DNA from: an uncultured Prevotellaceae bacterium
GTDB lineage: Bacteria; Bacteroidota; Bacteroidia; Bacteroidales; UBA3663
Length of the DNA stretch: 64,000 nt
Direction of reading: 5' to 3'
Assembly: GCA_900319235.1 (NCBI GenBank)
Contig: ONNR01000008.1
Coordinates: forward strand, 37,902 to 101,901
The translations under genes were made by a program, and so were the position numbers. Below are positions 1-64,000 of this stretch, piece by piece; position 1 is the first letter of the stretch; each line of letters begins with the position of its first letter. The notes under the pieces were generated by a model. That model had not been told where the DNA came from, searched no databases, and saw only the letters and a list, made by a program, of their open reading frames with translations.

Positions 1-951
1 AATGTGACTAATTCTGAGATCTATACTACTGAATGCGAAGATGATGGCGTTTTCCATTTCCGAAATCTTAGCTATCCCGACAGTACCTTGTTCTGCATTA
101 TGGCCTTCGCTCCCAATGGCAAACCGACTAAGGCAATTGAAATCGATAACTTTTCATTGCCCAAAACCATACAGCATCTGCCGAGCGATGCAAAGCAATA
201 CTACCTCAAGCTTACTTCCGATACGATAGCTGCCGACACTACGGCCAAATCCGCCAAGGCAGAGCCTGACAAAAATAAGGAGAAGCTCGAACAGAAAGTC
301 AAGGAGATGCTTGTTTCCAGTGAACCCGATGACATATACACGCGCTCTGCCCATAAAACCAGATACACCCGTACTCTTTCGGATTATAAATATTACGAAC
401 TCAAGGATATGATCTTGAAGTTCGACGACATTACCTTCGATGGCGAGGTAGCCAAGTATAAGACCAACGGTATGCACGTTCCTGTCCGCTTCGTAGTAGG
501 AACCACCGAAATGCCCATCGAGAAGGACTCTTTAGGTAAATATCTACCTCAAAAAGCCCTGGAGATACCCGTTGAAATGGTCTATGCCGTCGATTTCATT
601 CATCCCGAAGTTGCACGAACCATTGGGCGAACCGAATACCCCGAATCGCCCATCATCCGCATCGACTTGAAGAAGCTCAATGAACTCGTCTATGAATCCG
701 GATGGAATGATGTTCTCAAGCTTGTGATGCCCTTGGGCTACGTCAAGCGACTGCAGTTCCCCAACATTCACGTATCTCGCTCTCCCCGTGCCACCCGCTT
801 CTGGAACCCCGAGTACTTCACAGGTCCTTCAGGCCGGGTTACTCTCGACCTTCCTCTTCCCACCAACTATCACACCACCTACACTCTCCGCGCCGAAGGC
901 ATCACGCCCCTTGGCGAACCGATATCCCTTATCTATAGTATACAAAAGTAA
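1..951 (+). CDS. hypothetical protein; the frame is open to the left window edge, so it is possibly 5'-truncated
   Basis: Long ORF (track 4..951) in frame with position 1. No motif recognised. Compact spacing to the next gene. Confidence 0.5.
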   Translation, partial: NVTNSEIYTTECEDDGVFHFRNLSYPDSTLFCIMAFAPNGKPTKAIEIDNFSLPKTIQHLPSDAKQYYLKLTSDTIAADTTAKSAKAEPDKNKEKLEQKVKEMLVSSEPDDIYTRSAHKTRYTRTLSDYKYYELKDMILKFDDITFDGEVAKYKTNGMHVPVRFVVGTTEMPIEKDSLGKYLPQKALEIPVEMVYAVDFIHPEVARTIGRTEYPESPIIRIDLKKLNELVYESGWNDVLKLVMPLGYVKRLQFPNIHVSRSPRATRFWNPEYFTGPSGRVTLDLPLPTNYHTTYTLRAEGITPLGEPISLIYSIQK

Positions 952-963
952 CTCCAAAATAAT

Positions 964-2247
964 ATGAAAGAACTGAAGTGTCCGAAGTGTGGCAGCGTTT
1001 TTACAGTCGACGAAGCAGACTATGCATTAATTTTGAGCCAAGTGAAGAACGCTGAGTTCAATGCCGAGGTCAATCGTCGCATTGGCGAACTCTATGTGCA
1101 ACATCAGGCAGAACAGGCAGCAGCAGAAGCGAAAGCCGCCTCCACCTACCAGATGGAAATCAGCAAGCGTGAACAGGCGATGGTAAGGAAGGATGCCGAA
1201 ATGCAGACAATGAAGAATCAGTTGTCCTCCGAAATCAGCCGTTTGAAAGGAGAACTTAGTGCCATACGACAGCAGGGAGAAGACGCCAGAAAGATTGCTG
1301 TGATGGAAGCCATGCAGTCCTCCCAAGAAGAGATTCAGCGAAAGAACAATGAAATAGCTGAACTCAAGGCAAACATCAAAGTGGCTGAAAGCAAAGCAGT
1401 GAATGATCTTTCCATTCAAAAGGAGCAGTACGAAACCAAACTGAAAGTCGCCCAGGATCAGGTCGCATATTATAAGGACCTGAAGACCCGCATGAGTACC
1501 AAAATGGTGGGAGAGACCCTTGAACAACACTGCAGCATCCAATACAATCAGATGCTGCGACCCGTTATGCCTCAAGCCTACTTCGAGAAGGATAACGATG
1601 CCTCGGGAGGATCAAAGGGAGACTTCATCTTTCGCGATTTTGATGACGATGGACAAGAGTATGTGAGTATCATGTTCGAGATGAAGAACGAAGTCGATAC
1701 GACTTTATCCCGTCATAAGAACGAGGATTTCTTTGCTAAACTCGACATAGATCGCAAGTCAAAGGGATGTGAGTACGCGGTACTGGTAAGTCTTCTTGAA
1801 CCTGATAACGATCTCTATAACGGTGGTATTGTCTCCGTGCCAAGCAATCAGTATGAGAAAATGTACGTCATTCGTCCGCAATCTTTCCTTCCACTCATCA
1901 GCCTCTTGATTCAAACTTCCAAGAAGAATATTGAGTTGAAGAAAGAGCTTGCCATAGCTCGAAGTCAGTCGCTCGATGTTACCAATTTCGAGGAGCAACT
2001 GAATGATTTCAAGCTGAAGTTTGGCAATAACTATCGTTTAGCATGCGAAAAGTTTACCAAGGCCATCGAGGAAATTGATAAATCCATAGAGCATCTCCAA
2101 AAGATCAAGGAAGCGTTGTTAGGCTCCGACAGAAATCTCCGCCTTGCCAATGACAAGGCAGAAGCCTTGACCATAAAGAAGCTCACGAGGAACAATCCGA
2201 CAATGAAGGCAAAATTCGAGGAAGCTCGATTACTGAATTCCAATTAA
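964..2247 (+). CDS. DUF2130 domain-containing protein
   Basis: N-terminal zinc-ribbon-like [18 protein letters not shown], a long coiled-coil middle and a conserved C-terminal half, as is typical of DUF2130 proteins. Confidence 0.75.
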
Positions 2248-2340
2248 TAGCAATTATTTACAATAATGATTTAATGGCGTGAATTTATTATTGCTGCGTA
2301 TATTTTGATAATCAAATACCAAACCATAAAATTTATTATT

Positions 2341-2949
2341 ATGAATCAAGGTTTTAACAATCAAGGGTCAATCACGGTCAACGGACATGTGTACACAGTA
2401 AGTAAGAGCGGAGAATCGGTGCTCGTTTCGTTTACCAATATTCCTTCTGATGCGAAGGAATTTGAGCAGGTTTATCGCGAACTGTTGGGCAGAAATGAAT
2501 ACACGGTACCTGCCCTCATCCCGATGGCGATGGAGATTTATGCCAGGAATCAGCAGGAAGGTGAGAAGTGCATCACCGTTTTATGCACTTTTACTGCCAA
2601 GGCTGAGATGATACGAATCATCAAGGATAAGTTCAGTCATCCAGATGATCCCTATTGCCAGCGATATCTTCCCGCTGCTTTGTTGCAGGGCGCTTCCAAC
2701 AAGAACGCTTATACGCCCAATACCCCCTATACGGTTTGCATCGAACACTCGGTGAACAAGGACCAGGAAACAGAAATGTATAATGGCACTTACTATTTCC
2801 TTCAGATTATAGCCGACGGATGGGATACCCATCAGCGTGGCGTACAGGTGTTCAGGTCATTCGATAAGGAATTATTTCAGGTCTTCAGTTGTCCTGCTAC
2901 CTATACACAATGCAAGCCAATCCGCGGCACATGGCCGGGACTGGCTTGA
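2341..2949 (+). CDS. hypothetical protein
   Basis: ORF with ATG at 2341 (the track starts at TTG 2305). No family recognised. Ends at a hairpin shared with convergent argS. Confidence 0.5.
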   Translation: MNQGFNNQGSITVNGHVYTVSKSGESVLVSFTNIPSDAKEFEQVYRELLGRNEYTVPALIPMAMEIYARNQQEGEKCITVLCTFTAKAEMIRIIKDKFSHPDDPYCQRYLPAALLQGASNKNAYTPNTPYTVCIEHSVNKDQETEMYNGTYYFLQIIADGWDTHQRGVQVFRSFDKELFQVFSCPATYTQCKPIRGTWPGLA

Positions 2950-2971
2950 TATGTAGGCAAACTGATATTAA

Positions 2972-2986
2972 GGTCGCAAAGCGACC
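2972..2986. terminator. short bidirectional hairpin between convergent genes
   Basis: GGTCGC-AAA-GCGACC lies between the stop at 2949 (+) and the argS stop at 2992 (-). Confidence 0.5.
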
Positions 2987-2991
2987 ATAGA

Positions 2992-4857
2992 TTACATCCG
3001 TTCGGGCACCTCGATGCCGAGGAGGTCCATCGCGGTCTTGATGACGCGGGCCACGCAGGTGCTGAGTACGAGGCGGAACTGACGTTTGCGGGCATCTTCC
3101 TCCTTGAGGATGGAGGTGTCGTGGTAGAACTGGTTGTACTCCTTGGCAAGGTCGTAGGTGTAGTTGGCAATGAGTGCGGGAGAGTATTCAGCGCCAGCAC
3201 GCTTTACGACCTGTTCGAAGTCGAGCAACTTCTGGATGATAGTTTGTTCCTTCTCTGATATTTCAACACCATCGAGACCTTCGGCATTGAGGGTCTCGGC
3301 TTCTGCCTTGCGGAGCACCGACTTGATGCGGGCATGCGTATATTGGATGAAGGGGCCGGTGTTGCCGTTAAAGTCGATAGACTCGGCTGGGTTGAACACC
3401 ATATTGTTGACGGGATTGACCTTGAGGAGGAAGTACTTGAGCGCGCCCAGTCCGATGATGCGGTAGACGTTCTGCTTCTCTTCGTCGCTCATATCGGCTA
3501 GACGCTCGGAACTTGCCTCACGTGCATCGTCGATCATAGCTGCCATTAGGTCGTCGGCATCGACGACAGTGCCTTCGCGGCTCTTCATCTTGCCGTTGGG
3601 CAGTTCGACCATACCATAGGAGAAGTGCACGAGGTCCTTGCCCCACTTGAAGCCGAGACGGTCGAGAAGGAGTGAGAGCACCTGGAAGTGATAGTTCTGC
3701 TCGTTGCCTACCACGTAAATCATCTTGTCGATGGGGTAGTCCTGATAGCGAAGCTTGGCTGTGCCGATGTCCTGTGTCATGTAGACGGAAGTGCCGTCCT
3801 TGCGAAGCAGGATCTTCTGGTCGAGGCCTTCCTTGGTGAAGTCGGCCCATACGGAGCCGTCGGCCTTGCGGAAGAAGAGGCCCTTCTCCAAACCTTCGAG
3901 TACAAGTTCCTTGCCTTCGAGGTAGGTGTTCGACTCGTAGTAAATCTTGTCGAAGCCGACTCCCATCATCTTATAGGTTTCATCGAAACCTGCATAAACC
4001 CACTCGTTCATCTTGGCCCAAAGAGCTCGTACCTCGGGATCGCCGGCCTCCCACTTGCGGAGCATCTCGCGTGCTTCCTGCATGAGGGTGGACTTCATTT
4101 CGGCTACACCCTTGCGAGCCTCGGCAGTTTTCTCAGGATCTTCTGGGAGTGTACCGTCGGGCAGTTGGTCCTTGAAGACGTGGATACCCTGTATCTCGGG
4201 GTCGTTGGCAAGGATATCCTGCAATTCGGCCTTATAGTGCTTGTCGAAGGCTACGTAGCAGTCGCCGATGAGGTGGTCACCTTTCTTTCCTGTGCTTTCG
4301 GGCGTGGCACCATCAAACCACTTCTGCCAAGCAAGCATTGACTTGCAGATATGGATACCACGGTCGTTTACAATGTTGGTCTTCACTACCTTGTTGCCAC
4401 AGGCAGTGATAATCTTTGAGAGTGACCAGCCGAGCAGAATGTTGCGCAGATGGCCCAGATGAAGGGGCTTGTTGGTATTGGGCGACGAATATTCAATCAT
4501 CACGAGTGGTGCATCGTCGCTGATGGGCTGTATGCCAAAGTTCGGGTTGGCAAAGATACCCTGCAACTTCTCGACCCATGAACCGGCATTGATGGAGAGA
4601 TTGAGGAATCCCTTGATGACGTTGAACTTTGCCACGAGCGGCTCGTTGGCCACGAGCCATTCGCCGATGGCCTGTCCTAGCAGCTCGGGATTCTTGACGG
4701 GTGTCTGCTTCATGAAGGGGAACACCATGAGGGTGAGATGACCTTCAAACTCCTTGCGGGTGGGGCTCAACTGAACCTGCTTGTCGGCAAGTTCGATATC
4801 GTAAAGTGACTTAACGGCGGCCTTGATGCTGGCCGATAATTGCTGTTCGATTTCCAT
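2992..4857 (-). CDS. argS: arginine--tRNA ligase
   Basis: 621 aa. Class I HIGH-type motif (PLHLGHLRN), KMSKS-type motif (GKMKSREG) and overall ArgS architecture. Confidence 0.95.
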   Translation of the reverse strand: MEIEQQLSASIKAAVKSLYDIELADKQVQLSPTRKEFEGHLTLMVFPFMKQTPVKNPELLGQAIGEWLVANEPLVAKFNVIKGFLNLSINAGSWVEKLQGIFANPNFGIQPISDDAPLVMIEYSSPNTNKPLHLGHLRNILLGWSLSKIITACGNKVVKTNIVNDRGIHICKSMLAWQKWFDGATPESTGKKGDHLIGDCYVAFDKHYKAELQDILANDPEIQGIHVFKDQLPDGTLPEDPEKTAEARKGVAEMKSTLMQEAREMLRKWEAGDPEVRALWAKMNEWVYAGFDETYKMMGVGFDKIYYESNTYLEGKELVLEGLEKGLFFRKADGSVWADFTKEGLDQKILLRKDGTSVYMTQDIGTAKLRYQDYPIDKMIYVVGNEQNYHFQVLSLLLDRLGFKWGKDLVHFSYGMVELPNGKMKSREGTVVDADDLMAAMIDDAREASSERLADMSDEEKQNVYRIIGLGALKYFLLKVNPVNNMVFNPAESIDFNGNTGPFIQYTHARIKSVLRKAEAETLNAEGLDGVEISEKEQTIIQKLLDFEQVVKRAGAEYSPALIANYTYDLAKEYNQFYHDTSILKEEDARKRQFRLVLSTCVARVIKTAMDLLGIEVPERM

Positions 4858-4949
4858 ATACAGTTAAAATTTTGGCGCAAATATAGCGTTTTTTTTTGAG
4901 AAGAACACACATTTTAAATAAAAAAAGAAGCCTTATCAGTTTTTTTTAT

Positions 4950-4957
4950 TATCTTTG
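4950..4957 (+). promoter_or_regulatory. Bacteroidota -7 box TATCTTTG
   Basis: Matches TAnnTTTG, 22 nt upstream of ATG 4979. Confidence 0.6.
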
Positions 4958-4978
4958 CGCCCGAAAATAATAGTAAAT

Positions 4979-5299
4979 ATGACAGAAAACGAAGTTTTAG
5001 AAATACAAAAGCAGGTGGTCGATGTCTGCAAACTTGTCTATGACCCCGAGATACCTGTGAACATCTACGACCTTGGCCTTATCTACGGCATCGATGTCGA
5101 GGATGGAGGGCACGTACACATCAAGATGACGTTGACGGCGCCTACTTGCCCCGAGGGTGACTTCTTGATGGAGGACCTAAGGATGAAAGTGGAGGGCCTT
5201 CGCGAGGTGTCGTCGTGCGATGTCGAACTGGTCTTTGAGCCTGAGTGGAACCAAGATATGATCACTGAAGAGGCGAAGCTCGAATTAGGTATGCTCTAA
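4979..5299 (+). CDS. DUF59/MIP18-family metal-sulfur cluster assembly factor
   Basis: About 106 aa. Contains VYDPEIPVNIYDLGLIY and the TLTAPTCP motif typical of DUF59 (SufT/PaaD-like) proteins. Confidence 0.8.
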   Translation: MTENEVLEIQKQVVDVCKLVYDPEIPVNIYDLGLIYGIDVEDGGHVHIKMTLTAPTCPEGDFLMEDLRMKVEGLREVSSCDVELVFEPEWNQDMITEEAKLELGML

Positions 5300-6093
5300 T
5301 GGGAAAGATCTATTTCATCAGTGATTGCCATCTTGGCGCCGGAACGCTTGAGAATCCGTTGGAATACGAGCGAAGAGTAGTGCGTTTCCTCGAATCTATT
5401 GAGGACGACTGCGAGGAGCTCTTTCTGATGGGCGACATCATCGACTATTGGTTCGAGTTCAAGTATGTGGTGCCTCGTGGCTTCACACGCTTCTTGGGCA
5501 AACTGGCGATGATGGCCGACAAGGGTGTCAAGATACATTGGTTCACCGGCAATCACGACATTTGGATCTTCGACTATCTTCCCAACGAAATCGGCTGCAC
5601 GCTTCACACGGGACCAGAGGTCTTGGATCGCTATGGACGGAAATTGTACTTGGCTCATGGTGATGGACTTGGTGAGGACTCGAAGATGCTGCAGTTTATG
5701 ACGGGCTTTTTTCACAGTCGCATCTGCCAGAAGATGTACCGTTGGATACATCCAGACCTTTCGACTGCTTTTGCACACTGGTGGAGCCGCAAGAGTCGCC
5801 TTTCGGGCAACGAGTTCCCCGATTATTTGGGCGAAGACCGCGAGCACTTGGTGCAGTTTGCGAAGAAGAAGATCGGTGAGGGTTTCGAGCCCGACTATTT
5901 TATCTTTGGACATCGTCACATTATGCTCGACATTATGCTGAGCCGAAAGAGCCGAATGATGATCCTGGGCGACTGGATTACGCATTTCTCCTATGCCGTG
6001 ATGGACGAGGAGGGCGAGATGATGCTCGATCAGTTTGAATATGGCGACGTCGAGGAGGAGACCCGTGACGGGGTAAGTATCGCGATTTTCTGA
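5299..6093 (+). CDS. lpxH: UDP-2,3-diacylglucosamine diphosphatase
   Basis: Calcineurin-like metallophosphoesterase motifs (ISDCHLG, GDIIDYWFE, GNHD, GHRH). TAATG start/stop overlap with the upstream gene. Confidence 0.9.
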   Translation: MGKIYFISDCHLGAGTLENPLEYERRVVRFLESIEDDCEELFLMGDIIDYWFEFKYVVPRGFTRFLGKLAMMADKGVKIHWFTGNHDIWIFDYLPNEIGCTLHTGPEVLDRYGRKLYLAHGDGLGEDSKMLQFMTGFFHSRICQKMYRWIHPDLSTAFAHWWSRKSRLSGNEFPDYLGEDREHLVQFAKKKIGEGFEPDYFIFGHRHIMLDIMLSRKSRMMILGDWITHFSYAVMDEEGEMMLDQFEYGDVEEETRDGVSIAIF

Positions 6094-6094
6094 T

Positions 6095-6124
6095 CTTTAT
6101 CACAGTCTCTTTATCACGAAATAG
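6095..6124. repeat. intergenic word repeat CTTTATCAC x2, ending in TATCACGAAATA
   Basis: ctttatcacagtctctttatcacgaaatag, located between the lpxH stop and the next start. Related to the CACGAATTA word family. Confidence 0.6.
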
Positions 6125-6125
6125 A

Positions 6126-6875
6126 ATGAATGCAATGATATTTGCGGCAGGTCTGGGAACAAGGCTGCGACCGCTGACCAATGACCGACCCAAAGCGCTG
6201 GTCGAAGTGAACGGCAAAACCCTGCTAGAACATAACATCGTGAAGCTAAAAGAGGCAGGATTTGACCGAATTGTGGTCAACATCCACCACTTTGGTGAGC
6301 AGATCATCGAATTCCTCAAGTCCCACGATAATTTTGGTATTGACATTCGGGTGAGCGACGAACGCCATCAGTTGCTCGACACTGGTGGCGGCATTAAGCA
6401 CGCTATCCCCCTTTTCGACCTGACACAACCCATCTTGATCCACAACGTCGATATCATTTCGGACATCGACCTGCGTAATCTTTATGTCAAGCATTTCGAC
6501 AATGCCAGTATGCACGACGGGGCAAGTCCCTCCGGAGCAACACTTGCCGTGCATCAGCGCAAGACTTCACGCTACCTTCAGTTTACCGACGATATGCGTC
6601 TCTGTGGTTGGACCAACGTCAAGACTGGTGAGGTGAAGGGCGAACTTGGAGAGGCATTTGCTTTTGCTGGTATCCACGTGATAGATCCAAGTCTACTGCC
6701 TTATCTGCTGGCACAGGATGCCGATGTCTTCTCAATCATCGACTTCTACCTGAAGGTCTGCAACGAGATCGCGATATCTGGCGCCGATGTCACAGGCCGG
6801 GAATGGGTCGATTGCGGCAAGCCCGAAGCTTTGGCCAAAGCTGCTCAACTGACAAGCAATAATCTGAAAAAATAA
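6126..6875 (+). CDS. sugar-phosphate nucleotidyltransferase (MurU-like NTP_transferase family)
   Basis: N-terminal AAGLGTRLRPLTNDRPKALV nucleotidyltransferase signature. 249 aa. Confidence 0.8.
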   Translation: MNAMIFAAGLGTRLRPLTNDRPKALVEVNGKTLLEHNIVKLKEAGFDRIVVNIHHFGEQIIEFLKSHDNFGIDIRVSDERHQLLDTGGGIKHAIPLFDLTQPILIHNVDIISDIDLRNLYVKHFDNASMHDGASPSGATLAVHQRKTSRYLQFTDDMRLCGWTNVKTGEVKGELGEAFAFAGIHVIDPSLLPYLLAQDADVFSIIDFYLKVCNEIAISGADVTGREWVDCGKPEALAKAAQLTSNNLKK

Positions 6876-6876
6876 T

Positions 6877-9489
6877 ATGAATCAAAAAATAAGACAAATC
6901 TTTCTTTCCATACTCGCCATCCTTCTGCTTGGAGCTATGCCGGCTACACTGTCGGCACAGAATAGGAATCAAGACAAGCAGGTGGCACGTATCACCGTGC
7001 AGGGACAGGTGCTGGACAGCATCACAGGCGAGCCTCTCGACTTTGTAAACATTGCGGAAAAAGGTACTACCAACGGCACTATCACCAATACACAGGGCAA
7101 CTTTTCGATGCTCGCCCGTCCAGGTAGCGTCATTCAGTTCAGTTATCTTGGCTACGACACGAAGACCATCGTGACTGGCAATCGTAAGATGAATGTGACC
7201 ATCCAGATGCTCTCGCAGGACGTGCAACTGAGCGAAGTGGTGGTCAAGCCTAAGCGTGAACGTTATCGCCGCAAGGATAATCCTGCCGTCATCCTGATAC
7301 GCAACGTCATCGAGCATAAGGACGACCATTCTCCCAAGGAAAATGACTACTTCAGCGAAACTCGATATGACAACATGACCTATTCGCTGAACAACTTCAG
7401 CGGCAGTCACCTTGCCCGTTGGAAGAAGAAGTTCAAGTTCATCGAAAACTTCATCGACACCGCTATTGTGACGGGTACGCCAGTGTTGCCCGTTTCGACC
7501 GACGAACGCATTGAGAAGCATTACTGGAAGAATGCCGGCAACTTGAACCGCATTGTCACCGAGGCTGAGCAGCATGCCGGTATGGATGATATGATGCCCG
7601 AACAGTTTGTGGCCCTCCTCAAGACGGAAGTGTTCCCTGAAATGGATCTCAACGAGGATAACATCTACCTCTATCGCAAGAAGTTCGTCTCGCCCCTTTC
7701 GTCGTTCGGCCCTACGTTCTACAAATACTACATCCTCGACACCCTGAAGCTGGATGATGGGCTCCGGTACATCGACCTTGGCTTTGCACCTGCCATGCCG
7801 CAGTCGTTCGGCTTTGTAGGGCACCTTTATGTGAGCCTCGATAGCACCTATTGGGTGAAGCGTGCCGAACTGAACATCCCGCCTGACATTAACCTCAACT
7901 TCGTGCGTAACCTGCACGTTGAGTTCGAGAACGGACGACTGGCCGACAGCACACGTGTCGTGTTGGGCAAGAGTTTCTACTCAGAGCTCAACGTCACCGC
8001 AGGCTCGCTGGGCCTTTATGCACAGCGTATGATACGCTACAGCGACTTTAGCGATGCGCCCCTCGACAAGAAGATATTCGGTGCTGCTCCAAAGTCCGAT
8101 TCGCCCGACCTGATTCGCAATTCTACCGATCTGGCTTTTTGGCAAACACATCGTCCAGCAAAGGGCTTTGATCCCGACAAGTCGGTCGAAGCGATGATGA
8201 ATCAGATGCGCGGTGTGCCTTTCTATAAATACGGAGAGAAGGTGCTTACCTGGCTCTTCAAGGGCTTTGTGCCCATCGACGACAAGGTGGAGGAGCGCGC
8301 CAAATTCCTCTATGGCCCAATCAATACTTCGGTATCGTGGAACAGTCTGGAACACATTCGTCTGCGCGTTGGCGGCATCACTACGGCTAACCTAAACCAT
8401 CACCTCTTCGGCTCTGGCTATGCCGTGTATGCCATTGAAGACCACAAGTGGAAATATGATGCTGCGCTCGAATATTCGTTCCGTCGCAAGAAGCATTATG
8501 CCAACGAGTTCCCCATCCATTCGCTCAAGCTGGAAAGCACCTATGACTCGAAGGAATTGGGTCTAGTGCTTCAAACCAACCGTGACAACTTCATCACCTC
8601 TTTCCGCAAGGCCGACCAGCCGAAGTTCATCTATGTGCGCAGTAATTCGCTGCTCTATACGTTGGAGTTCTGGAATCACGTAAGCCTCAAGTTGAAGGCC
8701 GACCTACGTCGCGAATATCAGACACGTCTCGGCAAGTTCGAAATGGTAGGAACAGGCATGGAGCAGAGTTACTACGATATGGCTTTGGCAACGGCTTCGT
8801 TGCGCTGGGCACCCAAGGAAGCATTCGCGGAAAACAAGACTTCGCGTGTTCGCGTCGATCATCGCCATCCTGTCTTCGAACTGACGCACAAGATGGCACG
8901 CAACGGCTTGATGGGTACCGACTTCGACTACCAGGCCACCGAGTTCTCGTTCGAGAAGCGTTTCTGGCTTAATGTGCTCGGTCATGCTACGGTCAATATC
9001 GACTTGGGCAAGATTTGGACAAGCGACACTCCTTATCCGCTGCTCTACATGCCCAATGCCAACACCGGCTACACCATCCAGGAAGGCTCGTTCTCACAGC
9101 TCCAATCGATGGAGTTCGTCTATGACCAGTATGCCCACTGGCACGTGTCGTGGCGTATGCTTGGCCTGATGTTCAACAACATTCCCTACGTGCGTCACCT
9201 GAAATGGCGCGAAGTGGTGACGTTCCGTGGTGTCTATGGCAAACTTTCGGAGAAGAACGACCCCGATGCACTCAATGCTGACGGCACGCTGAGGAACCCC
9301 AATCTCTTCCGTCTGCCCAGCAACGGCACCGTCTATCGCTTGGGCAACACGCCCTATATGGAGGTTTCCTTTGGTCTTGAAAACATCTTCAAGGTGCTGA
9401 GAATTGAATACATACGACGTCTGACCTACCTCGACCATCCCGGCATTCGCAAGAATGGTGCACAAGCCACCATCGTGCTGAGCTTCTGA
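6877..9489 (+). CDS. DUF5686 / carboxypeptidase-regulatory-like domain outer-membrane-associated protein
   Basis: Signal peptide and CarboxypepD_reg-like start (ITVQGQVLDSITGEPLDFVNI). The 870-aa size and layout are typical of DUF5686 proteins. Confidence 0.7.
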   Translation: MNQKIRQIFLSILAILLLGAMPATLSAQNRNQDKQVARITVQGQVLDSITGEPLDFVNIAEKGTTNGTITNTQGNFSMLARPGSVIQFSYLGYDTKTIVTGNRKMNVTIQMLSQDVQLSEVVVKPKRERYRRKDNPAVILIRNVIEHKDDHSPKENDYFSETRYDNMTYSLNNFSGSHLARWKKKFKFIENFIDTAIVTGTPVLPVSTDERIEKHYWKNAGNLNRIVTEAEQHAGMDDMMPEQFVALLKTEVFPEMDLNEDNIYLYRKKFVSPLSSFGPTFYKYYILDTLKLDDGLRYIDLGFAPAMPQSFGFVGHLYVSLDSTYWVKRAELNIPPDINLNFVRNLHVEFENGRLADSTRVVLGKSFYSELNVTAGSLGLYAQRMIRYSDFSDAPLDKKIFGAAPKSDSPDLIRNSTDLAFWQTHRPAKGFDPDKSVEAMMNQMRGVPFYKYGEKVLTWLFKGFVPIDDKVEERAKFLYGPINTSVSWNSLEHIRLRVGGITTANLNHHLFGSGYAVYAIEDHKWKYDAALEYSFRRKKHYANEFPIHSLKLESTYDSKELGLVLQTNRDNFITSFRKADQPKFIYVRSNSLLYTLEFWNHVSLKLKADLRREYQTRLGKFEMVGTGMEQSYYDMALATASLRWAPKEAFAENKTSRVRVDHRHPVFELTHKMARNGLMGTDFDYQATEFSFEKRFWLNVLGHATVNIDLGKIWTSDTPYPLLYMPNANTGYTIQEGSFSQLQSMEFVYDQYAHWHVSWRMLGLMFNNIPYVRHLKWREVVTFRGVYGKLSEKNDPDALNADGTLRNPNLFRLPSNGTVYRLGNTPYMEVSFGLENIFKVLRIEYIRRLTYLDHPGIRKNGAQATIVLSF

Positions 9490-9510
9490 TCATTTACTTA
9501 TCGTTTTGAT

Positions 9511-10611
9511 ATGTCAAGAACAGCAGTTATCATACTCAATTGGAACGGCGAACAGAAAGGCCTGATTCGCCGATACCTGCCTTCGGTCGTGAAGAATACT
9601 CCCAAGGAGGTTGCTGAGGTGGTAGTGGCCGACAACGGCTCGACCGACAAGAGCCTTCAAGTGCTGAAGGAAGAATTTCCAAGCGTTAAGGTCATCCCTC
9701 TAGAGAAGAACTATGGTTTTGCCGAAGGCTACAATCAGGCCATCGACATCATTACCGAGCTCAAGCAGGAAGAGCTGAGAAGCCCCTCGGGCAATGTCTT
9801 CGAGGTGCATCGTATGGAGTCGCCTGACTATGTCGTCTTGCTCAACGACGACGTGCGTGTTCCCGAGGGATGGCTCGAACCGATGATAGCCTTTTTGGAT
9901 AGTCACCCCAATTGCGCTGCTCTGCAGCCCAAGATTCTTAAGGATGGCAACGAACAGATGTTCGAGTATGCCGGGGCCTGTGGAGGTTATCTCGATAACC
10001 TGTGCTTCCCTTATTGTCGCGGACGTATCTTCGACACGGTGGAGGAGGATATGGGCCAGTATGACCTGCCCGAAGGCGAGGCGTGGCCCGTGATGTGGGC
10101 CTCGGGAGCGTGCCTGCTGATTCGCACCGAGCTCTATATGAAAGCCGGTGGACTGGACCGTCGTTTCTATGCCCATATGGAGGAGATCGATTTATGTTGG
10201 AGGCTTCGAAGGATGGGCTATGACATCGTTTGCGTACCCCAGTCGAAGGTCTATCATCTGGGAGGTGCCAGTCTGCCTCAGGGCAATCCGAAGAAGACCA
10301 AACTCAACTTCCGTAACAACATCGTGATGATGTGGAAGAATCTTCCTGCAGACCAGTACAAGCACCTATTGCGCCGACGCAAGTTACTCGACGGTGTGGC
10401 TGCCGCCAACTTCCTTCGACAAGGGCAGTTCCGTAACTTCAAAGCCGTGTACGACGCCCATCGCGAGGCTGAGAAGATGATTGCCGAACAATATACAGCA
10501 GCAGAACTTATTGGCTTTGGAACTGCCAAGCCTTTCCTGCAGCAGCAGTTCAGCATCCTTTGGAAATACTTCAAGAAAGGCATCAAACGATATAGTGACC
10601 TGGGACTTTGA
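9511..10611 (+). CDS. glycosyltransferase family 2
   Basis: VIILNWNG, the ADNGSTD motif and the DDD..EDxxLCWR pattern of GT2 (rhamnosyltransferase-like) enzymes. Confidence 0.85.
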   Translation: MSRTAVIILNWNGEQKGLIRRYLPSVVKNTPKEVAEVVVADNGSTDKSLQVLKEEFPSVKVIPLEKNYGFAEGYNQAIDIITELKQEELRSPSGNVFEVHRMESPDYVVLLNDDVRVPEGWLEPMIAFLDSHPNCAALQPKILKDGNEQMFEYAGACGGYLDNLCFPYCRGRIFDTVEEDMGQYDLPEGEAWPVMWASGACLLIRTELYMKAGGLDRRFYAHMEEIDLCWRLRRMGYDIVCVPQSKVYHLGGASLPQGNPKKTKLNFRNNIVMMWKNLPADQYKHLLRRRKLLDGVAAANFLRQGQFRNFKAVYDAHREAEKMIAEQYTAAELIGFGTAKPFLQQQFSILWKYFKKGIKRYSDLGL

Positions 10612-10640
10612 CCATTCAACGTATGGTTCCTTTCTATAAA

Positions 10641-10679
10641 CAAGCAATCCCCGCAACTTTCGGCTGCGGGGATTGCTTG
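10641..10679. terminator. bidirectional rho-independent terminator
   Basis: 15-bp perfect stem CAAGCAATCCCCGCA / TGCGGGGATTGCTTG between convergent genes. Confidence 0.8.
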
Positions 10680-10686
10680 TTCTTTC

Positions 10687-11457
10687 CTAACTTCTCCTCA
10701 TTTCGCTTAGGCAGATGGCGGTGGCAACGCTGACGTTGAGCGACTCGACATGCTGCCCATCTGACGAGAAGTGGGGGATTAGAAGTTTGTCGGTGACCAA
10801 TGCGGCCACTTCGGGCGAAACACCCCGTCCCTCATTGCCCATAACAAGCACGGCATGCTTCTGCAGTCGGGTGGCATAGATGTTGTCGCCTTCAAGGAAT
10901 GTGCCATAGATGGGACATTGTCGGTTTTGGAGCCATGCGCATTCCTCCTCTTTTGAGGCAAAATAATGTACGCGAACGCGAGCCAAAGCACTCATTGTGG
11001 CCTGTACGACCTTCGGATTGAAACAGTCTGCGGAGCCTGGTGCGCAGAAGATGTCCCTCACGCCAAACCAGTCGGCAGTGCGGATGATGGTGCCCAGGTT
11101 GCCCGGATCCTGCACTTCGTCGAGAAGAATGCTCAAGTCATCGTTGGCATCGGCTGCATTGTTTTTGCGTGTCTCATCGAAGACCGCAAGCACGTCCTGT
11201 GGTGCCTGCTGCAGCGACACTCGCTGCATCTCTGTAGGGGTAACCTGATAGCATTCGGCAGCAATATGGGCAAACTCGGGATGAGCCTCCCACCAATCGC
11301 TGGTGGCAACCAGACGACGACAGGCAAAGGCATCGGAAACCAGCAGATCGCCCACCATTCGGTTCCCTTCTGCCAGCCATGCGTGCTGCTCCTTGCGGCC
11401 CTTTCGTTGCTCTAGGGCTCGTATTTCCTTGATTGTGTTTTTTGTCAGAATCTGCAT
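10687..11457 (-). CDS. TrmH/SpoU-family RNA 2'-O-methyltransferase
   Basis: SpoU_sub_bind-like N-terminus and SpoU methylase motifs (DPGNLGTIIRTA, VLVMGNEGRGV, IPHF..ESLNVSVA). Start moved to ATG 11457, downstream of a -7 box. Confidence 0.8.
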   Translation of the reverse strand: MQILTKNTIKEIRALEQRKGRKEQHAWLAEGNRMVGDLLVSDAFACRRLVATSDWWEAHPEFAHIAAECYQVTPTEMQRVSLQQAPQDVLAVFDETRKNNAADANDDLSILLDEVQDPGNLGTIIRTADWFGVRDIFCAPGSADCFNPKVVQATMSALARVRVHYFASKEEECAWLQNRQCPIYGTFLEGDNIYATRLQKHAVLVMGNEGRGVSPEVAALVTDKLLIPHFSSDGQHVESLNVSVATAICLSEMRRS

Positions 11458-11477
11458 CAAAGTGTATTTTATCGCTG

Positions 11478-11485
11478 CAAAATTA
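11478..11485 (-). promoter_or_regulatory. -7 box TAATTTTG
   Basis: TAnnTTTG on the minus strand, 21 nt upstream of start 11457. Confidence 0.55.
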
Positions 11486-11570
11486 AGGTAAAAACAGAAA
11501 AAAAACAAGTATTTTAGTGCCAACTTGCATTTTTTCTTGGTAAAAAGGTCCACAATTCACAAATATTTTG

Positions 11571-11578
11571 TAAATTTG
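11571..11578 (+). promoter_or_regulatory. -7 box TAAATTTG
   Basis: TAnnTTTG 19 nt upstream of the udk ATG at 11597. Confidence 0.55.
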
Positions 11579-11596
11579 CCCCAAAAATATAATAAT

Positions 11597-12208
11597 ATGA
11601 TCATTGGTATAGCAGGCGGCACAGGATCGGGAAAGACGACTGTGGTCCGCAAGATTATCGAGAGTCTACCAGAAGGCAGTGTTGCAGTAGTTTCGCAGGA
11701 CAGTTATTACAAGGACAGTTCGCATCTTCCATGGGAACAGCGTCGAGCTCAGAACTTCGACGAGCCCCGCGCATTCGACTGGGAACTGCTCTACAAGCAC
11801 CTCGCCCTCTTGCGTGAGGGCCGAGCTATCGACGAGCCTGTATATGATTACACAACCTGTTCGCGTCTCTCCAAGACCGTGCGCATCGAGCCTCGTCCGG
11901 TCATCATCCTCGAAGGCATCATGGCCCTGGTCGATCCTTCGATTCGTGCCATCCTCGACATGAAGGTCTTTGTCGATGCCGACAGTGATGAGCGACTGAT
12001 ACGCGTTCTGCGCCGCGATGTGGTGGAGCGTGGGCGTACCATCGAGGACCTCATCAACCGTTATCAGACCATCATCAAACCCATGCACAACCTCCACATT
12101 GAACCCACCAAAGCTTATGCTGACCTGATTGTTCCGCAGGGCGGATCCAATTCGGTGGCCATCAATGTGCTGAAGGAATTCATTCAGCATCTCCTAATCA
12201 AGAAATAG
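11597..12208 (+). CDS. udk: uridine kinase
   Basis: P-loop IGIAGGTGSGKTT, then SQDSYYKD and DHP-type uridine kinase motifs. About 203 aa. Confidence 0.9.
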   Translation: MIIGIAGGTGSGKTTVVRKIIESLPEGSVAVVSQDSYYKDSSHLPWEQRRAQNFDEPRAFDWELLYKHLALLREGRAIDEPVYDYTTCSRLSKTVRIEPRPVIILEGIMALVDPSIRAILDMKVFVDADSDERLIRVLRRDVVERGRTIEDLINRYQTIIKPMHNLHIEPTKAYADLIVPQGGSNSVAINVLKEFIQHLLIKK

Positions 12209-12211
12209 GCT

Positions 12212-13729
12212 GTGGCTAAACAACCTGGCAAAATCTCGAACAAACCAACCTCAGTAAAGGTTTACGATCGCTTGCGCACGCTGCTTGCGATTGGTCTTTT
12301 TGTGCTTGTAGGTTTCCTGTGGTTCAAGGTGAACAAGAAGGTTGAAGTCATTGAAATCGAACGTGCTCCCAAATCGCGTACCTGGTCTGAAATCGTAGCT
12401 TCCGACACGCTGAATGTTGTCACCTTGCCTACCAGTTTTACCGCTTTCCAATATCGTGGCCGATGGTACGGCAATGAGTATGAGAACGCGAAAACGGTGG
12501 CTGAAGCCTTGGGGCTGAAGCTGAATATCATACTCGTGAAAAGCGAAGGCGCAATTGCCGATAGTCTTTTCTATGGGGCTGCCGATGTGGCTATCTGGCC
12601 GATGGCGTATAGTGTGGTCGAAGGCTATTGGTATCTCCGTCCGACAGGTCCCCGTTGGGCCGACGGGCAGTGTATCGCTTCGGCTCGCAAACTGAATATC
12701 GATGCATATAAGGATACGCTCTTGACCGACAGTGCTATTGCCGAACTACCAAAGTACAAGTTGTCGCTCATCAAGGATTCCCACCAGTGGAATGTCTATA
12801 ATGACCGAAATATTCGCAAGCAGTTCGATTTCCGACCATACGTCATCGATACGATTCCCAGCGACAGCCTGAACACCGAGCTCTTGACCGACTCGATGAT
12901 TGTCGGCCTCACTGAGGCTGTGATGTTGCGATGCAATGTTGCCCGACTGATGCGCGACTATTACCCCACGCTTGTTGTGTCGGATACGCTTCCTGGCAGC
13001 ATCGATTCGCTGGCATGGATGTTAACAAATGTGTCGGATACGCTGAGATATAAGATCGACTCGGTTTCTACCGAACAGTTTGACAACCAGACCCCTCACT
13101 ACACCATCGTCGCCCGTCGCAAGAAACAGCCGAAGAACAAGCGTCCCTTGATCGTCAGCAGTTTCAAGATGAAGGATGGTGCCATCTCGCCCTATGACGA
13201 TATCTTCAAGCGTAAAGCCAAGGAATTTAACCTCGATTGGCGTATGCTGGCTGGCATTGCATTCATCGAGAGCCGTTTCAACCATGCCGTCGTTTCGCAT
13301 AAGGGTCCCATCGGTCTGATGCAGTTGATGCCGCAGACTGCACGTATCTTCGGCCATGAGCCTGAGGATGTGCTCGATCCGGATCTTAACATCGAATTGG
13401 CATGTCGACTCTACGTGCGTATTGCCGACCGTATACGCAATCGCGTGCCTGGCATTTCTGACGAAGATCTGATGTGCGTCTCGCTAGCAGGCTACAACGC
13501 TGGCATTGGCCACGTCTATGACGCTATTCGTTTGGCCGAGACACTGGGTTACAAGGCAAATGTTTGGCCTAACAATGTCGAACACTGCCTGCGCCTCAAG
13601 TCCGACCCGCAGTATTATCGTATGTCGGTAGTAAAGCAGGGCAAGTTCAACGGAGCTTTCACCATCAATTATGTCAATCAGGTAATGGCTGCCTATCACA
13701 CCTTCTGCCAGAAGGTTCCTAAAGACTAA
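12212..13729 (+). CDS. membrane-bound lytic transglycosylase (MltF-like: SBP_bac_3-like domain plus SLT domain)
   Basis: SLT catalytic region GIAFIESRFNHAVVSHKGPIGLMQLMPQTA and AGYNAG. N-terminal TM anchor. Confidence 0.8.
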   Translation: MAKQPGKISNKPTSVKVYDRLRTLLAIGLFVLVGFLWFKVNKKVEVIEIERAPKSRTWSEIVASDTLNVVTLPTSFTAFQYRGRWYGNEYENAKTVAEALGLKLNIILVKSEGAIADSLFYGAADVAIWPMAYSVVEGYWYLRPTGPRWADGQCIASARKLNIDAYKDTLLTDSAIAELPKYKLSLIKDSHQWNVYNDRNIRKQFDFRPYVIDTIPSDSLNTELLTDSMIVGLTEAVMLRCNVARLMRDYYPTLVVSDTLPGSIDSLAWMLTNVSDTLRYKIDSVSTEQFDNQTPHYTIVARRKKQPKNKRPLIVSSFKMKDGAISPYDDIFKRKAKEFNLDWRMLAGIAFIESRFNHAVVSHKGPIGLMQLMPQTARIFGHEPEDVLDPDLNIELACRLYVRIADRIRNRVPGISDEDLMCVSLAGYNAGIGHVYDAIRLAETLGYKANVWPNNVEHCLRLKSDPQYYRMSVVKQGKFNGAFTINYVNQVMAAYHTFCQKVPKD

Positions 13730-13738
13730 CGGTTCAGT

Positions 13739-14758
13739 ATGAGAAGACTACAGAAAATCATCCAGGTCCTTTTGCCTCTGGCCTTCGGTATCGGAATCGT
13801 CTGGTTCATCCTCAAGAAGGTCGATATGCAACTGCTGTTCGACACGATTAAAAGCGGTATCAATTGGACCTGGGTCATCATATCCTGGTTTTTTGCATTA
13901 CTCGCCAACGTGGTTCGCGGCATTCGTTGGCGCCAGCAGTTGCGTACTGTTGGCGTCGATCCGTCGCTTCATATGATGAGCATCTCGTTCTTCGGCAACT
14001 ATGGTATGAACCTGGTCTTCCCTCGTCTGGGAGAGTTCTGGCGTTGCAATTACATCGCCCAGAACAACCGCAAGCCTTTTTCAACCATTGCCGGTACGAT
14101 ACTCTCCGAACGTCTCACCGACATCCTGTGCAGTGCTTCGATCATTCTCCTTTGCCTTGTCCTTGAGGGCAAGGTGCTGCTCAGGTTCTTTTTCGACGAT
14201 GACAGTAAGGCCGAAGCCATCGCTGCTGCTGGCGGTGAGATTAGGGCCGAATCCACGTTGGTTGTTCCTGGCTGGCTGTGGGTATTGGTAATTTTGGTGA
14301 TATTGCTCCTTCTCTTCTGGATTTTCCGTCCGAAACTCAAGCGGATGAGTTTCTATCAGTCGTTTGTCAGCGTAGGCCAGAATATGTGGAAAGGCTTCCT
14401 TTCACTGAAGGACCTGCCTAATATATGGAGCTACATCGGTTGGTCCGTGCTTATCTGGTTCTTCTATTTCTTGAACACGCTGACACAATTCTACTTCTTC
14501 GATTTCACCAGTCATCTCGGCCTTCTTGCCTGCCTATCTGTTTTTGTCATGGGCACGATGTCCCAATTGCTGCCCATCCAGGGCGGACTGGGAGCATGGC
14601 AGGCAATGGTGATTTTCGCACTGCTCCAATATGGAATCGACAATCAACACGCGATAATATTTGCCGTTGTGGCATGGATAATCGAACAGGCGTTTGTTCT
14701 CCTGATGGGTCTCTATGCTTTCATCGCTGTAGCACTTAAAAAGAACAATACCAAATGA
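13739..14758 (+). CDS. flippase-like / lysylphosphatidylglycerol-synthase transmembrane-region family protein
   Basis: Polytopic membrane protein. The N-terminal pattern (..VRGIRWRQQL..) is typical of the LPG_synthase_TM/UPF0104 family. Confidence 0.65.
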   Translation: MRRLQKIIQVLLPLAFGIGIVWFILKKVDMQLLFDTIKSGINWTWVIISWFFALLANVVRGIRWRQQLRTVGVDPSLHMMSISFFGNYGMNLVFPRLGEFWRCNYIAQNNRKPFSTIAGTILSERLTDILCSASIILLCLVLEGKVLLRFFFDDDSKAEAIAAAGGEIRAESTLVVPGWLWVLVILVILLLLFWIFRPKLKRMSFYQSFVSVGQNMWKGFLSLKDLPNIWSYIGWSVLIWFFYFLNTLTQFYFFDFTSHLGLLACLSVFVMGTMSQLLPIQGGLGAWQAMVIFALLQYGIDNQHAIIFAVVAWIIEQAFVLLMGLYAFIAVALKKNNTK

Positions 14759-16185
14759 ACCGAATTATTGACCTTGAACCGAAAGCCTTATGGACACAGT
14801 TTGCCAGCATCGCTCAGTTGCCACATCCCAGCGGTTGCCTTGACGAATTGCGCAATTACATCTTGAAAACCGCCCGTCAGCACGCCTTTGAGACGCTTGT
14901 TGACGAAGCTGGTAATATTCTGGTGCGTACAGGCGAAGCACCCGTCCTTTGCCTGCAGGCCCATTATGACATGGTTCCTCAAAAGGACGAGCATGTCACC
15001 TTCGACTTCACCAAAGACTCTCTGCAGCTTCGCATCGAAGGAGATGAAGTGAAGGCTACAGGCACGACGCTCGGTGCTGACAATGGCATCGGAGTCGCCG
15101 CTATGCTCGCCTTGATCGATTCCTCTGAATATACGGATATCTTGAAACACACCCCCTTGGAATTCCTCTTTACGGCCAATGAAGAGACGGGTATGCAGGG
15201 AGCTCGCAAACTGAGTGCCGATTGGCTTAGGTCGCGACAGCTTATTAACCTCGATAGTGAGGAAGAAGGTGTGCTGATGACGGGCTGTGCAGGTGCGGTC
15301 AATATGACAGCCTCGCTGAAATACAAGATGGATACTGCCATCCCACAAGGCGATGCTGCGGTTCTGCTTAGCCTTACAGGTCTACAAGGCGGACATAGCG
15401 GTATGGATATTCATCTCGGTCGTGCCAATGCCTGCAAGCTTATGAATCGTTTTCTCAAGCATGTGGTCGTCAGTTTCGAGGCACGTCTGGGAAGTTTCAA
15501 CAGCGGCACGCTGCGCAATGCCATCCCTCGTGAGGCACAAGCCATCATCACTGTGCCTGAGGAAATAGTCGATGAGGTGATCGACGAAGTGCGTTACTAT
15601 AACGACCTTTTCCGTGAGGAATATCGGCAGAGTGAACCTTATCTAAGTTTTACGGCACAGGCTGTACAGATGCCAGGAGCACTCATCCCTGAAGAAATAC
15701 AGGACGACCTGCTCAATGCCATTGAAGCCTGTCACAATGGAGTGTGGACGATGGGAGAGGGGTATGTCGATACCAGCTCCAATATGGCTCATGTGCAGAC
15801 CAATGCTGAAGGTGAAGCCGAAGTGCTCCTGATGGTTCGCAGTATGAACGAGGAACGCAAACGTGCATGTGCAAGTGCTATCCAGTCAGCTTTCCTGTTA
15901 GGAGGCTTTCGCGTGGATTTTGCCGCAAGTTATGGAGCTTGGGACATCGAGAAGGATGCTCCGATGGTTCAGAAGGCACTCCATGCCAATCCGAATCTCA
16001 AGCTCGACAAGGTGCATTGCGGCCTTGAATGTGGCGTGATTACCGAGAATTATCCCGATATGCAGATTATTTCAGTGGGGCCGACCATCCATCACCCGCA
16101 TTCGCCTCAGGAAAGCGTCGAAATCCCGAGTGTCAGGAAGTTCTGGGACTTCCTCCTCAGCTTCCTCTCCTTAACCAATTGTTAA
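14755..16185 (+). CDS. pepD: aminoacyl-histidine dipeptidase (peptidase M20C)
   Basis: HYDMV, GADNGIG and NEETGMQGA metal-ligand motifs of the PepD/M20 family. 476 aa. Confidence 0.9.
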   Translation: MNRIIDLEPKALWTQFASIAQLPHPSGCLDELRNYILKTARQHAFETLVDEAGNILVRTGEAPVLCLQAHYDMVPQKDEHVTFDFTKDSLQLRIEGDEVKATGTTLGADNGIGVAAMLALIDSSEYTDILKHTPLEFLFTANEETGMQGARKLSADWLRSRQLINLDSEEEGVLMTGCAGAVNMTASLKYKMDTAIPQGDAAVLLSLTGLQGGHSGMDIHLGRANACKLMNRFLKHVVVSFEARLGSFNSGTLRNAIPREAQAIITVPEEIVDEVIDEVRYYNDLFREEYRQSEPYLSFTAQAVQMPGALIPEEIQDDLLNAIEACHNGVWTMGEGYVDTSSNMAHVQTNAEGEAEVLLMVRSMNEERKRACASAIQSAFLLGGFRVDFAASYGAWDIEKDAPMVQKALHANPNLKLDKVHCGLECGVITENYPDMQIISVGPTIHHPHSPQESVEIPSVRKFWDFLLSFLSLTNC

Positions 16186-16213
16186 TTTTTAATTGTTATT
16201 TGTTAATTGATTA
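16176..16213. repeat. TTGTTAATT word stutter (3-4 copies) embedding the pepD stop codon
   Basis: caattgttaatttttaattgttatttgttaattgatta. The pepD TGT-TAA is part of the first word. Confidence 0.7.
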
Positions 16214-16216
16214 TAG

Positions 16217-17005
16217 GTGGCAACAAAGAATAAATTAGCCAAGTTCGCCGATATGGCCAGTTATCCCAACTGTCTTCAATATTCTTTCGAGCAGTTGCAG
16301 GCTACTGGATTCCCGCTGAAGGGACGTTGGCATGAAGATTACTTCCACAACGAGCATCCCATTGTGCTTGAACTGGGTTGCGGTAAGGGCGAATACACCG
16401 TTGGTCTTGCTCGACGTTATCCTGAAAAGAACTTCATCGGCATCGACATCAAGGGCGCACGAATGTGGACAGGAGCTACGGCTGCATTGAAGGAACAACT
16501 TGCCAACGTAGCCTTTGTACGAACTCACATCGAACTCATCGAGCAATTCTTTGCACCCGACGAAGTGTCGGAGATTTGGATCACCTTCTGTGACCCCCAG
16601 ATGAAGAAGGTTTCGAAACGACTCACTTCCACGCGTTTCCTGAACCGTTATACCCACATTATGCGACCTGGTGGATTGGTCCACTTGAAGTGCGACTCGA
16701 ATTTCCTCTTCACCTATACCGAGGAGATGGCGAAGGTCAACCACCTTGAAGTACTGGCCTCAACGCGTGACCTCTATTCGCCCGAGGCAGCTCATGATGC
16801 CGATGCTCATATCGACTGGGATGCCCTTCGAACCATTCAGACTGCCTACGAGAAACAATGGCTTGCACGAGGCAAGGACATCAAGTATATGCTGATCCGT
16901 CTTTGGCCACGCGAAGAATGGGATGAACCCGATGTCGAGATCCCGCTCGACGATTATCGATCCTACAACCGCGACAAGCGCAGTTCGCTCGAGCAGCATT
17001 GTTAA
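16217..17005 (+). CDS. trmB: tRNA (guanine46-N7)-methyltransferase
   Basis: SAM-binding VLELGCGKGEYT, plus the IGIDIKG and FCDPQ motifs of TrmB. Confidence 0.9.
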   Translation: MATKNKLAKFADMASYPNCLQYSFEQLQATGFPLKGRWHEDYFHNEHPIVLELGCGKGEYTVGLARRYPEKNFIGIDIKGARMWTGATAALKEQLANVAFVRTHIELIEQFFAPDEVSEIWITFCDPQMKKVSKRLTSTRFLNRYTHIMRPGGLVHLKCDSNFLFTYTEEMAKVNHLEVLASTRDLYSPEAAHDADAHIDWDALRTIQTAYEKQWLARGKDIKYMLIRLWPREEWDEPDVEIPLDDYRSYNRDKRSSLEQHC

Positions 17006-17026
17006 TTGTTAATTATTAATTTTTAG
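16997..17026. repeat. TTGTTAATT word stutter embedding the trmB stop codon
   Basis: cattgttaattgttaattattaatttttag. The trmB TGT-TAA is part of the first word. Same word as at 16176. Confidence 0.7.
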
Positions 17027-17035
17027 TTGCTATTC

Positions 17036-18148
17036 ATGGCCCTATATCCAAAACTCATCCTTGATGCCCTGGCACAGGTCATCTATCCCGGCACCAAAAA
17101 GAACCTCGTCGAGAGCGAGATGGTAGCCGATGACATGCGTATCGAAGGAAAGCACGTTTCCTTCAGTCTCATCTTCGACAAACAAACCGACCCCTTTATG
17201 AAGTCGGTGCTTCGTGCTGCTGAAGCCAATATCCGACATGCCTGCCAGATGGTAGGTGAAGAGGTCGAACCCGAAATAAATGTAAAGACCAAGCAGGCCC
17301 CACGTCCTGCTCCCGAGAAGCAGTTGCCTAATGTCAAGAACATCATCGCCATCGCTTCTGGCAAAGGCGGAGTAGGCAAGAGCACCGTTTCTGCTAACCT
17401 TGCCGTCGGTCTTTCGATGCTCGGCTACAAGGTAGGTCTGCTCGATGCCGATATCTTCGGCCCATCCATCCCCAAGATGTTCGGCCTCGAGGATTTCCAG
17501 GCCTATGCCATCAATAAGGATGGTCGCGACTTGCTTGTTCCTGCCGAGAAATATGGCGTGAAGATTCTTTCAGTAGGATTCTTCATCGATCCCAATTCTG
17601 CCACCATCTGGCGTGGCTCGATGGCAGGTTCGGCCATCAAGCAGTTCATTGGCGATGCCGACTGGGGCGAATTGGACTATTTCCTCATCGACCTTCCCCC
17701 TGGAACCAGCGACATCCATCTCACCATCGTTCAGACACTTGGCCTCACGGGCGCTGTCGTTGTCAGCACACCACAGGAAGTGGCTTTGGCCGACTGTCGC
17801 AAGGGCATCGATATGTTCCAGAACGAAAAGATCAATGTCCCTGTGCTTGGACTCGTGGAAAATATGGCATGGTTTACACCAGCTGAACTTCCTCAAAACA
17901 AATACTACCTCTTTGGCAAAGAGGGTGTAAAGCGACTGAGCGATGAGACCGGACTACCTCTGCTCGCACAGATTCCCATCGTGCAGAGCATCTGTGAGAA
18001 TGGCGATGGAGGCACGCCTATCGTCCTCAACCATAACTCGATGGTAGGTCAGTCGTTCCTTAGCCTTGCACAATCAGTAGTAACCCAGACGAACATACGC
18101 AATGCTAATCAACCCCGCACACAACGCGTTCGCGTCAACACCGATTAA
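17036..18148 (+). CDS. mrp: Mrp/NBP35-family iron-sulfur cluster carrier ATPase
   Basis: DUF59-like N-terminus, deviant Walker A ASGKGGVGKST and the CxxC-region pattern of ApbC/Mrp. Confidence 0.9.
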   Translation: MALYPKLILDALAQVIYPGTKKNLVESEMVADDMRIEGKHVSFSLIFDKQTDPFMKSVLRAAEANIRHACQMVGEEVEPEINVKTKQAPRPAPEKQLPNVKNIIAIASGKGGVGKSTVSANLAVGLSMLGYKVGLLDADIFGPSIPKMFGLEDFQAYAINKDGRDLLVPAEKYGVKILSVGFFIDPNSATIWRGSMAGSAIKQFIGDADWGELDYFLIDLPPGTSDIHLTIVQTLGLTGAVVVSTPQEVALADCRKGIDMFQNEKINVPVLGLVENMAWFTPAELPQNKYYLFGKEGVKRLSDETGLPLLAQIPIVQSICENGDGGTPIVLNHNSMVGQSFLSLAQSVVTQTNIRNANQPRTQRVRVNTD

Positions 18149-19184
18149 ACCCGAGCTACCGCATGTATTGATCATTTATACCGGTGGTACCATCGGCATG
18201 GTTCAGAACCCCCATACGGGGGCTCATGAGCCAATTGACTTCAGCCATCTGCTGAGTCATGTCCCTGAGTTGCAAAGTGTCTCGGTTAACTTCAATACCA
18301 TTCAGTTTAACCCGCCTTTGGATTCAGCCAATATGAATCCGACCCTTTGGGCCAACATGGTACACGTCATTGTCGACAACTACGACAAGTACGATGGTTT
18401 CGTTGTACTCCATGGCACCGACACGATGGCTTATACGGCCTCTGCGCTCAGTTATATGCTTCAGAACCTCGCCAAGCCCGTGATTCTGACAGGTTCGCAG
18501 TTGCCCATCGGCGTACTGCGTACCGATGGCAAGGAAAATCTGATTACCAGTATCGAGATAGCCGCAGCAAAGGACCGTATCGGTATGCCGATGGTACCCG
18601 AAGTCTGCATCTATTTCCAAGGTGCCTTGTTCCGCGGTAATCGAGCCAAAAAACTCAGCAGCGAAGAGTTCAAGGCATTCTCTTCGCCCAACTACCCTCC
18701 TTTGGCCCGTGTGGGCGTACACATCACCTGGGCACATCACCACATCAACCATATCTCGAACGAGGATCAAATCAAACCCTTCTATAAGATGGGTACCGAT
18801 GTAGTGGTGCTGCGTCTTTTCCCCGGTATCACCCAACAGACCATCGAGGCCGTACTCGGAATCCCATCGCTGAGAGGTGTCGTACTCGAAACGTATGGTG
18901 CGGGCAATGCCATGACCTACGACTGGTTCCTGAATGCACTCCACAATGCCGTCAAACGTGGCATCATCATTATGAATGTGTCGCAATGCCTCGGTGGTTC
19001 GGTCGAAATGGGTATCTACGAAACAGGCAACCAACTCAGCAAGGCAGGCGTCATTGGCGCTATGGATATGACCACCGAAGCCACTGTCGTCAAACTCATG
19101 TTCCTCTTGGGCCAGGGTTATAGCCAGTCGGAGATTGAAAAACTGATGCTTCAGAACATTTCGGGAGAAATCACCGTCCAGTAA
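18102..19184 (+). CDS. ansA: type I L-asparaginase
   Basis: IYTGGTIGM and HGTDTM catalytic motifs. The start is uncertain: ATG 18102 overlaps mrp by 47 nt, and a later TTG is possible. Confidence 0.85.
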   Translation: MLINPAHNAFASTPIKPELPHVLIIYTGGTIGMVQNPHTGAHEPIDFSHLLSHVPELQSVSVNFNTIQFNPPLDSANMNPTLWANMVHVIVDNYDKYDGFVVLHGTDTMAYTASALSYMLQNLAKPVILTGSQLPIGVLRTDGKENLITSIEIAAAKDRIGMPMVPEVCIYFQGALFRGNRAKKLSSEEFKAFSSPNYPPLARVGVHITWAHHHINHISNEDQIKPFYKMGTDVVVLRLFPGITQQTIEAVLGIPSLRGVVLETYGAGNAMTYDWFLNALHNAVKRGIIIMNVSQCLGGSVEMGIYETGNQLSKAGVIGAMDMTTEATVVKLMFLLGQGYSQSEIEKLMLQNISGEITVQ

Positions 19185-19249
19185 TACGTCGCCTCCTGCG
19201 TCTTAAAAGGAGGGAACCAACGCACATCTATTTATAACACACATAAGCT

Positions 19250-20092
19250 ATGCGAAAAATCATCGTTACCGTGGCACCCGTATGCCATGTGGGCAAACCT
19301 ATTCCCGAAGGATGCAAGAATCCGCTCACGCCCGAAGAGATCACCGAAGACGTGCTCAACTGCTATCGAGCTGGAGCATGTCAGGTGCATCTTCACACCC
19401 GTGACTTGAAAGGCAATCCTACTTTTGAACTTGATGTCTTCAGTCAAACCATTCATGCCATTCGCGAGCATTCGGATATGATCATCCAAGGTTCGACGGG
19501 AGGATTGTCAGATCTCTCGCTTGCCGATCGTTGTGTGAGCCTCAACGTTCCCGAGGTTGAGATAGCTTCGTTGAATATGGGTTCGGTTAACTTTGGCGAA
19601 ACTGTCTATATTAACACTATGCCCGACCTGCGCTATTGGGCAAAGCGTCAGCAAGAAGCCAACGTTGTACCCGAGATGGAATTGTTCGATCTCTCGCATG
19701 TCGAATGTTGTACAAGGTTGGCCGACGAAGGCGTCATCCGACGTCCCCTCCATTATAATTTCTGTGTAGGTCCCGGTGGTTCGAGCAATCTCTCGGCTAC
19801 AGGTCGCAACCTCGCCCTGCTTTGTGCCCTCACCGAACCAGGTACGTCGTGGGGCATCAATCACGACTCGATGAAGGACTTCTCGATTCTTGCCTGCGCT
19901 ATCGGCATGGGCGCAAATGCCGTGCGTGTCGGTTTCGAGGACAGCTTCTATTATGCTGAAGGCAAACTTGCTCGCACCAACGCCGAACTCGTTGAGCGCC
20001 TTGTCACTCTCATTCGTGCTATGGGCTGCGAACCTGCCACACCCGCCGAAGCCCGCGAGATGCTTGAAATTGGCACTTATTGGAATAAATAA
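19250..20092 (+). CDS. BKACE-family (DUF849, 3-keto-5-aminohexanoate cleavage enzyme-like) protein
   Basis: N-terminal KIIVTVAP....PLTPEEITEDVLNCYRAGACQVHLHTRD, as is typical of BKACE TIM-barrel enzymes. Confidence 0.8.
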   Translation: MRKIIVTVAPVCHVGKPIPEGCKNPLTPEEITEDVLNCYRAGACQVHLHTRDLKGNPTFELDVFSQTIHAIREHSDMIIQGSTGGLSDLSLADRCVSLNVPEVEIASLNMGSVNFGETVYINTMPDLRYWAKRQQEANVVPEMELFDLSHVECCTRLADEGVIRRPLHYNFCVGPGGSSNLSATGRNLALLCALTEPGTSWGINHDSMKDFSILACAIGMGANAVRVGFEDSFYYAEGKLARTNAELVERLVTLIRAMGCEPATPAEAREMLEIGTYWNK

Positions 20093-20093
20093 A

Positions 20094-21317
20094 ATGAATC
20101 GCAAAAATATCATTCTTGCACTCCTCGTCATCCTGAGTGTCATCACCTTCCTCGATCGTACCTGCATCACCTTCTCGAGCATGGAGATCAAGGCCGACCT
20201 CGGCATTGATCAAAGCGGCTGGGGATGGGTGATGAGCATCTTCACCTTGTCCTACGGCTTGATGCAGATCCCTTTAGGCGCTCTTGGCGACAAGATGGGC
20301 CATCGTTGGATCCTGGCCATCATTGTGCTGTGGTGGTCCGCTTTCACCAGCTTTACGGGATTGGCAGGAGGCCTCATGTCAATGCTGGCCATCCGTTTCT
20401 GCTTCGGAATAGGTGAAGCCGGCGCTTCCCCCTGTTCAACAAGCGTCATCAGCCGATGGTTTGAGAAAGACAAAGTGGGCAAGGCACAGGGCTACGTATG
20501 GGCAGCTACACGTCTCGGAGGCGCTGCCGCTCCGTTCATCGTCATCCCGCTGGTCAACAATCAGGGCTGGCGTTTCTCGTTCTATCTGTTGGGCGCCATC
20601 GGTGTCGTCTGGTCTGTCATCTGGTTCTTTTACTATCGTGACAAAAAACCGCAAGCAACCGCGGTAACCCCACAGGAAACCGCCAATAAAACCTCAGTCA
20701 GAATCCCTTGGTGCACCATCTTCCGAAACAGGCAGTTCTGGATGCTTTGCGCCATGTATTTCTTCTATGCGTTTGGCTCGTGGTTCTTCTTCTCTTGGTT
20801 CCCCGAGTTTATGAAGGCAGGACGTGGCTTCTCAGCCGAACAGTTGAAGTATGCCGTGGCCATTCCCTTCATAATGAGTATGTGTGGAAATATCGCAGGC
20901 GGTTATCTTACAGATAAGCTCACCGCAAAATATGGCATCAAGGTGGGCCGTAAGGCGCTTGGTTCCGTTTGCCTTGCCGTATCGGCAGTTTGTATGGTGC
21001 TCGCTGCGTTCATCCCCGGCAAGATAGCTGTCTTCGTCTTCCTTTCTCTTTGCTTCGGCATCTTCGATCTTATGCTTCCTTCGGCATGGGCGCTTTGCAT
21101 CGATCTGGGCAAGAACTTTGCAGGTTCAATCTCTGGCGCGATGAATACGTTCGGCAATCTTGGCGGATTCTGCTGCATGCTGATGTTCGGCTATCTGCTT
21201 GATGCTACCCACAACTACAATCTTCCCCTTTATATGATTGGTGGCATGTTGATTCTCTCCGCCATCCTTTTTGCTTTCATAAATCCCGAAAAGCCTATCA
21301 TCAATGAAACTAAGTAA
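20094..21317 (+). CDS. MFS transporter (anion:cation symporter / acid-sugar type)
   Basis: 12-TM MFS pattern (FLDR, GALGDKMGHRW). The ATG lies 1 nt after the BKACE stop. Confidence 0.85.
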   Translation: MNRKNIILALLVILSVITFLDRTCITFSSMEIKADLGIDQSGWGWVMSIFTLSYGLMQIPLGALGDKMGHRWILAIIVLWWSAFTSFTGLAGGLMSMLAIRFCFGIGEAGASPCSTSVISRWFEKDKVGKAQGYVWAATRLGGAAAPFIVIPLVNNQGWRFSFYLLGAIGVVWSVIWFFYYRDKKPQATAVTPQETANKTSVRIPWCTIFRNRQFWMLCAMYFFYAFGSWFFFSWFPEFMKAGRGFSAEQLKYAVAIPFIMSMCGNIAGGYLTDKLTAKYGIKVGRKALGSVCLAVSAVCMVLAAFIPGKIAVFVFLSLCFGIFDLMLPSAWALCIDLGKNFAGSISGAMNTFGNLGGFCCMLMFGYLLDATHNYNLPLYMIGGMLILSAILFAFINPEKPIINETK

Positions 21318-22536
21318 TTTGCATCCAACGACGCGTATGGTCGTCTTCGACGATGATCCGACAGGCATCCAAACCGTACATGGTTGTCTGCTGGTCACCG
21401 ATTGGAGCGACGACAACATCCGTATGGCAATGCGCGACGAGGTTCCATTCTTCTATATCCTGACTAATACGCGTGCGCTTACGGCCGAAGCAGCTCGCAA
21501 GACATTGACCACAGCCCTCGAAACCGTCATCCGCGTAAATCAGGAATTTGGTTATCGTCTCATCTGTGTCAGTCGTAGTGACTCCTGTCTGCGGGGACAT
21601 TTCCCGTTGGAGCCCAATGTGATGCGCGAAGTCTTGATGAAGCATGGTTACAAGGTTTGGCCAAAGATTCCTTTTGCACCTGCCTTCATCGAAAGCGGGC
21701 GCTTTACGATTGATGGTACACACTATATGCGCGATGGAGAACGGCTTATTCCGGTCTCTGAAAGCGAATTTGCACGCGATAATGTCTTTGGATACAAGCA
21801 TTCTCATCTCGTGGATTATATCAAGGAGAAAGGAGGAAATCCAGAAGACTACGACATCGTGAATGCCCAGAACTATGAAGAATTGAATTCCTTCCGTGAT
21901 GCCCTATTTGCCGAATTGGAAGGGGAGGAGTGTACTGTCGTGATTCGTAGTTCCTCTTCGTTGCCTCGTTCTATGAGCGGCATAGCCGAAAAGCCCTTCC
22001 TCACACGCGAGGATTTGGGAATCCAGGCGAATGGAACAGGTATCTTCATCGTGGGTTCGCATGTGAAGAAGACCACAGAGCAACTTAGTAATCTGCTCAA
22101 GTTATCCAGTGTAAAAGGTATCGAATTGCCGATTGATGACATCCTCAATCATTCCGATGCCCTTATATCCAGGACCTTGGAATCCATCAAGTCATTATCT
22201 TCCAATGGAATCACGCCAGTAGTTTATACTGCGCGCAAGGAGGTTCGTATCGAAGATGCATCACAACGCCTTAGTTTGGGACAAACTGTTTCGGAGTTCC
22301 TTGTTGATATTGTCCGTCAACTTCCTATCCATCCCAATTATATTGTAGCAAAGGGTGGTATCACAAGTCATGACATCTTGACCAAGGGCCTCGCAGTCAA
22401 GACGGCTCGTGTGATGGGCCAGGTCATCAACAGCGTTCCATGTGTGATGACCGAACGCTTCCCCTACATTATCTTCCCCGGAAATGTGGGTGGTCCGCGC
22501 TCATTGGAAGATATATATAAGGTAATAGCACTCTGA
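21304..22536 (+). CDS. four-carbon acid sugar kinase family protein (DUF1537; OtnK/DtnK-like)
   Basis: N-terminal VVFDDDPTGIQTVHG motif and two-domain size (410 aa). Overlaps the MFS gene by 14 nt. Confidence 0.8.
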   Translation: MKLSNLHPTTRMVVFDDDPTGIQTVHGCLLVTDWSDDNIRMAMRDEVPFFYILTNTRALTAEAARKTLTTALETVIRVNQEFGYRLICVSRSDSCLRGHFPLEPNVMREVLMKHGYKVWPKIPFAPAFIESGRFTIDGTHYMRDGERLIPVSESEFARDNVFGYKHSHLVDYIKEKGGNPEDYDIVNAQNYEELNSFRDALFAELEGEECTVVIRSSSSLPRSMSGIAEKPFLTREDLGIQANGTGIFIVGSHVKKTTEQLSNLLKLSSVKGIELPIDDILNHSDALISRTLESIKSLSSNGITPVVYTARKEVRIEDASQRLSLGQTVSEFLVDIVRQLPIHPNYIVAKGGITSHDILTKGLAVKTARVMGQVINSVPCVMTERFPYIIFPGNVGGPRSLEDIYKVIAL

Positions 22537-22935
22537 CGGCCGTCAAAGTGCTATTTCTTGTAGAAACCAGTATTTGTCGGCCGTTAGAGTGCTATTTCCT
22601 ATAGAATCCAACATTGTGACGGCCGTCATAGTGCTATTTCTTGAAGAATCCAACATTGTGACGGCCGTCATAGTGCTATTTCTTGAAGAATCCAACATTG
22701 TGATGGCCGTCAGAGTGCTATTTCCAATAGAATTCAACATTATGACGGCCGTCAGAGTGCTATTTCCTATAGAATTCAACATTATGACGGCCGTCAGAGT
22801 GCTATTTCCTATAGAATTCAACATTATGACGGCCGTCAGAGTGCTCAATCTGTTTGCGGAAGCATCCTGACGGCCGTTAGAGTGCTAAATTCTAAAGAAG
22901 TAAGTATCCTGATGCCCGACAGAGTGCTTACATAC
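22535..22935. repeat. tandem array of ten 41-42-bp units with core TGACGGCCGTCAGAGTGCTATTTC
   Basis: Unit starts at 22535, 22576, 22618, 22660, 22702, 22744, 22786, 22828, 22869 and 22911. Copies 3=4 and 6=7 are identical. The edge copies are degenerate. Confidence 0.95.
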
Positions 22936-23584
22936 CAAGGAAACTGCGTAATCCCTTCACCCCAAGTACAGGCGACGAAAGGACAGGCTTTCCGGTTATT
23001 TCTGACAAGCGTTTTTCCATACGAGCCATGGAACCTTGAGCCAAAACGAACAGATCCACTTTATCAGCAATGCGAGCAGCAGCCTCGGCAATGAGGCGGT
23101 CGTGGGTAGCACCGTCACCGCTTTGTCCAGCTGCAAATGCTCCATCGGCAAGACCTTCAACAAGTTCCACTTCGGTTCCAGCCTCCTTGGCACAGGCAAG
23201 GAGCAGACGGCACGTAGGATCGAGCGTGGTAGGTAGGGTAGAAATCACTCCGATGCGCTTGGCCTCACGCACGGCCTTCTCAGCCATCGGGCGATCGATG
23301 CGGAACACGGGAACTCGTGCAATCTTGTTTCCAAGATCGGCCACATCACCAACCGAAGAACAGGTATTGAAAATCACATCTGCACCCGAATCAGCGGCAG
23401 CATTATAATAATCGAGCAAACGGCGGCATACGGCAGGAGTTACTGCATTGTTGGCAATCACTTCCTTGATGAGTGAACTCTCGGCGATATGCTCAACCTG
23501 CACCTCTGGAAAGTATTCGTGGAAAATCTCAGTTAATGGCCCCACCAGAGCCATTGCGGTGTGTACGCAAACAACTTTTTTCAT
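22928..23584 (-). CDS. Asp/Glu/hydantoin racemase family protein
   Basis: About 218 aa. The two-lobed pattern, with NTCSS and a second Cys-region, is typical of PF01177-type racemases/isomerases. Start at MKKVVCVH. Confidence 0.7.
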   Translation of the reverse strand: MKKVVCVHTAMALVGPLTEIFHEYFPEVQVEHIAESSLIKEVIANNAVTPAVCRRLLDYYNAAADSGADVIFNTCSSVGDVADLGNKIARVPVFRIDRPMAEKAVREAKRIGVISTLPTTLDPTCRLLLACAKEAGTEVELVEGLADGAFAAGQSGDGATHDRLIAEAAARIADKVDLFVLAQGSMARMEKRLSEITGKPVLSSPVLGVKGLRSFLGM

Positions 23585-23710
23585 AATATAATAATGTGTT
23601 AAGGTGTGTAATAATGCCGCAAAGATATAGAAAAATACAATGATTTGCAAATTTTTACCAATATTTCTGAAATTTAACCCTCAAAATTTGGATGATTCTT
23701 CAATTTGCCA

Positions 23711-23718
23711 TATCTTTG
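23711..23718 (+). promoter_or_regulatory. -7 box TATCTTTG
   Basis: TAnnTTTG 29 nt upstream of ATG 23747. Confidence 0.6.
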
Positions 23719-23746
23719 CAGCCACAAAATTCATTAAATAATTATT

Positions 23747-24493
23747 ATGAAATACTTTTATTCTATTCTACTTTCAGCATTTGCAGCAATCGCTTTGACC
23801 TCTTGTCTTGGCGATTCGGATGAATCCGAAAACACCTACACGGCATACGGTTATTACACCATTACTGGTAACTTCAATTCAAGTTATACTCTCTATAGCG
23901 ATTTGGGAGGCAAGGTCATTCCAACTATGTCGAGTGTCGCTCAATTGACTGATAACAAGGGTTTTGGCAATCACTCTCGTGCTATGCTTTATTTCACCTA
24001 CAAGCCTTCTCAGGTGTCGCAGGATCAGCAGACCATCACTGGAGCTGAACTCTATGACGGCAGATATTTCGACGAGTATTTGCCCCTGAGCAAGCAGAAG
24101 GCCGACGAGGCTCTTGTCACCGCTACCGACAGCATCTTCCAAATCAGGGAGCTGAATGACGTCTGGGCTTATCGTGGCTATCTCAATACTGTGATCAATG
24201 CAACCTATTCGTCTGTCAATGGTGTCAACGTCAAGCCAACCGTCAATCTCGTCTATGATCCCGCAACGATTACAGAGAATGCTATCACATTCAACATATA
24301 TTTCAATCGTCATAGCGACCAGAACGCCACCTCCAACGGCCCCGTCTATTTCTACACCTCTCACTACCTGAACTTCATCGATGAACTCGTCCCCGGCTCT
24401 GGCGATGTCACCATCACCATTAAGGCTAGCGACACTGTATCGAAGCAGATTAAAGTCTCCCGCCAGAATTTCCACACTGGCAACTACGAATAA
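23747..24493 (+). CDS. lipoprotein of unknown function (possibly NigD-like)
   Basis: Lipobox ALTSC followed by acidic DSDESE. Beta-rich 248-aa body. The NigD-like assignment rests only on size and layout. Confidence 0.6.
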   Translation: MKYFYSILLSAFAAIALTSCLGDSDESENTYTAYGYYTITGNFNSSYTLYSDLGGKVIPTMSSVAQLTDNKGFGNHSRAMLYFTYKPSQVSQDQQTITGAELYDGRYFDEYLPLSKQKADEALVTATDSIFQIRELNDVWAYRGYLNTVINATYSSVNGVNVKPTVNLVYDPATITENAITFNIYFNRHSDQNATSNGPVYFYTSHYLNFIDELVPGSGDVTITIKASDTVSKQIKVSRQNFHTGNYE

Positions 24494-24517
24494 GATTTAT
24501 CTCTTCACCATAAACTG

Positions 24518-24558
24518 ACCGAAGATGTCTTTTTGTAGACATTTTCGGTTCTTTTTTT
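24518..24558 (+). terminator. rho-independent terminator
   Basis: 13-bp stem ACCGAAGATGTCT / AGACATTTTCGGT (1 mismatch), then TCTTTTTTTG. Confidence 0.8.
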
Positions 24559-24590
24559 GTTAAATCCTTTTGGAATATAGTTTTTTTAGT

Positions 24591-24598
24591 TATCTTTG
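24591..24598 (+). promoter_or_regulatory. -7 box TATCTTTG
   Basis: TAnnTTTG 21 nt upstream of ATG 24619. Confidence 0.6.
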
Positions 24599-24618
24599 CA
24601 GCGTGTTTGCAAAAATAT

Positions 24619-25191
24619 ATGCCAGATAAACTAACTCCGGAACAGCGCCACAAGTGCATGAGCCGCATTCGTGGCAAGGATACCAAACCCGAACTATGGG
24701 TTAGGAAGTATCTATATGCCCATGGCTTCAGGTATCGTCTGCATGAGAAACGTCTGCCTGGCAAGCCCGACATCGTGATACGTCGTCTCCGCACGGTCAT
24801 CCTCGTGAACGGATGCTTCTGGCATGGTCATACCGAGCCGCCCTTGCCATCGCCCGTTGAGGACGGAAAGGGAGGTGTGCGTTGCAAATATTATGTGACT
24901 CCGCACACTCGCGTCGATTTCTGGCAAAAGAAAATCGAACGCAACAAGGCGCGTGACCTTGAAGATCGAAATGCATTGAAACTTCTTGGCTGGAATGTCA
25001 TCGTCATTTGGGAATGCCAAGTTAATCAGGCGGAGATTAGGGAACAAACCCTTCAAAGCCTGGTTCGGACGCTCAGTCAAATCGAACTTGATATTGCTAA
25101 GATCAAACGTCCAGCTGTAAAGAAATATGATTTCGAAGAAGAACAGCCTTACAGTTTGGTTGCAGATGAAAACGATAATCCTTCTTTATAA
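24619..25191 (+). CDS. vsr: very short patch repair endonuclease
   Basis: TKPEL..R..L...G.RYR, PG.PDIV and VNGCFWHGH motifs of Vsr. Contains an extra segment after WHGH and a roughly 50-aa C-terminal tail. Confidence 0.85.
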   Translation: MPDKLTPEQRHKCMSRIRGKDTKPELWVRKYLYAHGFRYRLHEKRLPGKPDIVIRRLRTVILVNGCFWHGHTEPPLPSPVEDGKGGVRCKYYVTPHTRVDFWQKKIERNKARDLEDRNALKLLGWNVIVIWECQVNQAEIREQTLQSLVRTLSQIELDIAKIKRPAVKKYDFEEEQPYSLVADENDNPSL

Positions 25192-25206
25192 TTGAATTTG
25201 ATTAAA

Positions 25207-26091
25207 ATGAAACAGAGCACACTTTTCCTTGCAGCAGCAACAATGTTGCTGGCATCATGCTCAACACAACCAAAAGTTGAAAGTGGGTACATACCAGTAA
25301 TGAATGGAGGTCAAATTTATTACGAAGCAGTAGGAGAGGGGACCCCCGTGATTCTCCTTCATGGTCACACACTCGACCTGCGTATGTGGGACCCACAGGT
25401 GAAACCATTGCTTGAAGCGGGTTATCGCGTGATTCGTCCCGAGATGCGCGGCTACGGACACTCGTCGAAGCAACAGCCTGACCAGCAGTTCACACATCTC
25501 GACGATATGATGACTGTGATGGATTCGCTTCATATCGCAAAGGCACACGTGGTTGGTCTCTCTATGGGATCGTTTGTGGCCAGCGAGATGGTGGCTATGC
25601 ACTCCGACAGGTTGCTGACAGCTACCCTTGCCTCGGGTAATATCCGCAATATGCCTGGCCCCTCGACACCATTCGATAGCCTCGAACTGGCACGCAAGGA
25701 TTCGATCATTGCCCAAAACCTGGCACAGGGCATCGACAAATGGAAAGAGGAATGGATTGAGAAACTGGTCAGCGGAGGTGGCTCCAATCGTGAAGCCATT
25801 CGAGAATCGGTTACCCAACAGGTGAATGATTGGGACGGGTGGCAATTGATCAACCGCGAGATGCGCAACTATTATGGCTACGAGGCATGGGACACGCTCA
25901 AGGCTCGCCAACCCGAGATTCCTGTCCTAATCCTCTCGGGGGAGAAGGAAGGGAAGGGCAAGAATCCTATGCTGCAGTACCTGCCCAACAGTCGCCAGGT
26001 CATCATTCCAGACTGCGGACATATGTCGAACATGGAGAAGCCAGACGAGTTCACAAGGCTGATTCTGGAACAATTCAAATTCGCTCAATAA
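25207..26091 (+). CDS. alpha/beta hydrolase lipoprotein
   Basis: Lipobox LLASC, HG oxyanion LLHGHT, nucleophile elbow GLSMGS and C-terminal GHM. Confidence 0.8.
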   Translation: MKQSTLFLAAATMLLASCSTQPKVESGYIPVMNGGQIYYEAVGEGTPVILLHGHTLDLRMWDPQVKPLLEAGYRVIRPEMRGYGHSSKQQPDQQFTHLDDMMTVMDSLHIAKAHVVGLSMGSFVASEMVAMHSDRLLTATLASGNIRNMPGPSTPFDSLELARKDSIIAQNLAQGIDKWKEEWIEKLVSGGGSNREAIRESVTQQVNDWDGWQLINREMRNYYGYEAWDTLKARQPEIPVLILSGEKEGKGKNPMLQYLPNSRQVIIPDCGHMSNMEKPDEFTRLILEQFKFAQ

Positions 26092-26107
26092 GTGATAAAA
26101 AAAATAA

Positions 26108-26140
26108 CCACCGCCTTTTAATTGGGCGGTGGCTTGTTTT
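26108..26140 (+). terminator. rho-independent terminator
   Basis: CCACCGCC-loop-GGCGGTGG followed by CTTGTTTTT. Confidence 0.7.
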
Positions 26141-27348
26141 TATCCTCTCTTCATCTTGTCATGCCATTCGGAGGTGATTGTGAAGATGGCATCGCCACTT
26201 GAGTTTAGAGCGGTTTCGACAGAATCCTGCACGACGCCAATGATGAAGCCTACGGCAACGGCCTCCATCGCGATGTCATTGGAGATGCCAAAGAGTGAGC
26301 AGGTCATAGGGATGAGAAGCAGCGAACCGCCAGCCACACCTGATGTGCCACAGGCAGCAAGTGCAGCCAGGATGCTAAGCAGGATGGCCGACATGAAGCT
26401 TACTTCGATGCCGAGTGTGTAACAAGTCGCCAATGTCATCACCGTGATGGTGACGGCAGCACCATCCATATTGATGGTCGAGCCGAGAGGAATACTTACA
26501 GAGTAGAATTTCTCATCGATACCGAATTTCTTGCAAAGCTGCATATTGATGGGAATGTTGGCAGCCGACGAACGGGTGAAGAACGCATGGATGCCACTTT
26601 CCTTCAAGCATGTCCAAACCAATGGATACGGATTTCGACGAATGAACAGAGAAACGATGAATGGATTGATGACAAGCGAAGAGAAAAGCATACAACCCAC
26701 CAAGAGCAGCAGCAACTTTCCATAAACGGTGAAAATTTCCATACCGCTTTCCGAAACCGACGTGAACACCAGGCCGAAGATTCCGAAAGGCGCGAACTGG
26801 ATGATCCAACGTACAACTGTCGAGGTAGCTTCGGCAAAATCTGCTACAGCATCCAATGTGGCAGGTGAAGCAAGTTGTTTGAGCGCTAGACCGATGATGA
26901 TCGCCCAGAAGAGCACTCCCAGATAGTTTGCATTCGCTACAGCCATCACCGGGTTGGCAACCATATTCGTCAGCAGATTCGAGAACACATCGACAAGGGC
27001 TCCTGGTGCAGAATCAGAGGCAGCACCTTCCTTCAGCACCATCGAAACGGGGAAAAGGAAACTGCCCACCACAGCCACGATGGCCGCAATCATAGTCGTC
27101 ACCAGATAGAGGGTGATGACAGTGCGGAAACGAGGTCCAAGACCACCATTTGCCTGAGCTACTGAACTGGCCACCAGGATGGCTACAAGAACTGGAGCAA
27201 TAGCTTTCAACGCTCCAACAAACAATTGACCGAGAATGGAAATACCAGTCCACTCAGGAAGAAACAGGCCCAGGATGGTGCCCAGCACGAGTCCAATCAC
27301 GATGCGCAGCACCAGGCTCGTTTCGGTGTACTTTTTTACGATGCTCAT
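26140..27348 (-). CDS. sstT: serine/threonine:sodium symporter
   Basis: 402-aa DAACS-family transporter with an SstT-like N-terminus and conserved NMDG/ SSAA regions. Confidence 0.85.
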   Translation of the reverse strand: MSIVKKYTETSLVLRIVIGLVLGTILGLFLPEWTGISILGQLFVGALKAIAPVLVAILVASSVAQANGGLGPRFRTVITLYLVTTMIAAIVAVVGSFLFPVSMVLKEGAASDSAPGALVDVFSNLLTNMVANPVMAVANANYLGVLFWAIIIGLALKQLASPATLDAVADFAEATSTVVRWIIQFAPFGIFGLVFTSVSESGMEIFTVYGKLLLLLVGCMLFSSLVINPFIVSLFIRRNPYPLVWTCLKESGIHAFFTRSSAANIPINMQLCKKFGIDEKFYSVSIPLGSTINMDGAAVTITVMTLATCYTLGIEVSFMSAILLSILAALAACGTSGVAGGSLLLIPMTCSLFGISNDIAMEAVAVGFIIGVVQDSVETALNSSGDAIFTITSEWHDKMKRG

Positions 27349-27360
27349 ATTTTACTATTT

Positions 27361-27390
27361 TATCACGAATTATCGAAATAAAGAATTTCT
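27361..27390. repeat. CACGAATTA-family word stutter
   Basis: tatcacgaattatcgaaataaagaatttct, immediately upstream of the sstT start. Confidence 0.6.
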
Positions 27391-27519
27391 TGAAAAGCTT
27401 TTGTTCGATAGGGCGAAACAATGGTGCAAATATACACATTTTCTGTCAATACTTTTATATTTTATTGTGTTTTTTTCATTTTTGACCTTAAAAACCTTTT
27501 TTAATAAGTAAAAAAAGAT

Positions 27520-27527
27520 TATATTTG
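27520..27527 (+). promoter_or_regulatory. -7 box TATATTTG
   Basis: TAnnTTTG 63 nt upstream of ATG 27590. Confidence 0.5.
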
Positions 27528-27589
27528 CAGCGAAATAAACTTGATTTATCGAAATAATCATTAATAAACAATCAAATTTTAATAAGACA

Positions 27590-28825
27590 ATGGCATTCAC
27601 TGAAACTCGAACCACAGGATATGGTTCACGTCTTAGTAATTCCTGCTTGGGAATACCTATGGGTATTTTTCTTTTTGTGGTTGCTACCATCCTGCTGTGG
27701 TGGAACGAAGGACGAGCTGTGCGTCGTGCTCAGGACATCAAGCTGGTTGCCAAGACCGCACAATCCATTGGCGACATCTCGAACGCCAACGCATCACTCG
27801 ACGGCCAGTTGATCCATACTACCGGAACCGCTGCGACCGAAGACATTCTCAGCGATGATCTTTTCGGCATCAAAACAAACGCCTTGGCAATTGTCCGTTC
27901 GGCAGAGTATTACCAATGGATGGAGAAAGAGAAGCATGAAACGAAGAACAAAATGGGTGGAAAGAAGGAAGAGACCATCATCTACACCTACGAAAGAGGT
28001 TGGAGCGCTGATCCCATCAACTCCTCGCAGTTCAAGGACCCCGACTACCAGGGTGTCAACAATGTCATCTGGGAAATCGAGGATATGCGCGTCATCGCCT
28101 CGAATGTTAGTTTCGGTACCTACACACTGCCCGAAATGTTCGTCAGCGACATCGTATCGAAGCAATCCGGCAATGTTTCGCCTCTGATGATTTCGGCCGA
28201 CAATCCTGCGCTGAAGCAACTCAACGAAACTGTGATGAAGGCATTGGGAGAAAATGTTCGTCCGGAAGCTGCTCAGGTGAAGGACAGCCTTGCTTACGTG
28301 CATGTATTCGGTAATCAGGTCTATATCGGCTTCAATCCGTCGAACCCTTCCATCGGTGACATCCGTCTCACCTTTGAGCAACTGGCTCCTAGCTGCAGCA
28401 TTTCGCTGATTGCCGTGCCCACCAACGGAACGTTCACAACCTTCAAGGCCAAGCACGATGATAGCGAATACGAGCTTCGTACCGGCACCTGGACACTCGA
28501 CCAGATGATCAAGCAGGCCAATGACGACAACAATACTATGACCTGGTTCCTCCGTATCCTTGGCGTGATTCTTGTCATTGCTGCCCTCAAGATGATATTC
28601 AGCATCCTCGTCACGCTGCTCCAACTTGTGCCCTTCCTTGCCAGCATCATGAACCTCGGTGTGGGCCTCGTCTGTGGTGTGCTTGGCTTCGTGTGGTCGC
28701 TCATCATCATAGCGATCGCCTGGATTTTCTATCGTCCGATCCTGGGCATTTCCCTGCTCGTCATTGCAGCTGGCCTCGTCTATTGGCTTGTGATCAGGGG
28801 TAAGAAACAACAGGCTGTAGGATGA
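27590..28825 (+). CDS. TMEM43/DUF1625-family membrane protein
   Basis: N-terminal TM followed by WWNEGRAV. Large extracytoplasmic domain and a cluster of C-terminal TM helices, which is the TMEM43-family layout. Confidence 0.7.
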   Translation: MAFTETRTTGYGSRLSNSCLGIPMGIFLFVVATILLWWNEGRAVRRAQDIKLVAKTAQSIGDISNANASLDGQLIHTTGTAATEDILSDDLFGIKTNALAIVRSAEYYQWMEKEKHETKNKMGGKKEETIIYTYERGWSADPINSSQFKDPDYQGVNNVIWEIEDMRVIASNVSFGTYTLPEMFVSDIVSKQSGNVSPLMISADNPALKQLNETVMKALGENVRPEAAQVKDSLAYVHVFGNQVYIGFNPSNPSIGDIRLTFEQLAPSCSISLIAVPTNGTFTTFKAKHDDSEYELRTGTWTLDQMIKQANDDNNTMTWFLRILGVILVIAALKMIFSILVTLLQLVPFLASIMNLGVGLVCGVLGFVWSLIIIAIAWIFYRPILGISLLVIAAGLVYWLVIRGKKQQAVG

Positions 28826-29217
28826 AGCTGATCAGCGGTGTAGCAAGTCTGTTGGCTGGTGCCGTGATCTATCTTCTGTTCCGCAGCAAGAACCTGCTTG
28901 GTTTCGAGTTGCTTAATAGGATAGGGGTGGAGCCATGGGCCGATAGGATGCGCAGCTATACCGCTGATGTCAGGCTTCCCGACGTGGTTGTCAATTCCTT
29001 GCCCGGAGGTCTCTGGGCATTGGGATACATCCTTGTCATCGACAGCATATTCGGCAATCAGTCACGTTCCACGCGCATCGTCTGGGCATCGGTCATTCCC
29101 CTGCTTGGCGTATGCTCCGAAGTGATGCAAGGCGTTGGCCTCCTTCCTGGCGTCTTCGACCTGTGGGACCTCTTCTGCTATGCTTTACCATTCATTATTT
29201 TTGTTACAAGAATATGA
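28822..29217 (+). CDS. small polytopic membrane protein, unknown family
   Basis: 131 aa with 4 predicted hydrophobic helices. ATGA overlaps with both neighbours. Confidence 0.55.
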   Translation: MKLISGVASLLAGAVIYLLFRSKNLLGFELLNRIGVEPWADRMRSYTADVRLPDVVVNSLPGGLWALGYILVIDSIFGNQSRSTRIVWASVIPLLGVCSEVMQGVGLLPGVFDLWDLFCYALPFIIFVTRI

Positions 29218-30263
29218 GTAAACTGACCAATTCACAAGTCGTACTTGGTGCCATCATCATCGGTTTCTTCATTGCATCGGCTATCTTTACCGCATCGGTC
29301 GATACTGATGATGTTGACAATACGCCCGAAGAGCCAGTGCAAATCGACACTACCACAGTTCAGGCCACCCAGGCACAGATGTCGCAAAGTGACAAGCCTG
29401 CCGTAAGCCCCCAGCAACCGGTGGTGAAGACCGAAGCCATCGAGGGTGACCCGATGGAGGAACTCAATTCGCTGATCGGTCTCGAGGAAGTGAAGGCCGA
29501 AGTACGTTCCCTGGCCAATATCGTCAAGGTGCAGAAGGAACGCGAGGCACAGGGTTTGAAGAATACGCCTATCACTTATCATTGCGTCTTCAGCGGCAGT
29601 CCTGGTACCGGCAAAACGACGGTAGCGCGCATCCTTGCTCGCATCTACAAGGACCTTGGCGTGCTGAAATCAGGTCATCTGGTCGAGACTGACCGTTCGG
29701 GACTTGTCGGCGAATACGTCGGCCAGACGGCACCCAAGACCAATGCCTTAATCGATTCGGCATTGGGCGGAGTGCTCTTCATCGACGAGGCTTACGCCTT
29801 GACCGAGAATAAGGGTAACGATTATGGGGGAGAGGCCATCGCGACACTGCTCAAACGCATGGAGGACAATCGCGACAACCTGGTGGTCATCGTGGCAGGA
29901 TACAAGGACGAGATGAAGCGTTTCGTCGATTCAAATCCTGGATTGCGTTCGCGTTTCACCCGCTTCATCGACTTCCCCGATTACACGGGCGAAGAACTGT
30001 ACAAGATCTATCTGATGCGTTCAAACAAATACGGCTACAAACTCGATGCCGACGCTGATGCCCTCCTGCAGGAGCAACTCAACAAGGCTGTGGAGCACAA
30101 GAACCGTTATTTTGGCAACGGACGCTATGTTCGCAATCTCTTCGAAAGCTGCGTCACCCATCAGGCCACCCGCCTGAGCGCCATCAGCAATCCTTCGGTC
30201 GAGCAGTTGCAGCAATTGACCAAGGAGGATGTCGAGAAGGCCTACGAATCGGTATTACAGTAA
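29214..30263 (+). CDS. membrane-anchored AAA+ ATPase (SpoVK/CbbX/EccA-like subfamily)
   Basis: N-terminal TM helix and a Pro/Gln-rich linker. Walker A GSPGTGKTT, Walker B LFIDEAY and the arginine-finger region GLRSRF. Confidence 0.85.
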   Translation: MSKLTNSQVVLGAIIIGFFIASAIFTASVDTDDVDNTPEEPVQIDTTTVQATQAQMSQSDKPAVSPQQPVVKTEAIEGDPMEELNSLIGLEEVKAEVRSLANIVKVQKEREAQGLKNTPITYHCVFSGSPGTGKTTVARILARIYKDLGVLKSGHLVETDRSGLVGEYVGQTAPKTNALIDSALGGVLFIDEAYALTENKGNDYGGEAIATLLKRMEDNRDNLVVIVAGYKDEMKRFVDSNPGLRSRFTRFIDFPDYTGEELYKIYLMRSNKYGYKLDADADALLQEQLNKAVEHKNRYFGNGRYVRNLFESCVTHQATRLSAISNPSVEQLQQLTKEDVEKAYESVLQ

Positions 30264-30371
30264 GGACCCTCTCTAATCCCCCTTTAAGGGGGAGGAGTGT
30301 CATCCAGAATAAAGATAATGATATTAATGCGCCCCGCAATTCATCCCTCTTTAAGGGTGACTGAGAGGGTC
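30264..30371 (+). other. nested inverted-repeat element (outer 9-bp stem enclosing two CCC..TTTAAGGG hairpins)
   Basis: GACCCTCTC (30265) pairs with GAGAGGGTC (30363). Inside are the palindrome TCCCCCTTTAAGGGGGA and a second CCCTCTTTAAGGG. TTTTAATTT follows. Confidence 0.6.
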
Positions 30372-30389
30372 TTTTAATTTAGTAAGATA

Positions 30390-31520
30390 ATGAAAAAGAG
30401 AATTTCGCTGCTATTCACAAGCATGTTGTTTGCAGCAACGGCAAGTGCCAATGATGCTGCATATTTCACTTCAGGCAATCAACTCATCCCCGTCAAGGAA
30501 ACCGACATCAGCATCCGGAAGGAAATCCTTACCATCGGCCTGCAGGATGATGGCAAAGCCGACATAACCGTCTATTATGAGTTCTTCAACCCAGGCACGA
30601 CCGACAAGACGATTCTGATGGGCTTCGAGGCTGATCCTTCGTACAACGATGACTACGAATTTCATGCCGATGGTGTTCACCCGCACATCTTCGATTTCAC
30701 CGTCGAGATGAACGGTGAAAAACTTTCGTACAAGAATGCTGTCTGTCTGGAGGGCCTGCCCGATGGTTTGCAGCCACTTGACATGAATAAATACGAGATA
30801 ACTGAAGAGACCGTTACCTCGGTGCGTCCCGTCGGCAACGACACACTCTTTATTCCCTTCGCTTACGTCTATTATTTCGAAGCCACCTTTAAGCCTGGTA
30901 TCAATAAGATACAGCATACCTATAAATATACGGAATCCAATGGTGTGGGCTTCTCTTACCAGATTGACTACAAATTGTCGCCTGCCACTCGTTGGGCAAA
31001 TCATCAGATCGACGACTTCACGCTCGTCATCCGTGCCAACAACACAGCAAAGCACTTCTTCCTCGACGAACAAGCCTTCAACATGGCACCCTGGGTGCTG
31101 TCAGAAGGGGAGGGCAAGCAGCGTGTCACCAACAATTATGATGAATCCTTACGCGAGTTTTCGCTCCGCAATGGTGCATTCACCTGGCACAAAACCAACT
31201 TTTGCCCTAGTAGAGAATTAACGATCACTTCAGCCGACGAGATTTACTTGTTCAACGATAATGCTCCATTCGGCTCATTCTACGACCGCGGTTCTTCACT
31301 GGAATTGTATTATGGAGAAGGAAGGACCAAATACACTATGGAAGAAAGTCTGCGACGCCGCGTCGCTCACAACCTTCCCTATGCTCACCGTGGCCACGTC
31401 TTCAAGGATCCTGTGCTTAACGCATACTTCCGCGCACTCTGGTGGTATATGCCCAATCCTTATTACAAGGACGACCAGAGCGACTTCACCGATGTTGATA
31501 GGCAGTATTTGAGTTATTAA
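30390..31520 (+). CDS. secreted YARHG domain-containing protein
   Basis: Signal peptide. C-terminal LPYAHRGHVFKD..LNAYF matches the YARHG motif. The N-terminal beta-rich domain is unassigned (DUF4424-like impression only). Confidence 0.7.
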   Translation: MKKRISLLFTSMLFAATASANDAAYFTSGNQLIPVKETDISIRKEILTIGLQDDGKADITVYYEFFNPGTTDKTILMGFEADPSYNDDYEFHADGVHPHIFDFTVEMNGEKLSYKNAVCLEGLPDGLQPLDMNKYEITEETVTSVRPVGNDTLFIPFAYVYYFEATFKPGINKIQHTYKYTESNGVGFSYQIDYKLSPATRWANHQIDDFTLVIRANNTAKHFFLDEQAFNMAPWVLSEGEGKQRVTNNYDESLREFSLRNGAFTWHKTNFCPSRELTITSADEIYLFNDNAPFGSFYDRGSSLELYYGEGRTKYTMEESLRRRVAHNLPYAHRGHVFKDPVLNAYFRALWWYMPNPYYKDDQSDFTDVDRQYLSY

Positions 31521-31609
31521 GTTGGTCTCGGTTTTTCGGTATTTTGAAATACCGGTTTACCATAATACCGAAATGCCGATATTCCGATAAATATAACCTC
31601 ATACAAAAA

Positions 31610-31640
31610 CATCGCCATAATGTCTTTGGCGGTGTTTTTA
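31610..31640. terminator. bidirectional terminator between convergent genes
   Basis: CATCGCCA-loop-TGGCGGTG, flanked by AAAAA upstream and TTTTTATTTTT downstream. Confidence 0.65.
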
Positions 31641-31644
31641 TTTT

Positions 31645-32583
31645 TCAAAACTTCTTGACACGGAGATGGCAATAAGGTTCGCCACCCGTCTTTTCGTAAT
31701 AGCGCTGATGATATGCCTCGCCGATGTAGAATTTCTGAGCGGGGAGGAGTAGGGTGTTCACCACGTCGCCACGACTTCGAAGATAATCAATCACATTTTC
31801 AGCTGTCTTCTTTTGAGCCTCATTGCGATAGAAGAGGCAACTGCGGTATTGTGGACCAAGGTCGGGACCGACTCCATCGGTTTGCGCGGGATCATGAATC
31901 TCGAAAAACACTTGACATAGTTTCTCGTAAGTCGTCACCTTCGGATCGTACTCGACGATGATGGCTTCGACGTGGTGCGTCTTGTGGTCGCGTACGTCGG
32001 CGTAGGTCGGGTATTCCTCATCGCCTCCCGTATAGCCTGCCAGGGTGCGCTTGATGCCTGGCTCCTTGTCGTATTGATGCTGCACGCCCCAGAAGCATCC
32101 GCAGGCGAAGATAGCCACTTCGGTGTCGGAATCCTTTGGCGCCACATAAAGATCGACCTTCGAACATTCTTCAATCGCCTTTCGAACCATCTCCAATGCA
32201 GGGCCATGTTTCTGCTGGAGGTCAGGATAGGCTTTGCCTCGTGCAAAATTGTGCTGCAAGTCATTGTATTTCACTTGCAATGCGATTGGGTTGCCCGAAT
32301 CAATAATCCTTTGTACATAGTCGTAGTAAGGCATGTCTTTCGGATGGGTGAGGAGGCGGAGCGCATTGACCACACCCACGGGAATGCCAGCCTCGAGAAG
32401 GTCGTTGAAGGTGTAGTCGCTGTCCTCCACCACGTCGTGCAGGAATCCAGCCATCTTCTCTTCGTCGGTATGGCCCATATGGCCAACGGTCAGCGGATGA
32501 AGGATCACGGGATAACCATCTCGGTCGAGTTGCCCGGCATAGGCAGTTGTCGCAATCTTGAGCGCAATATCTATGGGATGCAT
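31645..32583 (-). CDS. msrA: fusion protein: HD-domain (RelA/SpoT-hydrolase-like) N-terminus plus peptide-methionine (S)-S-oxide reductase
   Basis: N-terminus has AYAGQ.DR.G.P...HPL.V and FLHDVVEDSD (alarmone-hydrolase HD signature). C-terminus has the GCFWG MsrA active site and GYTGG. Confidence 0.85.
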   Translation of the reverse strand: MHPIDIALKIATTAYAGQLDRDGYPVILHPLTVGHMGHTDEEKMAGFLHDVVEDSDYTFNDLLEAGIPVGVVNALRLLTHPKDMPYYDYVQRIIDSGNPIALQVKYNDLQHNFARGKAYPDLQQKHGPALEMVRKAIEECSKVDLYVAPKDSDTEVAIFACGCFWGVQHQYDKEPGIKRTLAGYTGGDEEYPTYADVRDHKTHHVEAIIVEYDPKVTTYEKLCQVFFEIHDPAQTDGVGPDLGPQYRSCLFYRNEAQKKTAENVIDYLRSRGDVVNTLLLPAQKFYIGEAYHQRYYEKTGGEPYCHLRVKKF

Positions 32584-32597
32584 TATTACTAAATGAT

Positions 32598-32713
32598 AAT
32601 AAGGAATATTAAGGGATAAGAAGGGTCATTAGAGGATAATAAGGGATATTAGGAGATATTATTAAGGGATATTAAGGGACAAATGATTGTTGTGGCCCAT
32701 TCTATCCCTTAAT
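32598..32713. repeat. about 8 direct copies of a 10-11-nt word TAAGGGATAT, plus one inverted copy overlapping the upstream gene's stop
   Basis: taaggaatattaagggataagaagggtcattagaggataataagggatattaggagatattattaagggatattaaggga, then tatcccttaa at 32703. Confidence 0.8.
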
Positions 32714-33950
32714 AACCATCTTGCTGAGAATTACTCTTTGAGCCCTTGCTGAATCGTCGCAGCGCTTCGGTTACAATGATGATGCCGAACACGATAGCAA
32801 CGGTTACCTTCAACGCCAGGAATCCGCTTTGAAGGGCTGCACCGAGTTGGTCGCTGACGATGTTGTAACTCGTCCAAAACACACCCGCACCAGGCACAAG
32901 CGGGAAGATGCCGCACACCAGAAAGACGATGACCGGACATTTCAGACGTTTGGCGAAGAAATAGGCTGTTAGCACCACCACAATTGTGGCAAAGAACGTC
33001 GCTTCGACAGGGCTAGCTCCGGCCAGACGTGTCAGGCACATATAGGCTATCCACCCGAATGTACCCGAAATGCCGCATGCCACATAGTAACGGCGAGGTA
33101 CTCCGAAGAGTACGGCAAAGGCACCGGTACCGAAGAAGGCAGCAAGGATTTGGAAAAGCCAATTGCTTGTAAATGGGTCGGTTAGCATACCATGCAGTTC
33201 AATCATACTGCCCTCGATATGACTATCGACGAGAAAGGTGATACTCACACCTATGGCGATGCATAGGAACACCATCAGGGCGTCCAGCAGTCGTGTGGCA
33301 CCAGCAATATAGTCTTCGGCAGCAAGGTCACGGATACCGTTGGTGAAAGGCACACCAGGGATGAGCGGAATGATGGCGCCGATCATGATGTTGCCCAAAT
33401 GTCCAAGTCCCAAGTTATGAGCCAGGATGCAGAACACCGTTACCAGAGCGCCTCCCAGGATGTTAGCAGTTACTTTCGAGAAGTTCGGGGCGCTGAAAAA
33501 CAAGACGAAACACCAAAGCAGGATACCTGAAAGGAACGAGATGGCGCAATCAATCAGTCCACCGCCGAAGATGGCACAGAAACCAGCAGAACCAACTGCC
33601 GACGCCGCAATCTGCTCCCAAGCAGGATGGGGCGGGAGCGTGCGAATGCGTTGCAGTTCCTTGTTGGCATCATCGAGCGTATATTTGCCCGCTTCGATGT
33701 CACGCGACAATTTGGTAACAGCCACCACCTTGTCAAGCTGGGTGCCATGGAATGGGATAAACTCCACATTCGCATAACCGCCTTGACCTGTGGTGAAGAT
33801 GCCATTGCTGAGCACAAAGAAGTTGCTCGAACTCACGCCATAACACGCCGAGATGCGTTGCATGACTTCTTCGACACGCGATATCTCGGCTCCGTTTTCG
33901 AGCATGATGTGTCCGGCTTGACTGGCAATATCTAAGGCACTTTCTTTCAT
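32709..33950 (-). CDS. threonine/serine exporter family protein (ThrE; fused DUF1212 and DUF3815 halves)
   Basis: GAEISRVEE motif and a 10-TM layout. Start moved to MKESALD because a -7 box lies inside the longer ORF. Confidence 0.8.
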   Translation of the reverse strand: MKESALDIASQAGHIMLENGAEISRVEEVMQRISACYGVSSSNFFVLSNGIFTTGQGGYANVEFIPFHGTQLDKVVAVTKLSRDIEAGKYTLDDANKELQRIRTLPPHPAWEQIAASAVGSAGFCAIFGGGLIDCAISFLSGILLWCFVLFFSAPNFSKVTANILGGALVTVFCILAHNLGLGHLGNIMIGAIIPLIPGVPFTNGIRDLAAEDYIAGATRLLDALMVFLCIAIGVSITFLVDSHIEGSMIELHGMLTDPFTSNWLFQILAAFFGTGAFAVLFGVPRRYYVACGISGTFGWIAYMCLTRLAGASPVEATFFATIVVVLTAYFFAKRLKCPVIVFLVCGIFPLVPGAGVFWTSYNIVSDQLGAALQSGFLALKVTVAIVFGIIIVTEALRRFSKGSKSNSQQDGY

Positions 33951-33971
33951 TTGTTCTTCATTTTTCGGGCA

Positions 33972-33979
33972 CAAAAATA
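33972..33979 (-). promoter_or_regulatory. -7 box TATTTTTG
   Basis: TAnnTTTG on the minus strand, 22 nt upstream of ATG 33950. Confidence 0.55.
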
Positions 33980-34062
33980 GTATTTTTTTCATGAAATGCG
34001 CAAAAATATGCCCGAAAATACGATTTTTACCCTCAGTCTTTGTCTGATTAATCTATTTTTGC

Positions 34063-34070
34063 TATCTTTG
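34063..34070 (+). promoter_or_regulatory. -7 box TATCTTTG
   Basis: TAnnTTTG 37 nt upstream of ATG 34107. A second match, TATTTTTG, lies at 34054. Confidence 0.55.
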
Positions 34071-34106
34071 TACCGCTTTTATTAATACATTATTTAATTT
34101 AAAACT

Positions 34107-34685
34107 ATGAAAAAAATTCTTTCATTATTTATGGTTGCGGCTGCACTTTTCGCTACAACCTCGTGTGCACAAAAAGCTTCAAGTGTGGAGATTTCCTTCA
34201 ATTACGAGCATCAGGATGGACCTGGTTCGAACCAGTATGCCGTATGGGTAGAGAATGCCCAAGGTAAGGTGGTTCGAACGCTCTTCGTCACCTCATTTAC
34301 CACCAAGGGAAGAGCTCGTGGCGACGAGGAACTTGTCCGCGGATATATCAAGCGACCTGCTTGCGTTCCTGATTGGGTTAAGGCTGTGAATGCCAACGAG
34401 TTGAGCGATGAGGAACTGGATGCTTTCACTGGTGCCACACCTCAGAGTAATGGTGTTCAGACATTTACCTGGGACTTCAAGGATCAGCGTGGTGTGATTG
34501 TTCCGAAAGGCGAGTACAAGATTATTGTCGAAGCTACGCTCATCTTCGATAGCGATGTGAAGTACGTGGCAACTATCTCGACTGACGACGAAATCAACAA
34601 GACGCTGGAATTCACCGAAACTATCACGAAAGAGAACTATACGCATAGGGGTATGATCAAGAACGTGACTGGTATCACAAAGTGA
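34107..34685 (+). CDS. lipoprotein, DUF2271-like
   Basis: Lipobox TTSC. The QYAVWVENAQGKVVRTLFVT pattern recalls DUF2271 periplasmic proteins. Confidence 0.55.
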   Translation: MKKILSLFMVAAALFATTSCAQKASSVEISFNYEHQDGPGSNQYAVWVENAQGKVVRTLFVTSFTTKGRARGDEELVRGYIKRPACVPDWVKAVNANELSDEELDAFTGATPQSNGVQTFTWDFKDQRGVIVPKGEYKIIVEATLIFDSDVKYVATISTDDEINKTLEFTETITKENYTHRGMIKNVTGITK

Positions 34686-34697
34686 TCTATTTCTTTA

Positions 34698-34803
34698 ACA
34701 CGAATTATCACGAATTAGTCACGATTTTTCCATAAAGTTTTTTTCTGTGAAGTCATTCAACTCTGATGTTTTTATCACGAATTAGCGAATTAGCGAATTA
34801 TTA
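34698..34803. repeat. two CACGAATTA-family word stutters
   Basis: aacacgaattatcacgaattagtcacgatt (34698) and ttatcacgaattagcgaattagcgaattatt (34772). Confidence 0.75.
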
Positions 34804-34836
34804 TTTACTCTAAGGATTAAGACGGATTATTACAGT

Positions 34837-34891
34837 AGGATAGCCAAAAGTTCTTTGGGGACTCCAAAGGGTAGAAGGCTATCCTATTTTT
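34837..34891 (+). terminator. nested long hairpin with U-run (terminator or small RNA 3' end)
   Basis: The outer stem AGGATAGCC...GGCTATCCT encloses CTTTGG-GGACT-CCAAAG. ATTTTT follows. Confidence 0.5.
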
Positions 34892-35021
34892 CAATAAACC
34901 AACTTAACATAATCCCAATTAAAGAATAATAATATAGGTTTTCCTAAGCAAATTGACCAATGGTAAACGCAGATGGCTGAATAATGATTATTCAAATACT
35001 GATATTACACCTTATTATATA

Positions 35022-35051
35022 TAAAAAGCCCCAAACTTAATGTCTGGGGCT
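35022..35051 (-). terminator. rho-independent terminator of the minus-strand operon
   Basis: AGCCCCA-loop-TGGGGCT with TTTTT on the minus strand, about 100 nt downstream of the stop at 35152. Confidence 0.7.
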
Positions 35052-35151
35052 AAATTTGATAAATGAATTAGAAATAATCTGAAATTATTACTCTTTCATA
35101 AAATACGATAATATTCGAATTCGCGATAATAAAAAATTATGCAATAGCAAA

Positions 35152-36180
35152 TCAAAGATTTTCGTAACGTGGTGAGAATGTATCACCCTTCGTGATGTCG
35201 CCAGTCCTGATGCCGAGTTTCAGCCAACGGTTACGCTGTTCGCTTGTACCATGGTTGAACGACTCAGGCACAACGTATCCACGAGCCTTCTTCTGCAGAT
35301 AGTCGTCGCCGATCTTCGAAGCGGCATTCAGACCTTCTTCGATATCGCCTTCCTCCAGCGAGCCGAACATTGCATTGTCCTGATGAGCCCAAACGCCAGC
35401 ATAGAAGTCGGCCTGCAACTCAAGACGTACGCTGAGCTGGTTGGCTTCCTTGCTGTCCTGACCATAACGAGCCATCTGAGCATGCACTTTTTCAAGCGTG
35501 CCGAGCTGGTTCTGAACATGATGTCCAATCTCGTGGGCAATCACGTAAGCATAGGCAAAGTCGCCATCGGCACCAATCTGCTGCTTCATAGTCATAAAGA
35601 ACGAAAGGTCGATGTAAACAGTCTGATCAGCAGAGCAATAGAATGGTCCTGTGCTCGACGAAGCAGCGCCACAGCCCGAACGAACGGCATCGGTAAAGAG
35701 CACGAGCTTCGGAGCCTGATAGGTCTTGCCCATCTTCTGGAAATATGCTGTCCACACGTCTTCGGTGCCAGCCAGAATCTTCTTGGTGAAGGTTGCAAGT
35801 TCCTCCTCTTGTTCGCTGCCTTGGTAAGGTGTGGTTGGCTGCTCGGTGTCGTCATCGCCGTAGCTGGCACCCAGGCCACCACCCGACATCATACCGCCGA
35901 GGATGTCAGAGCATCCACTGTTGCCACCCATGCCACCCAACAGGAAGAAGAGCACCAGCAGAACCAGCAGGATCATGATGCAACCGCATCCACCCTTACC
36001 GCCGCCGGCAGCATTGTTTGTACCGCCGCCCGAGCCGCGCTTCATCAGGAAAAGCTGAAGCAAGAGCTGAAGCAGGTTAAAGCCACCACCGCCGGAGCTG
36101 AATCCTCCGAATCCACCGCCGCTCGATTGACCGCGACGATCCACTACATTACCGCTTTCGCGACGTCCATTTAGATCCAT
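35152..36180 (-). CDS. ypfJ: YpfJ-family neutral zinc metallopeptidase
   Basis: Gly-rich N-terminus, TM segment, HExxH (AHEIGHHVQ) and the C-terminal HGTSEQR motif. Confidence 0.85.
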   Translation of the reverse strand: MDLNGRRESGNVVDRRGQSSGGGFGGFSSGGGGFNLLQLLLQLFLMKRGSGGGTNNAAGGGKGGCGCIMILLVLLVLFFLLGGMGGNSGCSDILGGMMSGGGLGASYGDDDTEQPTTPYQGSEQEEELATFTKKILAGTEDVWTAYFQKMGKTYQAPKLVLFTDAVRSGCGAASSSTGPFYCSADQTVYIDLSFFMTMKQQIGADGDFAYAYVIAHEIGHHVQNQLGTLEKVHAQMARYGQDSKEANQLSVRLELQADFYAGVWAHQDNAMFGSLEEGDIEEGLNAASKIGDDYLQKKARGYVVPESFNHGTSEQRNRWLKLGIRTGDITKGDTFSPRYENL

Positions 36181-36197
36181 GTTATTAAGTTTTTTGG

Positions 36198-36659
36198 TTA
36201 AAGATTGATTTTTTCCTTCACGATAAACATATCCTTGGCATAGCCAGGGAATGTCTTGCGCAATTTGGCCAACATCGAACTGGCCTCTTCCGAGGTGCGG
36301 AAGTCACCTACCGACACGCGCCAGTTGGGCGTCTTGAATGCCACATAGGTAGGCAGTTCGGGCATTTCCTGGTTGATATACGCCTGGATGGAATAGCAGC
36401 GATTCTTGGATTGCGTCTGCTGATTGCCCGAGAAAACGCGTATGCGATAACCCATGACATTCTGCGCGGTTTCACCCGAACGGGTGCCGTTGGCATAGTA
36501 TGCATGCGGCTCATTTCCAACGAGTTCGGTGAGACGACTATCCTGCTGGATGGTCACACGTCCAGTCTCCTGCAGGTAGGTACAGATATCCTGCGATTCC
36601 TGCCCGTGGGCAAATGCGATCGAACAAATGAAGAAGAGCGAGATAAGGATTCTTTTCAT
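36198..36659 (-). CDS. SPOR domain-containing protein
   Basis: Signal peptide MKRILISLFFICSIAFA. C-terminal YRIRVFSG...WRVSVGDFRTSEEA SPOR pattern. Confidence 0.8.
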   Translation of the reverse strand: MKRILISLFFICSIAFAHGQESQDICTYLQETGRVTIQQDSRLTELVGNEPHAYYANGTRSGETAQNVMGYRIRVFSGNQQTQSKNRCYSIQAYINQEMPELPTYVAFKTPNWRVSVGDFRTSEEASSMLAKLRKTFPGYAKDMFIVKEKINL

Positions 36660-36724
36660 CACGAATGAAAGCCACGAAGGGTGAAACTGCAATGCGTCCA
36701 CCCTTCGCGTCAGATGGTTAAAGA

Positions 36725-37480
36725 TTACTTCCAAGCCTCGATGATAGGCATAAAGGTATCTACCTTGAGGGCAGCACCACCGATCAGGCCACCGTCGATG
36801 TCGGGCTGGGCAAAGAGCTCAGGAGCATTGGAGCCCTTGCAGCTGCCGCCATAGAGAATGCTGGTGTTGTCAGCCACGGCTGCATCGTACTTCTTGGCAA
36901 TAGATGCGCGGATGAAGGCGTGAACCTCCTCAGCCTGCTCGCTGGTAGCGGTCAGACCGGTACCGATAGCCCAAACGGGCTCGTAAGCAACGACGCACTT
37001 GGCAAAGTCCTCAGCCGAAAGGGTGTAGAGAGCCTCCATCTGGCCTTCGATAACCTCCTTGTAGGTGCCATTGACACGCTCCTCCTTCACTTCGCCAACG
37101 CAGAAGATTGGAGTAAGGCCATTGGCAAGAGCCTGCTGGAGCTTGGCAACGAGCAGCTCGTTGTTCTCGCCGTGGTACTGGCGACGCTCAGAATGACCGA
37201 GGATGACATACTTGGCACCCGTCGAAGCGATCATGTTGGCAGCAACCTCGCCTGTATAGGCGCCCTTCTCGTGAGCAGAGCAATCCTCGGCACCAACGCC
37301 GATGACGCTACCCTCGACAGCCTTGACTACCGATGCTACAGAGATGAATGGAGTACAAACGACAACGTCGCAATTGACCTTCTTGCCTGCAAGGGCCTCC
37401 TTGAGACCTTCAGCAAGTGCTATGCCTTCCTGGAGAGTGGTATTCATCTTCCAGTTGCCGGCTACGATTTTCTTACGCAT
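36725..37480 (-). CDS. tpiA: triose-phosphate isomerase
   Basis: [19 protein letters not shown], the VGE catalytic Glu region and GGASLK-like GGAALK. 251 aa counted from the internal ATG at 37480. Confidence 0.95.
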
Positions 37481-38770
37481 TTTTTTAGAATTATTTATTA
37501 ATGTTTGTTTATGTAGAAATTGTACTATTTCAACGAGCAAAAATAGAAAAAATGGAGCAAACAGCAAAAACAAAACCAATAAAATTCGGTTATGGTAGTT
37601 AATTTCTTCAATATCGCCGCTTGTTTGCTCATTTAACTTGCCACTTGTGAGACCTTCGGCATCGAGTCGCGAAAGAGGCGTTTTCCAGCAGATGACCCCA
37701 TCGCGCAGCAACATCACCGCTGGATTCGAGCGGCACATCGTCTCGATGATCGAAGCATCGGTGAACACAAACGGGTATTCAGCGCCCGTGTTGAACTTCC
37801 ATCGTTCGAGCTGTTTCTCGTCGCGTGCCGTAAGGCAAAGGAAGCCGTAGTCGTTGTCACCGGCATATTCCGAAAGGAGTTCGATGCGGTCGATGTCGTG
37901 CTGCGAAGCCTTGTCGAGCGAATGACTGAGTAAAAGCAGCGTATATCCAGGTCTCGACAAAAGTTCGTCGGTGATGACCTCGCCATCGGCGGTTTTTACG
38001 AAGAAGTCGATGTGCTTTGGTTCGGCCTTGCTCCTATCGTCTGAAACCTTGCCATCGGCGTGACGTTCAATCGTTTCGACAAACTCCCAGCCCTCGGCTT
38101 CGTCGGGAAGGCTGTCGAGCGAAAACTCCTGGCGAACGCCGTTGCGCTGATAGATGCAGACCCACTCCGAGTCGGAGTCCGTTGTTTGCTCCTGCCCCTC
38201 TCCCATCACGGCTTCCTTCAGATTGGTTCCGGGGGTGAACGGGCGAAAGTCGATGAAGGGTTCGCGCCAGCTGCCCATCCAGCAGAGCCACACGGCCAAA
38301 CCTAAGGCACAATAGCTGTAGAACACGTAGAACGTGCGTCCCATAAGCCGGTACATCAGCTCGCTCTTCGTCCAGAGTAGGGCAAGCATCACGATGAGAA
38401 TCAGGTTCTTGCCGAATGTTTGCCAGTTGGTCAGATGGACGGCATCGCCGAAGCATCCGCATTCGCTGATGGCATCGGTAAGCGCCAACCAAAGCGTCAA
38501 CGGGGTGAACAAGAGCAGCAGCAGGGTGCTGACCACAAGGGTGAGATGTCGTGCATGGCCCAACAGTATGTTCACACCGCAGATAAACTCCACGATGCAC
38601 AACAGCCACGCTATGCCCATCGACAGGTCGGTCAGCATCCCAAACCCGAAATATTGCAGGTATTCGGTCACCTTGATCGAGGTACCTGCCGGATCGACAC
38701 ACTTGGCCAGACCGCTGAAAATGAACACGGCGGCAAAAAGGAACTGAACGATGCGTACGACAATCTTCAT
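37481..38770 (-). CDS. BT_3928-like membrane protein (DoxX-like N-terminus plus thioredoxin-like domain plus C-terminal TM); no stop codon before tpiA
   Basis: N-terminus [27 protein letters not shown]. The frame runs uninterrupted into tpiA (track ORF 36725..38770, 681 aa). Confidence 0.7.
37538..37545 (-). promoter_or_regulatory. -7 box TATTTTTG inside the fused ORF, upstream of the tpiA ATG
   Basis: TAnnTTTG on the minus strand, 58 nt upstream of ATG 37480, in an AT-rich stretch. Confidence 0.45.
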
Positions 38771-38788
38771 CCCTTCGAGTCCAAGTCT

Positions 38789-39346
38789 TTAGCCTTCCTC
38801 CTTGCCCTCGCCTTCGCAAACCAGCTTGATAAGTGCGAAGAGCGAATAGTTCACCATATCCATATAGTTGGCGTCGATGCCTTCGCTGATGAGCGTATGA
38901 CCCTTGTGGTCCTCGATCTGCTTGGTGCGTTCAAGCTTCATCAGGATAAGGTCCACGTAGCTCGAGATGCGCATCAGTCGCCACGCCTCGTCGTAGTCGT
39001 GGTTCTTGGCTTCGAGCAGGGTGAGCGTCTTCTCCATATACTTGTCGTAGAGCGCCACCACCTTGTCGGCGTCCATATCGACGCCATCAGCAGGACCGTA
39101 TTCAAGCTGTATCAGGCCCATCAGTCCGTAATTGACGATGCCGATGAATTCGGGCAGGATGCCCTCTCCCACCTTCGATTCGCCCTTGATCTGTAGCGAA
39201 CGTATGCGGGTGGCCTTGATCAGCAGCTGGTCGGTGACCGAAGTGGGACGCATAATGCGCCACGATGCACCATAGTCGTAGGTCTTTTTCGTGAATATGT
39301 CACGGCAAATCTTAGTGACGGCCTTAAGTTCTTCGTTTGTAGTCAT
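38789..39346 (-). CDS. DUF1599 domain-containing protein
   Basis: ICRDIFTKKTYDYGASWRIMR...DQLLIKATRI pattern. Conserved synteny with BT_3928-like, tpiA and SPOR genes in Bacteroidales. Confidence 0.8.
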   Translation of the reverse strand: MTTNEELKAVTKICRDIFTKKTYDYGASWRIMRPTSVTDQLLIKATRIRSLQIKGESKVGEGILPEFIGIVNYGLMGLIQLEYGPADGVDMDADKVVALYDKYMEKTLTLLEAKNHDYDEAWRLMRISSYVDLILMKLERTKQIEDHKGHTLISEGIDANYMDMVNYSLFALIKLVCEGEGKEEG

Positions 39347-39352
39347 TATCTG

Positions 39353-39880
39353 TTATTTCTGATTGATTGTCACGGGTTCGAAGAAGTTGAATGGAGCATT
39401 CACCAGCTCCTTCATCTGATCGTCGGGCGTATAGGCCACGCGCTGTATCTCGCCCTGGTTCGAATTGATGGTTCGGAATGTGCCGATGCCCTTCACCTCC
39501 ACCTCCTCGCCGCGGGCCAGCACGGCCAGGATGCTTTTGGCCAAGGCTGCCACAAAGCGGCTTGCTTCCTCGATGGGTGTCTTGGTCGATTCGGCCAAAT
39601 GGTGGTCGAGCCACTCGCGCCCTACGCCTTCTTCCTCGACCTGCATACGGTAGGAGATGCGAGGTGGATAGAGGGTCAGTTGGCCAGTTTCGGGGTCGTT
39701 GGCGATGTATTCGGGATGCTTGTGCGAAGCGAAGGTGCCCAGCCCGGGTAGGGTCACAGGGATTTGTTCGACGCCTGCATTGGCCATCTGTCGGCCCACG
39801 GCGTTCAGAAGCACGGCGCATTGCTGTCGATCAAGATGGCATAACTTTTGCAAGTATGTGATAAAATCCTTCTGTGTCAT
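39353..39880 (-). CDS. HU/IHF-family DNA-binding protein with two HU-like halves
   Basis: Each half carries the GLGTF / GIGTF beta-arm motif. Start at MTQKDFITYL. Confidence 0.7.
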   Translation of the reverse strand: MTQKDFITYLQKLCHLDRQQCAVLLNAVGRQMANAGVEQIPVTLPGLGTFASHKHPEYIANDPETGQLTLYPPRISYRMQVEEEGVGREWLDHHLAESTKTPIEEASRFVAALAKSILAVLARGEEVEVKGIGTFRTINSNQGEIQRVAYTPDDQMKELVNAPFNFFEPVTINQK

Positions 39881-39994
39881 ATTTTTTATAATATTGGTGT
39901 GCAAAAATAGTGATTTTTCTCCAATCTTGTGACATTTTTAGGTAATAATTGTGAATTTTTTTCGAAAAACCACCCGATTCTCGAAAATTATTCT

Positions 39995-40002
39995 TATTTT
40001 TG
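39995..40002 (+). promoter_or_regulatory. -7 box TATTTTTG
   Basis: TAnnTTTG 51 nt upstream of the clpC ATG at 40053. Confidence 0.55.
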
Positions 40003-40052
40003 CATCAAATTATGGGACTTTTTGTCCAAATGATTTATTTTTGACAACGAAA

Positions 40053-42713
40053 ATGACAAACAAATTCAACTCGCGTATTCAGGAGATACTGCAACTCAGC
40101 CAGCGGGAAGCCGAGCGTTTCCACAGCCCCCTCATCAAGACCGAGCATCTGATGCTGGGTATCCTTCGTGACGGCAAGGGACGCGGGGTCGAGGCGTTGT
40201 TGCGCCATGGCGTCGATCTTGTTCGTCTGCGAATGAATATCGAGCAGAGTCTCTACAACACCACGAGCGACAACTTCGACAGCGTGCCGACGGCCGATAG
40301 CGGTGCCACCGACACCCTCGACGAGAACGAACAGCATCTGTCGCGTGATTGCGACCGCACGATGAAGCTCAGCCAGCTCGAGGCGCGCATGATGAAGGAG
40401 CAGAACGTGGCTCCCGAGCACATCATTCTGGCTATGCTGAAGGACGATCGGAGTGTGGTCAGCCAGCTGCTTATGCAGTACAATGTGGATTACTCGTCCT
40501 ACTACAAGCAGGTTGCTGAAATCGGACACATCGACCCCAGCGAGCAGAACAATGCCCGCGCACACGGCCTGGCACGCGACGACGACCAGCCCGACGACCA
40601 GCCGCAGGCCTCTGCTGACGAGGGAAACAACGATATGTACAGCGACGGCTACGATGATGATGCCGAAGAAGAGGAGGAAGAAGACGGTCCGTTGGGCGGT
40701 CAGCGTTCGCGTACCCGTCAGCGCAAGCAGGGACAGCAGGCCGAATCGAGCACACCGGCTCTCGACAAGTTCGGCTTCGACCTCACGCAGGCTGCCAAGG
40801 AAGGAAAACTTGATCCCGTAGTGGGTCGTCACGACGAAATCGAGCGTCTCACACAGATTCTTTCGCGCCGCAAGAAGAACAACCCCATCCTCATCGGCGA
40901 ACCCGGTGTGGGCAAGAGCGCCATCGTCGAAGGCCTCGCCCAGCGCATCGTCGAGAAGAAGGTCTCGTGGCTGCTTACCGACAAGCGCGTCATCAGCCTT
41001 GATATGGCTGGTCTTGTGGCCGGCACCAAGTATCGTGGACAGTTCGAGGAGCGCCTCAAGGCTGTCATCAAGGAACTGGAGGACAACAAGGACATCATCC
41101 TCTTCATCGACGAGATCCACACCATGGTAGGTGCCGGCAATGCTCAGGGCTCGATGGATGCTGCCAATATGCTCAAGCCCGCCCTCAGCCGTGGCGAGAT
41201 CCAGTGCATCGGCTCGACCACCATCGACGAGTACCGCAAGACCATCGAGAAGGACGGTGCCCTCGAGCGCCGATTCCAGAAGGTAATGGTTGAACCTACG
41301 TCGGCCGACGACACCCTCACCATCCTGCGTAACATCCGCGACCGCTACGAGGAGCACCACAACGTGCACTTCACCGACGAGGCCCTCGAAGCCTGCGTGC
41401 GCCTTACCGACCGCTACGTCACCGACCGCAACTTCCCCGACAAGGCCATCGACGCCATGGACGAGGCAGGCTCGCGTATGCACCTCTATTCTGCCGACCA
41501 GCCCTCCATCTTTGCCGAACTCGAAGCCAAGATCGAGGAGACCAAGCGCCTCAAGGACGAGGCCATCATCAGTCAGACGTTCGAAGTGGCTGCCTCGTGC
41601 CGCGACCGTCAGCGCACCCTCGAGCAGCAGCTCAAAGAGGAACGCCGCAAGTGGGCCGAAGAGCAGAAGAGCAACCGCGCCGAAGTAACACCCGAAATCA
41701 TTGCCGAATGTGTGGCCAAGATGACGGGCATTCCCGTGCAGAAGGTGGCCGCCACCGAAGGTCAGAAGCTCCTCGCCCTCAAGGACATCATGAAGAGCAA
41801 GGTCATCGGGCAGGATGCTGCCATCGACAAGGTGGTACGTGCCATCCAGCGCAACCGCATCGGTCTGAAGGACCCCGCCAAGCCCATCGGAACCTTCCTC
41901 TTCCTCGGTCCTACGGGTGTGGGCAAGACCTATCTTGCCAAGATCCTGGCCGAAGAAATGTTCTCTACCAAGGACAGCCTTATCCGCGTGGATATGAGTG
42001 AGTTCATGGAGAAGTACAGCGTGTCGCGTCTCATCGGCGCGCCTCCTGGCTACGTAGGTTACGATGAGGGCGGACAGCTCACCGAGCGCGTGCGTCGTCA
42101 CCCCTACTCTGTCGTCCTCTTCGATGAGATCGAGAAGGCTCATCCCGACGTGTTCAACCTTATGCTGCAGATCTTCGACGAAGGTCACCTCACCGACTCG
42201 CTCGGTCACAGGGTTTCGTTCAAGAACACCATCATCATCCTCACCTCCAACGTCGGCAGTCGCCAGGTGAAGGAGTTCGGTTCGGGCATCGGTTTCTCGG
42301 CTCGCACCGACCAGGAGGAGAACGAGGCAGCACAGTCGATAGTGATGAAGGCGCTCCGCAAGACCTTCGCTCCCGAGTTCCTCAACCGTATTGACGACAT
42401 CATTAGCTTCAACCAGCTCGGAAAGAACGAGATACGCAGGATTGTCGATCTCGAACTCGGCGCCGTCATCAAGCGTCTCACTGGTCTCGGCTACGACATC
42501 ACGGTCACCGATGCCGCCAAGGAGTTCCTCGGCGTGAAGGGCTACGACAAGCAGTATGGTGCCCGTCCACTCAAGCGTGCCGTGCAGCAGTATGTCGAGG
42601 ATATGCTCTGCGAGCAGATGCTCGAGCACCAGGGCGAAACCGGTGTGCGCATCACCATTGACAAGGACCCCGACAAGGATTCCACGATCGCTCGTTTCGA
42701 GTCCACGAATTAA
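40053..42713 (+). CDS. clpC: ATP-dependent Clp protease ATP-binding subunit ClpC-like
   Basis: Two Clp_N repeats, two AAA+ modules ([17 protein letters not shown]) and a UVR-like middle region. Long acidic linker after the N-domain. Confidence 0.9.
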
Positions 42714-42808
42714 TATTTATTTTATCACGAATTAGAGAATTAAAGAATTTTTTAACCTTTCCTTATTATTTTAATTCCATAATTCTCAAATTCGCTAATT
42801 CGTGATAA
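42705..42808. repeat. CACGAATTA-family element as an imperfect inverted pair, embedding the clpC stop
   Basis: Left arm ttatcacgaattagagaattaaagaatt (42722). The right arm aattccataattctcaaattcgctaattcgtgataa (42773) is its reverse complement (14 nt perfect plus extensions). The clpC stop lies in CACGAATTAA at 42705. Confidence 0.8.
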
Positions 42809-42828
42809 GAAAAAAAGTCCCCCTCTTA

Positions 42829-45800
42829 ATGAATCCCCGAAGAAAGGTCCTGACCGTCCTCTTGGCCGTCGTGACCATCTTGACCCAAGCGCAGCAGGCT
42901 ACATCCCTGCAAATCAACGAGATCTGCCCATCGAACATCGATCAATGGGTTGATCCTTCGTTTAATTATGGCGGTTGGGTCGAGCTTTATAATCCCACTT
43001 CCACGGCCGTCAATATCACCGGCTGGTATCTGAGCGACAAGAAGGAAAAGCTGCAGAAGGCCAAGGTCACGCAGACAACCTCCGTGCCCGCCAAGGGCTT
43101 CACAACCCTTTGGTTCGACCATTACAGCAAATGGTCGAAGAAGACCATCGATATGAAGCTCGATTGCGATGGCGGCACGCTCTATCTCAGCGACGCCCAG
43201 GGCAACCTCGTCACTTCGCGCGAATATCCCGAGGCCGTGTCGCGCTGCTCGTGGGCACGTACGTCCGATGGTGGCGACACGTGGAGCTATTGTGCCAATC
43301 CCACCCCAGGCAAGACCAATGCGGGCTGCAAGTTCGCCACCGAGCGTCTTGAAGAACCGGAAATCGACACACCCTCGCAGGTCTTCGGTACGTCAAGCAT
43401 CGCCGTCCACGTCACCATTCCCGAAGGCTGCACTTTGCGCTACACCACCGACGGCAGCGCGCCCACCGAGAAGAACGGCTACAATTCGCTGACGGGCGTC
43501 TTTTCGACCACTGTCACGCGCACGTTCCGCTTCCGTCTCTTCCGCGACGGCTACCTGCCCAGCGCCGTGGCTACGCGAACATTCATCAAGAGCACGCGCG
43601 ACATCGACCTGCCCATCCTCTCCATCACGGGCACGCAGGCCAATTTCTACGGCGACTCGCTGGGCATCTTCGTACAGGGAGTCAACGGACGCCCGGGCAA
43701 CGGACAGAGCTTCAAATGCAATTTCAATATGGATTGGGAGCGTCCCTCGGTGTTCGAATATTTCACGGCCGATGGCAAACTGCTCTTTGAGCAGGAGGCG
43801 GGCATCGAGCGTTGCGGTGGCTGGAGCCGAGCCTGGTCGCCCGCTTCGTTCAAGATCAAGGCCAACAAGCGCTACGAGGGCCAGAAGCACCTCCTCTATC
43901 CTTTCTTCGAGGAGAAACCCTACCTCAAGCACAAGACCGTGCAGATTCGCAATGGTGGCAACGACAACGGTTGTCGCGTGCTGGACGTCATTCTCCAGCA
44001 GATAGCTGCCACCTCGGGCCTCGACATCGACTACCAGGCCTATCAGCCCGTCGCCCATTTCGTCAACGGCGTGTGGAAGGGTGCCATCAATATGCGCGAG
44101 CCCAACAACAAGCACTTCGTCTATTCGAACTACGGCTACGACGAGGACGAGATCGACCAGTTCGAGATGTCGCCCGATTCGGGCTATTGCCAGAAGTGCG
44201 GCACCTACGAGGCGATGCAGGACCTGCTCACCCTTTCTAAGTCGGCTTCCGACGCCAATACCTACAAAGCCATCTGCGACCTCATCGATATGGACGAGTT
44301 CTGCAACTATATGGCCATCGAATTCTACCTGCGCAACAGCGACTGGCCGCAGAACAACCTCAAGGCCTGGCGCCCGCGTCGCGAGGACGGCCGCTTCCGC
44401 TTCGTGCTTTACGACCTCGATGGCTTCGACTGGACAAGTTCGCCGTTCAACGACTTCACCAACAAGCGCATCTATACCTTCAATCGCCTCTATGGCGAAT
44501 CGCAGCAGTACATCACCAAGGAGATCGAGGTGGTCACCATCTTCCTCAATCTGCTCAACAACGAGACCTTCCGCAAGAAGTTCATCGACACGTTCTGCCT
44601 CATTACCTATTCGGTGTTCGAACCTTCGCGTTGTGCCGAAATCTGCGAAAGTGTGGCCAACCGCGTGGCGCACACCCAAGGCCTTTACAACAACGAAAGT
44701 CCTTGGGGCACAGCCAACAACGTGAGGTCGGCGCTCTCGACATCGCGGCAGAACACCCTGATGAATTTGCTCAAAAGCTACAGCCGTATGAAGCTGTCGT
44801 CGCAATCCCCCCGCACGGCAAAGCTTGAGGCGAATATTCCTGAGGCGCGCCTTTCGTTCAACGGCATGCCCATCCCCACCGGCAAGTTCAACGGCAAATA
44901 CTACGCGCCCGTCACCGTCAAGGCCGAAGCCCCGTCGGGCTACGTCTTCACGGGTTGGCGTGTCGCTTCTACCACCAGCAGCGAGCTCTTCCCCACCACG
45001 CAAACCTGGCGCTACTACGACAAGGGTTCGCTCGACGGAATCAACTGGAGTGATGCCGACTACAACGATGGTTCGTGGGCTTCGGGACCTGCTCCGTTGG
45101 GTTACTACGTGGGCGGAAGTCGAGCCTATGGCACCACCATCAGCTACGGATACAACGTCAACAGCAAGTATCCGACCTACTATTTCCGCACGTCGTTCGA
45201 CCTCGCCGAAGCGCCCATGGGCAACGAGACGTTCCGCCTTTCGTTCACCGTCGACGACGGAATGATTGTCTATGTCAACGGCGTTGAGGCCATACGCTAC
45301 AATATGCCCGGTGGCAACGTCACCTACAACACCTACGCCACAACTTACGCCCAGGGCAACCCCGACAGCGGCACCGCCAACCTCAATGCCTCGCTCTTCA
45401 GGCAGGGCACCAACGTCATCGCCGTCGAAGTGCACAACAACTCCGGCTCTTCGACCGATATCTATTGGAGTGCCTCGTTGTCGAAAAACCTGACGTCGGG
45501 CGGAGAACTGGTGTGCAGCGATCCCGAATATGAACTCCCAGCAAGCAGCCGCGACCTCATCGCCTGCTTCGAACCCATCGCTTCTGCCGACACCCCTCTC
45601 CCACCTGTTGTCATCAACGAGGTGAGTGCCGACAATGGCATCTACATCAACGACTTGTGGAAGAAATCCGATTGGATTGAACTCCACAACACCACCAATC
45701 AGGACATCGACCTCGCGGGTATGTATCTCTCCGACAAGGTGGGTAAACCCGACAAGTGGCAGATAGGCGCAGACCTCGCTGAAGATTCCTCCATCTCGAC

Positions 45801-46257
45801 CATCATTCCCGCCCACGGCTACCGCATCATCTGGTGCGACAAGGAGGAGGGCATCCGTGACCTCCACGCCCCCTTCAAGCTCGAAAACGTCGATCAGAGC
45901 CAGGTCATCCTCTCGGCTGCCGATGGCTCGTGGAGCGACACGCTCACCTATTGCGCCCATCTCCCTGCCGAAACCGTCGGGCGCTATCCCGATGCTTCGC
46001 GCAACGTCTATCTGATGACGCGCACCACCATCGAGCGCACCAACCAGCTCACCACCATCGCCGCCACCGTCGAGCAACCTGCCGAGAGTGCCATCCAGCA
46101 GGTACTCTCCGACGACATCCTCGATGACAGCTATTCCATCTTCGACCTCAATGGCCGCCTTGTCCGCGAAGGCCGTGGCTCCCTCACTGAGGACCTTCCC
46201 TCGGGCGTCTATATCGTCCGCAGCAAGGGCTCGGCGTATAAGGTCGTGGTGCCGTGA
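42829..46257 (+). CDS. CotH kinase family protein with two lamin-tail (LTD) domains, Fn3-associated domains and a T9SS C-terminal sorting domain
   Basis: Two LTD signatures (LQINEI...WVELYNPT..ITGWYLSD and VVINEV...WIELHNTT..LAGMYLSD). The central CotH region is homologous to the other two CotH ORFs here. C-terminus IFDLNGRLV...GVYIVRSKGSAYKVVV. Confidence 0.85.
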   Translation: MNPRRKVLTVLLAVVTILTQAQQATSLQINEICPSNIDQWVDPSFNYGGWVELYNPTSTAVNITGWYLSDKKEKLQKAKVTQTTSVPAKGFTTLWFDHYSKWSKKTIDMKLDCDGGTLYLSDAQGNLVTSREYPEAVSRCSWARTSDGGDTWSYCANPTPGKTNAGCKFATERLEEPEIDTPSQVFGTSSIAVHVTIPEGCTLRYTTDGSAPTEKNGYNSLTGVFSTTVTRTFRFRLFRDGYLPSAVATRTFIKSTRDIDLPILSITGTQANFYGDSLGIFVQGVNGRPGNGQSFKCNFNMDWERPSVFEYFTADGKLLFEQEAGIERCGGWSRAWSPASFKIKANKRYEGQKHLLYPFFEEKPYLKHKTVQIRNGGNDNGCRVLDVILQQIAATSGLDIDYQAYQPVAHFVNGVWKGAINMREPNNKHFVYSNYGYDEDEIDQFEMSPDSGYCQKCGTYEAMQDLLTLSKSASDANTYKAICDLIDMDEFCNYMAIEFYLRNSDWPQNNLKAWRPRREDGRFRFVLYDLDGFDWTSSPFNDFTNKRIYTFNRLYGESQQYITKEIEVVTIFLNLLNNETFRKKFIDTFCLITYSVFEPSRCAEICESVANRVAHTQGLYNNESPWGTANNVRSALSTSRQNTLMNLLKSYSRMKLSSQSPRTAKLEANIPEARLSFNGMPIPTGKFNGKYYAPVTVKAEAPSGYVFTGWRVASTTSSELFPTTQTWRYYDKGSLDGINWSDADYNDGSWASGPAPLGYYVGGSRAYGTTISYGYNVNSKYPTYYFRTSFDLAEAPMGNETFRLSFTVDDGMIVYVNGVEAIRYNMPGGNVTYNTYATTYAQGNPDSGTANLNASLFRQGTNVIAVEVHNNSGSSTDIYWSASLSKNLTSGGELVCSDPEYELPASSRDLIACFEPIASADTPLPPVVINEVSADNGIYINDLWKKSDWIELHNTTNQDIDLAGMYLSDKVGKPDKWQIGADLAEDSSISTIIPAHGYRIIWCDKEEGIRDLHAPFKLENVDQSQVILSAADGSWSDTLTYCAHLPAETVGRYPDASRNVYLMTRTTIERTNQLTTIAATVEQPAESAIQQVLSDDILDDSYSIFDLNGRLVREGRGSLTEDLPSGVYIVRSKGSAYKVVVP

Positions 46258-46285
46258 TCACTTTCCACGGAATATAGATAAACAC

Positions 46286-46445
46286 CCCTTCGTACCGCGC
46301 GGCGCAGCCTCGCCAAAAGATTGCACCACTCCGTACCAAGCGGAGCAGCCTCGTCGCAAGATTGCTCCCTTTCGTACCAAGTGGAGCAGTCACGCTGCAA
46401 GATTGCACCACTCCGTCCCTCGGGGAGCAGCCGTCATCGCAACCC
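46286..46445. repeat. 41-bp tandem repeat x4, each unit hairpin-capable
   Basis: CGTACC-type unit starts at 46291, 46332, 46373 and 46414 (exact 41-bp period). Units contain GGAGCAGC..GCAAGATTGCTCC type inverted segments. Confidence 0.9.
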
Positions 46446-46546
46446 GCCTTGTCCCGTTTGTTATTGTCGCAGCTATGTTTGGCTGCCGCTCCAATAGGGA
46501 CCACGCAGCGCATCCCTCCCCGCAATATCCCCCATCTACAAACAAA

Positions 46547-46581
46547 GGGCCCGCATCAAACGATACGGACCCTTTTCCTTT
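46547..46581 (+). terminator. terminator-like hairpin about 290 nt downstream of the CotH stop
   Basis: GGGCCCG-loop-CGGACCC (1 mismatch), followed by TTTTCCTTTATT. Confidence 0.5.
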
Positions 46582-46986
46582 ATTGAGAGTGAGCATTCTC
46601 ACAATATTTCGAGCTTTACCCCATATCGGTGAGTGAGAGGTGATGCCTTTAGCCGTCAATACGTTTTACGCTTCATCGGGCTGATCCTCATTGTCAGCCT
46701 TATTATCTCTACTTTCGGCTTCAAGATGGGCCATTTGACCACAAAATCTTTCCAAGTAAGGTCTGGATATAAGAATTCCACACCGCTCATTTGTGCGCCA
46801 AGTATGGGAAAAAGCATCGGAAAGAGGGGTCCTTGTGTGTCTTTTGATGTCTGTGAGAGCTGAATTTTGATGATTTCTGTCCTTTTTTCGAGTTTGTGCG
46901 TCTTGGATACGATTGATATTGAGATATCGTACATAATTGATATTCAGCTTAATAGGTGAAAACTTGGAAAGGTTCACTGCTTCAAT

Positions 46987-47150
46987 TTCAGTTATTTCAG
47001 TTCTTCAGTTGTTTTTTCGAAGGGTGTGTCTTTTCTTCTTTTATTTTAAAATATTATATATAATTAATTATTAATAAGTTATATATTATTAATAAAGGCC
47101 TTAAAAAAATAGACCCTCTAAAATCTAACTGAAGAACTGAAATAACTGAA
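46987..47150. repeat. perfect 24-bp inverted repeat flanking a 116-bp extremely AT-rich core
   Basis: Left arm ttcagttatttcagttcttcagtt (46987-47010). Right arm aactgaagaactgaaataactgaa (47127-47150). The arms are themselves TTCAGTT word stutters. Confidence 0.9.
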
Positions 47151-47328
47151 GAACTGAAATACTTTGTTGCGAACTACTCAACTGCTTTCCCCCTACAAGG
47201 CCTGGGAGTGCTCGGAGGATCTCGTCACTCATTCACAACTCTGTTTTTTTTTTGGGTAAACGGCTGGATTAATCCTCAAAAAATATAAAAAATTATTCAA
47301 TTTTCTTTGCCATCTCCCCGAAAACACG

Positions 47329-47336
47329 TAACTTTG
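47329..47336 (+). promoter_or_regulatory. -7 box TAACTTTG
   Basis: TAnnTTTG 27 nt upstream of ATG 47363. Confidence 0.6.
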
Positions 47337-47362
47337 CAGCGCATAATTATTGCAGCGAAAAT

Positions 47363-48040
47363 ATGGATATTCAGCACTATTATATCGAGAAGGGACAGGG
47401 CGAGGAGACCATCATCCTGCTGCATGGCAATGGGGAGGACTGCACCTACTTTGTGGGGCAGATCGACGAGTTTGCCAGGCGATACCACGTGTATGCCATC
47501 GACACGCGCGGACATGGCAGGACACCGCGAGGCAACGCACCCTTCACCATCCGTCAGTTTGCCGATGACCTGCTCGAGTTTATGGACCTGCACCACATTG
47601 CGAAAGCCCACATCCTCGGCTTCTCGGATGGCGGCAACATCGCCATGATCTTCGCACTGCGGCATCCCGAACGCGTCGATAGGCTGATACTGAACGGTGC
47701 CAACCTCAATGCACGCGGCGTGAAGTTCCTGACGCAGTTCCCCATCGAAGTCGGTTACCGCATCGCCCGCCTGTCAGCAAGGTGGAGCGCTAAGGCCAAG
47801 GCAAACGCCGAGATGCTTGGTCTGATGGTGAACGACCCCAACGTTGCCCCTTCCGAACTCGCTGCCATCCGTGCCAGGACGCTGGTGATAGCGGGCACCC
47901 ACGATATGATAAAGGATGCCCACACGCGACTCATCGCGCGGAGCATCCCCAATGCTGAGCTCGTGCTGATCGATGGCTCCCATTTCATCGCCAATGAGAA
48001 GCCGGAGGAGTTCAATCGTGCCGTGCTCGCGTTTTTATAG
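47363..48040 (+). CDS. alpha/beta hydrolase
   Basis: LLHGNG, nucleophile elbow GFSDGG and C-terminal GSHF. 225 aa. Confidence 0.8.
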   Translation: MDIQHYYIEKGQGEETIILLHGNGEDCTYFVGQIDEFARRYHVYAIDTRGHGRTPRGNAPFTIRQFADDLLEFMDLHHIAKAHILGFSDGGNIAMIFALRHPERVDRLILNGANLNARGVKFLTQFPIEVGYRIARLSARWSAKAKANAEMLGLMVNDPNVAPSELAAIRARTLVIAGTHDMIKDAHTRLIARSIPNAELVLIDGSHFIANEKPEEFNRAVLAFL

Positions 48041-48042
48041 TG

Positions 48043-49413
48043 TTACTTGATCAGCACCTTGCGACCGTTGTGGATGTAGAGGCCCTTGGCAGCGGGCTTG
48101 GTTGTGAGGCGACGGCCATCGAGGGTGAACCAGGCATCGGAAGCTGGGATGTCGTTGTTGGAGTCGATGGTCGGGATGGCAACGGTAGTGTTGGCAATGT
48201 AGTCGGCCTCGAGAGCCCCGATCTTGCTGATGACATTCATGACGAAGAGCAAGGCTGCGTCGACGTGTCTGCCTTCGGAGGTATAGGTTTCGAGCTTGTC
48301 GTCGCCGATGCCGCATTTGTCACGCAGGAAGTCGCGCATGTGCTCCATGTTGAAGTAAGGCACCACCTCGTCGTCGGCTGAATGATAGAGGAAGAAGCGG
48401 GTGTCGGGATTGGGCGTCCAGTCGTAGCAGACGGAGTTGTCGTAGATAGCCTGGAAGTAGGAATCCATTGCGGGGTTGGTACGTGAGATGTTGTCGGTGC
48501 GAATCATCTTGTCGACCCGGATTCCGGTGGAGGGATTGCCGCCGATGCAAGCGAAGATGGAGTCGTTGATTTCGTCGGTGGTGAGCGCCTTGCTGTCGTT
48601 CCATTCGATGAGTTTGGTATCGAGGGGAGCGTAGAAGATGTCGCTATAGCTGATGTCGAGGTTTGCACCTTCGATCTGACCTTCGACGATGAGCGAGATG
48701 CCACACGGATAGGGGAAGGTAGCATCGGGAATGAGCAGCGTATCCATCATTGCCTTGAGGTCGTAGGGACCGTCGCCGCAGAGGGTATAGTCGATGCGGG
48801 AGATGACTGCGGGATCGACCTCGTGGGTGTCGAAATAGCGCTGAACGGCCATTGAGGAGTGTCCACCCTGCGAATAGCCGAACTGTGCAAAGAGGTCGGC
48901 GACGGAGTAACCCATCTTCTTGAGCAGACGGCGTGCGGCACCGACGGCATCGATGTGGTTGATGGCAGTGGCGTCGGCAATGAGGTAGGCCTGCGGCTTG
49001 TCATCGGTCACGCCAAAGCCGTAGCTGTCGGGGCTGACGATGATGAGGCTGGGGCCGAGGGTGGCGAAGGGGCCTTCGATCAGTGGGTTACTGTTGACGG
49101 TAGGCGCCTCGTCGCGCTTGGTGATGGTGAAGTGGTTGTTGAGCACGAGTCCGCTGGCGTTGAATTCCTTGCCAGCGATTTCGAGCATCGCAGTGCGCTC
49201 GAAGATGCGCTGGGGGAAGAAGAGAGCCGAGGAGAGTGTGACGGGTGTGACGCCGTCGGGGGCCACGCTCTCGTAGGTGTAGTTGACGCGATAGTAGGGC
49301 ATCGCGCCCATCATGTTGAACGTCATCAGCGTGGTGTCGGTGATGACTTCTTCGGCCGAAAGGCTCAGGGTGCACGCCATGAGGAGTGCGGAGAGGTAGA
49401 ATTTCTTGTTCAT
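48043..49413 (-). CDS. secreted lipase/esterase-like alpha/beta hydrolase with T9SS C-terminal sorting domain
   Basis: Signal peptide and nucleophile elbow GYSQGG. C-terminus WFTLDGRRL..KGLYIHNGRKVLIK. Confidence 0.7.
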   Translation of the reverse strand: MNKKFYLSALLMACTLSLSAEEVITDTTLMTFNMMGAMPYYRVNYTYESVAPDGVTPVTLSSALFFPQRIFERTAMLEIAGKEFNASGLVLNNHFTITKRDEAPTVNSNPLIEGPFATLGPSLIIVSPDSYGFGVTDDKPQAYLIADATAINHIDAVGAARRLLKKMGYSVADLFAQFGYSQGGHSSMAVQRYFDTHEVDPAVISRIDYTLCGDGPYDLKAMMDTLLIPDATFPYPCGISLIVEGQIEGANLDISYSDIFYAPLDTKLIEWNDSKALTTDEINDSIFACIGGNPSTGIRVDKMIRTDNISRTNPAMDSYFQAIYDNSVCYDWTPNPDTRFFLYHSADDEVVPYFNMEHMRDFLRDKCGIGDDKLETYTSEGRHVDAALLFVMNVISKIGALEADYIANTTVAIPTIDSNNDIPASDAWFTLDGRRLTTKPAAKGLYIHNGRKVLIK

Positions 49414-49548
49414 AAATAAAGTGTTTTATGAATTAGTTATACGCCGCAAAGATAAGCTTTTGGGGTGAGAATACCAAAATAATGATTAAAAAATAATGCC
49501 GAAAAGTGAAATATAATTATTTTTTATGGTTGATTGAATAAAAATCAG

Positions 49549-49556
49549 TATCTTTG
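49549..49556 (+). promoter_or_regulatory. -7 box TATCTTTG
   Basis: TAnnTTTG 29 nt upstream of ATG 49585. Confidence 0.6.
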
Positions 49557-49584
49557 CGCAGTTTTAACAATAAAGAAGAAAGTT

Positions 49585-49884
49585 ATGATTAAAATGTTTG
49601 TTATGCCGACTTGTCCATACTGCGACTATGTGGAGAAGCAGGTCGAAGGAAATCCTCGTTTTGAGGTGATTGACATTAGTAAACACGTCCACAACCTGCA
49701 AATGTTCATCGACTTGAGGGACAACAATCCTGCTTTCGATGAGGCAAAGAAGATTGGGGACATTGGTATTCCCTGCTATGTGCTTGAGGACGGCACGGTG
49801 ACACTTTCGTCGAAGGATGTTGGCCTGGAGCCCCTACCCGATGACTTTGGTGCCACCTGCAGCATTGACGGAAAGGGATGTTGA
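49585..49884 (+). CDS. glutaredoxin-like (thioredoxin-fold) protein
   Basis: The CPYC active site sits in MPTCPYCDY, followed by a GIPCY cis-Pro region. About 99 aa. Confidence 0.75.
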   Translation: MIKMFVMPTCPYCDYVEKQVEGNPRFEVIDISKHVHNLQMFIDLRDNNPAFDEAKKIGDIGIPCYVLEDGTVTLSSKDVGLEPLPDDFGATCSIDGKGC

Positions 49885-49892
49885 CGTCATTT

Positions 49893-49927
49893 TTAACACG
49901 AATTATCAGGAATTTACGTGAATCATT
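49893..49927. repeat. CACGAATTA-family word stutter
   Basis: ttaacacgaattatcaggaatttacgtgaatcatt fills the spacer between two co-directional genes. Confidence 0.6.
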
Positions 49928-50620
49928 ATGGGTATTACGCAACGTATATTTGCAGTTATGCTGGGACTGAGCGTCCTGACAGGCTGCAGTCAGAAGAACA
50001 ATCAAAACATTAACGAAGACATGAAGAATGAGAATGTGCAGGCCGTAGAAGGCCGCAAGAACTTTGGCACAAGCCAGGCATTGATGACCACGCCCCAACC
50101 GTGCGTGATGCTCGCCACGTGGGACAAGGACCACAATCCCGACGTGATGATGGCCGCGTGGGCAGGACAGTATGACTACAAGCAGATTGTTGTCAGCCTG
50201 AGCAAGCACAAGACCACCGACAACCTGGAACTCACAGGCGCCTTTACCGTCAGCTTTGCCGACGAGCGCACGGTGGCCGAGTCGGACTATTTCGGTCTTG
50301 TGAGCGGCAACGATGTGCCCGACAAGGTGGCCAGGGTAGGCTTTACGGTTACTCCCAGCCCCAATGTGGATGCCCCCATCATCAACGAGTATCCGCTGAC
50401 TTTGGAGTGCAAGGTGATCAGTTTTGCCGACGGTATTCTGGTTGGCGAAGTTGTGAACATGAGTGCCGACGAGAGCATCCTGGATGAAAAGGGGCGCGTC
50501 GATCTGGGCAAGCTCAAGCCAATCGTATTCGATGCCGCTGCTATGTGCTATCGTGCCATTGGCGACAGCGTCGGCCAGGCTTGGGGAGCTGGAAAGAAGT
50601 TTGCTGGACAACAGGAATGA
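49928..50620 (+). CDS. flavin reductase-like (FMN-binding split-barrel) protein with lipoprotein signal
   Basis: Lipobox VLTGC. The body resembles PF01613-type flavin reductase domains (..VMLATWD....N.M.AAW.G..). Confidence 0.65.
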   Translation: MGITQRIFAVMLGLSVLTGCSQKNNQNINEDMKNENVQAVEGRKNFGTSQALMTTPQPCVMLATWDKDHNPDVMMAAWAGQYDYKQIVVSLSKHKTTDNLELTGAFTVSFADERTVAESDYFGLVSGNDVPDKVARVGFTVTPSPNVDAPIINEYPLTLECKVISFADGILVGEVVNMSADESILDEKGRVDLGKLKPIVFDAAAMCYRAIGDSVGQAWGAGKKFAGQQE

Positions 50621-50750
50621 TAATCGGGACTTTAATTTAGAGAAGGTGAAAATGGCAGACAACCTCGGCCTCAATGGCCTGGTTGTTTTTGCCGGAAAAT
50701 GTGCTGCCTCAATGGCAGCAGAAAATTGCGCAAATGCTCAGAAAATAAAA

Positions 50751-50783
50751 CGGGCGGAGATGACATCGATTCATCCCCGCCCG
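50751..50783. terminator. bidirectional rho-independent terminator
   Basis: 13-bp stem CGGGCGGAGATGA / TCATCCCCGCCCG (1 mismatch). T-runs on both strands. Confidence 0.8.
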
Positions 50784-50790
50784 AAAATTT

Positions 50791-52611
50791 TTATCTGATT
50801 TGTATCTTCTTGACCAGAGGGCCCTGGCGCACGATATAGATGCCCGTGGGAAGAGCGTTGAGGTCGGTGCCGAGGGTTTGGCCACTGAGCGAATAGACGC
50901 TGTAGGGGCGGCTGAAGTCGATGTCGTCGGGGTCGGAATCGGAGATGATTGAGATGCTTTCGGGAACATAGGTGTAGCCCAGGCGATTGTCCATCCATTC
51001 GACGCGCTTTCGGATGAAGTCGCGCACATTCTCCACCTCGGCGGCATAACTGCCCCAGATCCTGGGGTTCTGGTGCACAATCTTCTTCATGATGGGCCAA
51101 CGGAGGAAGTTGAGTTCCTGCGACAGGAGGAGCTCCTCCTCCATCGAATCGACGAAGGCGACGAGATGTTCCTGGTCGATGCCATTGTGTCGAGCCTCGC
51201 CCCATATCGCGAGCAGCTGGTCCTTCGTGCTTTCGTTATTGATGATGATCTTATCGACAAAACTGCGCATATTGCCCGCACAGCTTCCTCCCGATCGATA
51301 GACGTAGTCGCTCATATCGTTGGGGTTCCTGATGCGCCCGTCGTTGTTGAAAGCGAGGTCGAAGTCCCAGACGGGACCTGTGTAGATGGTGTCGTTCAGA
51401 CGTTGCTTGTACATGAAGACGCTCCAATAGGTGTCGATGTTGCCCGAGAGTTCGCCCACGAGGAAATGTCGCAGGAAGGTGTTGAGGTCGAGGTAACTGC
51501 TCCAGTTGCTCTCCATCCTGTTGAAGTGATTGCGGATGTAGTTCTTCTGGACGGAGGTGATGCTGTCGCTATCGGGCGACTTGATGGTGACGGGCTTCCA
51601 CTGATTGGAGTAGAAATAGGATGCTTCGCGATCGGCATAAGCATCGATTTCGAAGAAGTAGCCGCCTGTGAGCGCATCGCCGCTATTGTCGCGCGGCGTC
51701 ATCTCCTCGATCTGGACACGATCCTTGTGAACCTGGATGTGGTCGCAAAGCTGGTAACAGCCCTTGTATTCGCCGTTGAGCAGCACATCGACGGCACGGC
51801 CGTAGGGAGTGTAGGGCATGCCCAACCGTCGACTCAATTCGAAGGCCAGCAGGTTGCGCATCAGCGTCTTGTCGCCATAATTGTTGATGAGTGTCCACTT
51901 TTTGGCGTGGGCAGGAGCATCGAGCACGTGCTGCTTCTTTTCGAACTTGATGCGCCAGGGCTTCTTGGGAAAATCGCGCGAAGCATTGCCGCGTTCGCGG
52001 ATGGTGCCGGGTTCGGAGAGCAGGGCATAAGAGCTGTCGCCGATGATGGTGAACTGCGCCTCTATTTCGTGCTCTTTATCGTAGGGAATTACCCCATCGA
52101 GGGTGTGGATGCTGACGGTGGGGAGGTTGGTGATGCGAGTGAGATTGGAATGGTCGCCCATGCCTTTATGGCCATAGAATTCGAGCTCAGCGACTTGAGA
52201 AAAACTGGTAGCCGGTCCTACATAGCGCACATAACGAAAACCTACGGAACAAGTGATCTCAGCATAATTCATCTCCCCCGGTTTGCCCACCTCGCCGACA
52301 CTTCTGATGATGTGAAGGGGCAAGGCATCCATAAAGTCGGGGCTATTGGCGCCTTCGAACACGCCGAGGATCATACGGCTGGGGACGTTGTCGCGCGGCA
52401 TCCACCCTACCCTGGTGATGACGTGACGTTCACCCAGGTCGAGGCCTGCCCAACCGTAGTTGAAGTTCGTGGCAGAGAAGTAAGTGCCAGGATTTCCGTC
52501 GAAAGCCTTGTCGGCGTTGTTGAGTACGGTTCCCGTCAACAGGTCATCTGCAGCCAGCGACACCATGCTGACTGCCCATAGAATGACCAATGATGTATAG
52601 AATCTTAACAT
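50791..52611 (-). CDS. CotH kinase family protein with N-terminal F5/8 type C (discoidin) domain and T9SS sorting domain
   Basis: Discoidin-like N-terminus (AFDGNPGTYF...VAELEFYG). CotH core homologous to 56031..58664. C-terminus VYSLSGQ...GIYIVRQGPLVKKIQIR. Confidence 0.85.
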   Translation of the reverse strand: MLRFYTSLVILWAVSMVSLAADDLLTGTVLNNADKAFDGNPGTYFSATNFNYGWAGLDLGERHVITRVGWMPRDNVPSRMILGVFEGANSPDFMDALPLHIIRSVGEVGKPGEMNYAEITCSVGFRYVRYVGPATSFSQVAELEFYGHKGMGDHSNLTRITNLPTVSIHTLDGVIPYDKEHEIEAQFTIIGDSSYALLSEPGTIRERGNASRDFPKKPWRIKFEKKQHVLDAPAHAKKWTLINNYGDKTLMRNLLAFELSRRLGMPYTPYGRAVDVLLNGEYKGCYQLCDHIQVHKDRVQIEEMTPRDNSGDALTGGYFFEIDAYADREASYFYSNQWKPVTIKSPDSDSITSVQKNYIRNHFNRMESNWSSYLDLNTFLRHFLVGELSGNIDTYWSVFMYKQRLNDTIYTGPVWDFDLAFNNDGRIRNPNDMSDYVYRSGGSCAGNMRSFVDKIIINNESTKDQLLAIWGEARHNGIDQEHLVAFVDSMEEELLLSQELNFLRWPIMKKIVHQNPRIWGSYAAEVENVRDFIRKRVEWMDNRLGYTYVPESISIISDSDPDDIDFSRPYSVYSLSGQTLGTDLNALPTGIYIVRQGPLVKKIQIR

Positions 52612-52662
52612 GACGTATCAATCATCAGGACTAAATATCCGATTTCCAGTTTCTTCGAGCCG

Positions 52663-52670
52663 CAAATTTA
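52663..52670 (-). promoter_or_regulatory. -7 box TAAATTTG
   Basis: TAnnTTTG on the minus strand, 52 nt upstream of ATG 52611. Confidence 0.5.
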
Positions 52671-52860
52671 TGTAAAACCGCTCAAAACCCCAAACTTTTG
52701 TCTCAAGTTTGTCGATGATGGACCAAATTCGATATTTCATGGTGACAAAAACCGAAATATTGCATGGTGAAGATGGCAATAATATGCTAAAATATAAAAT
52801 CTAGTGACTAAGTGTCGTCTTTTTTGTAGAAATAGCGTCGATTGTTTCGGGAAAAGTGAT

Positions 52861-52868
52861 TATCTTTG
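52861..52868 (+). promoter_or_regulatory. -7 box TATCTTTG
   Basis: TAnnTTTG 81 nt upstream of ATG 52949. Confidence 0.5.
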
Positions 52869-52948
52869 CATAAAGAAAACAGTTGTCAATTACCTCACCC
52901 ACTCTATTTTTTGATAATCCTAATACATATCTAATTCTAATAAACATC

Positions 52949-55567
52949 ATGAAACATCTTTCTACGTTTCTGGCTTTACTTTCGGCATTAACCGTAAATG
53001 TAGCCGTGGCTCAGGAAGTTAGCATCGATGAGGCACAAGGCCGTGCCGTCGATTTCCTGAAGAGCCAGACCGATGGCGCCAAGCGCGTCAAGGGGGCAGA
53101 CGTTGCCCCACATGTTTCGTTGGCCTATACCTCGAAGAGCGAGGACAAGACATGTTTCTACGTCTTCAATGCCGGTGAGGACGAGGGTTTCGTCATCGTC
53201 GGTGGTGACGAGGCTGCGCATGAGATTTTGGGTTATTGTGACCATGGCTCGTTCGATTATGACACTGCTCCTGCCAACTTAAAGTGGTGGCTGAGCCAGT
53301 ACACCGAGCAGATTGCCCATGCCGCAAAGGCTGGGGTTAAGGGTGCACGTAGAGCGAAGGCAGAAACGACGACACGAGCAGAAATAACTCCTTTGATAAG
53401 CACGAAGTGGGATCAAGATGCTCCCTATAATGGTTTGATTCCTAAATACACAAGTGGAAATAATGAATATTCTTTCATCACAGGATGTGTGGCAACGGCT
53501 ATGGCACAAGTGATGAAATACCATCACTTTACCCCTTTTGCTGGTGTTACTATACCAAGCTATAATAGTCTGATTACGTATCCAAACAGTAGCAAGGATG
53601 AAAAGATGGAGATACCAAGTATTACGGTTCCATCTAATTATTCATGGGATGCTATGTTAGATTTGTATCCATCGTCTTACGATCCTCAGAATGCCAATGA
53701 TGTTGCAGTAGCTGAGCTGATGTATCATGCAGGAGCTTCGGTGCTAATGAAGTATGGCACTATGCAAACCGGTGGTTCGAGCGCTAGTTCAGCAAAAATA
53801 CCTGGAGCTCTATCTTCATATTTCGGATACGACAAATCGGCGCACAATGAGTATAGAGGATGCTATTCGGATGAGGTGTGGGAAGACATGGTTTATGCAG
53901 AACTGTCAAATGGTAAGCCTGTACTATATAGCGGAAGTACAATAGAAGGTGCTGGTCATCAATTCATTTGTGACGGTTATAAAGATGTCGGTTATCATAT
54001 CAATTGGGGATGGAGCGGTGCTTATAATGGCTTTTTTCTGTTGACTCCATATAACAACACTCCCGCCTTAACTCCTGACGGTACTGGAAGTGGTGGTGGA
54101 GCTGCTGGATCATCATACGACCAAGGTCAACTGATTACTTTGGGACTGAAACAAAATGCAGGAGGTTCAGAAACTCCACATCTTGTTCAGATCACAGATA
54201 ATTCTACACTCACTACTCCAATGTATATGAAGGTAGGAAATGAACAAGTAAATAATTATACATACAATGTTTCTACCGACAATAGTCAGTGTTATCTTTC
54301 TACTACAATCTATAATATCAGTTGCCTTTCTAGCCAGTTTGACTATGGCGTTAAAGCAGTTAATAAGGAATCTGGCGAGGTAAAATATATACTATCACAA
54401 TATGAGGGTCAAAATTTAAGTGTTGGTAATTACTATAGTAGTCTGGTTAATCTTCATTTTACCCCATCCAACCTTACTGATGGCACATATCAGCTATTTC
54501 CTGCATTCAGAATGTATGGAAGTAGTGATTGGATGGATGTTCAGTTGAATTGTTCTGCTACTATTCCAGAAATAACGATAACAAGAGATGTGCAACCAAG
54601 CACACAACTGATTCAATTGACAAGGAGCCCGGAATTCAATAATGACAACAATCCATATTCCGGAGATCTTGTATTTAATATTTATTTTAGGATTAATGTT
54701 GCGGATGCTGGGAACGATAAAATTCCCTCAGTTTCTTTATATGCTAAAATAGATAAAGAAGATGGAACAAACGTAGCTAATCATACTATCAATTTTTCCA
54801 ATGTTCAACCAAATGCTAATTTAAGTGGTACAGTCAACTTATCAAGTTTGTCAGAATCACTAGTTACCAACAACAAATACACTTTGACATTCTTTTCTGA
54901 TGCAAGTTATACAGAATCACTTGGTGATAATTCTTCCATCGACTTCACTTATCGTGAAGGATTAACTGTATATTACGGCGTAAGTCCTGCTGGATACGGC
55001 ACACTCATCTTGCCATTCAATGCTAAGGTGCCCGAAGGTATGACTCTCTATAGTTGCGATTTGACTGATAATAATAATGCTATTTTATTGTCTCCATTGA
55101 CAACAACTGTTATCGAACGCAACAAGCCCTACATCGTAAAGGCAAATTATGATTCTAATGATCCTAGTCCTTATTCGTTTACAGGCCCCAAGGCAATAGA
55201 TGATGACCATCTATTCGTAGATGGCTTCTTGTGTGGAGCAGTGGCTAACGATGTGCCACTTACCCATAATGATTATATTTTGCAATATAATTCTGAGACT
55301 CAAACCGCTGGATTCTATTTGTACGTCAGCGAAACTGAAAATCGCAAAGCAGCACCTTATCGTGCGTTTTTACGTATTCAGAATCGTAATTTGGCACCTC
55401 CTGTTCTACCTAATGAAGAGCCAGAAAGCATCGAGGAAATACGGATGAACCACAGCATTCCTGCCGGCATCTACTCGCTCGACGGCAAACGCCAATCGGA
55501 GCTGAAGAAGGGTCTGAATGTGATTATCCTCGACGATGGAACTTCTAAAAAAGTATATGTCAAATAA
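52949..55567 (+). CDS. C10-family (streptopain-like) cysteine peptidase with Spi-type propeptide, a long C-terminal extension and a T9SS sorting domain
   Basis: Signal peptide and pro-region VSIDEAQGRAVDFL. Catalytic Cys in TGCVATAMAQVMKYHHF and catalytic His in AGHQFICDGY..YHINWGWSG. C-terminus GIYSLDGKR...KKVYVK. Confidence 0.85.
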   Translation: MKHLSTFLALLSALTVNVAVAQEVSIDEAQGRAVDFLKSQTDGAKRVKGADVAPHVSLAYTSKSEDKTCFYVFNAGEDEGFVIVGGDEAAHEILGYCDHGSFDYDTAPANLKWWLSQYTEQIAHAAKAGVKGARRAKAETTTRAEITPLISTKWDQDAPYNGLIPKYTSGNNEYSFITGCVATAMAQVMKYHHFTPFAGVTIPSYNSLITYPNSSKDEKMEIPSITVPSNYSWDAMLDLYPSSYDPQNANDVAVAELMYHAGASVLMKYGTMQTGGSSASSAKIPGALSSYFGYDKSAHNEYRGCYSDEVWEDMVYAELSNGKPVLYSGSTIEGAGHQFICDGYKDVGYHINWGWSGAYNGFFLLTPYNNTPALTPDGTGSGGGAAGSSYDQGQLITLGLKQNAGGSETPHLVQITDNSTLTTPMYMKVGNEQVNNYTYNVSTDNSQCYLSTTIYNISCLSSQFDYGVKAVNKESGEVKYILSQYEGQNLSVGNYYSSLVNLHFTPSNLTDGTYQLFPAFRMYGSSDWMDVQLNCSATIPEITITRDVQPSTQLIQLTRSPEFNNDNNPYSGDLVFNIYFRINVADAGNDKIPSVSLYAKIDKEDGTNVANHTINFSNVQPNANLSGTVNLSSLSESLVTNNKYTLTFFSDASYTESLGDNSSIDFTYREGLTVYYGVSPAGYGTLILPFNAKVPEGMTLYSCDLTDNNNAILLSPLTTTVIERNKPYIVKANYDSNDPSPYSFTGPKAIDDDHLFVDGFLCGAVANDVPLTHNDYILQYNSETQTAGFYLYVSETENRKAAPYRAFLRIQNRNLAPPVLPNEEPESIEEIRMNHSIPAGIYSLDGKRQSELKKGLNVIILDDGTSKKVYVK

Positions 55568-55585
55568 TCTATAATTTAGAATGTT

Positions 55586-55759
55586 ATGAAAAAGCAATAT
55601 AATACCCCAAAACTTGATGTAGTCAATTTGGAGCTTAATGATATAGTAACTCAATCGAATGGAGGTGAAACATTGGGTGTTTCTGCAACCGGTTATACCT
55701 CAGGAGCTACTCAATGGGGCAAGCGCCGTCCGGACATCTGGGGAGAGGACGAAGACTAA
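55586..55759 (+). CDS. small ORF (57 aa), below the track threshold; paralog of 58692..58853
   Basis: MKKQYNTPKLDVVNLELNDIVTQSNGGETLGVSATGYTSGATQWGKRRPDIWGEDED. Starts 19 nt after the C10 stop and is followed by a terminator. Confidence 0.45.
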   Translation: MKKQYNTPKLDVVNLELNDIVTQSNGGETLGVSATGYTSGATQWGKRRPDIWGEDED

Positions 55760-55782
55760 TTCGAAATAACTACCCTATCAAT

Positions 55783-55817
55783 AAGCCTTGGCCGATTGTG
55801 GTCAAGGCTTTATTTTG
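55783..55817 (+). terminator. rho-independent terminator (copy 1 of a near-identical pair)
   Basis: AAGCCTTGGCC-GATTGT-GGTCAAGGCTT, then TATTTTG. Confidence 0.8.
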
Positions 55818-55926
55818 CGTTCAAAAATTGTTCGACAAACATGGCAAAAATAAAATATAGAAATATTTTAGAGAAACAATAGTGAATTTTTTGGTGTTTG
55901 AATTTGTTTAATTCAGAAAAAAGTTG

Positions 55927-55934
55927 TATTTTTG
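55927..55934 (+). promoter_or_regulatory. -7 box TATTTTTG
   Basis: TAnnTTTG 97 nt upstream of ATG 56031. Confidence 0.45.
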
Positions 55935-56030
55935 CAAAGTTATGTTCGAAAATTCGGAAACTAGCCTATTGTAAAAGGTATCGAATCACAGAATATGGTT
56001 GTAAGTATATTTTATTTTAGAAAGAACTGA

Positions 56031-58664
56031 ATGTTTTTAGAACTACTATCTAATGTGCTGAAACGGTTTTGTTTCTGTTTGATATTTATGAGCTCAGCCA
56101 CTGCGATGTCTTTGGCTGAAGATGTTGTATTGTCTGGCACGGTGCTCAATGGTTCAAATAATGCTTTTGACCAAAACGCAAGCACATACTATTCGGGCAA
56201 TTCCAAGAACTATGCATGGGCAGGTTTGGATTTGGGAGACCCGTGCATTATTACTAAGGTGGGATGGATGCCTCGTAGCGGTTATGTTAGTCGTATGCAA
56301 CTTGGCGTCTTTGAAGGAGCTAACGACCCGAACTTTATGGATGCCTTGCCTCTCACGATTATTCGTGTTGCTGGACAAGCGGGAAAAATGAACTATGCCG
56401 AAGTCTCCTGTTCTCGTGGTTTTCGCTATGTGCGCTATGTCGGTCCTTCGGGTAGTTTTGGAAATGTCGCAGAACTAGAATTCTATGGGCATCCAGGCGA
56501 GGGTGATATGTCCAATCTCTATCGTATCACCAATCTGCCTACTATCAGCCTCCATACTCTCAATAATGAGCTTCCCGTAGATAAGGAAAATGATGTGAAT
56601 GTACAAATTATCATCATTGGTGATAACGTCAGTCAATATCTGATTGAACCAGGATCATTCCGTGAGCGAGGCAATGTGTCGCGTTATTTTGACAAGAAAC
56701 CCTGGCGAATAAAGTTTGAGAGCAAGCAACGCGTGCTTGATGCACCTGCCAAGGCCAAGAAATGGACCCTTATCCCTAACTATAGTGACAAGACCTTGAT
56801 GCGTAACCTTTTAGCCTTCGAGCTAAGTCGATGTGTCGGTATGCCTTATACTCCTTATGGACGTTCCGTAGATGTTCTTGTGAATGGCGAGTACAAAGGT
56901 AATTATCAGTTATGTGATCAGATTCAGGTCCATAAGAAACGTGTCAATATCGAGGAGATGACACCTCGTGATGACTCTGGAGATGCCCTTACTGGTGGAT
57001 ATCTGTTTGAGATTGATGCTTATGCTGACGATGAGAAGTCCTTTTTTTATTCTGAGAAGAATACTCCTGTGACCATCAAGTCGCCTGATGATGACAGTAT
57101 CACCGACAATCAGAGGAATTATATCGAGACTCATTTTAACAAATTGGAGAACGATTGGCGCAAATATCTTGACCTGAATACATTCCTGCGACACTTTCTT
57201 GTTGGAGAGCTATCGGGCAATACTGACACCTATTGGAGCGTCTACATGTACAAGCATAGGATGAATGATACCATCTATACAGGCCCCGTATGGGATTTCG
57301 ACATAGCTTTTCAAAACGATTATCGTACCTACCCCATCAATGACAAGAGCGATTTTATTTATCGCTCGGGAGGAAGTTGTGCGGGCAACATGCTGAATTT
57401 TGTAGATGATATCGTCATTAACAATGATAGCGCATCTCAACGACTTGTTTCCATTTGGGAAGAAGCTCGTCATAAAGTATTGGATGAAGAACATGTTGTT
57501 GCATATATAGATTCACTTGAGGAGGAAATGCAGCAATCGCAGGAGCTTAATTTCAAGCGCTGGCCTATTTTGAAAGAGAGGGTACAAATGAATCCAATTG
57601 TCTGGGGCAGTTATGAAGCCGAGGTCGGAAATGTGCGCGACTTTGTCGTCAATCGTATTAAATGGATGGACAATCGCCTGGGTGCTGTGATTGACCCGGC
57701 ACTATTTGTTGATCAGCCTTTTGTCAACAATGGCAATAATGCATACGAAGATGATCTGGTGATGCACTTCAATCTCAAGAGTGAATCCCGGTATGAGTCA
57801 AATGCCCATGTATATTATTCGATCAATGCCGATCAGTTGGCATGGAATGGTCGAAATGATTATGCTTCGATTCCTGTTGGCGGAGAATTGACGGGAGAAT
57901 TGGACCTTGCTCAGTCTTTTGCAGACATCAAGAATGACTTGACGCCAAATCAGAGCTACACGGTCTATTTCTATACCGATAAGAACCGGAACAAGCCCTA
58001 CAACTATCCTTCGGCCACCTTTACCTATCGTTCGAAACTGACGGTTGACTATAGTGTTGAATCTATGGGATATGGCACGCTGATACTTCCATTTGACCAC
58101 GAACTTCCCGAAGGCTGGAAAGTGTATGGTTGTTCGGGCGTAGATGAAAATGGCGTGCTGACCTTGGACGAAGATGTCAGCATCAGGCGCAATGTGCCAT
58201 ACATCATACAGGCCACTCCAGGCACTACCTACCAGTTTGTGGGCCCTAAGGCCATCGATGCCGATAAACCTACATTTACCGAAGGTGTGTTGGTCGGAGT
58301 TGTTGCCGACAACGTCCCGCTCGTTGCAGGAACAGACTACATCATGCAGGATCAGGCTGGCAGGGTCGCATTCTATAAATACACGGGCACTCCCTCGACC
58401 GACCCATTGGAGAATGACAGCAATAATAATCGGCTTGCTACACCTTTCCGTGCTTATCTGAGGCTCAATAATTCAGCCAATGCCAAGTTATTCTTGCCTA
58501 ATCATATTGCTGGCGAGACTGAGGGTATCGAGGAAATTGGCAACGAAAATGCCCGTCGTGCCGGCTTCTACTCCATCGACGGCAAGCGACATGAATCTCT
58601 CCAGAAGGGCTTTAACCTAATCATCAGCGAAGATGGCTCGGTTCAAAAAGTTTTCGTCAAATAA
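56031..58664 (+). CDS. CotH kinase family protein with N-terminal discoidin domain, a C-terminal module shared with the C10 peptidase, and a T9SS sorting domain
   Basis: Strongly similar by eye to 50791..52611 over the discoidin and CotH regions. The last ~300 aa align with the C-terminus of 52949..55567. Confidence 0.85.
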   Translation: MFLELLSNVLKRFCFCLIFMSSATAMSLAEDVVLSGTVLNGSNNAFDQNASTYYSGNSKNYAWAGLDLGDPCIITKVGWMPRSGYVSRMQLGVFEGANDPNFMDALPLTIIRVAGQAGKMNYAEVSCSRGFRYVRYVGPSGSFGNVAELEFYGHPGEGDMSNLYRITNLPTISLHTLNNELPVDKENDVNVQIIIIGDNVSQYLIEPGSFRERGNVSRYFDKKPWRIKFESKQRVLDAPAKAKKWTLIPNYSDKTLMRNLLAFELSRCVGMPYTPYGRSVDVLVNGEYKGNYQLCDQIQVHKKRVNIEEMTPRDDSGDALTGGYLFEIDAYADDEKSFFYSEKNTPVTIKSPDDDSITDNQRNYIETHFNKLENDWRKYLDLNTFLRHFLVGELSGNTDTYWSVYMYKHRMNDTIYTGPVWDFDIAFQNDYRTYPINDKSDFIYRSGGSCAGNMLNFVDDIVINNDSASQRLVSIWEEARHKVLDEEHVVAYIDSLEEEMQQSQELNFKRWPILKERVQMNPIVWGSYEAEVGNVRDFVVNRIKWMDNRLGAVIDPALFVDQPFVNNGNNAYEDDLVMHFNLKSESRYESNAHVYYSINADQLAWNGRNDYASIPVGGELTGELDLAQSFADIKNDLTPNQSYTVYFYTDKNRNKPYNYPSATFTYRSKLTVDYSVESMGYGTLILPFDHELPEGWKVYGCSGVDENGVLTLDEDVSIRRNVPYIIQATPGTTYQFVGPKAIDADKPTFTEGVLVGVVADNVPLVAGTDYIMQDQAGRVAFYKYTGTPSTDPLENDSNNNRLATPFRAYLRLNNSANAKLFLPNHIAGETEGIEEIGNENARRAGFYSIDGKRHESLQKGFNLIISEDGSVQKVFVK

Positions 58665-58691
58665 TTTTATGATTTTACAACATTATTCGAT

Positions 58692-58853
58692 ATGAAAAAG
58701 TCATATGATTCTCCGATATTTCGGGTTCGGTTTGTAAAAGTGTCTGACGTGATAGTCACCTCCGACCCACAACTTACTGACGATCCTTCTGACGACGGCA
58801 AGCAGTTGGCAAAGCCTACGGGTCGTTCTAATGATTGGGAAAGTTACGAGTAA
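58692..58853 (+). CDS. small ORF (53 aa), below the track threshold; paralog of 55586..55759
   Basis: MKKSYDSPIFRVRFVKVSDVIVTSDPQLTDDPSDDGKQLAKPTGRSNDWESYE. Starts 28 nt after the CotH stop and is followed by the paired terminator. Confidence 0.45.
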   Translation: MKKSYDSPIFRVRFVKVSDVIVTSDPQLTDDPSDDGKQLAKPTGRSNDWESYE

Positions 58854-58867
58854 TCTTTGGATTAGAA

Positions 58868-58900
58868 AAGCCTTGGCCAATGTGGTCAAGGCTTTATTTT
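58868..58900 (+). terminator. rho-independent terminator (copy 2); overlaps the 3' end of the convergent AraC-type gene
   Basis: AAGCCTTGGCC-AATGT-GGTCAAGGCTT, then TATTTTC. Confidence 0.8.
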
Positions 58901-59221
58901 CTTCATATATGATCGTGGCGAATCGTTCATGATCTGTTTGAACTTGCGGAAGAATGCCGTCTCTGAAACGAAACCCGATTCGGTGGCAACATTTTCCATC
59001 GTCATCATGGGATGTTCGGCCATCACGGCGATTGAATATTCGATGCGCTTTCGATTAAGGTAAACGGTAAACGAATAGCCGAATGTCGTGTTTATCGCCC
59101 TTGATACGTAAAGGCGATTGGTGGCAAGTTCCCTGGCAACATCCCGGATTGTGAGTTCGGGGTTTCGGAACAGTAGCTCATCGTTCATGATGGCTTCTAT
59201 CTTTTGAATAAGCTCTTCCAT
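58886..59221 (-). CDS. stand-alone AraC-type helix-turn-helix DNA-binding protein
   Basis: 111 aa consisting of an HTH_18-type double HTH (LTIRDVARELATNRLYVSRAI...ESGFVSETAFFRKFK). No sensor domain. Confidence 0.8.
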   Translation of the reverse strand: MEELIQKIEAIMNDELLFRNPELTIRDVARELATNRLYVSRAINTTFGYSFTVYLNRKRIEYSIAVMAEHPMMTMENVATESGFVSETAFFRKFKQIMNDSPRSYMKKIKP

Positions 59222-59573
59222 TATTGAATATCGTCAGTTAATAATGAGATACAAAATGAGAAAACTATGTTTTCGGTTTTTACTGCTTGTATAACGCGGC
59301 AAAGGTATGCCTTTATTATCATCAAAGCAAGCCCAAACAGCAATATTTTCTATATTTAACGTTAATTAACAAATGGGGGGGGTAAAAACTAGTGTTTATG
59401 TGGGTAAATATAGTTTGAAATGGCTTGAGAGGCTGATTGAACAACATTGTGACAGGTTGGTTGAAGGTTTGGAAATTTACGTTTTGCCTCGCTATAATCA
59501 CCATAAATGTAACATTTTATTCACTAATTTGCGTTTTTTGGCCGAAATACTTTGTGGAATGAAGAATTTTAAT

Positions 59574-59581
59574 TAACTTTG
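59574..59581 (+). promoter_or_regulatory. -7 box TAACTTTG
   Basis: TAnnTTTG 51 nt upstream of ATG 59632. Confidence 0.55.
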
Positions 59582-59631
59582 CGGCGTATATTATTATTTA
59601 TGAGTAAACATCCTTACTAAAACCAACACAA

Positions 59632-62112
59632 ATGAAAAAGACATTTCTTTTGACACTTGCCCTGGCTGTGGTTGCAACCGCTTGTAACAAGCAGCAGACG
59701 ACCGAGCCGGCAATTCCTCGTGATGCAGAACTTGAAGCCAAGATCGAGAAGAAACTGGCTGAGATGTCGCTCGATGAGAAGATCGGTCAGATGCTCGAAC
59801 TCAATCTCGACGTCCTGGGGGGTATGAAGTTTGAGAATGCGAAGATTGACCGCGATAAACTTCGCAAGACATTGCTTCAGTTCGGACAGGGCGAACAGGC
59901 TGTGGCCGAAGTGCTGAAGCTCACCGATGAAGAGATCATGCAGCGTATGGGCGGCTATGGCCTCGACATCTTCACAAGCGACACCAAGCGTTCGTGGGAA
60001 CTCAACGAGACCGTGCTCGACACCACCATCAGCAAATGGAAGGTGGGTTCGGTGCTCAATGCCCCTGGCAAAGCCGGTACGGTGGAGCAATGGCAGCGCT
60101 GGATTCCGCAGATCCAGGCGAAGTCGATGGAGTACCTCGGCATCCCCGACATCTATGGCCTTGACAACAACCACGGCGTGACCTACGTGCAGGGCGGCAC
60201 ACTCTTCCCGCAGCCCATCAACCTCGGCGCATCGTTCAACATCGCCTTGGCAAAGGAGATGGCCGAAATCACCGCCTACGAGAGCCGTGCCGCCAACTGC
60301 CCTTGGGTGTATAATCCTGTGCTCGACCTGGGTCGTGACCCGCGCTGGTCGCGTATCTGGGAAAGCTTCGGCGAAGATGCCATCGTCAATTCGCGTATGG
60401 TTGAGGCCGAGATTGCAGGTTATCAGGGCGACGATCCCAACCACCTCGGCAAGTACCATGTGGCAACGAGCGTGAAGCATTACTTCGCCTATGGCGCTCC
60501 CTTCACCGGCAAGGACCGTACTCCTGCCTACCTCTCCCCTGCTATGCTTCGCGAGAAGTATTTCGAGCCCTTCAAGAACGCCATCAAGGCGGGCGCCCTG
60601 ACCATTATGGTCAATTCCGCTTCGATCAATGGTGTTCCCGTACACGCAAGCTACAAGTACCTGACCCAATGGCTGAAGGAAGACCTGCAGTGGGACGGTA
60701 TGATTGTGACCGACTGGGCCGACATCAACAACCTCTATCAGCGCGAAAGGGTTGCCAAGGACAAGAAGGATGCCATCCGCATCGCCATCAACGCCGGTAT
60801 CGATATGAGCATGGACCCCTACAGCGTGGAGTTCTGCGTATTGCTGAAGGAACTGGTTGAGGAAGGAAAGGTGCCTATGTCGCGCATCGATGATGCCACT
60901 CGCCGCGTGCTTCGCGTGAAGTATCGTCTCGGCTTGTTTGATAACCCCAACACCGGTGGCGAGGGTTATGAGAAGTTCGGATGTGACGAGTTTGCCCAGA
61001 AGGCCCTCCATTCGGCTGAGGAAGGCGAGATCCTGCTCAAGAACGAAGGCGGCATCCTCCCGCTCAAGCAGGGCGTCCGCATTCTGCTCACCGGACCTAA
61101 TGCCAACCAGATGCGCTGCCTCAATGGCGGCTGGAGCTACACCTGGCAGGGTTCGAACATCGAGGAGATGGCTGAGAAGTACAACACCATCTACGAGGCA
61201 TTCTGCAACAAGTTCGGTGCGAAGAACGTTGTCCTCGAGAAGGGCGTCGAATACAACGAGGCTGGTGCCTACTATGACGAACTTCCTCCACGCATCGAAA
61301 AGGCTGTGGCTGCTGCCCGTGGCGTCGATGTCATCGTGGCCTGCATTGGTGAGAACAGCTACTGCGAGACTCCTGGTAACCTCACTGACCTTTGGCTGAG
61401 CGAGAACCAGCGCAATCTCGTGAAGGCTTTGGCAAAGACCGGCAAGCCCATCATCCTCGTGCTCAACGAAGGCCGTCCACGTCTGATTGCCGACATCGAG
61501 CCTTTGGCAAAGGGTGTCATCGACATTCTGCTTCCAGGCAACTACGGTGCCGATGCGCTTGCAAACCTGATGGCTGGCGATGCCAACTTCTCGGCAAAGC
61601 TGCCTTACACCTATCCGCGTGAAATCAACTCGCTTGCCAACTATGACTACAAGGTGAGCGAAGAGGTAGGAACCATGGCAGGCGCCTACAACTACGATGC
61701 CAAGGTTTCGCTGCAATGGCCCTTCGGCTACGGTTTGAGCTACACTACCTTCGAATACAGCAACCTGAAAGTGGATAAGACCGACTTTGGTGTGAACGAC
61801 GAACTGACAGTTACCGTCGATGTGAAGAACACCGGTTCGGTGGCTGGCAAGGAGCCTGTCCTCCTCTACTCGAGCGATGTGGTTGCAAGCATCGTGCCCG
61901 ACAATCGTCGTCTGCGCTGCTTCGACAAGGTGGATCTGAATCCGGGTGAGAGCACAACTGTTACCTTCAAGCTTCCAGCCAAGAACCTCGCTTTCGTCAA
62001 CGAAGACGGCAAGTGGACGCTCGAAGAAGGCGAATTCATCCTCAAGGTGGGCCAGTTGACCCAAAGCGTCAATTGCACGACCACCAAGGTTTGGGATGAG
62101 CCGAACATCTAA
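59632..62112 (+). CDS. glycoside hydrolase family 3 (beta-glucosidase/xylosidase-type) lipoprotein
   Basis: Lipobox VATAC. GH3 N-domain (KHYFAYG, GMIVTDW nucleophile region), GH3 C-domain and a Fn3-like C-terminus. Confidence 0.9.
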   Translation: MKKTFLLTLALAVVATACNKQQTTEPAIPRDAELEAKIEKKLAEMSLDEKIGQMLELNLDVLGGMKFENAKIDRDKLRKTLLQFGQGEQAVAEVLKLTDEEIMQRMGGYGLDIFTSDTKRSWELNETVLDTTISKWKVGSVLNAPGKAGTVEQWQRWIPQIQAKSMEYLGIPDIYGLDNNHGVTYVQGGTLFPQPINLGASFNIALAKEMAEITAYESRAANCPWVYNPVLDLGRDPRWSRIWESFGEDAIVNSRMVEAEIAGYQGDDPNHLGKYHVATSVKHYFAYGAPFTGKDRTPAYLSPAMLREKYFEPFKNAIKAGALTIMVNSASINGVPVHASYKYLTQWLKEDLQWDGMIVTDWADINNLYQRERVAKDKKDAIRIAINAGIDMSMDPYSVEFCVLLKELVEEGKVPMSRIDDATRRVLRVKYRLGLFDNPNTGGEGYEKFGCDEFAQKALHSAEEGEILLKNEGGILPLKQGVRILLTGPNANQMRCLNGGWSYTWQGSNIEEMAEKYNTIYEAFCNKFGAKNVVLEKGVEYNEAGAYYDELPPRIEKAVAAARGVDVIVACIGENSYCETPGNLTDLWLSENQRNLVKALAKTGKPIILVLNEGRPRLIADIEPLAKGVIDILLPGNYGADALANLMAGDANFSAKLPYTYPREINSLANYDYKVSEEVGTMAGAYNYDAKVSLQWPFGYGLSYTTFEYSNLKVDKTDFGVNDELTVTVDVKNTGSVAGKEPVLLYSSDVVASIVPDNRRLRCFDKVDLNPGESTTVTFKLPAKNLAFVNEDGKWTLEEGEFILKVGQLTQSVNCTTTKVWDEPNI

Positions 62113-62187
62113 CTAGTCTAAAAGATCGGAGTACTCGGAATGATCGGAATGTTCTGGGTACTCCGATTATTAGAGATTAAACACATT

Positions 62188-64000
62188 ATGAAAAAATTCT
62201 TTCTATCACTTTTGGCAACCGCGCTGATTGCCAATGTTCAGGCTGGCGTTGAGGTCCAGCAGGTTGGTGGATGGTTTGAGTCTGGGTATGTCACTTGGAC
62301 GGGTGTGTCGGGCGCTACCGACTACAATGTTTATGTGAAAGCTGGTGAAGGCGGCGATTGGACGCAACTTGACAAGGAACTTGTTCGCCAATATCCCTCC
62401 TACTTCCGTGCTGATGCCGTGGGCTTAAAGGCGGGAACGTATCTGTTCAAGGTCGTTCCGGTGAATGCAAGCGGCGAGATGAACGGAGAGGCGACAGAGA
62501 CCGAAGCGTTTACTGCCTCGGCTCACGATCGCTCAGGATTTGCGCACGTGGGTATGGACGATGGCATTGGTGCCTACAAGAACGATGGCGCGTTGAAAGA
62601 GAGTGCCAAGGTGATCTATGTCTGGGCAGATAATGCCAAGACGGTGAGCACCGACGTGAAGACTTCATCGTCGAAATACACTACCGCCAAAGGCTTGCAG
62701 GACATCATCTACTATTATCAGAAAGGCTACGACACCACGCCATTGGCCATTCGTGTGATCGGCACCATCAAGGATGGCGATATGGACCGCTTTGAGTCGA
62801 GTGGCGAAGGCCTTCAGGTAAAGGGCAAGAACGAATACAGCAATGTGCCCATCACCATCGAGGGCGTTGGCGAAGATGCCGCGTTCCATGGTTTCGGTAT
62901 GCTGGTGCGTAACTGCAAAGGCGTGGAGATTCGTAACCTCGGTATCCTTTGTTGCATGGACGATGCCATCTCGCTCGACACGGGCAATTCGAACGTGTGG
63001 GTTCATAACTGTGACTTCTTCTATGGCAAACCCGGCAGCGATGCCGATCAAGCCAAGGGCGATGGCACAGTGGACATCAAGGGTGAATCGAAGAACATTA
63101 CGGTTTCGTACAACCATTTCTTCGACACGGGCAAGTCGAGCCTCGGTGGTATGAAGAGCGAAACAATTGCCTGCTGGCACAGCTATCATCACAACTGGTT
63201 CGACCATAGCGACTCGCGTCATCCACGCATTCGCACGATGTTCTTCCACGTCTATAACAACTATTTCGATGGCGTGTCGAAATACGGCGTGGGTGTGACG
63301 ATGGGCGGTTCGGCTTTCGTCGAAGGCAATTACTTCCGCAACTGCAAGTACCCGATGCTCATCTCGAAGCAGGGTACGGATGCCGAAGGAAGCGGCACTT
63401 TCTCGGGCGAGAATGGCGGCGTGATCAAGGCATTCAACAACGAGATCGTCAATCCGCGAAAAGTTCAGTATTACGATGGTAGTCAAACCAATGGCCGTTG
63501 GGATGCCGTGCTCGTAGCCAATCGTGCTGACGAAGTGACTGCCAAGGCTTACGCAGGTGGTACGACCTACAACGAAGAGGCCGATGCCGCTGCTAGAAGC
63601 ACCTATGTCGAGAACAAGATGGATGCTCCTGCTGATGTGCCCGCTATCGTTCGTGGTACGTTGGGTGCCGGACGTATGAACCATGGCGACTTCAAGTGGA
63701 CCTTCAACAACTTGAAGCAGGATGAGAACTATGGTGTGATTGCTGAGCTCAAGACCGCTTTGCTCAATTACAAGAGCACGCTCGTAGGCTTTGCCGATGG
63801 CACGACAATCAGCAATGGCGGCGCTACGGAAACGGTGAATGGTGGCGATGGCGTGGGTATGGATCAGGCCGAGAACGATGCCTATGTTCCCTCGTGGGCA
63901 GGTGGTGGTGGCACTACCCCAACATCCGAAGGTGAGGCATATATTGCCACCGACAAGGGTGACGGCACGTATGATTACTTCTGGTTCAATGCTGACAATG
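62188..64000 (+). CDS. pectate lyase (PL1-like), 3'-truncated by the window edge
   Basis: Absent from the ORF track because it has no stop in the window. My translation from ATG 62188 gives a signal peptide, then DAISLD..NVWVHNCDF, DGTVDIKGESKNITVSYNHF and HHNWFDHSDSRHPRIR..HVYNNYF, a parallel beta-helix pectate lyase signature. Confidence 0.85.
   Translation, partial: MKKFFLSLLATALIANVQAGVEVQQVGGWFESGYVTWTGVSGATDYNVYVKAGEGGDWTQLDKELVRQYPSYFRADAVGLKAGTYLFKVVPVNASGEMNGEATETEAFTASAHDRSGFAHVGMDDGIGAYKNDGALKESAKVIYVWADNAKTVSTDVKTSSSKYTTAKGLQDIIYYYQKGYDTTPLAIRVIGTIKDGDMDRFESSGEGLQVKGKNEYSNVPITIEGVGEDAAFHGFGMLVRNCKGVEIRNLGILCCMDDAISLDTGNSNVWVHNCDFFYGKPGSDADQAKGDGTVDIKGESKNITVSYNHFFDTGKSSLGGMKSETIACWHSYHHNWFDHSDSRHPRIRTMFFHVYNNYFDGVSKYGVGVTMGGSAFVEGNYFRNCKYPMLISKQGTDAEGSGTFSGENGGVIKAFNNEIVNPRKVQYYDGSQTNGRWDAVLVANRADEVTAKAYAGGTTYNEEADAAARSTYVENKMDAPADVPAIVRGTLGAGRMNHGDFKWTFNNLKQDENYGVIAELKTALLNYKSTLVGFADGTTISNGGATETVNGGDGVGMDQAENDAYVPSWAGGGGTTPTSEGEAYIATDKGDGTYDYFWFNADN

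Follow-up and report, generated by a model that had tools for sequence, protein, structure and literature searches.

The window analysed here, a 64,000-nucleotide stretch of DNA from an uncultured Prevotellaceae bacterium, carries two units of the same layout, in which a large cargo gene is followed by a small ORF and then by a terminator hairpin. Cargo gene 1 (52949..55567, + strand) encodes a secreted C10 cysteine protease of 872 aa, which runs from a signal peptide through an Inhibitor_I69 propeptide and a Peptidase_C10 domain (Pfam matches PF13734, E 1e-24, and PF01640, E 5e-53) into a shared module and a 45-aa C-terminal tail. The module, delimited by jackhmmer, covers aa 643–827 (about nt 54875–55429, + strand), and the tail lies at about nt 55430–55564 (+ strand; tail HMM E 1e-24). 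Cargo gene 2 (56031..58664, + strand) encodes a CotH-family protein of 877 aa (PF08757, E 2e-42) with a galactose-binding-like N-terminal region and the same two end parts, a jackhmmer-delimited module at aa 643–832 (about nt 57957–58526, + strand) and a 45-aa tail recognised by the tail HMM at about nt 58527–58661 (+ strand). The C-terminal 230 aa of the two cargo proteins are 46% identical.

The first small ORF, ORF-A (55586..55759, + strand), starts 18 nt after the stop of the C10 gene; its 57-aa translation belongs to the family described below (family HMM E 1e-21) and reads from MKKQYNTPKLDVVNLELNDIVTQS through a variable region to QWGKRRPDIWGEDED. ORF-B (58692..58853, + strand) begins 27 nt beyond the CotH stop codon, and its translation is a 53-aa member laid out as MKKSYDSPIFRVRFVKVSDVIVTS, then DPQLTDDPSDDGKQL, then the end NDWESYE. 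The coordinates and translations given for this pair in the first-pass annotation were exactly reproduced, and its placement of both just behind module-bearing genes is borne out by the two gaps. Identity between the coding regions is about 45% for DNA and 23% for protein. A six-frame scan of the window with the pattern M[KRN]..[YFW]xxPx[LIVFM] returned, besides ORF-A and ORF-B, a single 10-aa chance match. A convergent gene for an AraC-family protein of 111 aa that consists of HTH_18 only (58886..59221, − strand; PF12833, E 5e-13) forms the right-hand border of the locus.

Each small ORF runs into a hairpin. Intrinsic terminator A (55783..55816, + strand) has a 12-bp stem, AAGCCTTGGCC/GGTCAAGGCTT, followed by a T-run (−19.3 kcal/mol, z −3.7). 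Terminator B (58867..58900) is bidirectional, with a 13-bp stem flanked by A and T runs (z −4.7; −21.7 kcal/mol on the + strand and −15.1 on the − strand), and the sequence shows that the final codons of the convergent AraC-type gene, stop included, fall within it. These stems and energies uphold the earlier view of the hairpins as real terminators, and the two are indeed more alike than the coding parts, being identical at 32 of 34 aligned positions. They are the best terminator-like sites within 52.4–59.7 kb, and chance does not account for the pattern, which arose in 0 of 100 shuffles. Within the 52.4–59.7 kb interval, the gap that separates each cargo gene from its small ORF contains no terminator. 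Given the short gaps, the absence of a terminator between the genes and the position of the strongest terminators right after the ORFs, we place cargo and peptide on one mRNA. ORF-A and ORF-B are each the second cistron of a unit that reads cargo gene, peptide gene, intrinsic terminator.

Both ORFs are in frame with their own cargo gene. We rejected a read-through extension of the cargo, as ORF-A lies behind two stop codons and gaps elsewhere (10, 11, 16, 25 and 41 nt) are not multiples of three.

A conserved family of small acidic peptides

ORF-A has seven homologous clusters (77–96% identity), among which differences in length are whole codons, and ORF-B has nine (63–100% identity), also with in-frame length differences; the identical ORF-B protein occurs on at least 23 public contigs. 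Median dN/dS is 0.31 for the ORF-A type (8 sequences from related loci) and 0.14 for the ORF-B type (15 sequences from related loci), with synonymous sites saturated (dS above 1) in both groups, and several near-identical ORF-B-type loci differ by 3–4 synonymous and 0 non-synonymous substitutions. The reading frames are conserved, and judged by these substitution patterns ORF-A and ORF-B are real genes under purifying selection. Similarity arising purely from a duplicated non-coding 3′ UTR, a possibility raised with the original proposal, is contradicted by the dN/dS values and the whole-codon indels. In one related locus (L001) the gene caller had put a wrong frame over an intact ORF-A copy, so peptide genes of this kind are easily missed.

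A family profile made of the two subfamilies and searched against 1.84 billion representative proteins (E<1e-3) gave 153 clusters at 50% identity; among the 150 clusters listed, 149 are 35–67 aa long and match from residue 1. The family is present in both Bacteroidota and Bacillota, and its amino-acid motifs are kept across the phyla despite divergence of the DNA. A genome or locus may hold several members, as in the three within 11.5 kb of L040 or those on three contigs of one MAG. Across 211 sequences the N-terminal signature is M-K-K-x-Y-x-x-P-x-h-x-[VI]-[VI]-x-h-x-x-x-D-[IV]-[IV]-x-T-S, in which Tyr (96%), Pro (97%) and Ser are each 96–97% conserved at fixed spacing, the Ser standing exactly 19 residues past the Tyr in 97% of members. 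The remainder is variable, with abundant Asp, Gly, Ser and Glu, a mean net charge of −4.4 and essentially no Cys (the mean net charge of the members is −3.5); it usually closes with a basic-Trp-acidic end such as RxxIWDEDE or SDWDNY. The MKK-Y--P start, the D(I/V)(I/V)xTS block and the basic-Trp-acidic end first remarked in ORF-A and ORF-B recur in 211 related small proteins.

The peptides have no signal peptide or lipobox. Searches of Pfam and NCBIfam with ORF-A and ORF-B returned nothing above cut-off, and the family is unnamed in both libraries; the family profile had no significant match in the PDB, and tblastn against plasmid and phage collections gave no match. AlphaFold2, run on the 149-sequence alignment, predicts no fold and no notable secondary-structure elements (pTM 0.27), with the N-terminal 20 residues confidently extended (pLDDT 85–87), and the peptide is accordingly modelled as unstructured on its own. 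An origin as a degenerate copy of the cargo tail or module was tried and rejected (hhalign probability 0.1%). Our literature search found no description of the family or of the pairing of peptide and cargo genes. The family is best filed as a large, unannotated set of acidic peptides of about 50 residues, new among small peptides of the leader type; alternatively, it may represent a new type of secreted-cargo partner.

Linkage to the C-terminal module and tail of the cargo

To place the peptides in context, we collected 43 related loci and located members with the family HMM; narrower locus alignments gave 8 genome, 4 metagenome and 3 viral loci. In Bacteroidales a member is almost always preceded, at 0–206 nt and on the same strand, by a large gene whose product ends in a module of about 185 aa and then a tail of about 30–45 aa. 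About 25 of the 35 unique member contexts have the peptide gene 0–206 nt behind an intact tail-bearing gene, and four more (L015-19, L021, L030 and L024) have it behind a remnant or contig-edge fragment of the cargo gene. In L015-19 most of the gene has given way to an integrative element, and its last 18 codons survive together with the small ORF; in L021 the cargo gene is reduced to its last 17 codons ahead of an intact peptide; L030 keeps about 75 codons of it; and in L024 a contig-edge fragment precedes the member. The first three are only apparent exceptions, since they reflect recent cargo-gene losses that left the 3′ codons in place. The member that outlived its cargo in L021 would fit a cargo-independent role or simply a recent deletion.

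The check suggested earlier, whether homologues follow module-bearing genes, shows that they do so preferentially, with about 29 of 33 evaluable members behind a gene, or remnant, ending in module and tail. Counted from the cargo side in the sampled loci, a member stands behind 20 of 23 genes with module and tail, but behind just 1 of 7 that have the tail and lack the module (Fisher p about 9e-4), all these coupling counts being non-independent because the loci were found via the peptide and many are orthologous. The exceptions are two members upstream of a cargo gene (L022a and L040b), one behind a Beta_helix protein without the tail (L032), and the Firmicute members (L011, L027 and L041-42), which have the N-terminal half in common with the rest of the family and neighbours without module and tail; that of L011 follows a 1038-aa Glug protein. 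No more than two contexts have an Asp_protease_2 neighbour, and in one of these it lies within a mobile element.

The catalytic parts of the cargo proteins are unrelated to one another and include C10 proteases with or without Big_2, CotH, alpha-amylase/CBM26, LRR_5 and proteins with no Pfam match; peptides of the ORF-B type occur behind both CotH and C10 genes. It is the module and tail, not the catalytic domain, that the small ORF accompanies, a result that is clear in direction, biased as the counts are.

The tail takes two forms, (I/F)YSIDGKRxxxLQKGLNVIIxxDGxxxKVxVK and YxLxGRRVxxPxKGLYIxNGKKVxIK, and is common to unrelated secreted enzymes. A profile of module and tail matches the C-termini of a hexosaminidase (8bbl_A, E 8e-7) and a rumen arabinanase (4kca_A, E 2e-3), and from these matches to two solved glycosidases we regard module and tail as a common end-piece of secreted enzymes; we found no paper for PDB 8BBL. 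AlphaFold2 models the pair, from two sequences only, as beta-rich at low confidence (pLDDT 47.5). The tail resembles the final strands of a type IX secretion C-terminal domain (CTD) and may be part of one. The Por_Secre_tail models TIGR04183 and PF18962 gave no match at E<=10 for eight tails, and none for the full proteins either.

Partner genes that track the C-terminal region of a cargo have a parallel in the phylum. PorP/SprF proteins are encoded downstream of type-B CTD cargo, are cargo-specific, and follow the C-terminal region rather than the catalytic domain. The arrangement here is similar, in that a secreted-protein gene of Bacteroidota has a candidate partner gene immediately behind it, one that tracks the C-terminal region of the cargo. 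It differs in that PorP/SprF have signal peptides and form outer-membrane beta-barrels of about 300 aa, whereas the peptide is about 55 aa, soluble, acidic and free of a signal peptide, and in that the cargo tail is unmatched by the type IX CTD models. A literature search for small ORFs behind type IX cargo returned nothing relevant.

Candidate roles of the peptide

Our best reading, which we hold tentatively, is that the product is a cytoplasmic docking peptide coupled to its cargo. It would be made from the mRNA of the cargo, right after the C-terminal end of the latter. Its 24-residue N-terminus, MKKxYxxPxhxVVxhxxxDIIxTS, which hardly varies, would serve as an extended docking strand of the kind found in lasso and LPP leaders, by which a partner is bound through beta-strand addition, and the variable, acidic, Trp-containing remainder would be the effector or specificity part. 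From the cytoplasm, the peptide could act as a holdase or adaptor that keeps the module and tail of newly made cargo export-competent, or could report export to a regulator. The 3′ block of module, tail, peptide gene and terminator would then be inherited and swapped as one unit under different catalytic domains. We rank this cargo-coupled role above a precursor peptide because gene position is the strongest and most specific signal, and because a clustered maturation pathway would be expected in some of the roughly 35 contexts.

Some observations count against parts of this reading. Docking on the module is opposed by the N-terminal motif of the Firmicute members, which is kept although their neighbours lack module and tail; what the motif docks on may therefore be a component that the two phyla share, and not the module. 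Cargo coupling itself is opposed by the two members upstream of a cargo gene (L022a and L040b) and by three module genes without a member.

Cytoplasmic chaperones for Sec/T9SS-type cargo are, to our knowledge, without precedent. Among type III class I chaperones, which form folded dimers of about 130 aa, some act as co-activators of AraC-family regulators, and VirE1 of type IV systems is a 65-aa helical protein. The peptide is like these in being small and acidic (mean charge −3.5) and in adjoining a secreted-protein gene, here from 0–206 nt downstream. It is unlike them in having no predicted fold where they are folded, and its cargo has a Sec signal peptide.

A RiPP-like precursor is the main alternative, less likely but serious. 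Residues 1–24 would form a leader read by an RRE, cut or modified at or beside Ser24 by enzymes that are encoded in trans and serve many precursors. The conserved N-terminus, the variable remainder, the several paralogues per genome and the disorder predicted by AlphaFold2 all suit such a precursor, as does conservation of the N-terminus across Bacteroidota and Bacillota. The first-pass annotation had pointed to a likeness to RRE-type leaders, and this stands in part. The lasso leader motif Y/WxxPx(L/V/I/F/A) is present in the 211 sequences, with Pro at +3 from the Tyr and a hydrophobic residue at +5, and the only recurrent matches among 18,950 NCBIfam models are lasso precursors (NF033528 in 22 of 149 members and NF033524 in 6 of 149). 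All of these matches fall below threshold, however: NF033528 reaches 17.1 bits against a cut-off of 33 and covers residues 1–11 only, and the best lasso-model E-value in the family is 0.002.

The comparison with lasso precursors extends to length (about 40–60 aa), to a Lys-rich start with a Y-x-x-P-x-(L/I/V/F) motif, which discrete RRE (PqqD-like) domains bind, and to a Thr that is common two positions ahead of the putative leader end. A cut after Ser24 would leave T/A/C/V at −3 in 86% of members and Ser at −1 in 97%, and these small residues, with Thr at −2, would suit both signal-peptidase-I and lasso B2 rules. In other respects the family departs from lasso precursors: Tyr and Thr stand 18 positions apart instead of 15, the conserved Gly is missing, and ring-forming residues are not enriched, since Asp or Glu occupies core positions 7–9 in 41–49% of members against 55% expected from composition, and in ORF-A not at all. 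The acidic, Trp-containing C-terminal end is conserved, as a hypervariable core would not usually be, and no cyclase, B1 or B2 gene lies near. Judged by cut-off score, core Asp/Glu and neighbouring enzymes, the family would not be classed with lasso precursors.

Another parallel comes from the LPP leader of Bacillota, YxxPxVLxHQxIxFETxxS, which is similar, is bound by an RRE and is cut by a SipW-like peptidase (PMC13381572). Precursors of the LppA type share with the family the YxxP motif and a distal Ser (18 residues past the Tyr there, 19 here), as well as a variable C-terminus, a linear product and several precursors per leader (PMC13381572). They differ in the motif residues that lie between Pro and Ser, no link of LPPs to secreted-enzyme genes is known, and the RRE, HprK-like kinase and SipW-like peptidase genes of the LPP cluster have no counterpart near the members here.

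A further difficulty for a precursor role lies in the neighbourhood. Our search for maturation enzymes covered all substantial ORFs of the window and the Pfam tables of the related loci. The 64-kb window contains no radical SAM protein, PqqD/RRE, Asn-synthase-like cyclase, transglutaminase-like protease or YcaO, and no lanthipeptide enzyme, ATP-grasp maturase or HprK-like kinase; its ORFs encode housekeeping functions, transporters, ClpB, three CotH paralogues, hydrolases and a GH3. The Pfam tables of roughly 35 member contexts likewise hold no maturation enzyme, which extends to the related loci the earlier remark that none is nearby. A precursor role also leaves the tight placement behind module genes unexplained.

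Less probable again, and in our view improbable, is a secretion-coupled co-regulator, in which the peptide would partner the 111-aa AraC-type protein by analogy with type III chaperones, which co-activate AraC-family regulators after their substrate has been secreted. The AraC-type protein has no ligand or sensor domain, and its gene converges on the member with a common terminator in the window and in L003, L007, L020-22, L025 and L026; counted by distinct locus families, its convergence on a member is found in eight besides the window. In L003/L004 it is duplicated along with the peptide gene, and in L021 the peptide–AraC pair survives the loss of the cargo. Yet all AraC-adjacent loci lie between a minus-strand CotH gene and a GH3 gene and are orthologous copies of one locus, so the association amounts to a single observation. 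ORF-A and the members of other loci have no such neighbour, and AraC-family genes are very common in Bacteroidales. An AraC-type partner as a general rule was rejected on the ground that the gene is confined to this one orthologous locus. The number of units of cargo, peptide and terminator at this locus varies from none in L021 through one in L007 to two in the window, which suggests that such units are gained and lost as blocks.

The proposal that the peptide is a dedicated inhibitor of the upstream enzyme, or an immunity factor against it, we consider very improbable. In its favour are the position of ORF-A behind a C10 protease and the small inhibitor genes that adjoin C10 or KLIKK proteases in Bacteroides and Tannerella; Spi/Inhibitor_I69, staphostatin-like Bfi and the potempins share with the present case a small gene beside a secreted Bacteroidales protease gene. 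Those inhibitors, however, are folded proteins or lipoproteins of more than 100 aa that carry export signals and are protease-specific, whereas members of this family equally follow CotH kinases, alpha-amylase/CBM26 glycosidases, LRR_5 proteins and unknown proteins, and peptides of the ORF-B type follow CotH and C10 genes alike. Neither ORF matches a Pfam inhibitor, the peptides carry no export signal by which to meet an exported protease, and the C10 protein has an I69 propeptide of its own. The role as a C10 inhibitor suggested in the first-pass annotation is largely refuted by the variety of cargo, and we treat it as effectively excluded. Least probable of all is that the ORFs do not function as proteins, whether as chance frames within duplicated 3′ UTR sequence or as part of a conserved RNA element. 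In favour of this, conservation is higher in the hairpins than in the ORFs, and many gene callers skip the ORFs or choose another frame (L001). Against it, dN/dS far below 1 with saturated dS, frame-keeping indels, and amino-acid motifs conserved across phyla while the DNA diverged refute it at the level of sequence evolution, and it is effectively excluded.

Functions beyond these readings keep a substantial remainder of the probability. Should the cargo-coupled docking reading hold, the loci may possibly represent an unrecognised two-gene arrangement of Bacteroidales, in which enzymes with module and tail each bring a cytoplasmic docking peptide of about 55 aa and the 3′ cassette is exchangeable. 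The peptide would then couple synthesis or export of the cargo to quality control or gene regulation, for instance by acting as a holdase on the C-terminal domain or, once export of the cargo has freed it, as a co-activator.

Whatever its role, the family marks an annotation gap of at least 153 clusters at 50% identity, often missed by gene callers and without a name in Pfam or NCBIfam. Its genes are embedded in operons for the secreted proteases, kinases and glycosidases with which rumen Bacteroidales act on feed and host. If the peptides are RiPP-type precursors, lasso-like leaders would be in use outside gene clusters in Bacteroidota. If they are cargo-coupled partners, they would constitute a new cytoplasmic component of secretion in the phylum and would offer a handle for predicting which secreted proteins have a pathway in common.

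Loss of the cargo gene

Among the related loci collected for comparison, L015-L019 carry a roughly 7.6-kb integrative element (L016:329-7942), which is seen against L014 (L014:6000-7942). The element encodes a tyrosine integrase, DUF4419, a retropepsin-like Asp_protease_2, and two HTH_17 genes, and stands in place of the promoter and the greater part of a 571-aa module/tail gene. Of this cargo gene only the final 18 codons are left, together with the small ORF, which is intact. Two cargo-gene losses, at L021:6650-6720 and L016:7943-8000, are independent of each other, and the tail types differ between the two. Both breakpoints are located 54-57 nt upstream of the cargo stop codon. This match could be a coincidence, could mark a favoured recombination point, or could reflect small ORF expression signals located within the final cargo codons.

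Family members in other settings

One metagenome contig (L040) holds three members of the small-peptide family in a stretch of 11.5 kb, at 687-848 (-), 8001-8156 (+), and 9589-9768 (+). One sits behind an alpha-amylase/CBM26 gene and one behind a 461-aa gene, while the third is upstream of a 408-aa gene bearing the tail. A 38-aa Firmicute member (L011:8001-8117) includes TSDPKIEDDGYEDGEL, which is similar to the ORF-B core, and has a 1038-aa Glug protein gene upstream. It also abuts a polysaccharide-biosynthesis locus, and the linear polyphosphorylated peptide (LPP) RiPP clusters published from Bacilli (PMC13381572) likewise lie inside capsule loci.

The terminator behind ORF-B

The terminator stem behind ORF-B (58867-58895), which overlaps the convergent AraC-type gene (58886-59221, minus strand), contains a single G.U pair on the plus strand that becomes an A.C mismatch on the minus strand, with energies of -21.7 and -15.1 kcal/mol, respectively. 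In the related locus L022, the hairpin (L022:16208-16232) carries its wobble on the opposite arm, and therefore favours the AraC-type transcript.

Paralogues and tail-bearing genes in the window

A single 681-aa ORF (36728-38770, minus strand) combines a MauE-type membrane domain (residues 1-133) with a full triosephosphate isomerase (residues 434-679), and could be either a genuine fusion or a pair of genes taken for one. Three CotH-family paralogues lie inside 16 kb, at 42802-46254 (+), 50794-52611 (-), and 56031-58664 (+); one bears Lamin-tail and CHB_HEX_C domains, and only the third (56031-58664) has the shared module, tail, and small ORF. The 456-aa product of the gene at 48043-49413 (minus strand) has no Pfam domain and ends in the classic tail AWFTLDGRRLTTKPAAKGLYIHNGRKVLIK, without the module and with no small ORF behind its gene, and thus provides a useful internal contrast to the module/tail genes that are followed by a small ORF.
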